The notes under the pieces are model-generated. The model was not told where the DNA came from, ran no database searches, and was given only the letters and a program-made list of their open reading frames with translations. From Ascidiella aspersa (taxonomy: Eukaryota), in contig OZ004608.1 in NCBI GenBank assembly GCA_963924565.1, positions 33,170,001 to 33,234,000 of the forward strand: a DNA stretch of 64,000 bases, in the 5' to 3' direction. Below are positions 1-64,000 of this stretch, in pieces. Position numbers and translations under genes: made by a program. How positions within the stretch are numbered: position 1 is the first letter of the stretch; each line of letters starts with the position of its first letter.

Positions 1-1254
1 ACAGACAATAAACGTAAAGAATTAAGGTCGTCAAAGGAAACCATATTTGAAACAACGCCACACATTTCGCGGCCTCAAAATTGCGGTTTACAAAGTTCTT
101 AACAGCAATGTTTCAACTTCAAGTAACAGGTGTGGATAAAAAAACAGGCTCAGCAAACACCGTTGTGCAATTCCAGATATGGCGTGACAACCACGGTATA
201 GGGCGTGGCTTATTAAACCACTTGTTGACCGATATATGAAATCGGCCAAAATAGCACCGTCACACTTATGACTCACTCGTTGACCTATATTCCCGACATG
301 TTTTTTACACGTGTTTTTTACAAAAAGCGTCAACACTTGATTTTGCGACAGGGCTTTTCAGACAGTTGTTGGTTGGCGGTTAAAGGATTAAGTGTTATTT
401 TGCTTGACCATGAAAACAAATTGTTTCAATGGATAGGGTATGTTGTTCAGATAAGGTATTCTGTGCAAAACCGAACACCCATTGTTTGCTCAGTGTACTA
501 AATCACTTAAAAAATAGTTCTGTTAAAAAAGGAGATTTGTTACATGGGTATCGATATATGAAAACACACGCATCCAAAGCAAAACTCCAAAACTTAAGTT
601 TCGCTGTTTTATGCATTAGCCAATCGACATTTCGCTAATGATAAAACTGTAGGTATGCTAACATCGGAGGCTTTACATTGATGCATAGATATTGATGCCC
701 ACACAAAACAATAATCAAAGTGGACATTTGTAACTTTCTGACACGTTCAACTCTTCGCTTGATTTTCGCAGTATTTACTTTTAATAAGCAAAGTTGAAGA
801 TGATGAAGTGTTTTTTAACACGAAAATAGGCCATGGCGTGCAAATGTTTTGCGCTGTACAATAATGACTGTGCAAGTGTTGTCACATTAAACCACAAAGG
901 GATCTATGAATTTATAAAATGGGAAAATCTTATCATTAAGAAAATCGCTTTCTTCCGCAGGTGCATGGCCGCAATTTGAGTGGTACACTCCAAATAGTCC
1001 TGTTTTCCAGCAACAGATAAAACGAGAAAAGCACTAAATTGAAGAAGATGTCCAGTTGTGGCAAAATGGCCAAAAGCAACGAAAACTTGCGACCGACAGG
1101 TGACCTCGACAAAAACAAGCGACTTGGCGATTTCCAGGATTTATTCCAAATAAGGAACAACAAAAAGCGCTTATTTTGAGCAAATCGTGGCTGCCAATTA
1201 ATTGGAGAGCGCGCGGTCGCCAAATCCGCGTAATTGTTCTGTTATTCCACGAAC

Positions 1255-1420
1255 AGCGCGCCACGCCGTTACGTCATAGGTAATGACGTCATCCGGGTTG
1301 TTGTTCGGCGGAAGCTCGCGCGAAGGCAGAGATGACTCACGTTTTTTTCGGAAAAGTCGCTGTTTGAGTGACATAAGGTGTGGAGGTTAGTTGGCAAATC
1401 GATTGCGCAAAATGGCACGC
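1255..1420. promoter_or_regulatory. CpG-rich promoter-like block with CRE, ETS, C/EBP-like and YY1-like motifs
   Basis: TTACGTCA 1269-1276, TGACGTCA 1284-1291, CGGAAG 1308-1313, ATTGCGCAA 1402-1410 and AAAATGGC 1409-1416 in a GC-richer island within AT-rich DNA. Confidence 0.4.
1341..1374 (-). CDS. Probable first coding exon (MSLKQRLFRKK) of a minus-strand gene continuing towards the left edge; product unknown
   Basis: Minus strand reads GCCATTTT (YY1-like, 1409-1416), then ATG (1374-1372), 34 coding nt and a strong donor GTGAGT at 1340. Downstream exons not identified. Confidence 0.4.
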
Positions 1421-3141
1421 AACGCTTATAAGCCGAGAGGGGAATTACGGCGAACTGATGGACGTTCGACTTATATTATATTTTTTTGTGTTTACTGTCT
1501 TGATCGGACGAGGTTCAACGTCCATTGGGTTGAGAACATTGGGCAGGTGGAATGCATGAGAACAAATTTAGAACAAGGTGCGGCAGTTAATTAAAATTAA
1601 GATTTTTTTTTATCGAATCACGCCTTGCGTTTTAATTGATGTTGAAAAACTTAAACCAATGCCTATTTAGTCTTTCCTGCAAACCAAATAATATATTATG
1701 TCGCTTTTTATCATTCTTGGTTTTCGTTCAACTCTTGGAGTTTGTCACTTTCATGGGTAACAATTTTGCTCGGTGAAAATGACCAGGATACCTATGGAAT
1801 TATCTTACTTAACGCAGCAGACCGAAATGAAGGAATATAGTTAAATGTGAAACTGTTTACAACAATGATGGAAAAATGTTGGAAGAATAGACTCACATTC
1901 CAAGCTTCTTTGGTGTTTGCTTGATTGCTCAATGATTGGTGCAGTGTTTGCGTAAATCCAAGGACGTTGGTTCGACCCCCACTCAAGCGCCTTTTAACTA
2001 ACAGCGGACCAAAATATTTAGAGTAATATTAAGCACAACATACCTTAAGTATAACATATGGCATATCAGGCACCGGGTTTTAAACGTCATTCTAAATGAA
2101 AGTCGGGTATGGCACTGAGTTACGATACCGGCACAACCACACTACGCAAACAGCCTTTAGAGTTTACACCAAATTATATACAGTAGCTTCATGTGCAACT
2201 TAAAGGAGAGCAAGGTTTGCGCTAACCAGACTTACACTTCCAGCACGAGTGTTCGGTAACATTTTAAGTCATTTAAACTGGTAACATTATGCAACCCATC
2301 TACTGTAGGTTGTCGAAGTTTTGTTTCCATTTTGAGTCATTTAAACTGGTAACATTATACTAATTATTTAATCAAAATGCTTGTATAACCCTAGGCACAG
2401 ATCTATAAGACGATGAGAACATAAATCAAATCCGATTTTAAATTAATTAAAGCGGCACCGATTATTATTGTTGAAGGAAATTTGTGTGAATCATACATTG
2501 AGAGGTTTAATCAAATTAATTATTATCTTTTCATAGGGCGCCACAAACAATCCCCTCGATTTGATACAATTTCCTATTCAGGACATATCGCAAACAAGTA
2601 AACGGATGTAACACGATCCTAGAGAGAGCAAATAACTCTTAAATTTGTCAAACCCCGCGGTAAATTCCCTTAACAAGACGTTTGCTCAAACCCTCGATAC
2701 CGAACGAGTGCCAATCGAGATGTACTCGCTGCCGGCAAAATAAACTTTGGAAAGACTGACGGTCGGTCGTGCCAAGCATACAGGGCAAACAATTCGCACG
2801 TAGACGATTGTCCAACTCCAACCTATGAGCGTCTAAAGCACATATACACATGTTGTCATGAATCACCGATCGGTATTTCGAGCTTGGCGAGCAAACAGCG
2901 AGTTCTTTCGAAATCGACGTTTTTTGGCATTTTGGCAAATAAGCTCTGGGGCCGCCTCGATAGGAAAGCTGTCAATCTTGTATTGGAAAGTTGCGAAATT
3001 CAATCGCCTCAGTTTGGCAAGTTGGTCGAAGAATGTGGACCCACGAAAGTTTGTTGCCCTCTAGGATTACTGATTAATAGTATGTATGAATACATATTTA
3101 CGCCTTTTCTAACATGAAATCGAAAATGGTTGTTGTTTTGA

Positions 3142-3215
3142 GCCTGTGTAGCTCAGTTGGTAGAGCGACGGTCCCGATATGACCGAGGTTGGAAGTTCGA
3201 ACCTCACCACAGACA
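3142..3215 (+). pseudogene. tRNA-like element (tRNA pseudogene or head of a tRNA-derived SINE), nominal anticodon GAT
   Basis: A box TAGCTCAGTTGG, B box GTTCGAAC, acceptor stem GCCTGTG/CACAGAC (1 mismatch), D stem GCTC/GAGC, anticodon stem CGGTC/GACCG with loop CCGATAT. The T stem GGAAG/CTCAC is degraded and U33 is absent, so it is unlikely to be a functional tRNA. Confidence 0.7.
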
Positions 3216-4778
3216 AGTTGTTCTTCTAGACTTGCCTATGGCCTTGCTTGCACTACAATTCTGATCAGGCTGACTGGTTTTGGAAAGCCTCTTCAAAGGT
3301 GCACTATATATTGGGTTGCGTTATCGTTGACAAGTAAACTTGCAGAGGGCTTGATCGTAGAATACGCACTTTTTATCGGTACGATTTAGTTGATAAAAAG
3401 TAGTATTGCTTATATTTGGAAACATCAACAGTTCCGATTTTGTTTTAAATTTTGTCGCAAGATATATGGCCAATCAAGATCGCACAGAAATACATCAACG
3501 GTTGACTTTTTTGTTATATATAGTGATTTCGTCACGCAATGAAGCATTGTTTACCAGAAAAAAAGATCAATTTTTTCATCAGCATGAAAGTCATTAACGA
3601 CCAATTGTATTTTAATAAGGGCAAAAATCAAGCACAAGATAAAAAAAAGCCTGAATCGTTGGCATAATAACTCGATAGCGCACCAAGTGGTCATTTTACG
3701 ACAAATTTTAAACCACCAAAAAGGTAGTCGTTACTTCTTGAGGATTGTTTAACTCTACGTTTAGGTTTTTTGCTCTATTTATTTACGTTTTTAGATAATG
3801 TAAGTACACATACCAGGTACACTCAATTCGGGATTTGCTAACCAATACAACTTTTATTTTAGAGAGAGTCTCTTTCTTTCCTACAGGTTTATGATAGAAT
3901 GGCCTGTTGTAACGTGTTGTATTGTAGTTCATGAAAATGCATTCATGTTATCAGGAGAAAAAAATAACATTCAAGTGAATCATTTAGTTGTAATTTTTCG
4001 GAATGTAACTTTCTTGATATACAAATTAAATGAAACAGGCTTTGGTAGTCTAGTACATTTCTACAACACCCAGTTGTGTTATGACGATAAAAAGGAAGGT
4101 CATGTTGTAAGGACGGTATAAGTCAAACAAACTACGAAAAAAGTGAATTAACGTTATCAGGTTGAACATGTAAATCGGGATATTTTAGAGATCGAAAAGC
4201 AGTCGTTATACTAATTTTGTTCCTATTGTAAAAACGGAATACAATATATCGAAGCGCCAAAACGCATTCATAAATTTTAAGTTTAACTCTCGTTTAAAAA
4301 CAGTGTGAAGAGTGCTTGAACTTTCGTTTAAAAGTGTAACAGAACAGAGGGCGCTTTTTGTCTGTATAATCCTAAAAACGCATGAAACATTCGCGAAAAA
4401 CAGCTGAGATTTAAAACGCGAAAGAAAATTTCCATTTTAGAATTAAAAAGTGGCAACAAAATATCACGACATAAGTGTGAAAAACTCGCCCGCAGACTGA
4501 GATTTGAACTCACAACCCCAGGAATTCACAAATGCTGCCAAACACGACCCCTCTCATTAAAACAAAATTGACAATCTGGCTTTAGGCAAAGGCAGTAAAG
4601 GCGAGAAGATTTGAACTAAAAACCTCGGGAATTGGTGTGGTAATGACAGGATGGATTGGAACGTGACTCGGCTTTAACAACAAATAAATCCGACTAATGT
4701 TCTTGTTTGTTGCAAACGATTTACGTTGAATTATTTTTGATTGAAACAAAGCTTGAATTAGACTTTATTGATAATTAA

Positions 4779-5050
4779 CAGTGTTGTAAACAAGCCATTT
4801 TGAAATGACTTAAGTCCAAGAATATTGCTCAAATAATAAGTCCCAGTCGAAGTCATCAGATGCGCAAGTCAAGTCCTAGTCAAGTCATGTCATGGACATA
4901 ACAAATTAAACGTTTAACTATTTAAAAATTGGCATACTCGTCCGATTATGAGAAACAACTCGACGAAAATAACAAAGAGGGAATATAGAGCTAGCAAATT
5001 GTTTTTTTTGTTTTTTTAAGTCATTACAACGCAGATAATTAATTAAAAAA
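4779..5050 (+). mobile_element. Partial non-autonomous hAT-like element, family B (CAGTGTTGTAAACAAG terminus, CAAGT subterminal repeats)
   Basis: Same terminus and CAAGT repeats as the copies at 20833-21065 and 24671-25058. Right end not clearly seen. Confidence 0.6.
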
Positions 5051-5617
5051 TGACTAGCGTAAAAATTAAGAGTAGGCTTATGTCAAAACATCGAATAGTC
5101 CATTTAAAACTTTGCTATTTTGAGCCCTTTTCGACATTTAATCAGCATATTGCCGTAGTTTCGGCGCGCATTAATTATCGCGAAGTTTACGACAGCAACG
5201 AAAACAGGAGTAACTCAATCTCTGCCTGTCGCGTAATCAAACATTACTTGTTCGGTCGAGTCTACAACAGAAACAGCAAGTCGATTATTCCCACTTTTAT
5301 GTGGCAATGTTGCCCGAGTCAACAGCAGTGATGCTATAGGCTTCTGTATCGCGGGCCCATGAAGGGAGGTCTGCGCGAAAACCAACAAAATGTTAAGGGC
5401 TTTTACTAGCGATTGTTTGCTGATGCTTCCCACGAGCCCAAGCGTTTCGGAATAAAAGCGCCTTTACTTTTCTCCGCCGAGCACTTTCGGGCAAAATTCG
5501 AGGCACAAACGGTGAACAGGGGACTGGGGCAGGGCGATGTTGATATTGAGGTCGGACGGGCGCTTAGCTACAAGCGGCAAGTAGCGAAACAGGTTTCGTT
5601 CGTCGAGCATAAACTAC

Positions 5618-8600
5618 ATGATGAAGACGTTGCCAAGGTAAGGCTGTAGAGTGTAGAACGTATAATTCTGTGTTACTGTTTATCGGCATTTGCTGGAAAA
5701 GGCTCCTAAAGGTTTAAAATTATTAGATATAAGAATAATATAAAGAACGTGCGTTTTTGTACAACAAATAACAGAAAACGCCTATTCACTATATCATACC
5801 AATATATACAATATGATGTAATGGGTATATAAGATGTTAGTCAAGAACAGGAGCTTTACAAAATATTTGTGAAGCAAGGAAAGGGCTACCAAAAGTGCAA
5901 ACCATTATAAGTTATTGCAGACAGAAATGATCGGATAATAAATTCGGTAAATTGCCTAAATGACCTCAAATACCAGCAATTTAGGGCTCAAATCGTCGCT
6001 AAGCCGTGTATAGGCTTCAATTCAAAGCTACAAGGACAGAAAACACACACGCACGAAAAGGATACAGTCGGCCGAAAAGTCAAGTTTATCGGCGTTGCGA
6101 AGCAGTAGGTCGAGGCCTGACAGCTCGCGTGACTTTACTAAGGCACAAAGGACGAAGAATGGCGGCGCTCTATTCAGGACCGGGCTGTGTTTTGCTTGTC
6201 TCGACTTTTCTAAAGGGGCGTTTGGATAAATTCGCCCGGCTCGTTGCGCAAACACGAAAGAGTGGGAGCTATTTTTTTTGGCTTCTCCAGAACGTCGAAC
6301 GATATAGGGGCTTGGCAACCGCATTAATCACACCTTGATACTCTCACTTTTATGCTATACATTTTATGTATTTTTCTTATGTTTTACAAGGTTACCTTTA
6401 TCTACCCTTCATCTTCTTTTAGGTTACCATATAGAAAGCGACCAAATTACGTGGAGGTGTAATGGATTAGGTTTATTAGCTGATAAGTTACAGATAGGCC
6501 CATTCCTATGTTCTGTGGGCATAAAGCCAAATCCTGTGTCCTGTTGGCGAATAATACATACCGGTGCTATCCATTGGGGTTTTGTGGGACATTAGTGTTC
6601 CGCAATTCATTCAAACTGGTGCCACATGCTTTAAAAGGTAAATGCTGAATAGCATGCAAAATTTGTTAATTCAGTTTGACGTTTCAATCCCAAATTAAGT
6701 TGTTTTAGTCCCTTAAAATAAAAGTTGAACACAATGGCTTGAGGTTGTAGTTAGACGTTTAAATGAATACCAAAGTCCATACAGAAGTATAGGTATAGCA
6801 TATTTTCAACGTTTCGAATAATGGTGTCTTGTATTCATTTTAAACAGTTTTAACAATTCTTTATTCATTTTAGATGTTAAAAATAAATAAAGAATTATTG
6901 GATACGTTTCAAAAGGATACCTGCTTCTGTATGGGCTTTGATATTCATTCTACGTCTAACTATATTTGTTAATTTACGAAATTGCATATATTCGATATTA
7001 TTTAGAGGAACAGCGAACTCCATTTTTCGCATTTCCATAAAAACACATTCCATAAAAAACTCATCTGTAGGAATTTGCCAAATACAAATTTAAGAATTTT
7101 GCGTCGCCAAATCGTTCGAATGGAAAATTTGCAAAAAACTTGTTTCTTCCAATCCACTGTAACGTAAAGGCGTCATTTGACTCTAAGGTAACTCAGATAG
7201 AAAACCACAACAATCCGGATAATAGCAAACGATTATATAGTGAAGAAAGTATCTAAAATATAATACAGTATATTTTATCATTGCAACGTATTTAATCACA
7301 CATTAAAGGTACGTTATTCAGAAAAATGAAAACCGTGCGTTTTTAAAGGAAGCTATAAACCTTTCTGCAACTGATAGAAATATAAAAAGGAGGCCAATAT
7401 ACCGGTGTTAAATAAATAATAAGATAATGCAGGAGTCATTGACATAAAGAGAAAAGTGTTACGCAACACGGAATAATAGTTGCATAAGCTGTACAGTGTT
7501 TTATAATCTTGACCCTACAAGCAAATACACTCGTGTCATTAGACGGCGTTGCAGGAAGCTGGATAAGCCAAGTTGTACTTTTTACGGCTTTCAGAAAGTC
7601 ATTACAGCTAACGTTATATCGAAATGGCCTTCATCGTTTGACAAGCGATAGTATTTTTAGATTACATCTTTTTAAAGCATCCATCAACAAGCAAAGGTTA
7701 ATAATATTGTAAAATAGACAAGTAAATGCCACATCTACAGTATGTATGTAGGAAATAACTTAAATTACATGAACTTTATTACAGAATTGCATCGCCGCCT
7801 GCCGCGAACGGCGGCCTGCAGAAAATCGACTACAGCAAAAACACTCGGAGAGCTTTGGACGATGAAGATGGCGACTCTGCGAAAAAACAGAAAGGAAGTA
7901 GGGATGCTGCCGCTTCATGGACAAAGCTGCCCTACCTGGCCAGTCCGGAGGGCGCGAGGAACGAAGCTTCCCCTCAAAAAAGCGCTAACTCGGAGCGACT
8001 TCGCTTGCCCACCGATACTAACCAAGCTTTGAAAGCGGAGCACCAGAACGTTAACAAACTGTACGATTCCTACGCAAGGACACCACGAGCTGAATCTACT
8101 ACCGTGCACGTAGGAAGCGCTGAGGCGAGAGAGGTCCGCCATCGAAAGAAGAGAAGACGCAAACACCGCCATCACCACCACCACAGGCATCGCAGGAGTA
8201 GTGCCAACGGCGCTGTGGAGGGTGAGAACCGAAAGTTGCCGGAAAACTCTGACGATAGCACAGAGAGGGACCGTCACCATAGACACCACAGAAGAAGACA
8301 CCATCATCGAAGGAGCAACGGACAAGTAACCACCACAACCACAACCAGCTCTACTAGTGATGGGGAGAAAGATTTATTAAGGAAGAATGAGCGAATCCAT
8401 GACCAAGGCAATGTTGAAACAGATACAAAGGACCATGACAAAGACCGACATGTCGTTTCCTCAAAACTCCACGACAAAGACGGCAAAGTCAGCTCTTTTA
8501 AACTCTACGACAAAGACGGCAAACTTAGCTCACAAAAACTCCACGACAAAGAGAATAAACGCGGCTCACAAGAACTTCATGGCGAAAGTAGAAACGTACC

Positions 8601-11600
8601 TCAACAAGGACATGACATAAGAGCCGCAGCATCAGCTATAGCAGCTGCCGGATTAGACGAAACGATTAGAGAAGTGAAGAAAGCCGAACCGCAAATAAAG
8701 CACGGCAAGGCAACAGGGGAAAAACACGTTCCGTACAAACTCGACAGGCAGCACAAGCCTTCCAACGCAGCTCAACAGGACACTATGCGTCCGATAAAAC
8801 GCCAAGTGCAGGTGACAGCGCCTAGGACCCTATCCACCATCAAAGTGGAAGGCAGAAACTCGTTTCCTAAACCAAAAACGGCCGAGAGTCGCAGAGATTT
8901 ACGGTCAATTCTTGCAGGAGAAAAGGCCTCGTCGAAAAAGGACTGCGCAAGGGTCAAGATATCTGAGGAGCCCAAAAGACTGAAAACGAACCCAGAAAGG
9001 CGACATCGAGACAAAACCGTTTCAGGTGCTTCGGAAGTTGCCAGACCCAAGACAGAGACCGAAGCTAGAATGAAGGGAAGAAAAGAAGTCGAGCTAATGC
9101 CGAGATCGAAAACCTTCGTGGAGAGGCAAGCTGTGGTCGTACAACCCAAGCAGCACAAACTCGTGTAAGGATTTTGTTAATACTTTAATCGCGTTAAAAC
9201 CGAGGGCATAAAAACGACAAGGTGTAAACCAATAATGTCTTCTTTTTTTCGCTTGTAACAAGAAAAAATATATTTTGCTAAGATTAAGAAAAACTATACT
9301 AGAGTCCCTAGTCCGTCGTTCGCACGCGCAGCAGCTGATAAGGCCACAAACTATAATTTGTAAAGGTGGAATAGCATATGGTTTAACATTTTCCAACACG
9401 TATTGTTGCTGAATAAATCATATAACTGGGTGAATTATATATGAGTGGATTGCTAAATATTTTTTATTGCGTAAATGAGTGAAATATAGGATAAAGACGA
9501 GCCGAAATCTCACACTTAGCCGGCTTCGGATATTGGACTCGGGATTCAGGAAGCCTGCTAACAACTTAAATAAACTAACAACTTTTCAGTAAAACAGTTA
9601 ATTTTGAGAAGTGATTCTCAAACTATACGTGCACCTCAAGATTTGCTTAAGTGGAAATTTGTTGTCTTTTCAGAAAATAACTTTTCGTGTTACAAAATAG
9701 AATTTACACCACAGCCTACAACAGTGGTACCCAACCAGGGGTATTCCCCACTAGGGGGTCGTAATTTGTAGGGGGGGGGATTTGTGTCGCAATACTTATC
9801 TCTTACCGATTTTCTGTACTGTTATTGCTGCATTTTCCATATATGAGCCGAGAAAAAGAATATTCTCGTATAAAAGCTATATAGAGCTTATAATCGAGAA
9901 TTTAATTTCTGTTCTAAGAATTACATTAAAACATTAATGTAAACGATATTTTAGCAGTAAATTTGTAAGTGGAAAATAAATTTAAATGTCGACTAAAAAA
10001 CTTTCAGAGCTGGTTTTACGTAACTTCGCTCCTCCGCCACTTACTGGACGAAAAAATAAATTTTCATTCTGGAAAACAGCAGTGTTCTAATGACTTGACT
10101 CAAGTCACTGTTTTAAAATGACTTGACTTGACTTGAGTCTTATGACCAAAGGAACTTGACTTGGACTTAAGTCATTTTATCAAATGGTCGATATTCAAAC
10201 AGGACAAAAAAGGTTGGGAAACACTGGACGACATATTTTGTAGACTGAACAACGACCGTGAGGCGAACCGCTACCAGCAGATGATCAACGTCTACCTGGA
10301 CGAAAAATGGCATCGAGCCAGGAAGCAGCGATTCTTCAGCATGCTCGAGCAGTTCCAAGTGAAGCACAACAACGAGAAGGTACACAGAAGCAAGGCGAGG
10401 GCAAGGGAAACGAGAAATGCATTGCTTAGGTATGTATGGATTCCTGTGTTGTATTGGCTTCAGTGTCGTCGTTAGGTCAGTGATAACATACTTGGCTTGA
10501 GATAATTGTTTGGAGAATGAAATTCCACTTAAACTTATTTGAAAAAAATTCTTGAGAATTTTACTTTTTTGTACAAAATATTTTCATATTGGCAATTTCT
10601 CTTTAATTTAATTAACTTTCGTTGTTTGGTTATTTAAATATTGCCTGGATTATAAAAACCTAGTGAACGTTTACAATTTTATATTTGTTGTATGATTTTA
10701 TTGCCTTGACTTGGACTAAACTTACTAAACCAATGCTTTGGACCAGGACGTGACATTAAATACATTACAAATCACTTGATTTGTCTTTGCCCTATGTTAA
10801 AAGCACTTGTTTACAACTCTGGTGGATTGCACAGTGAAATTTAAACAACACGAAAGGACAGGTAGCCTAATCTTTGATGAGCTGTAATGCTTTCGCTGTA
10901 ACAAACAATTAATTCGAATAACAGTGAGCTGAAAATAAAAAGAATAATTTGACTAGAATAAATTAGTTACTGTTATTCATTTTGGTCAAAATATCCTTCG
11001 CGGTTTTACAGCAAAACTAATCTTGAATTCAGCTACTGCGTATTTTATAAATATCTATACATGAATATTAAATCTACGGTTTTAACAAAGAGTAGGCCAC
11101 AAAGCTTTAACGTGGAATTAAACCAACGCTACATAAACCACTAGCTAAAACATCTATACAGCTAGATTTATGAAGTTTAAAATAACATTGCCGTCGTTAG
11201 GAAATTTAACCTAATCATTCTGCGTTCGAAAATGTCACGTTCGCGGTGTTCTGTGTGAATAGGCTACCTTGTATGAAAGAAAGTAGCAAACCGCATTTGA
11301 AGTGCGATTAAATTTGCACAACTGTGGTTTATCGGAACTCAGTAAGTGTTTCAGTGCTAAAGCACCTTACTTTCAAATTAAATTTTATAAATCGTATTGT
11401 AAAACAGGGTTAACAAAAAATACCACATTTTCTAGTGTCATATTTTAGTTTATTAAAATTTCTACAATTTATTTACTGCTCTTTAAATATATAATGATGT
11501 TATTTGGTTTGGGATCGAAAGGAAACACTTTTTGCCCAAATTGTCTTGATTTCGGAAATAAAACACCAACTATCGCACATCCCTTCACGTAAGCAGGTTT

Positions 11601-14600
11601 CAAAACAAATCTCATCAATTATGTCATCGTAAAAATTACACGAAATTAATTAGTGATTTCAAAGAGTCTATTTTCATCACTATAAAATGTAATACCATTG
11701 CAATTAGTACACTTGATTTCTGAGCTGTTTTTGGAGCGTTGAAAATAAATTAAAAGTGTGCTTTAATAGCTATGGTTTGCGGTGTTGTAATGACAAGTTA
11801 ATGGCGTGATTTAAGTGTACTACCTGTTTATTTATGTCACTATGTGCACGTAGAAGTATTGATTCAAACAAACTTGACTTGGACTATTCTGTTATCTGTG
11901 TTTCCTCCTAACAGGCAAAACGAGCAGCTCGATTATGTGCGCAAGAAGCACTTGGCGCAGAAGGAGAGGCGACTTGCAACTCAGCACGTGAAGTGGAAGT
12001 TTGTGAGGAAGAGCGTGGACGAAGGACAGAAGTTCGGCCTTCCAAACAAACTTAACGTAAGTAAAACATAAAAAGAAACTGACCGACATTTTGGGATAAG
12101 GTGGGCCGCTAGGTTGTGGCGAATGAACTGTAAGACAAGAAAAACCCAGGTTTACTTTAGAGTTTAGACTAAGGTAAAATAAAATAAAAAAAATGATCTA
12201 AAATGTTTAGTTTTTAGTAAAGTACTAACAGCATAAAATTATATGGGCCTAAAATTTATTTTCGGGACATATCATGTTTTTGTCGGAATTTTTGTGGACC
12301 AAGGACGTTAAAATCATACCCTAAAAATCTACTTCAGGGGTGGGCAACCTTTTTCTGTTCACGGGCTAAAACCAAACTCAGAAAGGTCTCTGAGGCAGGA
12401 AAATCTAACTGTGTAGACTTTACGCATCTCAATATAGCAACCGCAACGACTGTTAATCAGGGGTTATTTTGCAACTAAAAAAGGCTCCAACTACATGTTA
12501 CACTCGATCCACGAACAAGATTTGCGCAAAGCTTTTGCTTTTATGTAGTTAAAATAGCCAAAAAAGTATGAAGAATGGCCTCGTGTCTAGTTTGTAAAAA
12601 GGTAGCGGGCCGTAGGTTGCCGACCCCTGATCTAGTTGATAGTCTCAGGCCTATCGAAAAAGGCAGTTTAATTGGACGATCAACATTCCACATGTTTTCA
12701 AAATGTTACCGTTTGGTATCAAGCAAAGTCTATCGAAAAACATATCGTCAAAATTGGGATGCAAACAGCAAATCCCCAGTTTAATCTTAAAAAAGTTTCG
12801 TATATAGCGTACTTAACCAATAACAACATGCATATAGTGGTAAAATACGCTGCACGTGTCCTAATTTTTCTGTCAGTCTTTTTTGAGGACATGTCATATC
12901 TACAGCCGGGAACCTGGCAACTTCTACCTGATGAAATTACCACGGGGTTCTGAAGATACAATGTTTGCTCTTTTAGACTTTCGAAAATTCTTATTTTTTG
13001 TCCATTGGTTTTCGACACAACGTTCACAAAAATGGATCAGCCGCAGTTTTCCAGTCGATTTTACTTTTACAGAAGGGCTTTTAAGATTACGTACGTCAAG
13101 CCTTATTAAGTTTAGAAAAATAAAACTTGTCGGTATTGTAAAGTGTTTTGGAAATCGCTTCGGAAAGCTGCTGAATAAACAAACTGAATGGCGTGACCGA
13201 AACTTGAAATTACGATTTCGACGAAATTAGATTTTGGCTCGTAAATGATGCGTAATACCTGACAAAATGCAGGCCCAAAACAGTTTTACAGCTGTTTATT
13301 GAGTGATTAAGCTGATTGACATCCTCAGTGTAACAAACATTGTATTTTCTTACAACTTCAATAATAATGTGTGGTATTTTAAAGTTAAACAACACATCGA
13401 CAAAGTTGCAAAATAAACAAAAATGAATGATGGATTAGAAACCTATAGACGCACGGATTTCGTAGAAATTAAACCTTTTTTGTTTTGTTAGTTTTATGGC
13501 GCTACATCTCACAACTTTACAGCTAGAAACAGATAAACAACGGTTTAGAGATGTAAGCTAATTGACACCCTTTTTATTATGATGCAAAAGCTGTACTTTC
13601 TTAAAAAATCTATGTTTTGGGTTTTTGGAAAATAACTTGAAAAAAAAATCTATGTAAACAAACCTGAATGGTGTGATAGAAATTCGAAAAAAAGATTTAG
13701 GCTTTAGAGCTAAGAACGACTGCAACTCTGAGTCCAAATATTGATTTACAGCGTTTCAGTAAAGATTGTGTTTCGTTAGCTCTTTGGGGTGAATGCGGTG
13801 TTTTTCTTTTACTTTGCCATTTTTATCTCTTAAATAGAGACTCGTGATGCTCATTACCTTGGAATTTCAATTGTTTAGTGCATGCAAGTTTCAAAGCTTT
13901 GAAAAGGCACAAATGGGCAGGACTTTTACTTGGTCCGTTTTTTACCTCGTAACAGACATTTGCGACGTTCAGTTTACATTGGCTTTTGAAACGTTTTAGT
14001 TCAATTAAAGATGAAAATTTAAAAAATGCACAAATGGGCTGCATGTAGATTGGTCAATTCTCAGCCTTAAACGATACCTTTAACACTCGTAATATATTTA
14101 ATATTGTGTTGGAGGACGATCACTGTGTCAACATTTCTTACATAACGCTCTTTTATTACAATGCCGTTACGTAAACTGGTGTTCGCGCATTATAATGCCT
14201 GTAACCTTGTAACAGGAGGTGGATTGCACAAAGACGGAAGAGGAGTTGATAAAAGCGAGTCGGGCAAAGAGGAGGTTTTCTAAGAGCGAGCTGCGACGTC
14301 GCAACGAAGCGAGGTGGTTCATCTAAACCAGTGGTTGTCAAATTTTTTTAGCTTCCAGGACACCCCAAACATGTTAAATATTTCGCGGAACACTTTTATC
14401 AAATCAACAATAGAGTAACATTACAATCGCCCTTAACTCACGACAAAGTATACGTAAATGTCAAAGAATCGTGCGTATTTAAGTCAAAATGCTTGCGTGT
14501 ATGCCTATTGGTAATACAAATAGCTTATTTTATCTTTCGAGGCACACAGTTTGGGGAATCACTGTTTAGATTCTAAACACTAAATAAACGCTGCACTCCA

Positions 14601-15619
14601 TATAGTTGCATTAGAAGAGTTACGGTATAGAGTAGTTAAATGTGCTACCAGGATTAAACAAGGATGTGAATTAAACTTTAAAAACCACGAATGTTTTTAA
14701 TCTATCTGCCTAATTCAAAAACTTTCGCACAACAAACCAACGATGAATCTAAAGTGGCAGAAACAAAATCACGATTGAACGTTTAGGTCATACTGCTATA
14801 TTAACAATAATTATCGGTCCTTATATTGAAGGTTGTGCCTTATTGCTATTACGAAAATATAAAAATAAATGCTCAATTAAACAATATATATATAAATCTT
14901 CGCCGAGCTAATATAATTGTAATGTGTTAATCCTTATCAATGAGACTTTAAAATTTAGCTTGGGGCTAGTCGAAGTACATTGTAAGGCAGTGGTCGGCAA
15001 ACAGTGGGCCGCGGCCCAAATGTGGGCCGCAGAGGCATTTTTAGTGGGCCGCGAGTTACTTTTGGATAGTTTAGTTTTATCATGTAGCTGTGGGCCGCGT
15101 GATAGTCGTACATTCATTGCACTTTATTTTAAAAGTTGGTGTGGCATAGAATTTTTAAATTGGCTTAGCTTGGAAAGCCCTACGTGTCAAATGTGGCCCT
15201 GAGAGCCGAACGATATGTTTTGCCTATTTAACTATATATAAACGAAAATTTGTTTGCGCTTCGCGCGTATAACCTTTCTTTTATAGTATGTTTTACATTG
15301 CGACATGGCACTGTTTTGGGCATCAAGGCGCCGTGCAATGTTTAACCTTCAAATTAAATATCCTCAATCCGCAACTGTTTTGTAGTGGTTTACGTAGTGG
15401 GCCTTCAGTAGCTCTGAAAAGAGTACTTTGGGCCGCAACAAAAAAAGTTTGCCGACCACTGTTATAAGGTTTAAAATTACATGCGGTAAACAAATTGTGT
15501 AAAACGTCAAATCCCTACGTTAAAAACTTGTCGTTCACTGTTTTTTTAGATTCGAGTTCATGTTCGAACCGATCTCTGGCAGAAGATACGTCACTGCAGT
15601 GCCACATGTCAGAAGCTAG
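5618..15619 (+). CDS. Uncharacterised ~631-aa basic His/Arg-rich protein with a charged, probably helical C-terminal region (6 coding exons modelled)
   Basis: Exons 5618-5637, 7785-9164, 10244-10429, 11915-12056, 14216-14313, 15550-15619. All introns are GT-AG with matching phases (2,2,2,0,2); total 1896 nt, one open frame MMKTLPRIASPP...RYVTAVPHVRS*. AATAAA at 15850 and 15865. A possible extra exon at 12877-~12947 is unresolved, and the last two exons are less certain. Confidence 0.7.
6733..6963. mobile_element. Palindromic (fold-back) MITE, family A
   Basis: Left arm AATGGyTkGAGGTTGTAGTTAGACG...CCATACAGAAG and the reverse-complementary right arm CTTCTGTATGGGCTTTGATATTC...CGTCTAAC. Further copies at ~28021-28145, 40850-41024, 41160-41322, 51945-52103, 57130-57282 and 59505-59675. 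Confidence 0.75.
7785..9164 (+). CDS. Large low-complexity exon 2 of the His/Arg-rich protein
   Basis: Matches the 437-aa ORF 7855-9168 extended to the acceptor TTACAG at 7784. The donor GTAAGG at 9165 pre-empts the TAA stop. Confidence 0.85.
8464..8607 (+). repeat. Coding tandem repeat, 36-nt/12-aa unit x4 (KLHDKDGKVSSF, KLYDKDGKLSSQ, KLHDKENKRGSQ, ELHGESRNVPQQ)
   Basis: Periodicity visible in DNA (AAACTCyACGACAAAGA) and in the translation. Confidence 0.8.
10080..10195 (-). mobile_element. Truncated family B hAT-like element end
   Basis: CAGTGTT terminus followed by GACTT repeats, the reverse complement of the family B right end. Confidence 0.6.
10478..10821 (-). mobile_element. Diverged family B-related hAT-like element
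   Basis: Ends CAGTG...ACTTGTTTACAACTCTG (reverse of the family B left end). No clear TSD. Confidence 0.45.
12335..12629. mobile_element. Non-autonomous hAT (Charlie-like) element
   Basis: TIRs CAGGGGTGGGCAACCT / AGGTTGCCGACCCCTG; 8-bp TSD ATCTACTT/ATCTAGTT (7/8). Confidence 0.85.
14329..14564. mobile_element. Diverged non-autonomous hAT-like element
   Basis: Ends CAGTGGTTGTCAAA / TTTGGGGAATCACTG. No TSD seen. Confidence 0.5.
14988..15461. mobile_element. Non-autonomous hAT element
   Basis: Perfect 15-bp TIR CAGTGGTCGGCAAAC, internal TGGGCCGC repeats, TSD TTGTAAGG/TTATAAGG (7/8). Confidence 0.9.
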
Positions 15620-16559
15620 AAACACGACCGACCTGTATCTGAATATTATAGATTATTTTAAAGTGTTTCATTTTAAACGGTTATACTGCTTGTTTTAAAG
15701 CTGCAAATATCTCTAAAAATGTCACGCTAGATTCAAGCTTTTGCTTGACTATTTTTTTATTGTTTTCTTATGTTGTTGTAACAACGGCGTTATGAAACTT
15801 AGACGAAACAACAAATTGTCGTCGGTTGAGTTGTTGCGCCTGCCGCTTAAATAAATGTAAAATGAATAAAATAACGCAAAACTCCAAACAAACGAAAGTT
15901 GGAAAAGATATGCATACACAGCAGTTGTCCGATTAAACCTAAATGCGTTGGGTCGTGTTCTGTCTCCGATCATTTGCTAAAAACAGGTCCAAACATCTAG
16001 TGAAAAGCTCTAGCCACACTTTGCTTCGCTTAAAGCTATCACGTGCACGCTTAACCCCAAAAAGAGCAAATGATTTCAGAAAAAAATTGTCATTGTGGCC
16101 GCTAACAAATCAAACGGTTGGACACATACCACAATAATATATTTGCCCAAAATATTGGGTATCGGTTATGAAATTAAATACGCGGTTTCGAACCTCTCTA
16201 TAGTTTTGCTATATTGTGCATTTTTACAATAAAGATCATAAACAAAACTATTGATCTGTCGCAATATTACACTAGTTATTCATAAACTGGCAATACGTTG
16301 GACACGTTGGTGCCCATTCATATATATTGAATAACGCAGTTTAACTCGCCGCAACCAGGTTAAGTGGTGTTTTTTAGTTTTGCAAACATGGTATTTAACG
16401 CAAGGGTTTGATTTTTCATATTTTGCGATAAAAGCTAAAATCATGCATAAAATGGTCATTCAACCACTACCAATCTTCACATTGCATACACTGGAGTTTT
16501 AGCTGTAGGTATAAGCGTCGCGCCCTACATAGCAATACAGACGAGGTATGCAGCAGCAA

Positions 16560-16680
16560 ATTTGTCACTTTGGCGACCAGCTGACAGCAGCTTGTCATCA
16601 GGAAAGGTGTCGAAGCGGCTGCCACCGTGAAACTTATGTTGGTATATAAGCACAAGCAAGGTCGATTAGTTCATTGTATT
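16560..16680 (+). promoter_or_regulatory. Core promoter of MRLC gene 1
   Basis: TATATAAG at 16643-16650, ~100 nt upstream of the ATG. E-box CAGCTG at 16578-16583, followed by TGACAG and TTGTCA. Confidence 0.6.
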
Positions 16681-16746
16681 CACTGCTTGCAACATCTATT
16701 GGATTTTACTTCATCTTCGGACAAGACAACCACCAACTACTCAAAA

Positions 16747-19683
16747 ATGGTAAGTGGGTCTGCTTATGCCAGTATAACCAATGTTGAGGACTAGATTTGG
16801 CCAGATAGAAGTGTTACAGCAAACGAGTAGCATAACTGAAAACAATAAAAGTAATTCCTAAAGTGTCTAGTCGGTTTGGCTTTACTAGTGGAACCAAGAT
16901 TTAGGACTACATTTGACAAGCTAGATGTGCTGCAGTAAACCGCACTATAATCAACGAAGTGTAAAGTAATTTAAAAAATGCTCTAGTAAAACTTATTTTA
17001 GTAGAAAAACCAAGTAAATAGCCAATGATCGCCAGCTAAAGTTAATATTTGGAAGTCAACAATTTGTGATCCTTCAGATCAAACTTCAATACTAAAATTT
17101 GATTGTTTTAGGCTACAAACAGTTTTGTTCTATTAAACTATAAATCCCCGAATATTGACAGCATCCAACATAAACTGTAATTCGTTTAAACTTTCAAAGG
17201 CACCAGGACGCAAAGGAAAGAAGGAAGGAGGCAAGAAGACCCAGAAGGCTTCGTCCAATGTTTTCTCCATGTTCGACCAGAACCAGATCCAGGAATTCAA
17301 GGAGGTAAATGCAACGAACAAATGCGGACAGTGCAATACAACATAAAATAATGCTGCACCTATACCAGCTAAGCCAGTGGTTCTCAACCGCCGGTCCGCG
17401 TCAACTTTCCTGCCGGTCTGCCAAATATATTACAATTTTATAACCCAATTGCAAAATCAAGATGCAAGATGTTGAAGGCTTACCTATCAAATTTGGAAAT
17501 TTTTTGCCAGTTCCGTAATTTGCAGAATTGTGACATAACATAGAGTTGATGGTCTACTTTACACTTTATCAAACGTCACAATGCTGCAAGTGTTCTGCCC
17601 AACTGTTTATATTAATGGGTTACAGCTCGTTAAAATCTTAAAATTTAAGTTCATCATGGCTAGTTGCCATGTAGCTTAGTTAAATGCGGCAACTAAGAAG
17701 CTATTATCTCCCTTTGGTTCAAATAATAAGGAAAATTAATTTTGCTCAGGCCTTCTCCATGATCGACGCCAACAGAGACGGTTTCATCGATAAAATTGAC
17801 TTGAAGGACACCTACGCATCACTAGGTAAGCAAACCAAAGTAACTAAAGTTATATAAGTCAACTATAGTTTGAAAAATATGATTCAATGCACATATATAA
17901 AAAACAATAGGCCCTCAAAGCAAACAGAATAGCTAGCATTGGTGCCATTCTCTCGATTTTGGATTTTAAAGCGTATAGTCGGGGTTTAAGCAAGAAAATT
18001 AGGGTTTTTTTAATCAAATTTTCTGATATAACAGCAGCCTAACGAATATTCTCGTTTTTTCTAAACAGGAGTCCGTGACTTGAAGATGGAGAAGCTCGAA
18101 GCTATGATCTTGGAAGCTCCCAGTGCCATTAACTTCACAGTCTTCCTCAACATGTTGGCAGACAAGCTCCACGGTAAGCAAATGGTGACAGCTTTAAAAA
18201 TAAACCCTTAACTTCGCGACACTTCATTAGGTTAAAGACAGTTGTCTGATCTTTATACATTAAAAAAGAAAGACCGCCGTAATTTCTTTTTCCATCGATC
18301 ATCCACAAAATATCCAAGGTAATATTTGTATTTTTCGTAATATTCGTTGAGGTGCCATTTTCAGGAGTTAGTTCCAGAAAAAAGCAAGTAACACTGTCCA
18401 TGAGTTGAGTTTTAGAAAATGAATATTGATTTGTCTGAAAAGTTTAAAAAATATGTGCGCTACTGCTATTTGAACTTCAATATAGGTTTACATTTTGACT
18501 GTTTTCTTTAAACCTCACAGTATTCACAGTATTGCGAAATGTTGTTTCAAAAATTAAATTTAATTGCAATTTTACCCCGAGTGAATACTTTCCGCTACTG
18601 GGCGATAAAGCGCATTTTAATGCGGTGCGTCAATTCAACACTTCAGTCCAGTCGACCGATCAGCATAGTGAAAAGCTAAATCCAAAATTAACAATGCCCA
18701 TTAAGCTTCGGCTTTGACGACGAAAAATAACATCTTATCCTCTTTATTCAGGAACTGATCCCGAAGACACGATTGTGCAAGCCTTCAAACTGCTTGACCC
18801 AGAGAACAAGGGTGTGCTCCACAAAGACTAGTAAGTAGCGAACTTGACAATGTTTTGTTGTTGGGAGTGACAGGGTTTAAAGAGTATAAAGTTGCTGTTA
18901 TGGTCCTATCATTTATTAAATTTAAAGAAAATTAATAACAGTGTAATGAAGTAAGAAAAATGTTAGCAACTAAAACATGAAATGTGAAACTAATATCGGA
19001 TCGTTACGATGAGTAAATAAAATACTTTGTTACACACTAAAACATTGCGTTTTACAGATAAAACGATACATGTTTGATGACAAGATGTTTAATGTTTGTT
19101 TTTTGCAGCATCTCGCAATTGCTGATGTCCCAAGCCGACAAGTTCACAAAGGAAGAGGTAAGCAAAACGAAATTGCCAGCAAATGACCACATACCTCATC
19201 AGCGATTTTTTTTTAAACTGTCATATTGACGAAAAACCCAGGCATTTTTACAACATTTTGGTTGGTTTCGACCAATTCGCAAACCGACATTCTTATTTGA
19301 AAAAATGTTGTTGAGATAAAGCAGTGTTTCCTAATATTTTCATTACCAATCTAGTTTTCTGGCATAACGATTACCTCAAGTAAACTACAAAAAGCCTTAT
19401 TCTATATAAAATCTTGACATTAGAACTGCAAGCGAACATTAATAAATGCACGCATATGCCGACCATTCGTTTGGGTTACAACCGCGCTGAGTCGTATAAA
19501 GGAACCGCAGGGTGGCGCTGTTGTCGCACAAGGTCCTATAAAACGTTTTTGTTTTTTTCTTCAATTGCAACTCTGCTTTTACAGGTCGATCAGATGCTTG
19601 AAATCTCCCCTGTCGATGTTGCCGGCAATTTGGACTACAAGTCGCTCTGCTATATCATCACTCACGGACAAGAAGAGGAATAG
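16747..19683 (+). CDS. Mrlc: Myosin regulatory light chain, MYL2/MYL7 (striated)-type, paralog 1, 171 aa
   Basis: Exons 16747-16749 (ATG only), 17200-17304, 17750-17825, 18069-18173, 18752-18830, 19109-19157, 19585-19683; 516 nt, all GT-AG, phases 0,0,1,1,2,0. Contains [23 protein letters not shown]-hand [25 protein letters not shown] and C-terminal [25 protein letters not shown] at 19779. Confidence 0.96.
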
Positions 19684-20832
19684 ACAAGCAATCTGCAGAA
19701 CCCCCTACCTCCAACTCTATTTATGTTTGTTTTGTTCTGTATGTAAGCGACCCGCACCGTAGACAAATGTGCTTTAACAATAAACGCGCTTGAAACTTTA
19801 AAGCTTTGCTCACTGTGCATTGTTATAGTGTGCCACGAAAAATAAGCCTCCGTCTAGCAAACTCGAATACCCTGTTTTAAGTGCACGACTTACAGCTTTA
19901 AAACCTAACTGACTGTGATAAAATGTGTGCAGTAACAAAAATAACCGTGTACAACTGCAATGATTTCCTTTTTTAAAGTAAAACTTCGTGTAGCAAAACC
20001 TTTTGCCCAGTTTGATAAACAGGACCTCCAAAACTGTAACAAGGTGCTGTTTCTTTGGTGCCAAACGTAAGCCTTGCTGTATCAAACCTTGATTAACCAG
20101 TTTTAAAACAGCGTTTGTATTGAAACTGAGTCGTTGGTATAAATATGTGTTTTCACCAAAAACGTACATGAAACTGTGAAATTGTCACCAAGTGCTGTTT
20201 ATTGCCACGAAAAGCGAGCCTCTCGTTACTGGGGCCCAGTATAAAGCATCAAGTCATGAAAAAATGCGCCTTAAAAGCAATGTAGTGTGCGCAAACAAGA
20301 AAACGTACATGAAACTGTTAAAGCTGTAGCATGTGCTGTTTCTTTGCAACGAAATTTTTAATATTCAGTTATAAAAATTCTCCTTAAAACTGATATATAT
20401 AGCTTTTAAACCGTGTGCATGATTTGTTCGTCGCCCCGAAAATCGCGAATGTGTGTGGCTGTGTGTGCATGTGCGAAGGGAAACTGCGCGAAAAACGGGC
20501 ACGAAGCGAAACCGCTGTACGCTGCTGAAGCAATGTGCAACGTGCTGTCGTGACGTTTAAGCCGTTTCCCGGACGCTTGCGTGCCACTATTCGAGCCGAA
20601 CACCGCGCCGTTCTCGTTTGTAACCGAGGCGCCGCTTCACAATACAATTCAATATGTCTTGCTTTGACTCCGTCTGACGTGTGCAAAAAAAAACACAATT
20701 TGGTGGGTGTGCAAAAAATCTTTTTTTTTCATTGTCAGGAAGACAGTTACATGTCGATGTACTTGGTTCGCCTTGTATAGGCGTCCTTGTGATTTTTCGG
20801 TCGGTATCTTCTTTAACTTCTGTTCTTGCTAC

Positions 20833-21065
20833 CAGTGATGTAAACAAGTCATTTTGAAATGATTAAGTCGCAGTCAAGTTACTTGTAAAACAAACTAAGT
20901 CAGGTCTTTTTGAATAAATAACGAGTCAAGTCCCAGTCAAATTTGTCCGAAATACTCAAGTCAAGTCTTTTGCCCAAATGACTTAAGTCAAGTCAAGTCA
21001 TTTAAAAACAGTGACTCGAGTGCACTTAATCAAGTCATTCATTGACTTAAGTCACTACAACACTG
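20833..21065 (+). mobile_element. Complete non-autonomous hAT element, family B
   Basis: TIR CAGTGATGTA / TACAACACTG, CAAGT repeats, TSD CTTGCTAC/GTTGCTAC (7/8). Confidence 0.85.
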
Positions 21066-23586
21066 GTTGCTACTGCCACCTCAGTCAGTCCGCTCATTGT
21101 TTTTGGAGAATTTTCCGCACTGCCACGCGCCCCTTTAATTCGATTTTGCCGAAAAATGGCGACAGATTAAGAGAACCCGAGCACCAGCGCCGCTATCGGG
21201 AAGTCCTGTTGGGAGAAACGCCAGCTTTCGACCCTTTTGCCTCTACAGCGGTGGTCACCTCCCCTTTTAAGTCACCAAACAATTCTCGTATCTCCGTCTA
21301 AAATTGCTTAAATAGCAAAACCAAGTAGCCTAACTGATAACACAGTAACACAATACCAAAATATGAGTTAGTTTTACATTTAACTGAGCAAAGAAATAAA
21401 TTACAGTAATACATTTTATGTGTCCAATTCAGCATCCCCGCACCCCCTTGGAACAGTTCTCGCACCCATTGGGGTGCAAGCATCCCTGGTTAAGCCAGTC
21501 TCAGTCAGTTGTACTAAAAAAATGACTTTTAAATCATGACGGCCAAAAATCGTTATTGCCCAGATAGGTATTTTCTCTTTTTACCCGCTATTTTACCTTC
21601 ATTTACAAAAGGAAACAACTTAAGCCGAACAAATTCGAGTAAATGCTTCAAAGTAGTGGTTCACAACATTTGTAGGTGGGTGATGGTTCTGAATCTGTGC
21701 GTCACCATGCCCTGTTGCACTGTTTTCATTTTCCAAGGACATACAATGGTTCCGTTTTATATTTAAACTCAATTTGTTTAAAATGCTTACTGGTGTCATC
21801 ATCCAATGACAAATGCATTCGAACCGTTACGGGAAAACTGCACCAATTAATTATGAAATATGACACCATCTGAACCATGTCTCACTTGTTTGTTGTTAAC
21901 AAAGACCTATCGTGTTTTACTGGAAAACCATCAATTTTCCCAATATTATAAGTCTTTTCATTTTTTTAAATATTTGCAATAGGGCTGGCAAATATTTTCG
22001 ACAAGGGGAGCGTGATAACAAGATAATTCCTCAATGGGACGGGCCAAAAATAAGAGCTGAAATACACATATTAAGAAGTGTAAATCTTTTCATAATAAGC
22101 TGTAAAAAGTATTGTTTTGGTAAGGCAAAATAATTAGTCATGAGTTGAGCTTAAATTTGTACTTTAATGAACGAAGAACACTTTCGATGGTGGCTACTTA
22201 TGCCTATTTTCATAACTGAGCAAAGCAAGTCGACAAAACCTGCGTTTCGAAGGCTCAGCACCTTACATTTTGATTGCGGTAATTTAAGCAATGGTAAACG
22301 ATGCTCCCAATGATATCTGAAAAATATTAATAAGATTGAGCGTTCGGTTGCTTAAGTTTTGATGAACATGAGACACAATTACGAGCACATCATAGTGTTG
22401 TGTCTAATACAAGATTAATATTCTGCGCAAGTTTTTATAAAGTGTATAATATTTAGAAAAACTCTGCGATGTTTTTCCTGAACATTTCATACCGAGCAAA
22501 ATGCTTGGTTAGTGTTGATATAGGTTGTCCAAGATGCTTCTTTTAAATGCTCAAAAAAGCAAGAATATCTAAAAATAACTTGTTTCATTTAGTAAACCAA
22601 AAATCTATTTGCCCGGTTAGCACTCTCATAAACTGATCGTTTACTCTAATTTGCCTTTCATCCACGTGATTTTGTCATTTTTTCGTTTTGGTAAGGGGCA
22701 ATTTAAATTTCTTAGCGGTAACGAAATAAAAAGGCTATAACAAACGGTGCTTTCTAATTTTTAAGAATAAACGTATGTCCGTTCCTTACCGACCTTTCAT
22801 GGTCCGACATTTTCCAAAAAAAGTCTTTATTTTAGTCAATGACAGTTCAATTTTCATCAAAGGTAAATTATTTCCAAACGGCGCTTTTATTTTGACAAAC
22901 GGCGCTTTTAGAGTTTCCTAATAGCAATGGTTAATTCGCCAACGCCCACAAGCAATCGGATGCAAAATCGGGCGCAATTTGCCCGAATCTGTTTGATCCT
23001 TTTTCCTCTGATTACACGTTTTTTCCGTGTACCGGCCTCTTTCAAGTTTTTGTGTCGGCGCGCTTTGATAAGACCCGGCGCTCTTTGATGAGGCAAGAAC
23101 ACGGAGAAAGGGGCTAGATCGCGAAAAAACGAACGCTGCGAATCAGCAACGGGCCTAGGACATGAGGTCCCACGCCGGTTCAGCTTGATACCCAAAGTAA
23201 GGAATGCTCTGGAGTGTTTACCCTAAAAACACGGGCCGGACAATGTCCGCGGCGCACTCGCCATTGTACCAGCAAAGTGCCGGCGCTGGCGGGCGGTTTG
23301 AAGCGGTAACGCGATCCCCTGAACGCCATCAGTCGATACAGAAGCGGGTTTCGCGCCTCGCGGGCGAGTATAAGACGCAAGAAAGCGGCGACAATTAGCA
23401 GCTGACGAGTTTTGGCGGTGCGCCGTGTTTAGGGTGTAAACTTGTGCGACAAAGGAACGCCGCGGAAATATGCCCCCGGAGAAAGATTATACCTCGTCCG
23501 CGATCGTTTTTTATTGTTTTCCTGTCGCGAAAATAGGAAGATCGTTTACTTTTTTTTGCTTTCCCGATTGTGGGACAGGCGACACA

Positions 23587-23613
23587 ATGGCCAAGGTGGT
23601 GGCATCACCGCGG
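23587..23613 (+). CDS. Mrlc: Candidate alternative first coding exon 1a of MRLC gene 2 (MAKVVASPR)
   Basis: ACAATGG Kozak context, 9 codons, donor GTAAGC at 23614 in phase 0, compatible with exon 2 at 29575. Preceded by a pyrimidine tract and CAG at 23578. Confidence 0.55.
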
Positions 23614-24606
23614 GTAAGCAACACCGGTTTGACGGGAGTCAACGGCCGAAAACGTAAATATGCCAATTAAGGGTCGCTAAAGAAATGCCAGGAGGGGCAT
23701 CAACTTCTATGTTGATATTTTTCGCCATTAAACGCAATAATAAGACGGCGTTTGCTAACTTTTAGATGATAAAGGCCTATACTCATGGAATATCCAAAAA
23801 TAAGTGCGTTTTGACCTGGATTCTGCATTATCAAGATAAATGCAGCGTTTTGACCATAATAATGTGTTAAGCATAAAAACAGTAGAAAATTGCGTTAACA
23901 TACAGATCGTAAATCAAAAATGTGTCTTCATTACCAGTAAAGTCTTCATTACCATATAGAGTTTTGATCTGAATCATATGTTAAACATGAAAGAAAAGGG
24001 AATGAAAAATTGATTTACATACGGATCTTAATCGCAATTAAGTAAAGTCTTCATTACCAATGATGTCTTCATTACCTCCTAGGGCATTTACGGAAATACG
24101 ACGGCTTTCCCTCCTCAACAAATACCCCTAAAGCTCCCTGAGACAGGTTTTGTTGTCGCGTCTGTTGCCGGGACACTACTCAGGTGACTCTATTCAGTTG
24201 TCAGGAGGCTCGAAATAACAGCAGGGTTTCAGCGATTTACCGACAAACAGAGGCTCTATGTCGGCCAAACATGTTCGACTATTTGTGGACGGCGAGGGCC
24301 CACGCGGCTCTTAGAACAAACCGAGGCAAAACAAAGTCGTTTACCCTTGAAACTAGTCGCGTTTGTCCTCGGCTGTTACGGCAACTGGCTTCAGTTTGGG
24401 GCACTTGTCTCGAACGGTGTATTAGCGTGATTTGGTAACGGTCGCCAATGTTTGGGAATGCTGGTCGAACACACTTTTGCCGACAAGCAGCGACTGTTGC
24501 CCGCCAAACAAGCCAAAAGAAACTCGTGTGCCGCTATGGACACCCAAACAACAACCCGACTTCTCAATAGAAACACAAATTAGATTAACAGTCAAGCAGG
24601 TTAAAG

Positions 24607-25121
24607 CAGTGGTTTTTAATCGGTGCTCCGCCTTGCAGCAATACTAGGTGAAAGATCTTCGGATGTTTCGCAGTGTTGTAAACAAGTCACTTTGAAATGA
24701 TTTAAATCCAAGTAAAACCTTTTTCAATAAATAACAAGTCAAGTCCCAGTCAAGACATAATTAGAGCAAGTCAATTCCAAGTCAAGTCCTTGGCATACAA
24801 ATTGCACGTTAAGCTAATAAAATTAAGTAAACTTGTCCGATTATGAGCAACAACTCTAATAAAAAAATACTAAAAACCCAATATACAGCAAGCAAATAGT
24901 TTTACGTGCAAAAATTAGGATAAATAAACTTTTTTTTTTTCAAAATGCACAATGAAAACATTTTATTTTAACCCAAGTCATTTTGTTTAAAAGACTTAAG
25001 TTAAGTCATGTTATTTGGAAACAGTGCACTTAAGTGCAATTGAGTCATTACTACATTGGTGTTCCGAAATAAATTTATTTATTTGACTGGAGTTCCATGA
25101 AACACCGGTTGAAAATCATTG
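24607..25121. mobile_element. hAT-like element with a nested family B element (24671-25058)
   Basis: Outer ends CAGTGGTTTTTAATCGG / CCGGTTGAAAATCATTG. Inner element CAGTGTTGTA...TACTACATTG flanked by ATGTTTCG/GTGTTCCG (6/8). Confidence 0.7.
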
Positions 25122-25960
25122 GTTTAACACAATGGTCGTAAGTTGCTTATGTTTTGTAAAAGCCATAGTGATTTGCTCCATTTATTGTTGTGTAATATTA
25201 AACCTCGATTTTATTACTATTGGAAAGTAATTGCGTGGGCCAGTTACTGCTGGATCAACACACGAATAGCCTACAGCTCGAATATCAATTTTGTCCAAAC
25301 AGGCCCACATATCGAACTAGCAAAAAACAGAAAGAGAAAAAGTTGCTGTTGTGTTGTTTAATTTTTTTCTTTATCATAAACTTCTGTATGATGTTCGGTA
25401 AAAACATGTTAATGCATCAGTGTTCTGTTGCTCAAAAAAGGTTGAAAAACAGTGGGTTAAAGTAATGAAGCCCTTATGGCGAAGAACGGAAGTTGTCCAG
25501 GCTTTAAAGAACAATGTCATACTTTACCACAAACAGATTCTTTTTATCCTCCGAGGTATTAACTTTACTTCTGTTCGGAAACAATTTGGAATAAACATCA
25601 ACGTTCACTAGGGTAAACTTGAACAAACTAATTTAAAATTATACAAAGATTTAACCCATTCTTTTCAAAACAAGAGTTCGACCAAATTATAAACGTTTTA
25701 TTATGTACCAAAAGCGGGTAAAACAGTCCTACTGATATACACAATAACCACATTTAACCTTAAATAACGCGTAGACTTGCGTAAGCTAAAGACACATGTC
25801 AATAGTTATGCAAAGTCCAGACCTTGCTTCAAGTGCCCTGTGCCGTCGGACTTAGATAAACACACGTCAGTCTGGTTCCTGACTGTTTTCCATATACATT
25901 CTTGAACAACAAGCCAGCAAGAAGGTTCACCCGGCAGGACTACTAGGAATTAACGGAAAA

Positions 25961-25981
25961 ATGAAAGACACGGTAAAAAAG
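25961..25981 (+). CDS. Mrlc: Candidate alternative first coding exon 1b of MRLC gene 2 (MKDTVKK)
   Basis: AAAATG, 7 codons, consensus donor AAG|GTAAGT at 25982 in phase 0. Inr-like TCAGT at ~25867. Confidence 0.55.
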
Positions 25982-27123
25982 GTAAGTGCTGTGAGGCTAA
26001 TTTAAAGAATTTGACGAAAAACTCTTTTAAGATTTAGAATCAAACAACAAATTTTGCTGTAGGGTAACCAATGTCCCTTAATCCTTTCAGTATTGACAAT
26101 ATTGTAGACAAAGAAGTTTACGTTGTTATATTCAAATTCTCAGTTAGTTTGATGGCAACCTCAACTAATCAAAGGCTGTCCTAACTCCAAATCAAGTTGT
26201 AAAAGATCACTTATTTTAAAGGAATAATAAAATTAGTAAAATGTAGCTTTTAGCGAGAATAATATTTTTGCAATTCGAAAGACTTCCATAAAGTTAATGT
26301 GCTGGAATTTATTATGTATAGTGGCTTTAGAAAGAAAACCAAGAAAAAAATGTTGGCATTCTAAAGATTTTAAACGAAAATCCTCGTTTAACTGTGAGAA
26401 ACGGGTACCAAAAATCTATAAAAAACAGGTACCAAAAATCTATGAAAAAAGTACCAAACTTCGCTGACACTTCTGTCATTACGAATAATCTGGTTGGAAA
26501 ACTATGAGAATAGGATTATAATTAACCTGAACCAAATTATAAACAACTAAACTGGTTTGCTTTTTTCCTATAATTATACAAGCTATAAAGTGTCCGAATT
26601 TTTGTCTTATTTGTTACTCTCCCAGATAATACATTGTTGGAATTAGACTGGTTAATTATTAAAATATTATATGAGGTGACGTTTTGGAGAGCCAAAGCTC
26701 TGTTTTCAAATATACGGATATGTAGGGTTAACTTACTTTTAGAAAGCTTCACTGATACCTAAAGTGAAACTGATAGCCCCTTTTAAAGTAGACACCACTT
26801 TGACACAAAAATACATGGTTTGCCTCGCACAAAGTCCGCGCACAATTGCAATGTGTCAGTTTTTGGGCAAATCCAGACAAAGCACCATCAGAACATCATC
26901 ATCGACAAAGACTCATCAACCGGCCCGTGTCGAAATGTTTATTGTGGCCGATTCGTAACGCGGTTTGCTGACTAAAGCAAACAGCTTGCTCACTGAGCGT
27001 CGGTCGTGAACTTCCGCTCATTACGTCAGCGCAATGCAGTGTGTTTTTTATCAATGAACTGAACGCGCCGGCCGGACCGGACGTTACGTAAAGAGATTGA
27101 ATGACGAATAAGTCGCCTGATGC

Positions 27124-27642
27124 CGAACTTGGACAACTAGATAATTCAAGTTTTCTAATTCAATGAATTAGAACGAAAATGCGTATAATTTCGATTCTTG
27201 TCTAGTTTGTGAGTTGCTTGCGTGCTTTAATTCTACAGTTTTAATCTAATTCGGATTTTTCCAAGATTGCTACTTTGTTCAACGGCATTTTTAGTGATTT
27301 AGTCGAAATAAACATTTTTTGATCGAAACGACTTGTAGGTGATTTTACAATCTGAAAAGCATAGGCCATTGGACACTATAAAACATATAAAAATTAGCAC
27401 ACAAAAAAACACCATTCACTTTTTATAAGAATAAATTGCGATTAACATAAATCGATTGTAAATAATTAAATGTAATTCTAGTTTAATTTTTGGTTTTGAA
27501 GAATTCGGCAACTCTAATTCTAATCTAATTTGAAAAAACAAAAATGATCTTATTCTAATCTAATTTGGAAAAACTGAAATGCTCTAATTCTAATTAGAAT
27601 CTAATTTGAAAACGCTAAAATAAATCTAGTTGTCCAAGTCTA
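27124..27642. mobile_element. Non-autonomous hAT element with TCTAAT subterminal repeats
   Basis: 16-bp inverted repeat ACTTGGACAACTAGAT / ATCTAGTTGTCCAAGT; TSD CCTGATGC/CCTGGTGC (7/8). Confidence 0.85.
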
Positions 27643-28020
27643 CCTGGTGCGAAAGTTTTTTTCAACCGTTAAAAACACGGAGAATTTTCTAACTTTTTTA
27701 AATTTGGTGTAAAAGCATTTTGCAAGCAATGACTTTGAATAACCCTTAACAATCATGAAGTTGACCTGCAGTAAAACACTAAAGTAAAATATAATAGCCA
27801 AGAAACCCGTTTTGATTTATATAACACTTGTCAACTTCATAGTAACAGCTTTTCAACAATTCTAAACATTCAGGTCAAAAAAGAGCCTTGGAAATAAACG
27901 ACATTCATTCCGTGCATAATGAATAATAAAGTCTATACAGAAGTTGGTAGCATTTTGTGAAAGTTTATTTTACCGTACAAATATAGAATTATTCAAAACG
28001 TTGATAAAATTTTGGAGCAT

Positions 28021-28145
28021 AATGGTTGGAGGTTGTAGTAAGACGTAATAAGAATAACAAAACCCATACTGAAGTAGGTGTCATGATACCATGATGTTGG
28101 TCCAGTGCTTCCTATTTTTATATGGGCTTGAACCTCAAGCCATTA
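28021..28145. mobile_element. Internally deleted family A palindromic MITE
   Basis: AATGGTTGGAGGTT...AACCTCAAGCCATT ends; an adjacent partial copy lies at ~27925-28000. Confidence 0.7.
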
Positions 28146-28859
28146 TGCATCGAAAGTAAGAGTGATTCATGAATATTTATTCTTCCTGGGTAAAAGACGA
28201 GAAGTAAATTTCGCTTTCCCCCGAAAATATAGTTTAAAAGAAGCTTTCGGTATTGACATTCACAAACTTACACCGTGAGTTTTGATCAGTTACCCCAAAC
28301 TACTATGACAACTTGGAATTTTTTTTAATAAAGTACTAATGTACCCAAACTAAGAAAAGGAAGAACAATATTGCCGATATAAAGAACCCATAAATGAACA
28401 CACCGTTAGAGAAAACTGTTGTGTATGCCTAATATGACATTTAGCTTAACATATTACTCAGCGATATCGTGAAAAATATCGTGGATATAGAGCCTCGTAA
28501 AATGCATACTGAAAATTGAAACCAAACTTGGTAACTTCAAAGACATAAATATTACGGTGACAACTGTCATTTGCAAAGGCATTAATTTGTACAAAGTATA
28601 ACGCGACCCTTGAATAAAAATTTTAACAAAGGCCAAAGCAGCAAAAAACGCTAACGCCTCCGCCACTCGCGTTATGTATTCCGATAAGGACATGGTCGTA
28701 TCCACACCCGTGAAACACCGGGTCTCTTGGCCCTGCGTAATAGTCAAGGGACTCTGGTGACGCGTAAGAGCCTCCCAGGGGACTAGACGCAGCAGGCTAC
28801 GCTATAGCTGGCCGGGCGATCTCTTTTCATGGATAGCAGCGAACGCTAAGTGGATGCAA

Positions 28860-29095
28860 GGCAGTTGTGCGTATCCAAGCAAAGGCGCCTCGCCCAAATC
28901 CAACAGCTGGATTCCAGGCATCCATAAAAGGATTCAAGAAGCTCGTTGGGATCACGCGTAGCTCTTCCCCCCTGACGGGCGAGCTAAATATAACGCGCGT
29001 TACTTGAGAGACATAGTCGACTGCCACGCTCCCTGTTACTTCTTCGCGACGCGCAGCAACCAGCAGTTATCAGTCTCAAGCTGATAAGCACAAGG
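28860..29095 (+). promoter_or_regulatory. Proximal muscle-type promoter and probable 5' UTR exon of MRLC gene 2
   Basis: E-boxes CAGTTG 28862 and CAGCTG 28904, perfect CArG CCATAAAAGG 28922-28931, MEF2/TATA-like CTAAATATAA 28984-28993, inverted GATA pair TTATCAG/CTGATAAG 29067-29088. Donor GTGAGA at 29096 and acceptor CAG at 29165. Confidence 0.6.
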
Positions 29096-29184
29096 GTGAG
29101 AGTGTCTACCAGTATCGGACCTTGATAGGACAGAACCCTAGTATCTCTTTTTTTACTCTTGTCAGGCAGACTTAATCGACAACA

Positions 29185-32100
29185 ATGGTAAGTGAATGTC
29201 AGGGATAATGTAATGCATAAAGCTTTGTGTTTATTTGCGTGATATCGCTATTGAGAACATAAAATAAAAAGTTGAGAACATAAAATCGGTTTAGACTTTG
29301 GAGAAATGTATGTCCAACCAAGAACATCCATTTATAAGTAAATAACTATTGCTCTTCCAGTGCTTAACCATCTACAATTGGACGATTTAATTACAATTAA
29401 CCAGTTACAATTCGACGATTATGTGTAGCAATATCTAACTTCACAGCCAAATTCTAAGCAAAACTTTAAATCCAAAGGACGTACAATAGACAAAGTATTT
29501 TAAACTATCGACTTAAACTGAAACCATTCTTGTAATCGATCACATTTGAAGCCGAAACGTGGTTTGTTTTTCAGGCCAGTCGCAAAACCAAGAAGAAGGA
29601 AGGAGGAAAGATGAGGTCGCAGCGTGCCACCTCGAACGTCTTCTCCATGTTCGACCAGTCGCAGATCCAGGAGTTCAAAGAAGTAAGTTAAACTATATAC
29701 CGAACACGATCCCCGACGCTTTGCAAAGTAAAGCGATATGAGTCGTTTGCGTTCTAGGAAGCTCATATACACGAACGCCGGTAATGACAATTTACGTGGA
29801 AGTCTCGGCTCTCAAAGGCTTGCTAACATGCGTTTCTGAGATAATAACCATTCACAACTAACATTCACCCCTTTCCCAATTGTTCGTTTGACCCTCCCCT
29901 CCTTACTTATATGTTGGAAATTCACCCATAACTTATAGCAAGTGGTTCTAAACCTGAGGTACACTACAGTGCTACGCAAGCAGATTTCATTTAGGAAAAT
30001 AATAGAACGTGGATAATTACGGAGATGCCGTCTCTTTTTGCCACATCAAATGGGCATAATCTATGTAATTTTTGGCTAGTGTTGATATCGAACCTTTAAA
30101 AAACATTGCTAAATTAGCGCAAATGGTTTCTTTTAAAACCAGGCGGTACGTAACGACAGTAAAAACCCACTGTGGTACGCGGACAGAAAAGATTGAAAAC
30201 AACTGATTTACCAGGTTTAGGGTATAGGTGCTATGTGTAGGGCCAGGGTAAAAGTCCACAATAGCTCATTCCCTATACATAGCGTTGACACTGATCGGTT
30301 GAACCAGGTTCGCCGCATTACATCACTTACACACGAAAAGCATGGGATCGCGGCGGTCGAGCGCGCGCTTAATGTCATTTGAAGGATACCAACAGGTGAC
30401 TGACGACTGCTGAGCGTTGCAGCGGGGAGCCCGAAACCGATTAGCGGGGAATACCGACGGGCGAAACACGGGAACGGGAATTTGCCCAATGATCGATCTT
30501 GCGTCGTGCCGCTTATCGCTGCGGCATAACGGCATAGGTGAAGCGCTCTGCGTTCAACCAGTGGTTTCCAACCGGGGTGCCATTTCTAATGCCCAACGGT
30601 GCCGAGAGATATTTGAAAATCTTTAAGAATGATTTTTGTTCAACTCTTACAACTTTTTGTGTAAGATTAGAGTGATATAAATCCAATTAAAACTTCCTAC
30701 GTTGTGCAGACTTGATGTGTGTTGTTCCAGTTTCGTTTCTTGGGACATTCTAGCGATTTACCTACGGAAATATAGTGTAAGGGTGCCGCGATATATGTAT
30801 TATTTCTTGGTGGTGCCGCAAACATAAAAGGTGGAGAACCACTGGTTTAACAATTGTCACAAACGCTTGCATACGAATGTAATAAATTGGGAAGTAGTTT
30901 TCCAAGTTAAAACCCTGACATTAAACAGTTAATGAGCGTTGTTAGTGGTGCCGCAAGCCATAAAAGGTTAAACGCACGACGCCAACGAGCAAAGACACTT
31001 TCGCCGGAGACTGTAGTGTGTTCCTGCCTGCGGCTTAGGGATTGATTGCTTATTCGCAGCCCTGCCACTATACAGAAGCAGCTCTATACCAGCAGCAAGC
31101 AAGAGCTATAGCGCGCGTTCGAAGGTTGGATAACGTAAACAAGTCGCCGGTGCGCGTGCGGTTGTTTACGTTAGGTGGCGGTGATTCAGGGCGCTCGCGC
31201 TCTCGTCGACGAACGCTGTGGAAGCGCAGTGACAAAGCGAATATTGTGTTTCTTCTTGGAAACGCAGGAGGCCACAATGGCGACGAAGTGATATCCGCCG
31301 GTGCGCGCGCGCGCCGCAGCAAGGCAACGGCCCCGTAAACAATCGACATCATCATCGTATTGTGCTTCTTCTTCTTCTTCTTAGTTTAAAGTTGGCGCCG
31401 CCGCAATGGTCTGCGCTAACGAAATCGCCGATGACGGGTCTTTCGCGCGATTTGGCTTTTGAGTAAACAACAACATGCGCGAGATATGACAGTCGACATC
31501 ATTCCTTTGATTGTTTTTTCTTTTTTGCGAATTGATTGGGCGATGCACGGAGTTTAAAACTCTGCATACATTTCTTGCGATTCGAAACGCAAAATAATTG
31601 TGAGCCAGGCTCTTAATCACGCTAATGTAGGCCGCCAAATTATTTTGGGGGGGCCGTGTAGTAGTTTGCACTAGCGTTTCTCAACCTTTTCTCGCGGAGA
31701 CCCCAATTCTAACCATGTAACAGCGAAACTTAGGCGACCTAAATTCTCTAAAATGAACTTTTTGTAAGTCGACGCAATATCTGAATAGCATTAATAATTT
31801 CGAACTTAATTACTATACGCCATGTCGTCGTAAGTCTCCCGGAGTTTCTCAAATTTTAGCGATATTTAGTCAAAGAACTACTGCAGTCGGGGACCAAACT
31901 ATATCAAGCCGCGACACAATTTCTGAACAGTATGTTGATAAACACTGGTCCAGACAAAAACAACAAGTGGCGAAAAATATTTTTCGAGGCCACAAAATTA
32001 CATTTCGAATTAACCTAAGCATTAGCTGCGTTAAAGTCATGTACAAAACAGATGGAAAATTATAAAGGGCCTGGTCTATGTAGGCGAGATTTCATTTAAT

Positions 32101-35100
32101 TCGATTGCCCTTTAAAAAATAAAAATAGCCAGGTTTAGTTTTCCATCTGTTCCTTCGCCTTTGTTTAGCCCGGGCCGGGTTTAAATGGCAGCCCTTTTGA
32201 AGTCCCCCCGGATTTTTGGCCTGTTTTTTCGGCGTAATTTTGCGGCCGCCGAGTATGTTGGCCACAAAGCGGATTGAGCACGATAGAACGCCGCGTCTTT
32301 AAGTTGAACAAACGGCACGAAACGCGGACAGGAGAACATAGGAGACTGATGACACACATTTGAACTGGGATGGGGCTCAAACCGAAGGAAAGACGCCAAC
32401 GTCCTTTTTCCTTAGTGCAAAAAGGAACCGACGCGATTTTTCTTGAAACCTTACGAATTCGGCAAAACTATTGAAAAACACCTAGCACGTTTGAGCGTTT
32501 TGGAACAGCTGTATACGGGAACGTACTGCTATGTTTTACCGTATATTTAAAGTAATTAAATTCAATAAAAAAGGTAAAACAACAACTGAACATATAGAAA
32601 CTCGAACGTTATGTTTGATTCTTTAACAAACATCAATGATTTATTAAATGTATTTTTCAAAAAAAAACAATCCTAGGGAAGTTTAGTAAAATAGCTGGAG
32701 CTTTTAAACGAACGTTTTAAGGTGCAATTAAACATTACCCGACGGCTGCGGCAGAAAAAATATCAATATAAACCGACTTACGAAAGCTCTAAAATATTTT
32801 TTTTACACACAGGCCTTCACTATGGTTGATGCGAACAGGGATGGCTTCATAGACAAGGAGGATCTGGCTGACACCTACGCCTCTTTAGGTACGTGCTTTC
32901 ACCATTGGTGTAGACGTTTTTTTCATTCTGGTATATAGACTTTCTCCGCAGTCAGACTGTGTTATTGTTCTATCATTGAACAGCGATATAATCCTGCTAT
33001 AATCTGAACGCTTTAGTATTTAAGAAACCGTTAACAAACATTAAAACGTAGAATAAAAACTCTTTCATATTTCTGATCATCTGGAGAATTAATACCCGTC
33101 TTAACTTTTAGTTTTTTGTAATGTTGTTAATAAAAGTCCAAAGAATAACTTTTCTACTAGATAAGTTAATTTCGATAACTAAAGGTATGACTTACTTTTA
33201 AACAGTTTTATTTTACACGTCTTTTAATGAGGCTTACTCAAGCCCAATAGATTTGATTTAAAAATATGCTTCACACATTTTTAACACGTTGATTTGACAA
33301 CGAAATCGCAGAATAAATTACAACATCGCAGGTTTTCTAAATTGAAATCCTTTTCTACAGAAGTAAGCGTTTTCGAAAACTCCAGAACGAAGGTTTAAAT
33401 ACCTATACAATTTACAAAATAGGCGTGTTGGGTTCTGTCGACGAAGCGTGTTAAGTTAGACGACATGCAGAAGTCGCATTCGTTTATAAACTCCTGTAAA
33501 CTGAATACCGAGGTGTACGTATAAGGTTTGGGTCAAGAGTGCAGGCGTTCATACGGGGATTACGTAAGCCGCCTTCGCGCTATTGGTCGGCCGGTTATTG
33601 CAGCTGTCAGGAATAGCGCGCCTGTTCTGCTAGTATAACCGACACCGCTCATCGTAAAATGAACGCGTATCGGCCCATCGCTGTGCAGGCCCATACAGGC
33701 AGCCGCTAAAGACACTGATTATGCCTTTTAGTTGGCAAAACGCATATTTTATATCTTCGTTTCTCAAGATATTTAAAAAAATTAAAACTTCTATCGTCGG
33801 CATTATGTGTTCTGTTTGCGGGCAAGATTTTGTTGTGGAAAAACATAGTAAGTCGCCTTGACTTTATTTTAAACCGAATTTCATAACCGTGTTCTTTTTT
33901 TCCCGGAGGGTAGGCCACACAGTTAGAGGCGAATCCTCCATGTGGCTATTTTCCAACTCAATTGGCGAGAAACCTCGTTTATATTGAATTGATTTAAGGC
34001 ATACACGAAATATAGCCTTTAGAAACGCGCTGGGACAAACTCGATGCCAAATTCTCTTTATCCACCTTTTAATATGAGCCCGTGTCAATAAGAGCCGGTC
34101 AAACTAAAAGCAGCCGCATAAACAGGCTTTAACCGAGGCCCGCTTTAAAACAGCCGCCTATAAACTTACAATTTGGCAGACGCGGGCTAGAGCTCACATG
34201 TAATTGAGTTTATGGTAAAAAACAGACAAATACGGCTATAGCCAAGTAATGTCTTGTCTTGCTATTTCAAATATACTTGCCAACCTTTAGTTACAAATTA
34301 CGGATGCCTTTCAAAGGAAACCGGTCTGCATTTAAACAGCCGCCTATAAACTTACAATTTAGCAGTTTTATTGTAAAGAAACTTTTATTGTTCTTTCTAA
34401 TGCTTTGCCAAAAAATAAAAACTCATAATGGAGAATCTTTAAATGAAAATACTGTTGCTGCCATGCATTGTTTCAATTGTAAAATTGTTTTTCCGACACA
34501 ATTTTATTAAAGTACAAACGTTACGATTACCTATTCGGGCAATCTTTTTCAGGGCAATATTAATCCTTTACGGAAATGCGTTTTAATGGAAACCGGTCCG
34601 CTTTACAAGACATTTTAGGCTCACGCGCTATAGAGCTCGTGTATTTTCTTAAGGTTCGCCGTCTTGTTTGTTTAACGCGTGTCTTGCACGAGGGCGGCAC
34701 TACCGGCGTGACGTCACACAAGATAAAGCGGGTTCGGAATAATAACTCGGGCCGTGACGTGTCGTGACGTAACAAACGGTGGCGGGGTGCGTTCGGTTGT
34801 GACGTTGTCTGTACAGGAAGGGAAATGTTCGGGGTTGGTGAAAAGGATCTGCGATAATTGCGATGGGTGAGGTTTAGTTGGGCGTTTGCGCGCGCGTGTG
34901 TGTGTCTACGTGCGTGCGTGCGCACGTGTGTGTGTGTGTGTGTTTATGAAGTGAGAAAATAGGGGCAAAATCATCGGAAATCTACAACATTGTATCACAA
35001 AAGTAACCCCATAGAGCTACACTGAATTTTCAAAAACACACCTTTTTGAATTTCCAAGTTGGTAAAAAGCATCAGGAGCTTTATGTCTTAGCGGCGAATC

Positions 35101-38100
35101 GAATTTACATAAAACACTTCTTATGAATTCATTTTTGTTTTCTAGAATATTTGTAAATCTTACATAGTGCTTATATTAGTTGCGATCCCTCGTAACATCA
35201 TTTTTAAACAAGAGAGCACCAGGCTTCAATTAATCAGAAATAATTAGAAAATAATTTGTTATTTCATAAAGCGACGCCCAAACGGAAAAGATATAGATTA
35301 CAAATAAAACTCAAAAGTTTAAAATACAGTATCGAATATTTTTTACAGAAATATTTATTATATACAAGCGAGAACCCACTGACTGTGGCTTCATGTTCCA
35401 TAAATATAGGACCTTTTAAAAAATAAATATGTAACGCGTGGTTGAATTACACGTGCAGATGTTACCAACTTTAAATCATAAGTGTTGTAGGGTTGTTCAC
35501 GGGCTTTAATACTAATGAAAGGGCCCATATACAGAAGGCAGTATTGTTCTGTACATCCTAACTTAAAAAATAAGCAGCGTCCAATACTTCCGAGAATTAG
35601 CATGGATGTTTCTCGACGTGCTATTAAACGCATTTTAAACTATGAAGTGGTTTCTTCTGCATAAGTCGCTTTGTTATAATATACTATAGCGCTTATATAT
35701 AATGCAGAGTATAGCCGAATCACAACTGTTGACCCGCCGCCATATTCCCCGTCTTTCCGCTGCGAACTCACTTCACGCCAGCGAGTGACAGAAGCGTTGA
35801 GAGCGTTGAAAGCGTCCGAAGCGCTGCGGGCGGTTCCGGCGTTGCTTGGTTAAATCAACGCCGGCCAGAGCAGAGCGATTTAAACGCGATGTTTAAATAA
35901 ACAAAAGCGGAAATGTGAGCGGACGCGAATCCAGATTTGACCCCAGTTTACACCAAAATTATAGCTAAGCATTTTCCAAACGGATACAAAGGTTCGGTGC
36001 GTATTTCCATATAAAGATAAAGCCGCTAGTTTGAAAAAAATCCTAAACGCTTTTAAACAACTAAAAACATTGCTAATTTATAATTCGGTAATAACTTTAA
36101 CTTTCTCTAAATTAGCTAAACAATTTCAGAACGAATACAAGGTCCAGTTTCAAAACAACACGACAGCAGCTAGTTGAAAAAAATCCTAAACGCTTATAAA
36201 AGACTAAAAACATCCCAAGATATAGTTCACTGATAACTTTAACTTTGTCAAATCGGAAATTGTGTTACAACCGCCATTGGTTGCACAAATATAAACCCGG
36301 CGTCTTCTATTAAAATATAGCGCCGCCACACGTGTAGCCATTTACATACAGGAGTCTATAATTCAATGTACAGATATTTTCAGATCGTCCTTAACAGGCT
36401 CAAATAGCTACGGAACCCGCCTTTAATAACTGCAACGTTATCCCGCATCCAGTGCTCTGTTTAACAATGATTTGAAGCGTTTTAATAGCAGAAGGCTTCA
36501 TTTTCCGCAGTCCGATTCGACAATACAGCAGCTATTGTACTTGATTGTTATTCCCGTTGTTTTGTGTGGCCGCAGGTCGTGCCCTATCCGACGACCAAAT
36601 AGCCGCCATGCTTGCCGAGGGTAAGGGTCCCATCAACTTTCAAGTCTTCCTCGGGATGTTTGGCGACAAAATATCTGGTAAAAATCGCCATTAAGGCATA
36701 TCACGTTCGACGTGGCATGGTGGAAACCATTCTAAACGCATTAAATCAATCATTGTCATCCGGTTCGGAATCAAGTCGAACGTTTTCTCGCCCAAACTTC
36801 TCCTTTGTGAATGGATAAACCAACCATCATCTCACCTGACAGTCAAAATCTCATCTCGTTTCATTTTTGGTGAACCTAACACCGTTTTCCCTCTGTTCAA
36901 CCAGCGTGCATGTATACTTGCATCAACGTTGTTTTTATGCTCATATTTTGGCAAAACCAAGGCTTAAAATGGGTTAAATTGGCGGGAATAAGAGTTCGAA
37001 GTGGCCGTCTTACTCATATTTCTTTCAGAGTGAATCTGAAAATGCTTAAATAGGAAAGAATGGAGGTGCAATGTTACCATCCCATTTGACGCAGATTGAC
37101 AGACAGAGGGTTTAGGTTTTAAGCGTGTTATCGGCCTGTGATTTACGATATGTGCGCACAGGAACTAATAAGAGCGACAAGGAACTCGAAGAGATGCTGC
37201 AGCAGGCGCCTGGGCAACTAAATTTCACTGTGTTTCTGTCCATGATGGGCGATAAGATTAAAGGTACATCCTGCACTCTGCACAACAGTAACACAAAAAT
37301 GCACACAGCACCTGAAACTAGCACATTTGTAGCCTAATAGGTAAACGTTTAATTTCGTTGCGCTACTGGTAATTCATTGCATTAAGACTGGACAGTGATG
37401 TTCCTTCAAGTAGAAAAAACGCCACAGCTGCAACAAAAGTAATTGCCCCACTTCACACAATCAGCAACACGATATTTTCATTTTTTGAGATATATAGACA
37501 AGTATACAATTTGTTTCCTGTTAAACTGGCAAATTTAATTAATAAAATAAATTAAAATTTTAATTAGATTTCCAGATGCTATTTGCACAATATTCACTCA
37601 ACAAAAATGAAAGGGACACAGAAAACCAATAGCTGATTAATTTTTAACACCAATTTTGAAAAAAACGGATTGCGTAGAATAGATATCAAAGCATATTGAT
37701 GAAATTAGGGTTTCGACAAGTTGGACTTTATCGCGACCGCGGTCACTTAACTATATAGGTGCATGCGGCATGGGGTGACATTGCACCTGCAAAAGAGCAA
37801 TCCGTTTAAATGCCCAAGATTCGCGCCGAGCCATTGTGCGCGCTTTCGGTCCGTTTTCCGGGCCTGGTGTCGCGCGGCGGAAAGGAGCGGCGCTGATAAA
37901 CTGCCTGACAGATGTACTGCTGCTCTCGTTTCCGTTTGCGGCACCACGCGCTTAGCGTTGCGCTAGGAGCTGTCAGTCAAACGGTTCGAACGGCCTGAGC
38001 CCGGCAGAAACAAGAGTTGAGCTGCTGCTGCTGCTGCTGCTTTTCAACTCTCGCTGACTCCCGGATAAACGCGTCACGCAAGTTGCTCGAACCAGCAGCG

Positions 38101-41100
38101 CTTGTTGCAGCGATCTAGCTCGCGTTTTTTCTGCGTTTTTTCTTAGTTGCGTTCAACATGCATGCTTCCCTCATTGTATTGCGTTTTTTTCTGTTTTTTT
38201 GGGGGGGGCGGAAGGTGGGATTTTAACGCAAGTTCACCCGCGGGAGCGAAGGTTTAAAGAAGTTTAAAAGAACTATTGCAGACAGATTTCGTTTTTCGAT
38301 GTTTTTGGTATAAGTCTGCTTTCTGAGAATGACAGCTATGATATTTTAACACAGTTCCACGGCTCAAAAAGAGTTGAAAAGCACTGGCTTACACCACTGC
38401 CTAAATCTCATCACGTAACCCTCTAGTTAACTTGTGCGTTTTTTCGTGCTTTTCTCGTTTTGTTCGACACGCATGCCCCCGCAATCGCATGACCCGCGTG
38501 TTTTTTTCTTGTTTTTTTCGGCCGGATGGTCGGAAATTTAAGTTCACCGCTGTAGTGATACAAGTTCGCTTCACCGCTTTCATGCCTGCTCCATTTGAAC
38601 TGTTCAAAATTGTACACGTTAATTTCAGCTTTATTATTGCTATTTTTTAGTGCAACTTTGAACACATTCAGGGTGAACTGACTGGAATAACTTTTTAACT
38701 TATAGTTTACTTTGGATGTCCTTAGGCTACAGTTTTCGCATTTGAATCTACAAAAAAACAATTGGCTTGTCTAAATTGACAATACGACCCAAATTGTTTT
38801 TAGTGGCAATGGGTCCAAATAAACATTACTGTTGGCGTCCACAAAGTGCCTTATTTTAAACAACATATATATACTAGGAAGTTGCCAGTGCTAAACGTAG
38901 AATCCATCCAATCTATGCACAGTAACCGTAAACGGGCATTTGGAATATTATCTCGCCCATTCACCACAAAAAAACAATTGGCTCACTTAGATTTTTCTCG
39001 CAGGAACTGACCCGGAAGAAACAATAGTCCAGGCCTTTAAGGTTTTGGATGCCGACGACAAAGGAGTTCTCAACAAGAAAGTGTGAGTTCGAAATTCCTA
39101 GTTTTAACAGCGTACATGGGCAGTAGGGATGTCTGATACATTTTATTCCTATAACGATAAGAAATATTTAAAAAAAAATTCGCAATCCATTCTGATGCCA
39201 AATGACGTCATTATCACGCTCAAACAAGCAAAATGTATGAATTCGAAATGTTCTAAGGTTTTTTCCCGGGATTCTAGATCACAATTTGCTTCAGCGTTAG
39301 GCAGTTTAGTTACCTTCAGTTCAACCCAGGGAGTCGAACCGTTTGACTTTTCCGGTTCAGGTTCGGTTCGGCTTCAAGGATTTTTTTCTGAATACGGTTC
39401 AGTTCCGGTTTCGGTTTGGAGGAATTTAAAAGTTCCGGTTCGACCATCGTTATTTCAAAACCGGTTCATTAAGTTCCGGTTCGGATATAATATAAGTTGC
39501 GTTAAATCTAAAAATGTGGGTCAATAAATGTATAGAATAATCTTTGAATAGTAAGTCAGTCAATCAAAGTTACGTGACGTATTTAAAAAACAGCAACTGC
39601 TTATTGAAATATCTAAAACATAAAAAAAATTAAGGTTTTTTAATCAATATTTAAATTCGTTCATAGAATTTTAAACATAGCATAACTTGAGTCTTTAAAA
39701 TACAAGTTGTGACGTCATGCTGGAGTGAACCGGTTTTGTTAACAGGTTTGGGTTCGGTTAAGGTTCTTTCAAATTATTTGGTTCAGTTCCGGTTCGGCTC
39801 CTTGAAATCTTACAAAAAATGGTTCAGGTTCGGTTATGGTTCGGAAAAAATTGACCCAAAACCGGTTCATAAAGTTCCGGTTCGGTTCCGGTTCGACTCC
39901 CCAGTTCAACCTACTATTTTTCGACAAATTTACCTTTCAACGTAAAAAATTGTGTTGAATCGCAAATCATGGCTGAAATGTCCATATGAATTTGGCATAG
40001 GATCGGCACAGAAACCACCCTAGTATCGGCCGAGTTCCGATAATACTAATGAGCATCGGCTTTGACATAGGCTACCTAATCTGCAATTATATTCTTTTTG
40101 TTGTGGCTTTAACGCTGTACGTGTATTTTGCAGATTGGCAGATATTCTAACCACACAAGCTGACAGATTCAACGTGCAAGAGGTAAAAATCGTAATACCT
40201 CATGATAAGATTTTTCATGCAAAACAAAAAACAAAAATTGGACTTTTTTAAAAACAGTTATTTGATTTTGAGAGTTTAGACTTTAGAGCAGTGGTTCTTA
40301 AACTGGGGTCCAAGGACCCCTTAGGGGTCCGTGAACTAGTTTTAGGGGGTTCGCGAAGGCCAAATTGAAATATTGGTATATATTTAGGAAGTAATCAATT
40401 TTTCTAAGGAAAGAGTTTAATTAAAAATAAAACATTTTTGCACTGAATGTCTCTGTTTCTATTTTCCTTTTCACATTTTGTGGACCTAAAACTGCGGATT
40501 TCTGCAGTCTATTTGTATTGTGACGTCAATTCATGACGTCATATTTATTAAATTTCCTGCACACCGTGGTCCACGTGAAGCAAAAACAAATTTTGGGGGT
40601 CCGCGGTGAAAAAAGTTTAAGAACCCCTGCTTTAGAGTGTCATTTTTTAACCTTTTTCGCAACTTTGTTTTTAATTTCGTTTATATAGGCGCCCTTTTAA
40701 CTTATTAAAATGTGTTGAAACTTGTAAAATCTTATTTTCTGATACAAATAAAAGAGCATTTAAAAAACAGAATAAACCGGGCTACAAAGTTGCCATTAGT
40801 GTTTCCTGTAAAACTAGCAAAAATAACAAAAACGTTGTCACACGGTTATAATGGTCGGAAGCTGCAGTTAGACGAAGAAGGAATATCAAAGCACATATGA
40901 AAGTTTGGTAGCATTTTGAACGTTTCGAATATTTCTTTTTTAACACGTTGAAAATAAATCAAGAGTTATTCGAAACGTTTAAAATTCTACTTCAATATGG
41001 GCTTTGATATTCTTATTTCGTCTGGTAAATTATAATTTCGCCGGTGTGAGACAAATATAAGAGCGTTACAAAGAGCAGTAGAAATTCGGTTACAATATTG

Positions 41101-41565
41101 CCCTCAGTGTTTCCTGAGAAACTAACGGAAATACTAAAAACCGTTTTTTCGCACGTTTATAATGGCTGGAGGTTGTAGTTAGACGTAGAAGGAATATTAA
41201 AGGCCATATGGAAGTTGGTAGCATTTTGAACGTTTCTCTTTATTAACACGTTGAAATGAATTAAGAGTTATTCGAAACGTTCAAAATGGTAAATATGGGC
41301 TTTGATATTCTTATTACGTCTGGTAAATTAGAATTTCGCCGCTGTGATATAAATGCAACAGTGTTACAAAGAGCGGTACAAATCCGGTTGCAAAATCGCC
41401 CTCAGTGTTTCCAGAGAAACTAACGGAAATACTAAAAACCGTTTTTCGCACGTTCATCTTTTTCAGTTGAACCAGATGTTCGACATTGCGCCAATCGATG
41501 CGGCCGGGAACTTGGACTACAAGTCGCTCTGCTACATCGTCACCCATGGACAAGAAGAGGAATAG
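29185..41565 (+). CDS. Mrlc: Myosin regulatory light chain, MYL7/MYL2-like, paralog 2, 171 aa, with duplicated (alternative) exon 4
   Basis: Exons 29185-29187 (ATG), 29575-29682, 32813-32888, 36576-36677 or 37162-37263, 39004-39082, 40134-40182, 41467-41565; 516 nt with one exon 4; intron positions and phases match paralog 1. [41 protein letters not shown]-hand [13 protein letters not shown]-terminal [25 protein letters not shown] at 41976. Confidence 0.95.
29940..30206. mobile_element. Diverged hAT-like element
   Basis: Ends AAGTGGTTCTAAACCT / AGATTGAAAACAACTG with internal GGTAC repeats. Confidence 0.5.
30559..30844. mobile_element. Non-autonomous hAT-like element
   Basis: Ends CAGTGGTTTCCAACC / GGTGGAGAACCACTG, internal GGTGCCGC repeats. 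Confidence 0.7.
31672..31947. mobile_element. Diverged hAT-like element
   Basis: Ends TAGCGTTTCTCAAC / GTTGATAAACACTG. Confidence 0.5.
34885..34943. repeat. (GC)n/(GT)n microsatellite
   Basis: GCGCGCGCGTGTGTGTG...GTGTGTGTGTGTGTGTGT. Confidence 0.85.
36576..36677 (+). CDS. Mrlc: MRLC gene 2 exon 4a ([35 protein letters not shown])
   Basis: CGCAG acceptor, GTAAAA donor, 102 nt, phase 1-1, homologous to RLC EF-hand 2. Not shown in frame in the ORF track. Confidence 0.88.
37162..37263 (+). CDS. Mrlc: MRLC gene 2 exon 4b ([35 protein letters not shown])
   Basis: CACAG acceptor, GTACAT donor, 102 nt, phase 1-1, homologous to RLC EF-hand 2. Confidence 0.88.
39327..39903. mobile_element. Non-autonomous hAT element with many GGTTC/CGGTT subterminal repeats, apparently nested in an older element (~39124-40074)
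   Basis: TIR CAGGGAGTCGAACCG / CGGTTCGACTCCCCA; perfect 8-bp TSD GTTCAACC. Flanks begin TAGGGATGTC and end with ATCGG/CCGAT repeats. Confidence 0.88.
40289..40629. mobile_element. Non-autonomous hAT (Charlie-like) element
   Basis: TIR CAGTGGTTCTTAAACT / AGTTTAAGAACCCCTG; perfect 8-bp TSD CTTTAGAG. Confidence 0.92.
40780..41455 (+). repeat. Tandem duplication, ~300-bp unit, ~2.2 copies, each full unit containing a family A MITE
   Basis: YAGTGTTTCC recurs at 40797, 41105 and 41403 with colinear similarity between units. Confidence 0.85.
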
Positions 41566-43750
41566 GGGCCGTGCGCGATGATACATTGTGCTCCAATCGG
41601 ACTGACTGGATTTCTACCATCTTATCTCTCCCCTCTTTTTTCTCCCATTCTCTCTCGCTCTATATCTCTCTCTATATATCTTGTTGTATTTTTTCGCGAA
41701 AATCTCGAGCTCTTTCGATCTGACGTCGGCGCCGTTTTTTTGCGCAAAAACGGTTCAGTTTTAATGCGCGTTAAAAAGCGTCCTTTACAATCAATGGTTA
41801 AGCGAATTGTCTCACCGACGCCGTATCACACGATAAAAGTCTGCCACCCTACTGTCTGTATATGTACATACATTTCAGTGTGTGTGTGTGTTTCGGGCGT
41901 ATGTCTACGGCGACGGCGCATGCAACGAACTCGGCATTAAAGGCTTGTTTAAAGTGTTGGTTTAAACGAAAAAACAATAAAAGCTTCGCGCTGAGAGACA
42001 TGGAGAAAATGCCCGACGACGCCATTTTTAGCCTGTAGCGTGTGGATCAAAATATAGCTTGTATTGAGAACGCCCACTCTGTCAGGCCTCGCGGGAAGTC
42101 TTGTAGCATCGCCGCTTATTCAATTCCTTATTCACGTCTTCCACCCAAAACACAAAACAAGACTCGTTAGTCGAGTGTGTTCGCATATGCGGGGCCAAAT
42201 TGCCGCCCCCGACCGTCAAAATGCGGGGACGTACCGGTGTGGTGGGCGTGACCGACTGTCCACAGACCTCTGCCATAGAATCAGAATGCACTCGGTAAAA
42301 TACGAAGTCACGCCGTCAACGCATGTATTTTTAAAGCACAGTTTTCTAAGGTCTCAATACAAAGGTTTTGGACAAAAAACGAGGCGAAATAATATTGGAA
42401 AAAACGTCTATAATCGCCTTATAGAGAAACGCCCTTATGGAAAGCCTTTTGCTTGGCAGGTTTTTTGTGTGCAGAATGCACTCGACAAAATAGGAAGCCG
42501 TGTATTTTTAAAGCGTCTACCGTTTTATAGGTCTCTACATAGTTTTCGGGCCAAAACAAGGCGAAATGATACCAGAGAATCAGCCATAAAACGTGCCACT
42601 TCATAATTGGACAGTCAAATCCGTTGGCCATTAAAAGCGTTTCTAAGAGTCATTTAAAAGGCACACTTTGTGACTTCATTTGTCCTGTCGTACAAAGAAA
42701 AAATCGCGATTAGCCAATGAAGAAGCTGTATTAAAGCTATATATAATCGAATTTTACCGAACCAACTGTTAGTAATTTAGTGCAAATCTAATCAGCCTTT
42801 ATAAAACTTACAGTATACGATGAAGTCCAAACGTCTGGCTTTACACAATATAAGTATTAGCGATTAGCCAAAAAAAGTTGGGAGTTTAAAATACGGCACT
42901 AAGAGATAATTCGATAATTGGAATTTTAACAAAATGCGCCGTGGTAATTTAGCCTCACTTTATAGTCAGCAAGAACAAAGTAAGCAGTATCTGGCGCTTG
43001 TCGACGACACTTGGTCCGTAGATTAAGGAAAATTCCCATTTATTACAAGAAACGAAGCTAAACAACAGTCGAAAAAATACTTTCACTGAATACTCCATAT
43101 CTGAAATTTAGGCGAAACCTACGTTAAACAATTTAGTCAGGAATTCAAAAACGGGTTGAAAACGACCGCTGTCCAACGACGTGCTGCCTGTCGGGCGAGG
43201 AAAATTGGCGGCCCAAAATTTTTTGTAGCCGCAGGCTAAACGGGGCCGCATATGCCGGCGATGACAAGCGGAGAAATTAAATTAGAACTGCGGCGGGGCC
43301 CTGGGAGGCTAGGAGAAAGAAAGAGAAAGGGCGCGCGCGAGCTGGCAAGAGAAAAAACGACAAGACGAAGCACTTCCGTTGCGCGCACGCTTCCGCTGCC
43401 GAATTTTCACACCGCTTGGCGCCCAGGCGCGCTATGGCGCTGCTGCAAAAATGTGGAAGGGCGCATTTGGCTTCTGGGACTCCGTTAATCCGCCAGGCCG
43501 CGTTTCGAAGCCGGAGCGAAAGTTAAAATCCCCATAACAGCAGTAGGGGCTTGGTGAGGCTGAACTCTATAGAGAGAGAGTGAGGGCTACTGCGGGTATA
43601 GAGACCGGGCGCGTCGGAACGATGACTAACTGGCGTCAGGGCGTAAGCGGGGAGAGGGACATCGCTGTGAACTGACGTCTGCATCCGCAACAAAGGCAAG
43701 CGTTCGGCTTTCGTCCGCTCGTCCGCCTATAGGCTGGGTATACGGGCGGG

Positions 43751-43942
43751 CGTGATGATAGCTTCTGCTGCTGCTGCTGCTGCTGCTGCCTATGCTAGCA
43801 ACCAGGGCACGCCAAAGGAAATGAGCTAGTGCGCGACGGCTGTGTGAGGCCCCGGCCTTATAGCCTCCGAAGAAGCGCGCATTCACAAAAGACAGCAGCC
43901 GCAGTAGCAGCAGTAGCGGCAGCAGCAGAAGCTATCATCACG
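43751..43942 (+). other. Long inverted repeat / predicted RNA hairpin (39-bp stem, 114-nt loop)
   Basis: 43751-43789 pairs with 43942-43904: 24 consecutive Watson-Crick pairs, then 15 more pairs including 3 G-U. Confidence 0.75.
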
Positions 43943-44919
43943 AGCAATAAGAGACAATCGCGAAAAAAACGGCATATGCTGTTTTAAGCTGAAGCATTGT
44001 TGCCGTCAACTTTGCCTGCATAACAAAGCGCAATCAATAGCGCCGACGCAGCGTATGAAGCGATTGAATTAGAACAGTTCAGAATGGTTTAAGTTCAAGC
44101 CAACGGTTGGCCCAATGTTAGCGAAACGGATAAACAGTCTGGCCAGGTTGTTGAACCATTAGAATCAATTACTTTCGTAACTGGTTTCAGTTTATCGTAC
44201 GCTACCGCGATATCTAGCTTTGTCACTAGCGGCTATTCTTTTCACTATAATATCCATGAATACTATATGAGCTGACTCAAGCCCGTTTTAATTATTTCCG
44301 TCAAAAGGTCAGCTGGTGTCTTCTGGTGAACCGTCGGTTTATAACGCACTTCAACCAGAATAGAAACATTTTCCGTATAAATTTAGTTAAACAGCAGTAG
44401 TTATTGCCTGCAGTTTTACAGCAAAGTTATTCAAATATAGACATGTAGGTCTCAAAACGTTTGGCCCGTCAGCACAGAAAGATCGATTTTTATTATTTCG
44501 AAAGAATATTTTTTATCGATTAACTGATGATATTTAGGTAATGTCAGCTTATGTTTCTATAATTATCCCACAAATGTGTTAAAATATAGAACTGTAAGTT
44601 ACAAACAAGGGTGATCCGCCCGCTTAGCTGTTCTCCATTCGCCTCTGTGGGCATTTAAACCACAGCAATTTGAAAAACAACTTAAACCACCGACTTTTTG
44701 ACGCAGGTTAGAAAGAAAACGATGGGCGGAAGCGAATGCGCTTGGTAAGAATATAGCTGCTGGACCACAAAGCTTCAGCGGGCAAAACTGGATACGGCGC
44801 ATGGTATACACAAGCCAAGCAAAAAGCGGCCGGCCCAACTGTTAAAAGTAGCGGCCGTTTTGTATAAATGACAGTGGACCAACTCAAGGAAACGCACAGC
44901 AGAAGCGGCGGCAAGAAAA

Positions 44920-47900
44920 ATGGCTGAAACGGCGTCAATGTACGGAAGCGGCATTTCCCTGAGCGCGGCTGGCGGTGGAGGTGTTATGGAGAGGGCGTGT
45001 CGGGGCGGCTCTTGCGCCGTTCTCCAGCCTCTAGAGCTGCGACAAATACAGCAGCAACAGAACGAAGACAAAACGCAAAAAGGAAACCTCTCCGGCGTGC
45101 AGATGATACAGCTGGACAGCAGTCGCGGCCGCGGGAGTAAAGAACCGCCGTCTGCCGTTTCCGCAGCCGTCAGACGCTTCAGTTTCAGCGGCGCTAGTTT
45201 TCCGTTCGACGACGTCAGCATTTCCCGTTCGCTGATAGCCCCCTGTCACCAGCAGCAACCGGGCAGGGAGACGAACCCCGCAGTAAAAACAACAGCCAGC
45301 AGTCACCAGGAGCAGTGGGGCTGCTACAAAGCACTCGACGGGGGCTTGGAGAGGCAGCGTTCCTGCGGCGGTTTCTCAGACACTAGCGATCTTACGCCGG
45401 TCGGCGAGCAGCCGTTTAACCCTCATACCCCGTTCTCAACGGCGCCCTTTGGCAGCTCTTGCCAGTTCGACGCCCCGAGGCCGTACGGTCACGATATGCA
45501 AGCTTTACACGGCTTTCCCCCGGCGGCTCAGCCATTTTTCGACCCTGCTATGCTCGGAAACGAGTTCGGGCGCCTTCAGAAGTACACGGACCTCGAATGG
45601 AACGACATGCGACGGAACAGCCTCCATTCAGTGTCGTCAGGTCGCTCCACGTCCAGCTCTGGTCTCACTCCGACCGGTCGCCTTTCCTCTCCCGACCAGG
45701 AGCAATCCCTCCTCCCAAACCTCTACCAGTTCCCGGAGCAGTGCTCCCAGGAGCCTAGTCTCTCTCCGCTTCTTGAGTGTATCTCGAGCATGCAAGGCCC
45801 TGAAGTCGACGCTTCTGAGATCCCAAGTCCGGTCGGCGATTTGCAGCGAAAACCGGGCACCGCTTTTAACTGGGACAACAACCCAGGCGAAGAGCAGAAG
45901 GCGAGCACCTTTACGAACCTGGCAGACATCAAGTCCGACTTTCGCTCTTGCGGCTTGGAAGGCCAGAACGACTGCTTTGTGTACGGGCGCTTCGGCGAGC
46001 AGGGAGCAGCAGTAAGCGGCGGCATGTTCCCGAACAGCTGCAGCGAGGTTATGCCGTACAGCGGCGCCGAACGAACAGTCCAGACAAGCCAGGACGGCTT
46101 CTCCAGCAGCCTTGCCTCAAAGCTTCCCCTGCTACTTTACGTAGGCGGGGTTCCCGAGTCCGGTGACGAGCAGTCATTCACAACATATCCTCCACCTTAC
46201 AGCAAAGGGGCGTTTACAGGGAATCAAGATATCAAGTCGGAATCCTTCGAGTCGCACGTCTTCCCTGACGGCGCCGGTGAAGTTTCGTTCGCGGCGCCGG
46301 ATGGCACTAGACTGGCGCCGTGTCAGGCCGTGAGCCCAGGCTGCCTGGACGAGAACAATCTCGCGAACGCTGCGCGTCTCGACGCCGATTGTTTCGTGGA
46401 TAAATCGAAGCTGGTCGGCTCGCAAGAAGACGAAGAAGGGAGCAATCGACCTCCGTATTCCTACTCTGCGCTCATAGCGCTCGCCATTCAGAGCAGTCCG
46501 CGAAAACGCATGACGCTACGGCAGATCTACCACTACGTGATCACCTACTTTCCCTTCTACAAGAACAGCAAGGCGGGCTGGCGCAACTCGATAAGGCACA
46601 ACCTGTCGCTCAACGACTGCTTCAAGAAGGTACCGAGACACGACAGCGACCCTGGTAAGGGAAACTACTGGACGCTGGACCCGGGAAGCGAGAAGATGTT
46701 CGACAACGGGAACTTCAGGTGCGTTCAAAGCGATTTTTTCTCCTAATGTGTACTTTTTTTCAATACGATCGGTATAAATAGGGTTGGTGGTGCAAACTTT
46801 TGCCTTTTTGTTTGGTTTCGGCTGGAAGTTGGCGTTTGCAAAGTTGTGCGTGTATCTTTAAACTTGTGAGGGTTTCGGCCAGGGCTGGCGATGTATGTTT
46901 TTGATATTGGGTTGTTGAAGAAGTTTGGAATTTACCTGCATTTTAGATATTGTAGAGGCTCCACCAGGGTCTAGCATGATATGTTTTGTGTTAAACAGAA
47001 AATCAACTTTTAAAGCTTGTTGCGTCTTACTGAGTGATACCCAGGGCTGGTACTTTTGTTGAAATGTTACCAATCGATTTAATGTCATCTCGTAGATATT
47101 CTACCCAGAGCTATCATTGTATTGTAGTAGTACCCATAGGTTGGTATTGTAAGTTTACCCTTAGACGAAACAGTAAATATCTAGCATAGTGTGTCGGTGC
47201 GTTTGTGTTACTAGTTTGTAAAAGAAACCAACTTACGTTTAACTTTACTAAACAAGACCTAAAACAAAGGCCCAGGTTATCCTATCTGTAGATACTTGAG
47301 AAACGCTTACACCCCTTGGGATTTGGGATGCAAATATAAAGGGTGGCTTTGTGCTTACAATTTAGGTAAGGAGGTATAAATGTATATTTGGAAATATAAA
47401 ATAGAGGGCCATCTCCACATGACGGCTTCTCACCTGGGGTTGCATGCTGTCCTATCAAAGAGGTGCACATTTTTTTCAGTAAAGCTTTTGTTTTTTTCCC
47501 AGCGATAAACTTTTTGTATAAAACATGTGCCAAGTAACTAATACTTTGTAGCGGGTGAATGTAACAAACAGCAGTATTGGTTTAGATGAAGGCCTTGGAA
47601 AAACATGCCTGTCACTCGTATTATCACGGGGTCCACAAGTTTAATTTAATAAGGATATATGCCAGTTAAGAAGCCGAGCTCTAAACTAATCGCCCACGAC
47701 TGATCATTGGCCGAGCGCAGTGTTAGCACTGTCCTGTATGATTCACGGGGCATAGTGGGCTTTCTCTAATCCACAAGCCAAACCCACCGGTAGCATAACA
47801 ACAGTATCGAGAGATAGCAATTGCGTCCGAAATAGGAAATCGCTTAGGGCGGCAGGGCTGTCAGCCTGGCGAGCATACGTACGCAGAAATCGCGCTAGTT

Positions 47901-50574
47901 AACGAGGCCGCTCTCGGCAGCAGCAGCAGAAGCAGCACAGGCAGAAGCGGCGGCTTTTGCCCTGACGCGCCCATACATCAGGATGTAGAGAGCTGGCGGA
48001 AACGTGACGCTCTGTTCGAACTGTTACGGCGATCACGCAACCGGGTCTTTAAATCCGGTCTGCCGCTCGTGCGATTTACTTGCCCTAAGTGTGACGCTCT
48101 GTCGCGTGGAGGACGCTTCTCCTGTTGTTCAACTGCTAAAAGTCGCGAAAAAAGTTACACGCCCCCTTTTTATTGACATGCTGTTAGACGCCACCGGTAC
48201 ACGATGGAATCTTGCGTATGCATAAACCATATTTAGCCTTAAGTGTACAAGTGTATACTATCGGAACTATAAAAGGGCGTAACTTTATGGAATCCAAAAC
48301 CATTGGCAGCAGGTTTCTGCCTGTCGATCACTGCTTCCTTGACGCGTATATAAACTATAGAACTCGACGTTTAAAAACCCGAGTGAAACTAGGATCATAC
48401 ATTTCTAAAGGAACATATATTTCGCCTAGATTGGCTTCGTCAGTTCCTTAATTCGAACGACTATTGAAACCAGTTTCTCTTGTGCGACAGCCGAAGCACG
48501 AGCGTACCCGAAGGTCGTTTAACCCGTCGCCATTAATTTGCGTTACGCTGGCATCTGTGATAAATGCAACGCGCATTAAAGAGGAGGGCAGCCCACACGT
48601 TCATAAGCACGCAAGTAAGGCCTTTGCGTTTTAGCACGAACTGTGCGTAACCGTTTCCCAGCTTTTTGCGTGCGCACTGTACAAAGATATATAAAGTACC
48701 AAAGACGTATTACGCTGATGTTTAAAGCGCGCAGAGCATATAGACAAAAAACTCAAGTCTCTAGCGAAACATCCAGTAACTTTTACTTTTCTCATGCCAG
48801 TAATTGGAATACGTGGGCAGTCCTTTAATCCTGTGAAAAAATTAGCTGCTTAAGGGTCTATATAACAAACGAACAAAGTTATAAGTCCACGATTTAAAGG
48901 GCCAAAATCATACATACAAAAAATCTCAGGCCTTTGTTGTGCGTCACAGTTACTTTTATCAGAAATGTTTCTATTTTCTTATCGACAGTAACTTTAGAAG
49001 GAAGCGGTCGTTTTATACCTGTAAATGCATCAGATATGTCAAATCATTGTGCTTTTTTGCACCTATCCACGGAAATTATAAAAAAATAAACTAGCTATCT
49101 ATCAGGTTATATACTGTTTAGTGGCATAGGCAGTACCCCTCCCTTAACCTACAGCAGCACAGAAAAACTAGCCAGTGCACATTAATAATAATTATTCGCA
49201 CAAACCTACATCCCGGATCTGGATTCGTTGGACCAACGTATATGGTAATTTACTTCCTAACATTGCTACAACAGAGTTCTAGAAATTACACGGGAACCCG
49301 AAGAACAATCTGTTTAGGTCTTTTAAATTCAAAGTGGCCCAAATAAATGAATCAAGCTTCCTACCGTTATACTTTTGTAAGCATACGTTTCCGGCAATGC
49401 TCATGACATACTTAAAAAATATTGGGCAAGTACCGACGCAACACATTTAAAAGTGTTAAGCTTACAGCTATTGCTATGTCCGCTTTTATGTTAGGTCGGT
49501 TACGACCAGCCAAACTAGTGGAATACAACTTATTGGTAAACCCAGTGGTTCCTTAAATGCGGGTCAAGTAGTGGGCTACGAAAAACAAATTCAGCAGACC
49601 ACACAACCTGAGAGATACACTTTCGGATGTATAGTCTACGCGCCCAACCGCATTACGGTTATGAGTAGGATAATCATTTGCTGTGCTCTATCATGAACAG
49701 TAGCAAGAATTTATACCATTGAAGCCGAAATACAGACGAATCTATTCTGTAATAAAATGTCTGCAGCCGTTGTGTTTAACATGATGCTTCGTTTGTCTAC
49801 CTTAAAATGTGTACAATTTAATGAAATTTTGACGTTTCACAAACCAATTTATAAATTGGGACATGAGAGAAGTGGTTTAAGAAATAATAATGGCCTCATT
49901 GGCCCCTTATAGCAATAACGCTGATGCGATTATTGTAGAAATATATTCGTTTTAAAGCTATAAAATGTCGGACTTTCACTATGTACCACAACTGCCTATA
50001 AAAAGTTTGCTATTATTTGGAGTGATTCAAGTCGTTTAATAGCAACCACGTTGAAGCGATTATTGTAGATATATATTCTTTTTAAACCTAAAAACATGTC
50101 AGACTTTCACTATGTACCATAGCAGTCTTTACAAAAATTGCTATCGTTTGGAGCGACTTCAATGGTTTAATAGCAATGGGGGGGTGCGAAATATTCTAAA
50201 CTGAGTTCAATTTGCAATCCGTCTAACCCAAATTTTAACTTTCCAGACGGCGCAGGCGGCGAAGGGTGGAAATCAGGGAAGTGGCCCAATCTCGAAACGG
50301 CGGTGGCGGCGTTGCAGTACTGAGCGCTTGCTCGCAACAGCAGCAACAACAGCTGGTCGCCACCACGCAGAGCCTAACAGAGCAGCAGCAGCATCAGGCG
50401 TCGGGCAAAGATATCATTAAGCAGGAATACCCGACGGATATCATGGACGACTCCTCGTACGCCTCGCTCTACTCGCTCGAACCGCTTGCCGCTTCCAAGA
50501 ACATCGACGATTGCCACGGCGTCGTGAAAAACGCCTTCGAACGCTTGCCCTTTGAAAGCGTTACGAGCGTCTGA
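44920..50574 (+). CDS. FoxI: Forkhead box I-class transcription factor, divergent paralog with long N-terminus, ~708 aa
   Basis: Exon 1 44920-46718 (donor GTGCGT, phase 2) and exon 2 50247-50574 (TTCCAG acceptor) join to give ...[14 protein letters not shown]...[48 protein letters not shown], which carries FoxI signature residues. 2127 nt. Confidence 0.9.
49908..50176 (+). repeat. Tandem duplication, ~130-bp unit x2
   Basis: GCGATTATTGTAGA...GACTTTCACTATGTACCA recurs at 49926 and 50056. Confidence 0.85.
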
Positions 50575-50625
50575 TGCTTGTTGCACCCGCCTTGTATAAA
50601 CTATTTAACGCTATTCTCACCAAGC

Positions 50626-50974
50626 CTGTGGTTCTTAACCTGTGGGTTTTCACCCCTTGGAGGGAAAAAAAGAAGAAAATATGGGGGCAACTTTGACAAC
50701 GATATAAAATGCAATTTAGTCATGAAATATATACTCTAATCTAGCCCTGGCCTTTCCGTAGGCCCGCGAAATATAATACAGGACTAGATCGCTGAACAGC
50801 AAAGTGTAGCATCCAGCCTTCTAGTCGTTAATTGGTTTAGTAATTATTTGAAATCGCATTATAAGCTCATTTGATTCTTTAAGTGATAAAACGTTTGTGA
50901 AATTTGAAGGGGTAACTAAAACCCATTTAGGCCTTCTCAGGGGTAAAACGATACAAAATGGTTAAGAACCACTG
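50626..50974. mobile_element. hAT-like element in the probable 3' UTR of FoxI paralog 1
   Basis: Ends CTGTGGTTCTTAACC / GGTTAAGAACCACTG. Confidence 0.7.
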
Positions 50975-51944
50975 CTCTCCGTTTTACGCCAAGTCAAGTC
51001 GAAACGCCAGTCCGATCTGTTGTTTTACGTGTGCTCTCCCTAGCAAAGCAATCAAGTTCCCCGTTTTTCCTTGTATGCTTACTATATTCGACCGAGGTGC
51101 ATGCATGTGATTACACTCAGGATATGTATCAATCTTTACGGTTGTATGTATACGAATGTAAACATGCTTCAACGTGACCAAAAAAACACAATACATGACC
51201 AAACACCACCATAGTTAGCTCTTTATTACGCTATATTCACCCGACTCGTAGCAACAACAAAGAAAGGTCGCTGAAAAAATGCGGTGAAAATAAACCCTAT
51301 CGCTTCTCCTTTTTTCGCGTCTTTTTAGTCATTGCGTCCCTATGTGTGTAGACGTGCAACTCTTCTGCCTATATTTCATCCGCCTTGTAAAAAAAACAAT
51401 CTTCCGCTTTCTAAGTGCAATATACGGAAAAGCTGCCTTTCAGTCTTCGAAACGATGCAATTTCTTTTCGAGTGTTCTTTTTTTTGTACATATTCGCCCG
51501 ACCCCCCTGTCCTCTGTCGTTCCGTTATTGATGTATCACTTTGTAGCAACGATGACATGCAGTTTTGCACAGTTCTCTGTCGCCTAACCGCACAGAGAAC
51601 CAAGCCTTTTATATAACTCCTTGACGGCGTATTATAGATAATAATATATATAAATAAACATTTATATATTATGTATTTATGTTTGGTGTGAAAATATGTG
51701 TTTTGAGACGTGAACGTTTGGTGTATAGGGGATTTAGAGGAAATTAAGTATTACGTTTTTTTTTGTTTTTTTTTCCCGTTTGAAACGGCGTGTTTTGACG
51801 GTTTGATTTCTAGTTTTTGTGTCTTGGAGCCCGGCGCGGAATCAATATTTATATTAAAAAAAAATAGACAGAATGTATTTATTTTGCTGATTTGTTATCG
51901 CCGGGCACTCTAACCTTGAAGATAGACTTATATATAAACAATGA

Positions 51945-52103
51945 AATCCACTTTTAAAGCCCAAACAGAAGTATAGGTAGCATTTTTAACGTTACGAATA
52001 ACACCGATGTTGAAAGTAAATAAAGACATATTTGAAACGTTCAAAATGCTACCTACTTGTTTATGGGCTTTAATATTCTTACTATATTTTACTACAACCT
52101 CCA
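51945..52103. mobile_element. Family A palindromic MITE copy
   Basis: AAAGCCCAAACAGAAGTATAGGTAGCATTT...AAATGCTACCTACTTG..ATGGGCTTT...ACTACAACCTCCA. Confidence 0.7.
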
Positions 52104-55100
52104 TACATATGCTCCGACACTTTTTAGAAAACGCGACTTTGACCATCGATCCAAATTATCCAATTGTTTTAACCCAATTCTTTAAAATCCTTGAGATGTC
52201 TGCATAACTGATTACCTCCGCCCCCTGGTGGCTACCACGGTCTATGGAAAAACACCCTGCGCTTGTCCGTTTTATGCTTTCGCCTTCTTGGTCTTTATTT
52301 AACTCTTACAGTCGTTGTACTCTTGTCGTTCTCGCTATTTTACTTCTCTATATCTTTTGCTTTTATTTTCAAGCACTTTGTGCGGAATGATCGCGTTTGG
52401 ATGCATCTTCTACAGTGTTAAAAATGCCCGTTGTGATTTGTACAGCTGTAAATACATAGACGAATGCGCGTTCTCTTTGTTAACGTTCTAGCATAAAACA
52501 CTTCGTCCAATCTTCACTTTAGTAAAATTCTTCCCCGTTGCCTTGTCACATTTCATCGGTGTTGCTTTTTATTATATATATATATACCTACATAGTTATA
52601 CACAAACTTCTCTTGCGCGCACCCTTCCCAGCCTATCACCCTCTCTCCATGCTTTTAGCTGGGCACCACGGCTTGTTCACCTTCGGACGCCTGTTCACGT
52701 TCGAAAGCCGCAATCAATGTGAAAAGTTCGGCCATTACAGCTTGAAGCGCCTCTTGTTTCGACACGACGTTTTTATGGCGTTTAATAAAAGATTGAAAGC
52801 AGTATTTTCTCATTGGCTTTTCTACTTTTGACTGTGGTATATAGCCTTAGTGTGTGGGCAACAACGCCCACTATTAAACTCCGAGCAGCAGAAAACAATA
52901 CTAATGTCAGTTAGATTTGCAAGGATGATACTTCTATATTTTTGTAATGAACGTATTTATCTAATTCTAAATACGGTAATCAGGTGGCACTAAAGACAGA
53001 ATGCAAACAAAAGCATTTCTACTTTGACCTGAAGCACGGTTGTGCGAAAGCTTGTCGAGAATCAATATAATTTACTTTAGTTCCACCTGATTCCCCTAAT
53101 TCTATATTACAAGCGTGATTTTGCTAAGGTATTTATTAACGCTAGATAAGGAAATTAAAGGAGGCAGCTGGCGCTACGTGTATCAGGCGTACCTGGTAAA
53201 CGGCAGAAAAGCGACCGTCGAATTCTAACCAGCATATGAGGATATATCAATTGCGGACGTGACGAAATTTCCTCGCTGGGGAGAAAAAATCCCCTTCAGA
53301 TTAGCGCTCGACTGCAAAGCCTAAGGAAACGAAGACGGTTTTAAAGGAGGTCGCCTACGATGAAATTAGCTCGTTTGGCTTTTGTAACTCAAACCTAAAG
53401 GATTCGTAAGCTTCATATCCGTATAACATTCAAAAGTGTAACCAGCAATAAATAAAACGGGCAAGTAACAAGGAGCGGACCCTGGATTTTTGTTTGGAAA
53501 ATAATTTTGGATGACGTCACGAAATTACGCCATCAAACAAGTTGCCTTTATCAATATGTCTTGCTGGTCAACCCCTTGCATTGTTAGTTTGGAACAACTG
53601 CTTACTATAATGAAGCTGATAACTATGATTTAAATTTGACGGGGAATAAAATGTCGTTTATCTGGTTTAACTTCTAGTTTTGAATTTTTTTTTTTCTAAA
53701 TAAGGTCTTTCTTTTTTCGAGGCTAAGTCAATGTTTAATAGGCGGAAAACATTACCGCGTATAAACGTATATATAGTTGAATTTAACATGACATTTATTA
53801 TACGTACCCTTTTAGGGTAATAAGGTTCCGTCAAGCGTGCTAAAACATACTATAAAAGTTAACAAAAACCTTTTTGAGACATGATATTTGCAACGTTGAA
53901 CATTTTACGGGGGTACCGCCATTTCTCCATGTAACATGCCCAGGTCACTGCCAAAATTCACCCTGAAACTATCCCAGGCAATATGACGTAATGGCGTCCG
54001 CAATTAGGCACAAGGGAAAAAAAATCGAGCGGATAGACAGCACTCAAACGTCAGGGAAACAAGATATCTTGTTTAACGAAGCATAACCTCGCATCACCGG
54101 GCGAGAATCTATATTGGGGCGCAGCGGCGACGGCGAAAGTCAGTCAATTGGAGATCCTATGTACGTACTATGGCAGAAAATGGACCGATGGTGGGAATTT
54201 TACGCGTACGCAATTAAGAATTGCCCGGGCCAGCTAAATCGCTGTTTTAAAATAACAGTTGGTTATGTTTTCGTGCCATTTTTACAAAAAACTGGAAAAA
54301 ATATTTTACTTGAAATCACACTAGTGACCCAAAATAATATAAAACCAGTATGCTGTTTGTTTGTTTTTCTTGAGAGCCGTTGTGAAATATACAAATGAAA
54401 CAAAAACAACACAAAAATTAGCGTAGAAGAGAGCACTAAATCGCAATGAACAACTAAATGACACGCTAAACATGAAACATTGTAGCAAATGGTCCGAGCT
54501 GGATTTAAAACGAGGATTTAAACTGGCTTTATTCTTAGCTTGGTCAATATTGAAAAAAAGACAAACTTGAAGTTCTGCAATATCGGGCAAATATAAAAAC
54601 AACAAACGATACTGGCCAATTGGTCACCGGATTAGGGATCTGTCAACCTAGTGCGCTGTTGTGATGTATATAGTTACGACTTTAGAATGGCTAAAATTTA
54701 CGCATACGAATAAACATTTCAAAAATGCTGATGACAAAGTCGAACGTTTTGCCACAATTTTGTAGCTCCCATTATAAGTGTAAAGTAACGCAAACACTGT
54801 AGCAACAAAATTTGCCGTTTTTTCTTTAAGTCAGGCCTTACAAGAACTGGGATGACGCAGGTTTTTAATGCAAGGGGAGCCGCATCATCACCGGGTAATT
54901 TGGCAGGCTTTTGTTTGGTCAAAGGCGACGCAACACGCGTACGGCCTTTGATCTGACACGGCGGCGCTTTGATAGCTGTGATAACGCTAATCGCTTGCCT
55001 AAATAAAGCGATGCGGCTAATTGAATGGGATCAAAAGGCTTCGAGGCGCGAAAATTAAGGAATCGACGATGGCGCGCGTTTTAATTTTGTCCGGGGCGTG

Positions 55101-56411
55101 AGAGAATTCAGGTTTTCCCTGTAAATTGCGTCACTGTTTTTGGGATTTGCGGGAAATTCTGGTGTTTTGAATGTAAACATAAACAAAATAATCGATTAGA
55201 TTAGTGATCGCAGGCTGTCTAAGTGCAGCAAATAGATGAACGCTTAACGTTACAATCTTTAACTGGTTAGAACCAAATTATAGAGCCGCCTGACAATAGC
55301 GCACAACGCCCGCACGAGTGCACTAAAGAGCAGCTATTGTTTTCCGCAAAGAATAAGCGGCTTATGTATTAGCTACGAATTAGGCACCGTTCATTTAAAC
55401 ACGCGCGTTAGATTTAATTCAAATATGTCAAAACTATAAAGTTTGGTAAAAATCCACTAACGACGACGCAATACAAATAGCAGAAACTTTGAAAAAGTGC
55501 AGATTTCGAACAAAGTTTAAACCGTACAGAAACACGTAGAGAAGAGTCATGCTGACTTTTTTCTCGCCATTTTTCCGCGACTCGGACAGCAGACGCGGAG
55601 CGGTGGCCTGGCGCACCAGGGCAGCAGCAGTCGGTGGAAAGTTTGCGGTGTCGGGTGTCTTTTAAGTACGGGGGCTGGGGTGGGGAAAGGGCGCAGTGAC
55701 ACCGCGCAGAGAAAGGGTAAAGCAGCCTTTGCGAGGGGCGAAGATTTAATGAAGGCAAAACCGAGAAAAGTTGAGCAGAGGTACGATGCGTACAAGCCGA
55801 AAGCCTAGTTTATTTCAGTCAAATAGCTGAAAGATTTTTTGTTTTTTCGAAATGTTTACAAAATGCTATACTTACTTTTACATGGGTGTGATGTGCATTC
55901 TATACGTTGAATGATTTTTGTTTTTATTTTGCAATTATTTATCGTGATGAGATCCGCTGGCATATATTGCTCAAAGGTCGTTTTAAAACTAAGTTTATAG
56001 AAAGTAGATTTTGCTTTTTGATTTTGTTTTATATACACGCATTCAGTGTGATATTTAAGGTGTTTCAAGGGAAAGAAAACGTTTTTTTTTAATTTTCCAA
56101 CGGTCTCTCAAACTAGCAGTTAGCACTTTAGATGAAATAGTTGCAGTTTTGCAAAATATCTTAGCCGACATTAAATTCAAACTTTACAAGCCTGAGCGCA
56201 TTTAGTCAAAAAAAAGGAAAAATAAATATTTTACTATAGGCAGTTTTTTTAGTATTATCTAAATACTTCGTTTGTGTTTTTATTTGATCGTTGCAAAGAA
56301 ACGTTTATATTGGATTTTGACAAAACCTTAAAGCTGTCGGTTCGCCATTTGCAGGTTTTTAGACTAAACTATAATCGGCAAGCAAAATAAGATTTTTGAG
56401 TGCGCAAAATT

Positions 56412-59400
56412 ATGGTGCTAGTGGACCGACACCTTGGCTCCGTAACCGCAGCAATGAACTCAACCTTTCCACCGACTCCTTCGCACGCGCCAACAGCCCA
56501 GGAAATGATCGACGTGCCTTCGATGTACGAGAACCTCTACCAGGCCGGCAACGTTCACATGGCGGGCTCTAGGGCATCGCATCCCGGCCATTACTCTCTT
56601 GAGTACTCGAACGGCGCCGCGGCGGCCAACCCGTACCTATGGGCGGCCGCAACCAACCCCTACAACTCGTCCTATATGCAAGGCTACGGTACAAGTCACC
56701 ACCACGCTGCTGCGGTTGCTGCGGCCGGTCAACGACAACTGTTTGGACACCACGCCTCTCCTCATCACACCACAGGATTCGGCTGCGACTTCCCCTGGCT
56801 TTCTCTTAGCAGCCAAACTGAATTGTTCAAGATGGTGCGACCACCCTACTCTTACTCTGCGCTCATAGCCATGGCCATTCAGAACTCTAAGGAAAAGAAA
56901 CTGACCCTGTCCGGCATTTACAGTTACGTTGCCGAGAACTTTCCCTTCTATAAGCGGAGCAGAGCAGGCTGGCAGAACTCGATAAGACACAACTTGTCGC
57001 TGAACGATTGCTTCAAGAAGGTGGCTCGTGATGAGGACGACCCTGGAAAGGGAAACTACTGGGCGCTTGACCCAAACTGCGAGAAGATGTTCGACAACGG
57101 AAACTTCAGGTGAGAAACTAAAAGTTTTTGCGTAGTAAGAATATCAAAGCCCACACAGAAGTAGGCATCATTTTGAATGTTTCGAATAACTCTTTAATCA
57201 TTTTCAACATAGTTCAAAACGATACCTACTGATGTATCGCCTTTGATATTCCTAATGTGTCTTACTACAACCTCCAACCATTAGGCTCCACAGGAGCTTT
57301 TAATTTTTGCTCCAATTTTTTGGGCGTCCTTTACAAGTCGCCCTCATTGGGTAACTGTATTCTTAAACAATTTAATTGAACCTGATAAAAGGCGACATGT
57401 GTAATATGTCTAAACGTTGGAGTATCATTACAATAGTCAGAAGAGCTGTTTCAATTAATATTATGCATAGCTGCAACACTTTATGGAGATGTTATATAAC
57501 GGCGTATGGCCTTAAAATTTCTATTTAGACTTGTTTGTGCCCAATTTGGTTTCTATTTAAAAGAACAATTTGGATTAGAATTTGAATAGCTTAGATTGAA
57601 AAACGAAAATTTCAAAGAAGGAATGGGAAATTAAAAATCCAGACATCCTTTAACGACCCGAAACGCACTGGGTATGGGTTAATTTCAAGACTTTTGTCTT
57701 AGAGCGGAAACTCTGAACAAATTTTTAAAGGGGAAAATTTCAAAGTCGATCGTTTAGCAAAATAGAGTTTAAAGACTATTACGAGTCCTTTCTCAGCTTT
57801 ACGCCTTTACACTAAAGAGGTGTTGACCACGATTTGTCTTGTTTTTCGCGGGTTATAAGTGAAAGTTACGGGAGACGATACGACGGGCAGCGGCGGCCAT
57901 TTTGGTTCCGGCTTCAGACTCAAACTTGTACCAAGTCTGGATTTACCTTACCGCGCATCTTAAACAAACGTCGCTCTACTGTCGCGCGTATAGGCGAAAC
58001 AAATTAACAAGCGTCGTCGCCATTCCCGTGAAGTGACTTCAAAAACAGCGTTCAGGTTGCAAAGCACAAAACCTGTATTGATGCGATTGCGGTTTGCAGG
58101 GCACGAAATTCCTCAGCTCCGGCGAATTAATTAATAGCTCCAAGCACGGACGTACTGGAACAAAATCGGGCGATTTTCGCTTTTGATAAACAAGCGTCGA
58201 CGGAAAGCGCAGGAAACGCGAAAGTAAACAGTTTACATGCGACGTAAGCGGATTAAGATCTAGCTCGCGTCGCTATCTCTTCTTGAGATCGCTGGAAATT
58301 TTCCTTTCTGCCATAAACGCGACCGAGTGACAGGCGATTGTTAGATAACAATCGGCAGCGCGCGGTCATCGCCCATTCCAGCAACGCATTACGACGCACC
58401 TTAACGCGTGTGGCAATCAACGCAAATCAATTTCAAAAAATCAACTCTAAGAAGCATTTTTATAGAGATTTGACATCCTTAGAATCACCGAGAGTTGTTG
58501 GTCAGTTACACATGATTAAGGGAATTCGGATTAAAAGCTGAGTGGTGTGGCCACATTGAACTATGGAATTAGAGCGATTAATAATACCTTTAAATTTTCT
58601 TAAATTTGTCTAAAAAATTTCGTGGCTGCTTCAAAACAAGTGTGTTTTTAAATGCAGCTTCAAACCTAAAAATCCAATCTAAAAAGGGTTTTCGCATCCT
58701 AAGAATTATAAATTATCGGGTGCTAGTCAGCTACAGAGAACTAAGAGTTGTGGTGGAAATCTTTTTATGGCCACATTGAACGTTGGAATTTATAATCTAT
58801 GCTTACTATAAATTATAATTTAACAAAACCAATTAAAATTATAATCACAATAGAACAGTTACTTTTTTTTCCAAAACTTGTTAGAATAATCGTTGCTTCT
58901 CCGAAACAAAGTGTGTTTTTAAATGCAACTTAAAAAAGATATAACAACCGTAAAGAAAATGTTTTTTAAAAAGGTTAAACGCCCAACGAAGTAACAACAA
59001 TCATATAGTACCGCGTTTCATCAGCGACAAAAAAACCGTCGACTTGTTAGTTAAAAAAACAACAAAAAATGCACACAATCTGAAAAACACTCTCGGCAAG
59101 GTAAACAACTCATCGGATAGCGCAGATGCGGGAAAAGCGATCGTAACGCGAAAAAGCAGCAGCAGTTGTTTCAGCGGTCAAAACCGATAGTTCAGCTAAA
59201 CAGAGTTAAGTCATTTCTACGGCGCTCCTATAGAGTAAAACGACACCAGGCCACGGCCAGCAGTCGTCTCGAAACCTTCGTTCAGGTGCAAGAGGCTGAG
59301 GCGGTCGACAATAGATTGAGACGCAAAGCGGCGCCCTGAGCACTAAAGCCCCTCGAGGGGCTACGTAAATTTGGGGCTCCTTTTACAGACGCGCGCACCC

Positions 59401-62400
59401 CCGTAGATACGTGACGTCATGATTGAAAATGTCGATTGCAATTCTACCCCCGACTGAAAATCGTTCACGGATAGGCAGTATATATGTTGCACATATTGGA
59501 ATCATAACAGAACAAAAAGCCCATAGAGAAGTAGTTACCATTTGGAATGTTTTGAATGTCCCTTCAAATAAAATGTTGAAAATGAATAAAGAGTTATTCA
59601 TAAGGTTTAAAATGCTACCTCCTTCTGTATGGGCTTTGATATTCTTACTACGTCTAACTACAACCTCCAACCATTATGCTAAAATAAAAAAGAAGCGATT
59701 AGAAATAAGCATGGTTTAGACCTACTTTTGCAGTTATTTAAAATGTTCTGGGGATTTACGCAAACACACCCTGTTATAATCAATTGCAAGCATCGCATAT
59801 TAATGTAATTTACTTTATTTTAAGGTAACGAAACGTAAAATCATTGTATACCAATAAGATAATCAGTTTACACCCCGGCAATTTGCCCGAACAAAAACAA
59901 CAACCCGTTAACACGCTTTTTGGCTTAAGCTGAGTCCCAAGAGATTATCAGGACACTAGGCGACACGCGAAAGGCTAAACCGCGTTACACGGGTGTCGCT
60001 GACGTTCAGGCTGACGGTAAAAATGCTGTCAGAAAATCGCAAAGTTTGCCGGATAATCGCGTGGGCGCGCGCCTTTCGACAGCGATCGCTCTTCGACAGT
60101 AGATTAAGAACTCTGGCGCTGGGCAAATTAACGAGGACACTCGGGCAAAAGGCGATCGCGATTCGTAAAGAGATTAAACGAATTCCTCTCGGGCTCGCTT
60201 CGGCGACGCTTTAAGGCTTCGTCATTGCGCCCGACCGCGAAATAATCGTCACGGGGCGCTCGCCTGTTAAATTGACGCCGATCAATTTTACGGTCACCAG
60301 CAATAGAGTTTGAATCTTGGGGCCGAAGCCTCAGGGACCTGGGTGCTTCCCATAGAAGCATTGACGGTCACACGCCGTGGGCCGACGCAGGTGTCACAGT
60401 AACGCGACACGCTTCCGCCATTCCCACGTTCGCCCATACGGGGACTGGGGTTAGGGCCCGCGCAGCCCCCTGGCAAACTTCCCCGACTTATATTAAGGCA
60501 CCACAGCTCGATATTGGTTGTTTTGAAACGGCTCGACGCTTGATTATCTCTCGGCCTTTCTTCACGGGAGTTGCACCCAACGGGTTATTTTCTTGCCTGG
60601 CAATGAACGTGACTGACGGTCGTACGGGTTGGCGACATTAATGTCGCCCGGAAGTGAAGCGACGCGTTTGCCGCTTGCCGCAACGGAAGCCCCTATTGGC
60701 GTGAACATAAACAAAAGGCGGTGATTGAGGATTTTCACACCTGGCGCAGGCGCATTTTCGTCAAACCAATAATAAGTCAAGCCCAAATGAAAAACTTTTT
60801 AAAGAGTTTTTTTTTTTTTTTTTTTGGAAACCTTGTTCCAGCGAGTGATTCACAAATGTGCAGCTGCAATAGTAACTTTGCAAATAATAACAAAGTAGGC
60901 ATGCGGTCTGCCCTATCTTCAAAAGCTAAAAACTTTTTAACAAACTTTTTTGTTTTTTAAACTGTGCTTGGCGAAAGATTCACAAATGTGCAGCTGTAAT
61001 TTTATTAATTTTACAAATGATAACAAAGAAGGCACGGATGCAGGCAAGTATATGAATCTTAAATGTACACTATATATCCACCAAATAATTTATATTTTTG
61101 TGCTATTTACAGCCATTGCCTTAAAAGTGTACCTGCAAAATTTATATTCCTTAGACCAGAGCACCGCACGCTATACTAATGGTATATCGCCCTGTGTTGT
61201 TACACAACCGAAACTGGTAGCAGGTGTCGATTTAAATGGCGTGTTTGGATACAAAGAAGCACAAGTTGTGTGACGCGACAGATTATATGCGCGAAGCCAC
61301 AGCTGACTTGTGTCAATGCGTTTGATGTGAAAATAGATTACAGTATTGCCAGGTATAAGCTAGAGCCGTTTTGTCAACTGAACGCCCAATACCGCTGCTG
61401 GTTTGTGCTACTGCTGCTGGTAAACAAGATAATCCAATAATTTCGATTACCATCAATACGCCCCCGAGAAATCAATTCGCCGCAAACAAGTGAAGAAGAT
61501 GAACTTTTCTGAGGCATTAGCATAGCCCATTCAAATAGGTCCAGGCTCCCATTTTAACCGCGCTTTTTGGGGGCCTTCTACTGTCAATTGGCCAATTTTT
61601 GCGGCCAATAACTGAGCAGCGATATTTCTTACTCTGTCATGTTGATGGGTCGATTTTTGCGCAAAATCCCTATAGAAACCAGTCTTGCCAGCCCTTTTAG
61701 AGCGGATTTAATGTTTCAAAGCTAATCCGAAAACAGCAAACAGTGGCGAATAATAGCCTGGAAAAACAAGGTTGAGTTTACCTTTAAAAATCAGTTGCTT
61801 AAATTCTTATTCCTTTATGTATTTTGACACAAAAACACCGAAAAAATTACTATTTTGCAACGCTCATCCAATTTGGTTAATTTTATCAAACGTGAACGTC
61901 ATAGAACGGCGAAAAACATTGCCGGGACAATAAGGTTCAGTTCTGTAGCACCGACAAACAGGTCACCAGTGTATCGCTGCACGATCGCCGGCCACGTTCC
62001 CTACAGGTCAGCGTATAGGTCGCTAAAAGAATTTAAGAGTCTGTCAGATTTCTTAACAAAATGCCTAATCTCAACGCGTCATCGGCTAACGAGCCCTACG
62101 ACTAGTTGGCGTAAACAGTTGAAGATTTGGCGGTTTCGTCTCATGGATGCACGCGCGTGTTCGTGTTTTCGGTACATTTTCATAGCTGGGAAAGGGCGGT
62201 AGGTATTAGGTAATGTCACGCAGCCTAATGGTAATTTTGTTGCCGATGCAAGTACGAAATCGCAACCTCAAACTGCAAAATAAGCAAATGTGGCATTCGG
62301 CCCGTTTTCGTGGCCGGTTTGCACTCTTAAACGGTCGGCTCTGTTTTAAGGGACAATTTGGCGGTTGCTTGGTAAATTTAAAAGATAAGGGAGAGAAGTT

Positions 62401-64000
62401 GACAGTTAAAATATGTCTGTACAAAGTCTAACTTTACTTGGTTGTAAAAATTAATAAAGAGGTTTGACGAAAATGGGGAATAATCGGGAAAAATGACATT
62501 GAACGATTTTAGTTAGCCTTTACCACCGCTTTGTAAAGTGAAAACAACGGGGCAAAAAAAGGCATAAAATAGTTGGAAAATGGAATCAGGTTGTAATACT
62601 GGACAACATCTGTTTTGCAGTCAAAACCGAACTATAGGGGTATGAAAAGCGGCGTGTAGTTCGTTGAGATTAGATACAAACTGTTTACAGGTAATTGCGT
62701 TTGAGATTTAAAGGCAATAACAGATAGAAACCCGGGGAACAAACACTTTAAAAACAAAACCAGACTGTGATTAATGCCCTTGAGCTTCCTTACAATGTAT
62801 ACACAACAAATGTACTGAAACACCGACCAAGATCCAAACACGGCGTAAAAACAAGTTGAAAAGGGGAAAACGGTCATTACAGATAGAGTCCGCCTTATTT
62901 AGAGTTGCGTTTATTGCAAAAAACTCGGTTGGGATTGGAGCGGATTAGCGGCGCGATCCAATGCTGTTTTGCGAAGGTCTTTTGCCCGCAGCACCGTCGC
63001 CACTTGGCACTGGTTTGGATGAACTTACAGTCGAAGGTCCGAACCCGCTTTTTCGTCGGAATACTGCGATGCCGACGCGCGATAAACTATGTTGGCGTAA
63101 ACACTCTATGAGCGACGCTCGGCAATAATTGGACCCGAGGAAGCCTGTCACTCAAGCAGGCCGCAATCTGAAGGCCAAAGCAGCGACTTTAGGGCGAACT
63201 TTTTTGTGATTGCTGATGGCCGCCCGGGTCGGGTTGTTTTCGCGCTGCGGGCAAACCTGCACTTGTACTGTTTACCCGGGCTAATTAATATAGCGGCGTT
63301 TGGTGTAAACAGGCGATAAATCGCTGCTTCGCCTTTGCCACCTTGATGAATGGACGCTCGATCGACCGGTCGGCTATGAGTAGGTGGTTGGGTCGGAAAG
63401 TTAGTTTTGTATATAAAGAAATAATAACAACCACATTCTTGAGCCTAATCGCTATCCCCAAACAATGTACCAACCTCTCAAAGTTATGTCGAGCGCCCTA
63501 GATTTGCTGAGCCTAATCGCTATCCCCAAACAATGTACCAACCTCTCAAGGTTATGTCGAGCGCCCTAGATTTGCATATACCCTCTTAATTATTAGTTGT
63601 GTCACAAAATACACGCGGGAATATCTTCACCAGCGGCCAGCATACACCCTTAGGACTTTGACAAAGTTCTCTATACTGACAAGTGTCATCAAATTTACTC
63701 GTTTTCGATGATTTTCGATCAAATCAGTGATTTCGAAACTGTGAAAATAAATATTTCAGGATACATACTCCGATTTTGCTTCAAGTTCCTAACCTTTGAC
63801 ATAAGTTTCAATTTTTTTACTGACATAAGTTTTAAGTTTTTGACAGCCAAAGGATTCACCTTTTTGACTAACAAAAGTTTCACTTTTTGACTGACTTAAG
63901 TTTCAGTCTTTGGCGCACTTTTAAACATAGAAATCTTAATCTCTCCACAGGAGGCGCCGTAAGCGCAGGGACATACAAAGCACCGAGAGCAAGCCGGACC
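56412..64000 (+). CDS. FoxI: Forkhead box I transcription factor, canonical paralog (3' end outside window)
   Basis: Exon 1 56412-57109 (first in-frame ATG; alternative ATG at 56454; donor GTGAGA, phase 2). Exon 2 from 63951 (CTCTCCACAG acceptor) reads [17 protein letters not shown]. Has FoxI N-terminal motifs NPYLW and [29 protein letters not shown] and a canonical FoxI forkhead domain. Confidence 0.95.
57130..57282. mobile_element. Family A palindromic MITE copy ~20 nt downstream of the FoxI donor
   Basis: AAGAATATCAAAGCCCACACAGAAGTAGG...CTTTGATATTC...ACTACAACCTCCAACCATT. Confidence 0.75.
59505..59675. mobile_element. Family A palindromic MITE copy
   Basis: AAAGCCCATAGAGAAG...CTTCTGTATGGGCTTTGATATTCTTACTACGTCTAACTACAACCTCCAACCATT. 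Confidence 0.75.
63440..63575 (+). repeat. Near-perfect 68-bp tandem duplication
   Basis: 63440-63507 and 63508-63575 differ at one position (CAAAG/CAAGG). Confidence 0.95.

What the first reader, a model, noticed from the sequence alone, without database searches (positions are those of the whole stretch)
23579..29682. Three candidate alternative first coding exons give MRLC gene 2 different N-terminal extensions
Seen: three separate ATG-bearing mini-exons each end in a strong phase-0 donor and join exon 2 (29575) in frame: MAKVVASPR|GTAAGC (23587-23613), MKDTVKK|GTAAGT (25961-25981) and M|GTAAGT (29185-29187). Each follows its own promoter-like block, which would explain the otherwise gene-free 9.5 kb between the two MRLC coding regions. 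Established: the basic RLC N-terminus upstream of the phospho-serine affects MLCK recognition and head regulation. Inference: three promoters times two exon-4 variants allow up to six light chains, possibly with promoter-coupled exon choice. Extension 1a adds an S-P-R proline-directed kinase motif.
Basis: partly seen in the sequence, partly recalled or inferred. Interest (0 to 1): 0.72.

Follow-up and report, generated by a model that had tools for sequence, protein, structure and literature searches.

The report
Two-start sea-squirt myosin light-chain gene
This sea-squirt muscle gene (a myosin regulatory light chain) likely starts from two alternative first exons that give the protein either a bare or a short lysine-rich front end, as public annotations of other sea squirts already show, while the proposed third start is plausible but unproven.

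Summary
The three mini-exons are in the sequence as described and join exon 2 in frame, but they are not equally supported. 1b (MKDTVKK) and 1c (M) have the best 2 of 588 donors in the interval. A related locus has the same pair in the same order: MSTPKK 3.2 kb upstream of exon 2 and M 169 nt upstream, with a conserved E-box/CArG/MEF2-TATA promoter at 1c. RefSeq already lists M- and MKK-/MSSQK- isoforms with alternative exon 4 for Ciona, Clavelina and Styela. 1a (MAKVVASPR) has a middling donor (rank 7, with decoys), no counterpart in that locus's 10 kb upstream and none in relatives' proteins. It does carry a TATA-like box, a G+T-rich leader and a poly-T/CAG acceptor, a combination seen in 1.6% of shuffles (post-hoc test); I put it near 50%. 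No junction reads were obtained. The extensions lie 20 or more residues before the kinase serine, so an MLCK effect is doubtful. Verdict: a known kind of isoform switch, with one open lineage-specific candidate.

The parts
23369..23407 (+). Candidate 1a core promoter: TATA-like TATAAG (23369) and E-box/CRE half-site about 30 nt downstream, at the end of a single-copy CpG-rich block (about 22950-23600)
   Evidence: Motif scan; CpG rank; single copy; not conserved in L010. Function inferred only.
23399..23578 (+). Putative outron or leader of 1a: G+T 0.58, ends in a T-run and CAG; holds an in-frame upstream ATG at 23470
   Evidence: The acceptor scores only 1.3 bits (rank 65 of 517). Start site inferred from the TATA-like box.
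23579..23613 (+). Candidate exon 1a (8-nt UTR + MAKVVASPR), donor GTAAGC; unproven (about 50%)
   Evidence: no homologue
25961..25981 (+). Coding part of first exon 1b (MKDTVKK), donor AAG|GTAAGT; 5' end not located
   Evidence: Best donor of 588; counterpart MSTPKK in L010 6741-6758; MKK/MSSQK isoforms in four species
28902..28993 (+). Conserved 1c promoter: E-box 28904, CArG box 28922, CRE half-site 28973, MEF2-like/TATA element 28984
   Evidence: All four motifs present in the same order in L010 9585-9671; local score 69 against a null mean of 22.5, p 0.005. Motif names are recalled consensus labels.
29067..29087 (+). Conserved pair of GATA-like sites in the 1c leader
   Evidence: L010 9721, 9734
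29166..29187 (+). 1c: strong acceptor at 29166 (possible trans-splice or UTR-intron site), UTR and ATG (29185-29187), donor GTAAGT
   Evidence: Acceptor rank 2 of 517, donor rank 2 of 588; M-only exon also in L010 and in three paralogues
29575..29682 (+). Exon 2 (basic N-terminal segment and RATS phosphorylation motif)
32813..32888 (+). Exon 3 (EF-hand)
36576..36677 (+). Alternative exon 4a
   Evidence: 78% identical to the Clavelina X3 segment; also in L010
37162..37263 (+). Alternative exon 4b
   Evidence: 80% identical to the Clavelina X2 segment; also in L010
39004..39082 (+). Exon 5
40134..40182 (+). Exon 6
41467..41565 (+). Exon 7, coding part to stop

Best explanation
MRLC gene 2 is the orthologue of the tunicate 'smooth muscle' regulatory light chain and likely uses two old alternative promoters with their own first coding exons, 1b (MKDTVKK) and 1c (M), each predicted to splice to exon 2, while 1a is a possible third, lineage-specific start of about even odds. 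Shown: the exons, frames and donor strengths, the same 1b/1c order and the conserved 1c promoter in a related locus, and M- versus K-rich N-termini in annotated orthologues. Inferred: the proximal 1c promoter (E-box, CArG, MEF2/TATA) drives the body-wall muscle form, mainly with exon 4a. The distal 1b promoter would give a form with 6 extra residues and two more net positive charges, often with exon 4b, most likely in another muscle such as heart. Inferred effect: fine tuning of the basic phosphorylation domain and of N-terminal processing, not a change in kinase recognition. If 1a is used, it would be transcribed from the TATA-like box at 23369, lose a 180-nt G+T-rich outron by spliced-leader trans-splicing at 23579 (which also removes an upstream ATG), and splice to exon 2.
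For: Orthology: 91% identity to Ciona X4 and 89% to Clavelina X3; grouped with them in a starred clade (99/95) apart from gene 1 and the other paralogues. RefSeq names and sequences: Ciona intestinalis X1-X5 (MKK or M, with 4a, 4b or exon 4 skipped), Clavelina X1-X4, Styela X1-X3 (MSSQK or M), C. savignyi MKK; all diverge exactly before ASRK. Genomic relative L010: best-scoring donor in 10 kb is MSTPKK|GTAAGT, 3.24 kb upstream of exon 2 (window 3.59 kb); M|GTAAGT lies 169 nt upstream; exons 4a and 4b are present. 1c promoter conserved, p 0.005. 1b and 1c are donors 1 and 2 of 588. Exon 4a in the Halocynthia 'smooth muscle' protein P07461. M+4b is absent from the 4 Clavelina and 3 Styela isoforms returned. 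For 1a: purine at -3 plus T-run/AG plus donor occurs in 1.6% of 500 shuffles and 0 times in 144 kb of control sequence. Its G+T-rich leader matches described Ciona trans-spliced promoters (PMC4691747 passages).
Against: No splice junction was seen in this species. I did not see the exon structure or read support behind the RefSeq models; that MKK is a separate exon there is inferred. No promoter signature or conservation upstream of 1b (p 0.095). Ciona intestinalis has all four first-exon/exon-4 combinations, so coupling is not strict there. The heart assignment of 1b/4b has no direct evidence. For 1a: donor matched or beaten by four other sites, acceptor rank 65 of 517; no counterpart in 10 kb of L010; no third N-terminus among stored tunicate proteins. 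Equally CpG-rich blocks lie inside intron 2 (54 CpG at 31000). The criteria were chosen after seeing 1a. Any upstream donor must skip the strong 29166 acceptor, whose use would shift the frame or stop it.
Confidence: 0.75

Rival explanations
1. All three exons are real MRLC starts, giving up to six light chains, with 1a a recent addition in this lineage.
For: 1a and 1c are the only 2 of 6 ATG-donor units in the interval with a purine at -3 plus a T-run/AG before the ATG. The block is single copy, CpG-rich and has a TATA-like box about 30 nt before a G+T-rich stretch. Frame fits exon 2.
Against: No relative shows a third N-terminus, nothing homologous in 10 kb of L010, weak acceptor and middling donor. 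L010 ends 10 kb upstream of exon 2, so a farther counterpart is not excluded.
Confidence: 0.45
2. 1a is a chance ATG-donor pair at the edge of an enhancer-like CpG-rich block; only 1b and 1c are used.
For: About one such unit per 10 kb arises in shuffles, and three more unpicked ones lie in the same interval. L010 has two apparent decoys of its own. Intronic blocks have equal CpG density.
Against: The composite signature is rare in shuffles and in control DNA (post hoc).
Confidence: 0.4
3. 1a is a real exon of a different transcript: it splices to the nearest acceptor at 24205 and gives a separate 86-codon ORF or a non-coding RNA upstream of the MRLC gene, or it splices unproductively to 29166.
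For: 24205 (4.1 bits) opens the only frame of 77 codons or more behind an acceptor of at least 4 bits between 1a and exon 2, and it is in phase 0. Both listed allelic differences inside it are synonymous.
Against: No Pfam match above cut-off, no paralogue, no tblastn match in L010, and GC at codon positions 0.49/0.56/0.48 against GC3 0.64-0.75 in the MRLC genes. Two variants are few, and the variant list was truncated.
Confidence: 0.1
4. Only 1c is used in this species and 1b is a decayed or chance site.
For: No conserved or CpG-rich promoter upstream of 1b; the peptide differs between species apart from the final lysines.
Against: Best donor in the interval, same position and K-K end in L010, and K-ending extensions annotated in four species.
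Confidence: 0.05

Closest known systems
Ciona intestinalis 'myosin regulatory light chain, smooth muscle' isoforms X1-X5 (XP_002125107.2, XP_026691391.2, XP_002125168.2, XP_002125039.2, XP_078488472.1); Clavelina lepadiformis X1-X4 (XP_076814760-763); Styela clava X1-X3 (XP_077966379.1, XP_077966380.1, XP_039259799.1)
   Same: Orthologous protein (89-91% identity to Ciona and Clavelina), two N-termini diverging before ASRK, two alternative versions of exon 4.
   Different: The extension is longer here (MKDTVKK against MKK or MSSQK), and none of these annotations has a third N-terminus like 1a.
Vertebrate MYL1 (MLC1F/MLC3F) essential light-chain locus
   Same: One light-chain gene with two independent promoters (PMC2199907, abstract start); N-terminal variants affect contractile properties (PMC4914028 passages).
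   Different: Essential, not regulatory, light chain; its extension is about 40 residues and binds actin, against 6-8 extra residues here. Strict promoter-exon coupling at MYL1 is recalled and was not read here.
Vertebrate MYL5
   Same: The most frequent named non-tunicate hit, with a near-identical N-terminal segment.
   Different: One-to-one orthology not shown; in the tree the tunicate proteins form their own group.
Ciona troponin I
   Same: One muscle gene with cardiac and non-cardiac isoforms (PMC6589888 section 17); trans-spliced from a TATA promoter with a 459-nt outron (PMC3074122 passages), the model for 1a.
   Different: Isoforms arise by alternative splicing rather than alternative first coding exons.
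Long N-terminal extensions of Drosophila and tarantula RLC
   Same: Extension ahead of the phosphorylation domain.
   Different: 46 aa in Drosophila and thought to reach actin; the ones here are far too short for that (inference).

Membership tests
Tunicate 'smooth muscle' MRLC orthologue group | Highest identity to, and clade with, the Ciona/Clavelina proteins rather than the gene-1 type paralogues | tested here: met
   91%/89% identity; starred clade 99/95; gene 1 falls in a separate 100/99 clade
Tunicate 'smooth muscle' MRLC orthologue group | Duplicated alternative exon 4 (4a/4b) | tested here: met
Myosin regulatory light chain | EF-hand 1 and basic N-terminal segment with RATS motif | tested here: met
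   (PF13202 above cut-off in exon 3)
Alternative-promoter gene (1b/1c) | Two ATG-bearing exons with strong in-frame donors, conserved in order | tested here: met
Alternative-promoter gene (1b/1c) | Distinct transcription start sites and junction reads to exon 2 | tested here: inconclusive
   the one RNA run laid barely covers this gene
Alternative-promoter gene (1b/1c) | Recognisable promoter upstream of each exon | tested here: inconclusive
   Met for 1c (p 0.005), not detected for 1b (p 0.095)
Alternative first exon (1a) | Conserved in relatives (DNA or protein) | tested here: not met
   limited to one 10-kb upstream locus and the stored proteins
SL trans-spliced 5' end (1a) | G+T-rich 5' region, outron of about 50-500 nt, unpaired acceptor | tested here: inconclusive
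   G+T 0.58 against an interval mean of 0.48, 180 nt; acceptor weak; a 7.2-bit donor at 23417 could pair with it in cis
SL trans-spliced 5' end (1a) | Spliced-leader sequence on mRNA at 23579 | not tested
   No reads cover the site
MYL1-type promoter-coupled exon choice | Each promoter is tied to one alternative internal exon | tested here: inconclusive
   M+4b absent from Clavelina (0 of 4) and Styela (0 of 3) isoforms, present in Ciona X3; 1b-type start occurs with both 4a and 4b in all three

The most novel reading that the evidence does not exclude
This lineage has added a third, trans-spliced promoter/exon (1a) to an old two-promoter MRLC gene, giving a light chain with a new proline-directed phosphorylation motif, and promoter choice biases exon 4a/4b use so that one gene supplies distinct heart, body-wall and third-tissue light chains.
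Probability: 0.25. Interest if true: 0.5.

Novelty: new member of a known kind. Interest (0 to 1): 0.3.

Why it matters
Tunicates built heart, body-wall and tail muscle isoforms independently of vertebrates, and how muscle-type gene sets are regulated is described as mostly speculation (PMC6589888 section 17). A gene with two conserved starts and two versions of exon 4 is a compact test case: reporters for the 1b and 1c promoters could mark muscle types, and the compact conserved 1c promoter is directly testable. The two-start layout is already in RefSeq for three species, so the surprise is modest; only 1a and promoter-exon coupling would be new.

Tried and rejected
RNA: no RNA holder listed for 23200-30000. 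One RNA run of the same species label, about 6% read, laid 3016 reads at 90% likeness, almost all on repeats; depth was 0 in the bins holding 1a, 1c and exon 3 and 0.23 in the bin holding 1b, and none of the 15 joints shown (981 hidden) is a splice joint of this gene. Since even 1c is uncovered, this is no evidence on any exon; a second, targeted lay gave no result, so junctions stay untested. Local alignment of 33 windows across 19700-29700 to 10 kb of L010 found only the 1c region clearly above null. 1a as a duplicate of the 1c unit: rejected, p 0.31. A UTR intron 29096-29165 in 1c: doubtful, its donor lies in an insertion absent from L010. Rfam: 0 matches at E 0.1 in 19700-29600. Five ORFs of the interval: no Pfam match above cut-off. 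My codon-likelihood score is discarded because part of its training set was out of frame; only the GC-by-position figures are used. More of the L010 contig could not be obtained; the ESM Atlas gave no result. A third protein search (22-70 aa) added no new N-terminus. Literature: searches surfaced no paper describing alternative first exons of a tunicate MRLC. Chiba et al. 2003 (PMID 12740698), the survey most likely to describe these isoforms, is not held. Supplement searches: PMC4691747, 5 files, 0 hits, file 1 not searchable; PMC11155486, 1 file, 0 hits; gene identifiers may differ, so unseen tables may bear on the claim. Earlier scan notes: nothing on this locus; the four notes listed concern other loci.
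Full report
Setting. [quoted passage not shown] Gene 1 (16747-19683) is 92% identical to a Clavelina paralogue and groups with two more copies' relatives; two close paralogues lie on contig C6. Gene 2 (exon 2 at 29575 to the stop at 41565) is 91% and 89% identical to the Ciona intestinalis and Clavelina 'smooth muscle' MRLC and sits with them in a starred clade, 99/95 (26 rows, none dropped). The organism is therefore a tunicate by protein similarity.

Observation. All three mini-exons exist, end in GTAAG and are in frame with exon 2. That alone is weak. With a splice matrix from 24 donors and 25 acceptors of this genome's MRLC genes, shuffles give 0.8-1.0 ATG-plus-donor units of at least 8.5 bits per interval, and the real interval has six: 22291, 22839, 23587, 25132, 25961 and 29185. 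1b and 1c stand out as donors 1 and 2 of 588; at their strength 0 of 300 shuffles held two units. 1a ranks 7th.

Proteins of relatives. A search with exon 2 returned tunicate orthologues with two kinds of N-terminus that part exactly before ASRK. Cluster members complete the sets. Ciona intestinalis has X1-X5: MKK+4b, MKK+4a, M+4b, M+4a and MKK with exon 4 skipped. Clavelina has X1-X4: MKK+4a, MKK+4b, M+4a and MKK skipped. Styela has X1-X3: MSSQK+4a, MSSQK+4b and M+4a. C. savignyi has MKK+4b. Among the stored proteins matching the tunicate exon-2 pattern, 9 begin MKK and 2 MSSQK, two are genomic read-throughs and the rest begin with M alone; none resembles 1a. These are database models whose read support I did not see.

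A related genomic locus. One of 39 loci from a metagenome scan, L010, holds the whole orthologue with exons 2, 3, 4a, 4b, 5, 6, 7 and a shared downstream non-coding element. In its 10 kb upstream the best donor closes MSTPKK, 3.24 kb before exon 2, with AAG|GTAAGTG as in window 1b; M|GTAAGT lies 169 nt before exon 2. The 1c region aligns from an E-box and CArG box through a CRE half-site, an identical MEF2-like/TATA decamer and a GATA pair to the ATG (score 69, null mean 22.5, p 0.005; motif names are recalled consensus labels). The sequence before 1b does not align above null (p 0.095), and nothing matches the 1a block. L010 stops 10 kb upstream, so a farther 1a counterpart is not excluded.

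The case of 1a. For: a single-copy block among the most CpG-rich in the window, a TATA-like hexamer at 23369, then 180 nt with G+T 0.58 (under about 2% of interval windows reach this; mean 0.48), a T-run and CAG at 23578, a purine at -3 and a GTAAGC donor. Ciona trans-spliced promoters have G+T-rich 5' regions and outrons peaking near 100 nt (PMC4691747, passages; PMC11155486, abstract), and the trans-spliced troponin I gene has a TATA promoter (PMC3074122, passages). The purine + T-run/AG + donor combination is met by 1a and 1c only, by 1.6% of 500 shuffles and by nothing in 144 kb of control sequence, but I chose these criteria after seeing 1a. Against: acceptor 1.3 bits, rank 65 of 517; four unpicked donors as strong or stronger; equally CpG-rich blocks inside intron 2; no homologue. 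Without the 23579 acceptor an upstream in-frame ATG at 23470 would be read first and give a 48-residue, low-plausibility extension. A nearer acceptor at 24205 opens a 77-codon frame with two synonymous allelic differences but no coding signature or homologue. I put 1a as an MRLC exon at about even odds.

How it likely works. Shown: two conserved starts and two exon-4 versions. Inferred: the proximal 1c promoter is a muscle promoter with an MRF-type E-box. The Halocynthia 'smooth muscle' protein P07461 carries the 4a version, and a review reports that Mrf is needed for body-wall Mrlc4 (PMC6589888, passages and section 17; that Mrlc4 is this gene is recalled, not checked). So 1c+4a is the likely body-wall form. 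4b appears only with the K-rich start in the Clavelina and Styela sets but with both starts in Ciona, a hint of biased rather than strict coupling; heart use of 1b+4b is a guess by analogy with troponin I. Transcripts from upstream starts must skip the 22-nt 29166-29187 segment, whose inclusion breaks the frame. The extensions end 20 residues before the RATS serine, whereas the residues described as important in smooth-muscle RLC are K11/K12 for S19 within a 24-residue basic phosphorylation domain (PMC4914028, section 10 part 1 and passages). 1b and 1a each raise the net side-chain charge through ASRK from +2 to +4. Fine tuning of the off-state or of N-terminal processing is more plausible than altered MLCK recognition; neither is tested.

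Direct RNA evidence is lacking (see Tried and rejected), so no junction is shown in this species.

Comparison and verdict. The layout resembles MYL1, where two promoters yield two essential light chains (PMC2199907, abstract start in the listing and two reference entries), but with very short extensions, unlike the 46-aa Drosophila RLC extension (PMC2674065, passages). PMC6952182 (one passage) added nothing. Seven searches found no paper on this feature in tunicates, but the key 2003 survey was not available. The two-start design is already annotated in three other ascidians, so this is a new member of a known kind; interest 0.3. The open, possibly new parts are exon 1a and promoter-exon-4 coupling.

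Noticed in passing
window 20200-20780: Single-copy CpG-rich block followed by the strongest acceptor of the interval (20739, 14.2 bits; single copy); no partner donor or ORF identified. Possibly a trans-splice site or a non-coding exon.
   Followed up: partly
window 24205-24438: 77-codon open frame behind a 4.1-bit acceptor; both listed allelic differences in it are synonymous, but no coding signature or homologue.
   Followed up: partly
window 43307-43418 / L010 18221-18326: Non-coding element 79% identical over 112 nt in the related locus, downstream of gene 2 and upstream of a forkhead gene; likely a conserved enhancer.
   Followed up: no
window 46447-46719: Forkhead domain (PF00250, E 3e-38) of the gene downstream of MRLC gene 2.
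   Followed up: partly
window 36576-37263: Exons 4a and 4b are 102 nt each, so skipping both keeps the frame; RefSeq lists such 139-aa isoforms in Ciona (X5) and Clavelina (X4).
   Followed up: partly
window 29661-29673: 14 RNA reads carry four G>A third-position differences on exon 2; they do not match the exon-2 sequences of gene 1 or the C6 paralogues printed. Source unexplained (another paralogue or another organism).
   Followed up: no
L003 1495-2016 and 2658-3035 (G000:C6 near 4.95 Mb): Intronless non-muscle-type MRLC ORF about 640 nt upstream of an ORF that resembles the start of a myosin heavy chain (resemblance recalled); possible operon-like pair.
   Followed up: no
G000:C6:3893004-3903189: Tandem pair of gene-1-type MRLC paralogues with near-identical proteins and shared TATA promoters.
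   Followed up: partly
window 30300-31500, 34500-35000, 37750-38250: CpG-rich blocks inside gene 2 introns (45-54 CpG per 500 nt); candidate intronic enhancers or splicing-control regions.
   Followed up: no
window 3139-3215: tRNA-like stretch seen by eye; not scanned.
   Followed up: no

What the first reader, a model, noticed from the sequence alone, without database searches (positions are those of the whole stretch)
36576..37263. Duplicated, probably mutually exclusive exon 4 in a myosin regulatory light chain gene: a MYL7-like versus non-muscle-like EF-hand 2 switch
Seen: two intact exons 484 nt apart, both exactly 102 nt, both phase 1-1 with AG/GT ends, both encoding the same RLC segment. 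4a is [35 protein letters not shown] and 4b is [35 protein letters not shown]. They are strongly diverged yet keep the structural residues (ML, NF-VFL-M, GDKI-G), which suggests an old duplication under purifying selection. Both have weak donors (GTAAAA, GTACAT). Paralog 1 has a single exon here. Established: vertebrate atrial MYL7 has EGKGPINF at this position, whereas MYL2 and smooth/non-muscle RLCs have EAPGPINF. Vertebrates make these isoforms from separate genes; mutually exclusive exons are well known in myosin heavy chains and tropomyosins, but I do not know of one in an RLC EF-hand. Inference: one gene switches the N-lobe surface that contacts the heavy-chain neck to serve different myosins or muscle types (for example heart versus body-wall muscle). 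Either exon alone gives a normal 171-aa chain; including both stays in frame but would duplicate EF-hand 2.
Basis: partly seen in the sequence, partly recalled or inferred. Interest (0 to 1): 0.88.

Follow-up and report, generated by a model that had tools for sequence, protein, structure and literature searches.

The report
Alternative exon-4 pair in tunicate RLC
A muscle myosin regulatory light chain gene in this sea-squirt-like genome has two interchangeable copies of the exon for its second EF-hand; the pair is conserved across tunicates and used one at a time, and public gene models in three other species already show both forms.

Summary
Exons 36576-36677 (4a) and 37162-37263 (4b) are both 102 nt, phase 1-1, AG/GT-bounded and open. 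Both match the same regulatory light chain (RLC) segment, the second EF-hand of the N-lobe.

The mutually exclusive reading is well supported.
- In this species, one run that behaves like RNA joins exon 3 to 4a and 4a to exon 5 at depth about 25,000, while 4b sits at intron background.
- A second RNA run puts about 88 read-bases on 4b and none on 4a. This is thin evidence.
- RefSeq isoforms in Ciona intestinalis, Clavelina lepadiformis and Styela clava differ only in this segment.
- A pelagic tunicate mRNA contig runs 3→4b→5→6 and skips 4a.
- In an exon tree, 4a-types and 4b-types each group together (support 100/98 and 97/93).
- Silent sites are saturated while replacement differences stay at 0.06-0.33 per site, so both exons are under purifying selection.

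The "MYL7-like versus non-muscle-like" labels are not supported. The EGKG motif varies among 4a orthologues, and the genome has a separate non-muscle RLC. Tissue assignment was not tested.

I found no paper describing the pair, but automated annotation already models it. It is a new member of a known kind, of moderate interest.

The parts
29575..29682 (+). Paralog 2, exon 2 (N-terminal extension with the RATSNVF phosphorylation-site motif). The exon holding the start codon lies upstream and was not located.
   Evidence: AG|GCC...GAA|GTAAGT borders. 84-95% identical to orthologous exons in L011-L013.
32813..32888 (+). Paralog 2, exon 3 (EF-hand 1, [13 protein letters not shown]). It ends in phase 1 with the first G of the Gly codon.
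   Evidence: In run X3 the loose end before 36576 is the 3' end of this exon, showing a 3→4a splice.
36576..36677 (+). Exon 4a: EF-hand 2 (helix C, loop, helix D), 102 nt, phase 1-1. It is the form used in the highly expressing sample.
   Evidence: Joint 36677→39004 at depth 25,000 and exon depth 28,868 in X3. Orthologues in Ciona, Clavelina, Styela, Halocynthia, L013 and L008 group together at 100/98.
36678..37161 (+). 484-nt intron between the two alternative exons. It contains GCATG at 36715 and TGCATG at 36907.
   Evidence: It is spliced out in a rare X3 contig (depth 7.24) that still keeps the intron after 4b.
37162..37263 (+). Exon 4b: the alternative EF-hand 2 exon, 102 nt, phase 1-1, with a poor pyrimidine tract and a GTACAT donor. 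It is the minor form in the samples seen.
   Evidence: About 88 read-bases in RNA run X4 with zero in the flanking intron bins and zero on 4a. Copies 87-94% identical exist in other assemblies. The 4b group has support 97/93. pN is 0.06-0.25 against saturated pS.
39004..39082 (+). Paralog 2, exon 5 (start of the C-lobe, GTDPEET...).
   Evidence: Depth 66,055 in X3. Reads in X4 and X3 run on into exon 6 sequence.
40134..40182 (+). Paralog 2, exon 6.
   Evidence: The loose ends at 39082 read ATTGGCAGATATTCTAACC..., which is the start of this exon.
41467..41565 (+). Paralog 2, last coding exon, ending in a TAG stop.
18069..18173 (+). Paralog 1, the single exon 4 (105 nt), for comparison. The segment sequence is [34 protein letters not shown].
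   Evidence: It groups with other P1-type exons, apart from 4a and 4b.

Best explanation
The second of two tandem muscle RLC genes carries a pair of mutually exclusive exons, 4a and 4b. Each encodes the whole second EF-hand of the N-lobe (helix C, the non-binding loop and helix D). One pre-mRNA gives two 171-residue light chains that differ only in these 34 residues. The pair arose by tandem exon duplication before the tunicate lineages sampled here split, and both copies have been kept by purifying selection. In this species 4a is the form of the sample where the gene is very highly expressed. By inference that is adult body-wall type muscle, because the Halocynthia 'smooth muscle' RLC protein is 4a-type. 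4b is a minor form used where the gene is expressed at a low level. Proposed mechanism (inferred): 4b has a poor pyrimidine tract and a non-consensus donor, so it is skipped by default and needs a tissue-specific activator. When 4b is chosen, 4a is skipped. The changed helix C/D surface would then tune how the light chain grips the heavy-chain neck or packs in the switched-off head-head state. Shown here: the anatomy, conservation, selection, 4a-only mRNA in this species, and 4b-only mRNA in relatives. Inferred: the tissue assignment, the splicing regulators and the biochemical consequence.
For: Anatomy. Both exons match the same RLC segment. Pfam's EF-hand pair model spans residues 36-93 of the Ciona 4b isoform, and exon 4 covers residues 65-99. 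This species: X3 shows joint 36677→39004 at depth 25,000, a loose end before 36576 equal to the exon 3 end, 4a depth 28,868 and 4b depth 7.24, the same as the intron. X4 shows 0 on 4a and depth 0.91 in the 4b bin, with 0 in both flanking intron bins. Relatives: RefSeq isoform pairs on the same contigs differ only in this segment in Ciona intestinalis (P0095/P0113), Clavelina lepadiformis (P0094/P0111) and Styela clava (P0096/P0114). In Styela the exons lie in the same order, 130 nt apart. Both exons are also present in the same order in L013 and L008. Contig L007 joins exon 3 directly to 4b and skips the upstream 4a. Contig L020 is a fully spliced 3→4b→5→6 mRNA. 4a-only transcripts are common in metatranscriptomes. 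Exon tree: the 4a group has support 100/98 and the 4b group 97/93, each with Ciona, Clavelina, Styela and pelagic members. Selection: pS is 0.62-1.0 (saturated) against pN 0.06-0.33, and dN/dS is 0.04-0.19 where it can be computed. 4b donors are weaker in three of the four species that keep 4a (GTACAT, GTTTCT, GTTTCC; Styela has GTAAAA) than where 4a is not found (GTTAGT, GTAAGA).
Against: In this species, direct evidence for 4b use is only about 88 read-bases in one run, too few for the joint table. X3 is not recorded as RNA; I treat it as RNA because of its exon-versus-intron depth. A 4a→4b joint exists at depth 7.24 in a partly processed contig, so splicing chemistry does not forbid joining the two. 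The double form would stay in frame, so nonsense-mediated decay cannot police it. No conserved intronic element or competing RNA pairing was shown. Two related assemblies (L011, L012/L014) seem to lack 4a altogether. RefSeq isoforms are automated models, and I could not see their read support. Tissue and stage of the runs are unknown.
Confidence: 0.85

Rival explanations
1. 4b is a conserved-looking but unused leftover in this species. The gene makes only the 4a form, and 4b reads are splicing noise.
For: In X3, 4b is at intron background (7.24 against 28,868 for 4a). X4 has only about 88 bases on 4b. The 4b acceptor and donor are poor.
Against: 4b is intact and 75-94% identical to orthologues across species whose silent sites are saturated. 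No variant lies in it in three DNA or RNA runs. It is the only exon 4 in L011 and L012. 4b-only mature mRNA exists in a relative. X4 shows 4b and no 4a.
Confidence: 0.07
2. Both exons are normally included together, giving a 205-residue chain with a duplicated EF-hand 2.
For: Double inclusion stays in frame. One 4a→4b joint was seen.
Against: The 4a→5 joint has depth 25,000 against 7.24 for 4a→4b. The contig with the 4a→4b joint still holds the next intron, so it is an unfinished transcript. None of the full-length proteins examined from Ciona, Clavelina, Styela, Halocynthia or metatranscriptomes carries both segments. The only 'two-stretch' tunicate protein is an ORF read through the intron of a genomic contig (P0005).
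Confidence: 0.02
3. The choice of exon 4 is not regulated on its own. It follows the choice of alternative first exon or promoter, so the real switch would be transcriptional.
For: In RefSeq, Styela X2 (4b) starts MSSQK-ASRK and X3 (4a) starts M-ASRK. Clavelina X2 (4b) starts MKK-ASRK and X3 (4a) starts M-ASRK.
Against: Ciona X1 (4b) and X2 (4a) share one N-terminus, and the pelagic 4a and 4b mRNAs share one N-terminus. Automated isoform numbering does not show linkage. Exon 1 of the window gene was not located.
Confidence: 0.06

Closest known systems
RefSeq models 'myosin regulatory light chain, smooth muscle isoform X1/X2' of Ciona intestinalis, with the matching isoforms of Clavelina lepadiformis and Styela clava
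   Same: They are orthologues of the window's second RLC gene. The isoforms differ only in the exon-4 segment, one 4a-type and one 4b-type. Window 4a is 86% identical to Ciona 4a.
   Different: They are automated annotation with no described function. Those species also have a modelled skip-both form of 139 aa (P0140, P0137), which was not seen here.
Halocynthia roretzi 'Myosin regulatory light chain, smooth muscle' (UniRef entry, P0142)
   Same: It has a 4a-type segment (GRGIKDERIRDMLAESSGPVNFQIFLGLFGDKLSG) and falls in the 4a group.
   Different: Only one form is on record. It anchors 4a to adult body-wall type muscle only through its name, plus my recollection that the protein was sequenced directly.
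Mutually exclusive exons of muscle genes: vertebrate alpha-tropomyosin exons 2/3 and 6a/6b, insect Mhc exon clusters, and the vertebrate MYL1 essential light chain (MLC1f/3f). Established knowledge, not tested here.
   Same: These are tandem, homologous exons of the same length and phase. One is chosen per transcript, so one gene serves different muscles.
   Different: The gene and the protein part differ. Here a whole EF-hand of the regulatory light chain is swapped. The tropomyosin-type steric block (donor too close to the branch point) is unlikely with 484 nt between the exons. NMD policing cannot apply because the double form stays in frame.
Vertebrate RLC paralogues MYL7, MYL2, MYL9/MYL12 and MYL5
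   Same: They are the same protein family. Vertebrates make muscle-type RLC variety that includes differences in this segment.
   Different: They are separate genes. In the exon tree, 4a and 4b form tunicate-only groups and do not join fish or coelacanth MYL5 or the non-muscle rows. No MYL7 or MYL2 sequence with a tool-given id was available, so that specific comparison was not made.
Ascidian troponin I tissue-specific alternative splicing (MacLean, Meedel and Hastings 1997, cited in PMC6589888)
   Same: It is another tunicate sarcomeric gene that makes heart and body-wall isoforms by splicing where vertebrates use paralogues.
   Different: It is a different gene, and the mechanism is cassette exons rather than a duplicated exon pair.

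Membership tests
Myosin II regulatory light chain | Two EF-hand pairs of about 170 residues, with best matches to solved RLC chains | tested here: met
   Each exon-4 copy alone matches only RLC chains at E of 1e-5 or better, with calmodulin weaker than 1e-3. All six coding exons match RLC orthologues. Pfam EF-hand_7, EF-hand_1 and EF-hand_6 match the Ciona orthologue.
Myosin II regulatory light chain | N-terminal extension with basic residues and the phosphorylatable Ser in R-x-T/S-S-N-V-F | tested here: met
   Exon 2 encodes [23 protein letters not shown]. Phosphorylation itself was not tested.
Myosin II regulatory light chain | Binds the IQ2 region of a myosin II heavy chain | not tested
   No heavy-chain sequence was paired with it and no complex was predicted.
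Mutually exclusive exon pair (tandem exon duplication) | Adjacent exons of the same length and phase that are homologous to each other | tested here: met
   Both are 102 nt, phase 1-1, 484 nt apart, with 15/33 identical residues and in-window tblastn E=4.6e-7. The same holds in L013, L008 and Styela.
Mutually exclusive exon pair (tandem exon duplication) | Mature transcripts contain the first exon without the second | tested here: met
   X3 joint 36677→39004 at depth 25,000, with 4b at background.
Mutually exclusive exon pair (tandem exon duplication) | Mature transcripts contain the second exon without the first | tested here: inconclusive
   In this species there are only about 88 read-bases on 4b in X4 and none on 4a, with no joint listed. 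The feature is met in relatives: L020 is a spliced 3→4b→5→6 mRNA, L007 joins 3→4b, and RefSeq has 4b-only isoforms.
Mutually exclusive exon pair (tandem exon duplication) | Transcripts with both exons are absent or rare | tested here: met
   The 4a→4b joint has depth 7.24 against 25,000 and sits in a contig that keeps the next intron. No full-length protein examined has both segments. Contigs can drop rare forms, so 'rare' is shown but 'absent' is not.
Mutually exclusive exon pair (tandem exon duplication) | Both copies are kept by purifying selection in other species | tested here: met
   pN is 0.06-0.33 against pS 0.62-1.0. Each type groups together across tunicate orders.
Orthology of 4a to vertebrate MYL7 and of 4b to non-muscle MYL9/12 | The exon groups with that vertebrate or non-muscle class, and the diagnostic motif is conserved | tested here: not met
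   The EGKG motif is variable among 4a orthologues. 4a and 4b form tunicate-only groups apart from the non-muscle rows, including the genome's own non-muscle RLC. MYL7 itself could not be included.

The most novel reading that the evidence does not exclude
Swapping whole EF-hand or neck-binding modules of the regulatory light chain by arrays of alternative exons may be an old and widespread way for invertebrates to tune myosin II regulation, and one that has largely gone unnoticed. In tunicates it would be a two-way switch of EF-hand 2, older than the split of the ascidian orders and pelagic tunicates sampled here. That switch would mark distinct muscle or cell types (for example heart or juvenile versus body wall) and change heavy-chain neck binding or the switched-off head-head state. 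Elsewhere the arrays are larger: contig L019 has 2, 2, 2 and 6 copies of exons 2, 3, 4 and 5.
Probability: 0.4. Interest if true: 0.65.

Novelty: new member of a known kind. Interest (0 to 1): 0.45.

Why it matters
Tunicates are the sister group of vertebrates and have few sarcomeric genes. Where vertebrates use separate RLC genes for different muscles, tunicates appear to get part of that variety from one gene by swapping a 34-residue EF-hand. The pair is present in Ciona, which is tractable for experiments. Exon-specific probes, CRISPR deletion of one exon and minigenes could therefore show which muscles need which form, and what EF-hand 2 of the RLC contributes to neck stiffness or to the switched-off state of myosin. 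It is also a clean, small model of an in-frame exon pair that cannot be policed by NMD or by a short intron. Public annotation already contains both isoforms, so the gain is recognition and characterisation rather than discovery of the sequences.

Tried and rejected
1. Earlier notes of this scan: nothing near the window or under the words tried.

2. Literature: six searches and two papers read. None describes alternative exons in a tunicate or other RLC EF-hand. The tunicate muscle review mentions paralogous or alternatively spliced isoforms in general, and Mrlc genes by name only. One search failed on a malformed term.

3. Competing RNA pairings: 55 inverted pairs were found in 6.1 kb. Two flank 4b (37061-37078/37774-37791 and 36859-36873/37598-37612). 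No control or conservation test was made, so I do not use them.

4. Rbfox-type (T)GCATG motifs: there is a cluster after 4b in L008 only and no consistent placement across species, so they are not used for the window.

5. Search for a 4a relic in L011 and L012/L014: only matches at E of about 6-36 (for example ...QVNL*MFCDK). These are not significant, so 4a is 'not found' there rather than shown to be lost.

6. Structure model of the 4b isoform from a 15-row alignment: mean pLDDT 44, too poor for surface analysis. Only the helix order was used, and no fold search was run.

7. Look-ups that gave nothing useful: Ciona P0095 was not on record. P0009 came without DNA. P0006 and P0091 proved to be two contigs of one assembly.

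8. The spliced model was searched exon by exon, by reference. The joined protein was never sent to any search, fold or look-up tool. The exons were joined only inside a local script to count codons and stops.

9. No complex prediction was run.
Full report
**What is in the sequence**

The window holds two myosin regulatory light chain (RLC) genes in tandem on the + strand. Paralog 1 lies at about 17.2-19.7 kb and paralog 2 at 29.6-41.6 kb.

Paralog 2 has these coding exons:
- exon 2: 29575-29682
- exon 3: 32813-32888
- exon 4a: 36576-36677
- exon 4b: 37162-37263
- exon 5: 39004-39082
- exon 6: 40134-40182
- exon 7: 41467-41565, ending in a TAG stop

The small exon with the start codon was not located.

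Each is 102 nt, phase 1-1, bounded by AG and GT, and open, and they lie 484 nt apart. They share 15 of 33 residues and 48 of 102 nt.

Searched alone against all PDB chain sequences, each matches only myosin RLCs over the same residues, about 60-93. The E-values are 3.4e-6 for 4a and 3.4e-8 for 4b, with calmodulin far behind. Either exon alone keeps the frame open to the stop. Both together also stay in frame. That was a local count; the joined model was never sent to a search tool. Paralog 1 has one exon of 105 nt at this position and no second copy.

**RNA evidence in this species**

One search for sequencing runs and one reads call were allowed.

Run X3 is not recorded as RNA but behaves as RNA. 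Depth is 28,868 over 4a and 66,055 over exon 5, against 0-10 over introns. X3 shows three things:
- A joint 36677→39004 (GT..AG) at depth 25,000.
- A loose end before 36576 that is the 3' end of exon 3.
- 4b at 7.24, the same as the intron beside it.

So the abundant mRNA in X3 is 3→4a→5.

One X3 contig of depth 7.24 joins 36677 to 37162 and then runs on unspliced to 37665. This is an unfinished transcript in which 4a was joined to 4b. It shows the two exons can be spliced together, but at about 0.03% of the main form.

Run X4 holds raw RNA reads, of which 6% were read, and expresses the gene weakly. Seven reads were laid. None falls on 4a. Depth is 0.91 in the 4b bin with zero in both flanking intron bins, and about six reads cross exon 5 into exon 6. 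That fits a 4b→5 splice, but it is too thin for the joint table.

Runs X1 and X2 are evenly covered like DNA. No variant lies inside 4a or 4b in X1-X3.

**Evidence from relatives**

A phmmer search with 4b against 1.84 billion representative proteins gave 88 hits. Among them were short ORFs from other assemblies that are 87-94% identical to 4b. There was also an ORF from Tara metagenome contigs (P0005) that reads a 4a-like exon, an intron and a 4b-like exon in one frame.

Contig L007 is from a JGI sample whose spliced contigs indicate RNA. It joins exons 2-3 directly to the 4b-like exon at the genomic AG, skipping the 4a-like exon that lies 240 nt upstream in genomic contig L008. Contig L020, from a close relative at 93-95% nt identity, is a fully spliced 3→4b→5→6 mRNA without 4a.

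A search with P0015 returned named tunicate proteins. Aligned, they show isoform pairs that are identical except in the exon-4 segment:

| Species | 4b-type isoform | 4a-type isoform | Skip-both form (139 aa) |
|---|---|---|---|
| Ciona intestinalis | X1 | X2 | X5 |
| Clavelina lepadiformis | X2 | X3 | X4 |
| Styela clava | X2 | X3 | none seen |
| Pelagic tunicate transcripts | P0092 | P0093 | none seen |

The Halocynthia roretzi 'smooth muscle' RLC is 4a-type. The Ciona savignyi UniProt entry is 4b-type.

In the Styela genome the two exons lie in the same order, 130 nt apart. A Forkhead gene follows the RLC gene there, in L013 and in the window. L013 also has both exons in order.

Region-restricted searches found 24 protein clusters with a 4a-type segment, mostly transcript-derived. 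Only 4 had a 4b-type segment. This is consistent with 4a being the major form.

**Age and selection**

In a tree of the 35-residue segments, the 14 4a-type rows form one group (100/98) and the 10 4b-type rows another (97/93). Each group includes Ciona, Clavelina, Styela and pelagic members. Paralog-1-type, non-muscle, fish MYL5 and other invertebrate rows fall outside both. With only 35 columns, the deeper branching is unresolved. The duplication therefore predates the split of the tunicate lineages sampled here.

Between species, synonymous differences are saturated (pS 0.62-1.0) while non-synonymous differences are 0.06-0.33 per site for both exons. dN/dS is 0.04-0.19 where it can be computed.

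In two other assemblies (L011, L012/L014) the orthologous gene shows 4b but no recognisable 4a. There the 4b donor is closer to consensus (GTTAGT, GTAAGA). In three of the four species that keep both exons it is weaker (GTACAT, GTTTCT, GTTTCC); Styela has GTAAAA. That pattern fits 4b being a regulated exon where it has a competitor and a constitutive one where it has none.

**What it encodes and how it may work**

Exon 4 covers residues 65-99 of the Ciona protein. Pfam's EF-hand pair model spans residues 36-93 of the 4b isoform but only 36-77 of the 4a isoform. The exon is therefore the second EF-hand of the N-lobe, and 4a is the more derived copy.

A structure model was of low confidence (pLDDT 44). 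It placed two helices and a loop in this exon, as expected for the RLC fold.

Residues that separate the two types:
- 4a: R at position 2, AE[GS]xGP[IV]NFQ, G[ML]FG, and K[IL]SG.
- 4b: APGQLNFT, [SA]MMG, and KIKG.

The most likely mechanism is inferred, not shown. 4b has a poor pyrimidine tract and donor, so it would be skipped unless a tissue-specific factor activates it. The two forms would give light chains with different helix C/D surfaces, for different heavy chains or different regulation.

The known ways of enforcing exclusivity do not fit. The intron between the exons is 484 nt here (130-770 nt elsewhere), too long for a simple steric block. The double form is in frame, so decay of the mRNA cannot remove it. 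I found no supported RNA pairing or conserved motif.

The labels 'MYL7-like' and 'non-muscle-like' do not hold. The EGKG motif of 4a is not conserved among 4a orthologues. The genome has its own intronless non-muscle RLC (L002 1309-1830), whose segment is only 48% identical to 4b. The tree gives no link between either exon and the non-tunicate classes included. MYL7 itself could not be included, because no tool gave me its sequence.

**Novelty**

I found no paper on this exon pair. RefSeq already lists both forms as automated isoforms in three tunicates. The kind of feature, tandem mutually exclusive exons in a muscle gene, is classical. I therefore rate it a new member of a known kind, real and conserved, of moderate interest.

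**A related observation**

Two unrelated contigs show that arrays of alternative exons occur in RLC genes of other animals.
- L019 has 2, 2, 2 and 6 copies of exons 2, 3, 4 and 5. The six exon-5 copies all have an AG acceptor and a TA|GT[AG]AGT donor.
- L016/L018 has three copies of exon 2.

The organisms are unknown.

Noticed in passing
L019:1-4462 (Logan contig from run ERR14986678, organism unknown): An RLC gene with tandem arrays at four exon positions: exon-2-like x2 (56-127, 345-407), exon-3-like x2 (1196-1276, 1401-1481), exon-4-like x2 (1739-1846, 2009-2125) and exon-5-like x6 (2196-4086). All six exon-5 copies are open and have an AG acceptor and a TA|GT[AG]AGT donor. The best match is a Saccoglossus RLC. 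It looks like an insect-Mhc-style set of alternative exons in a light chain.
   Followed up: partly
L016:5329-6606 and L018:9050-10327 (metagenome contigs; L017, from a sample labelled BRYA16, carries the same gene): An RLC gene with three tandem copies of the N-terminal exon 2 ([48 protein letters not shown]...RSTSNVFAVFNQNQIQELKE). It has only one exon 4, which is fused to exon 3.
   Followed up: partly
L011:9630-10090 and L012:8101-10084 (two ENA assemblies): The orthologous gene sits in the same tandem arrangement with a paralog-1-like gene. It has the 4b-type exon but no recognisable 4a, and its 4b donor is closer to consensus. This may be a secondary loss of 4a. Weak matches at E of about 6-36 could be relics.
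   Followed up: partly
L008:625-687: Three TGCATG motifs lie 80, 95 and 137 nt downstream of the 4b-like exon of a pelagic tunicate. This is the classic layout of an Rbfox-dependent splicing enhancer. No such cluster is present in the window, L013 or Styela.
   Followed up: partly
L002:1309-2849 (G000 contig C6, about 4.95 Mb): An intronless 173-residue non-muscle-type RLC ORF (1309-1830). About 640 nt downstream on the same strand is an ORF that looks like the N-terminus of a non-muscle myosin II heavy chain, so the light and heavy chain genes may be neighbours.
   Followed up: no
L003 and L005 (G000 contig C6, 3.894 and 3.901 Mb): Two further paralog-1-like RLC genes about 6.4 kb apart. Their exon-4 peptide is identical to that of paralog 1 in the window. 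This is a multi-copy type, as expected for larval muscle genes.
   Followed up: no
window:44920-46719 and 56835-57110: Forkhead-domain coding sequence lies downstream of paralog 2. An RLC-Forkhead neighbourhood is also seen in Styela clava (L015) and L013, so the synteny is conserved.
   Followed up: partly
window:37061-37078 / 37774-37791 and 36859-36873 / 37598-37612: Two inverted-repeat pairs (18 nt at 89% and 15 nt at 93% complementary) bracket exon 4b and could loop it out. They are among 55 pairs in 6.1 kb, with no test of conservation or chance.
   Followed up: no
P0140 (Ciona intestinalis X5) and P0137 (Clavelina lepadiformis X4): RefSeq also models a 139-residue form that skips both 4a and 4b and so lacks EF-hand 2. 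It may be splicing noise from two weak exons or a real third form.
   Followed up: no
window:32874 (exon 3): The X3 transcript reads ACA where the window has ACC (Thr). This is a silent polymorphism in the loose end that identifies the 3→4a splice.
   Followed up: no
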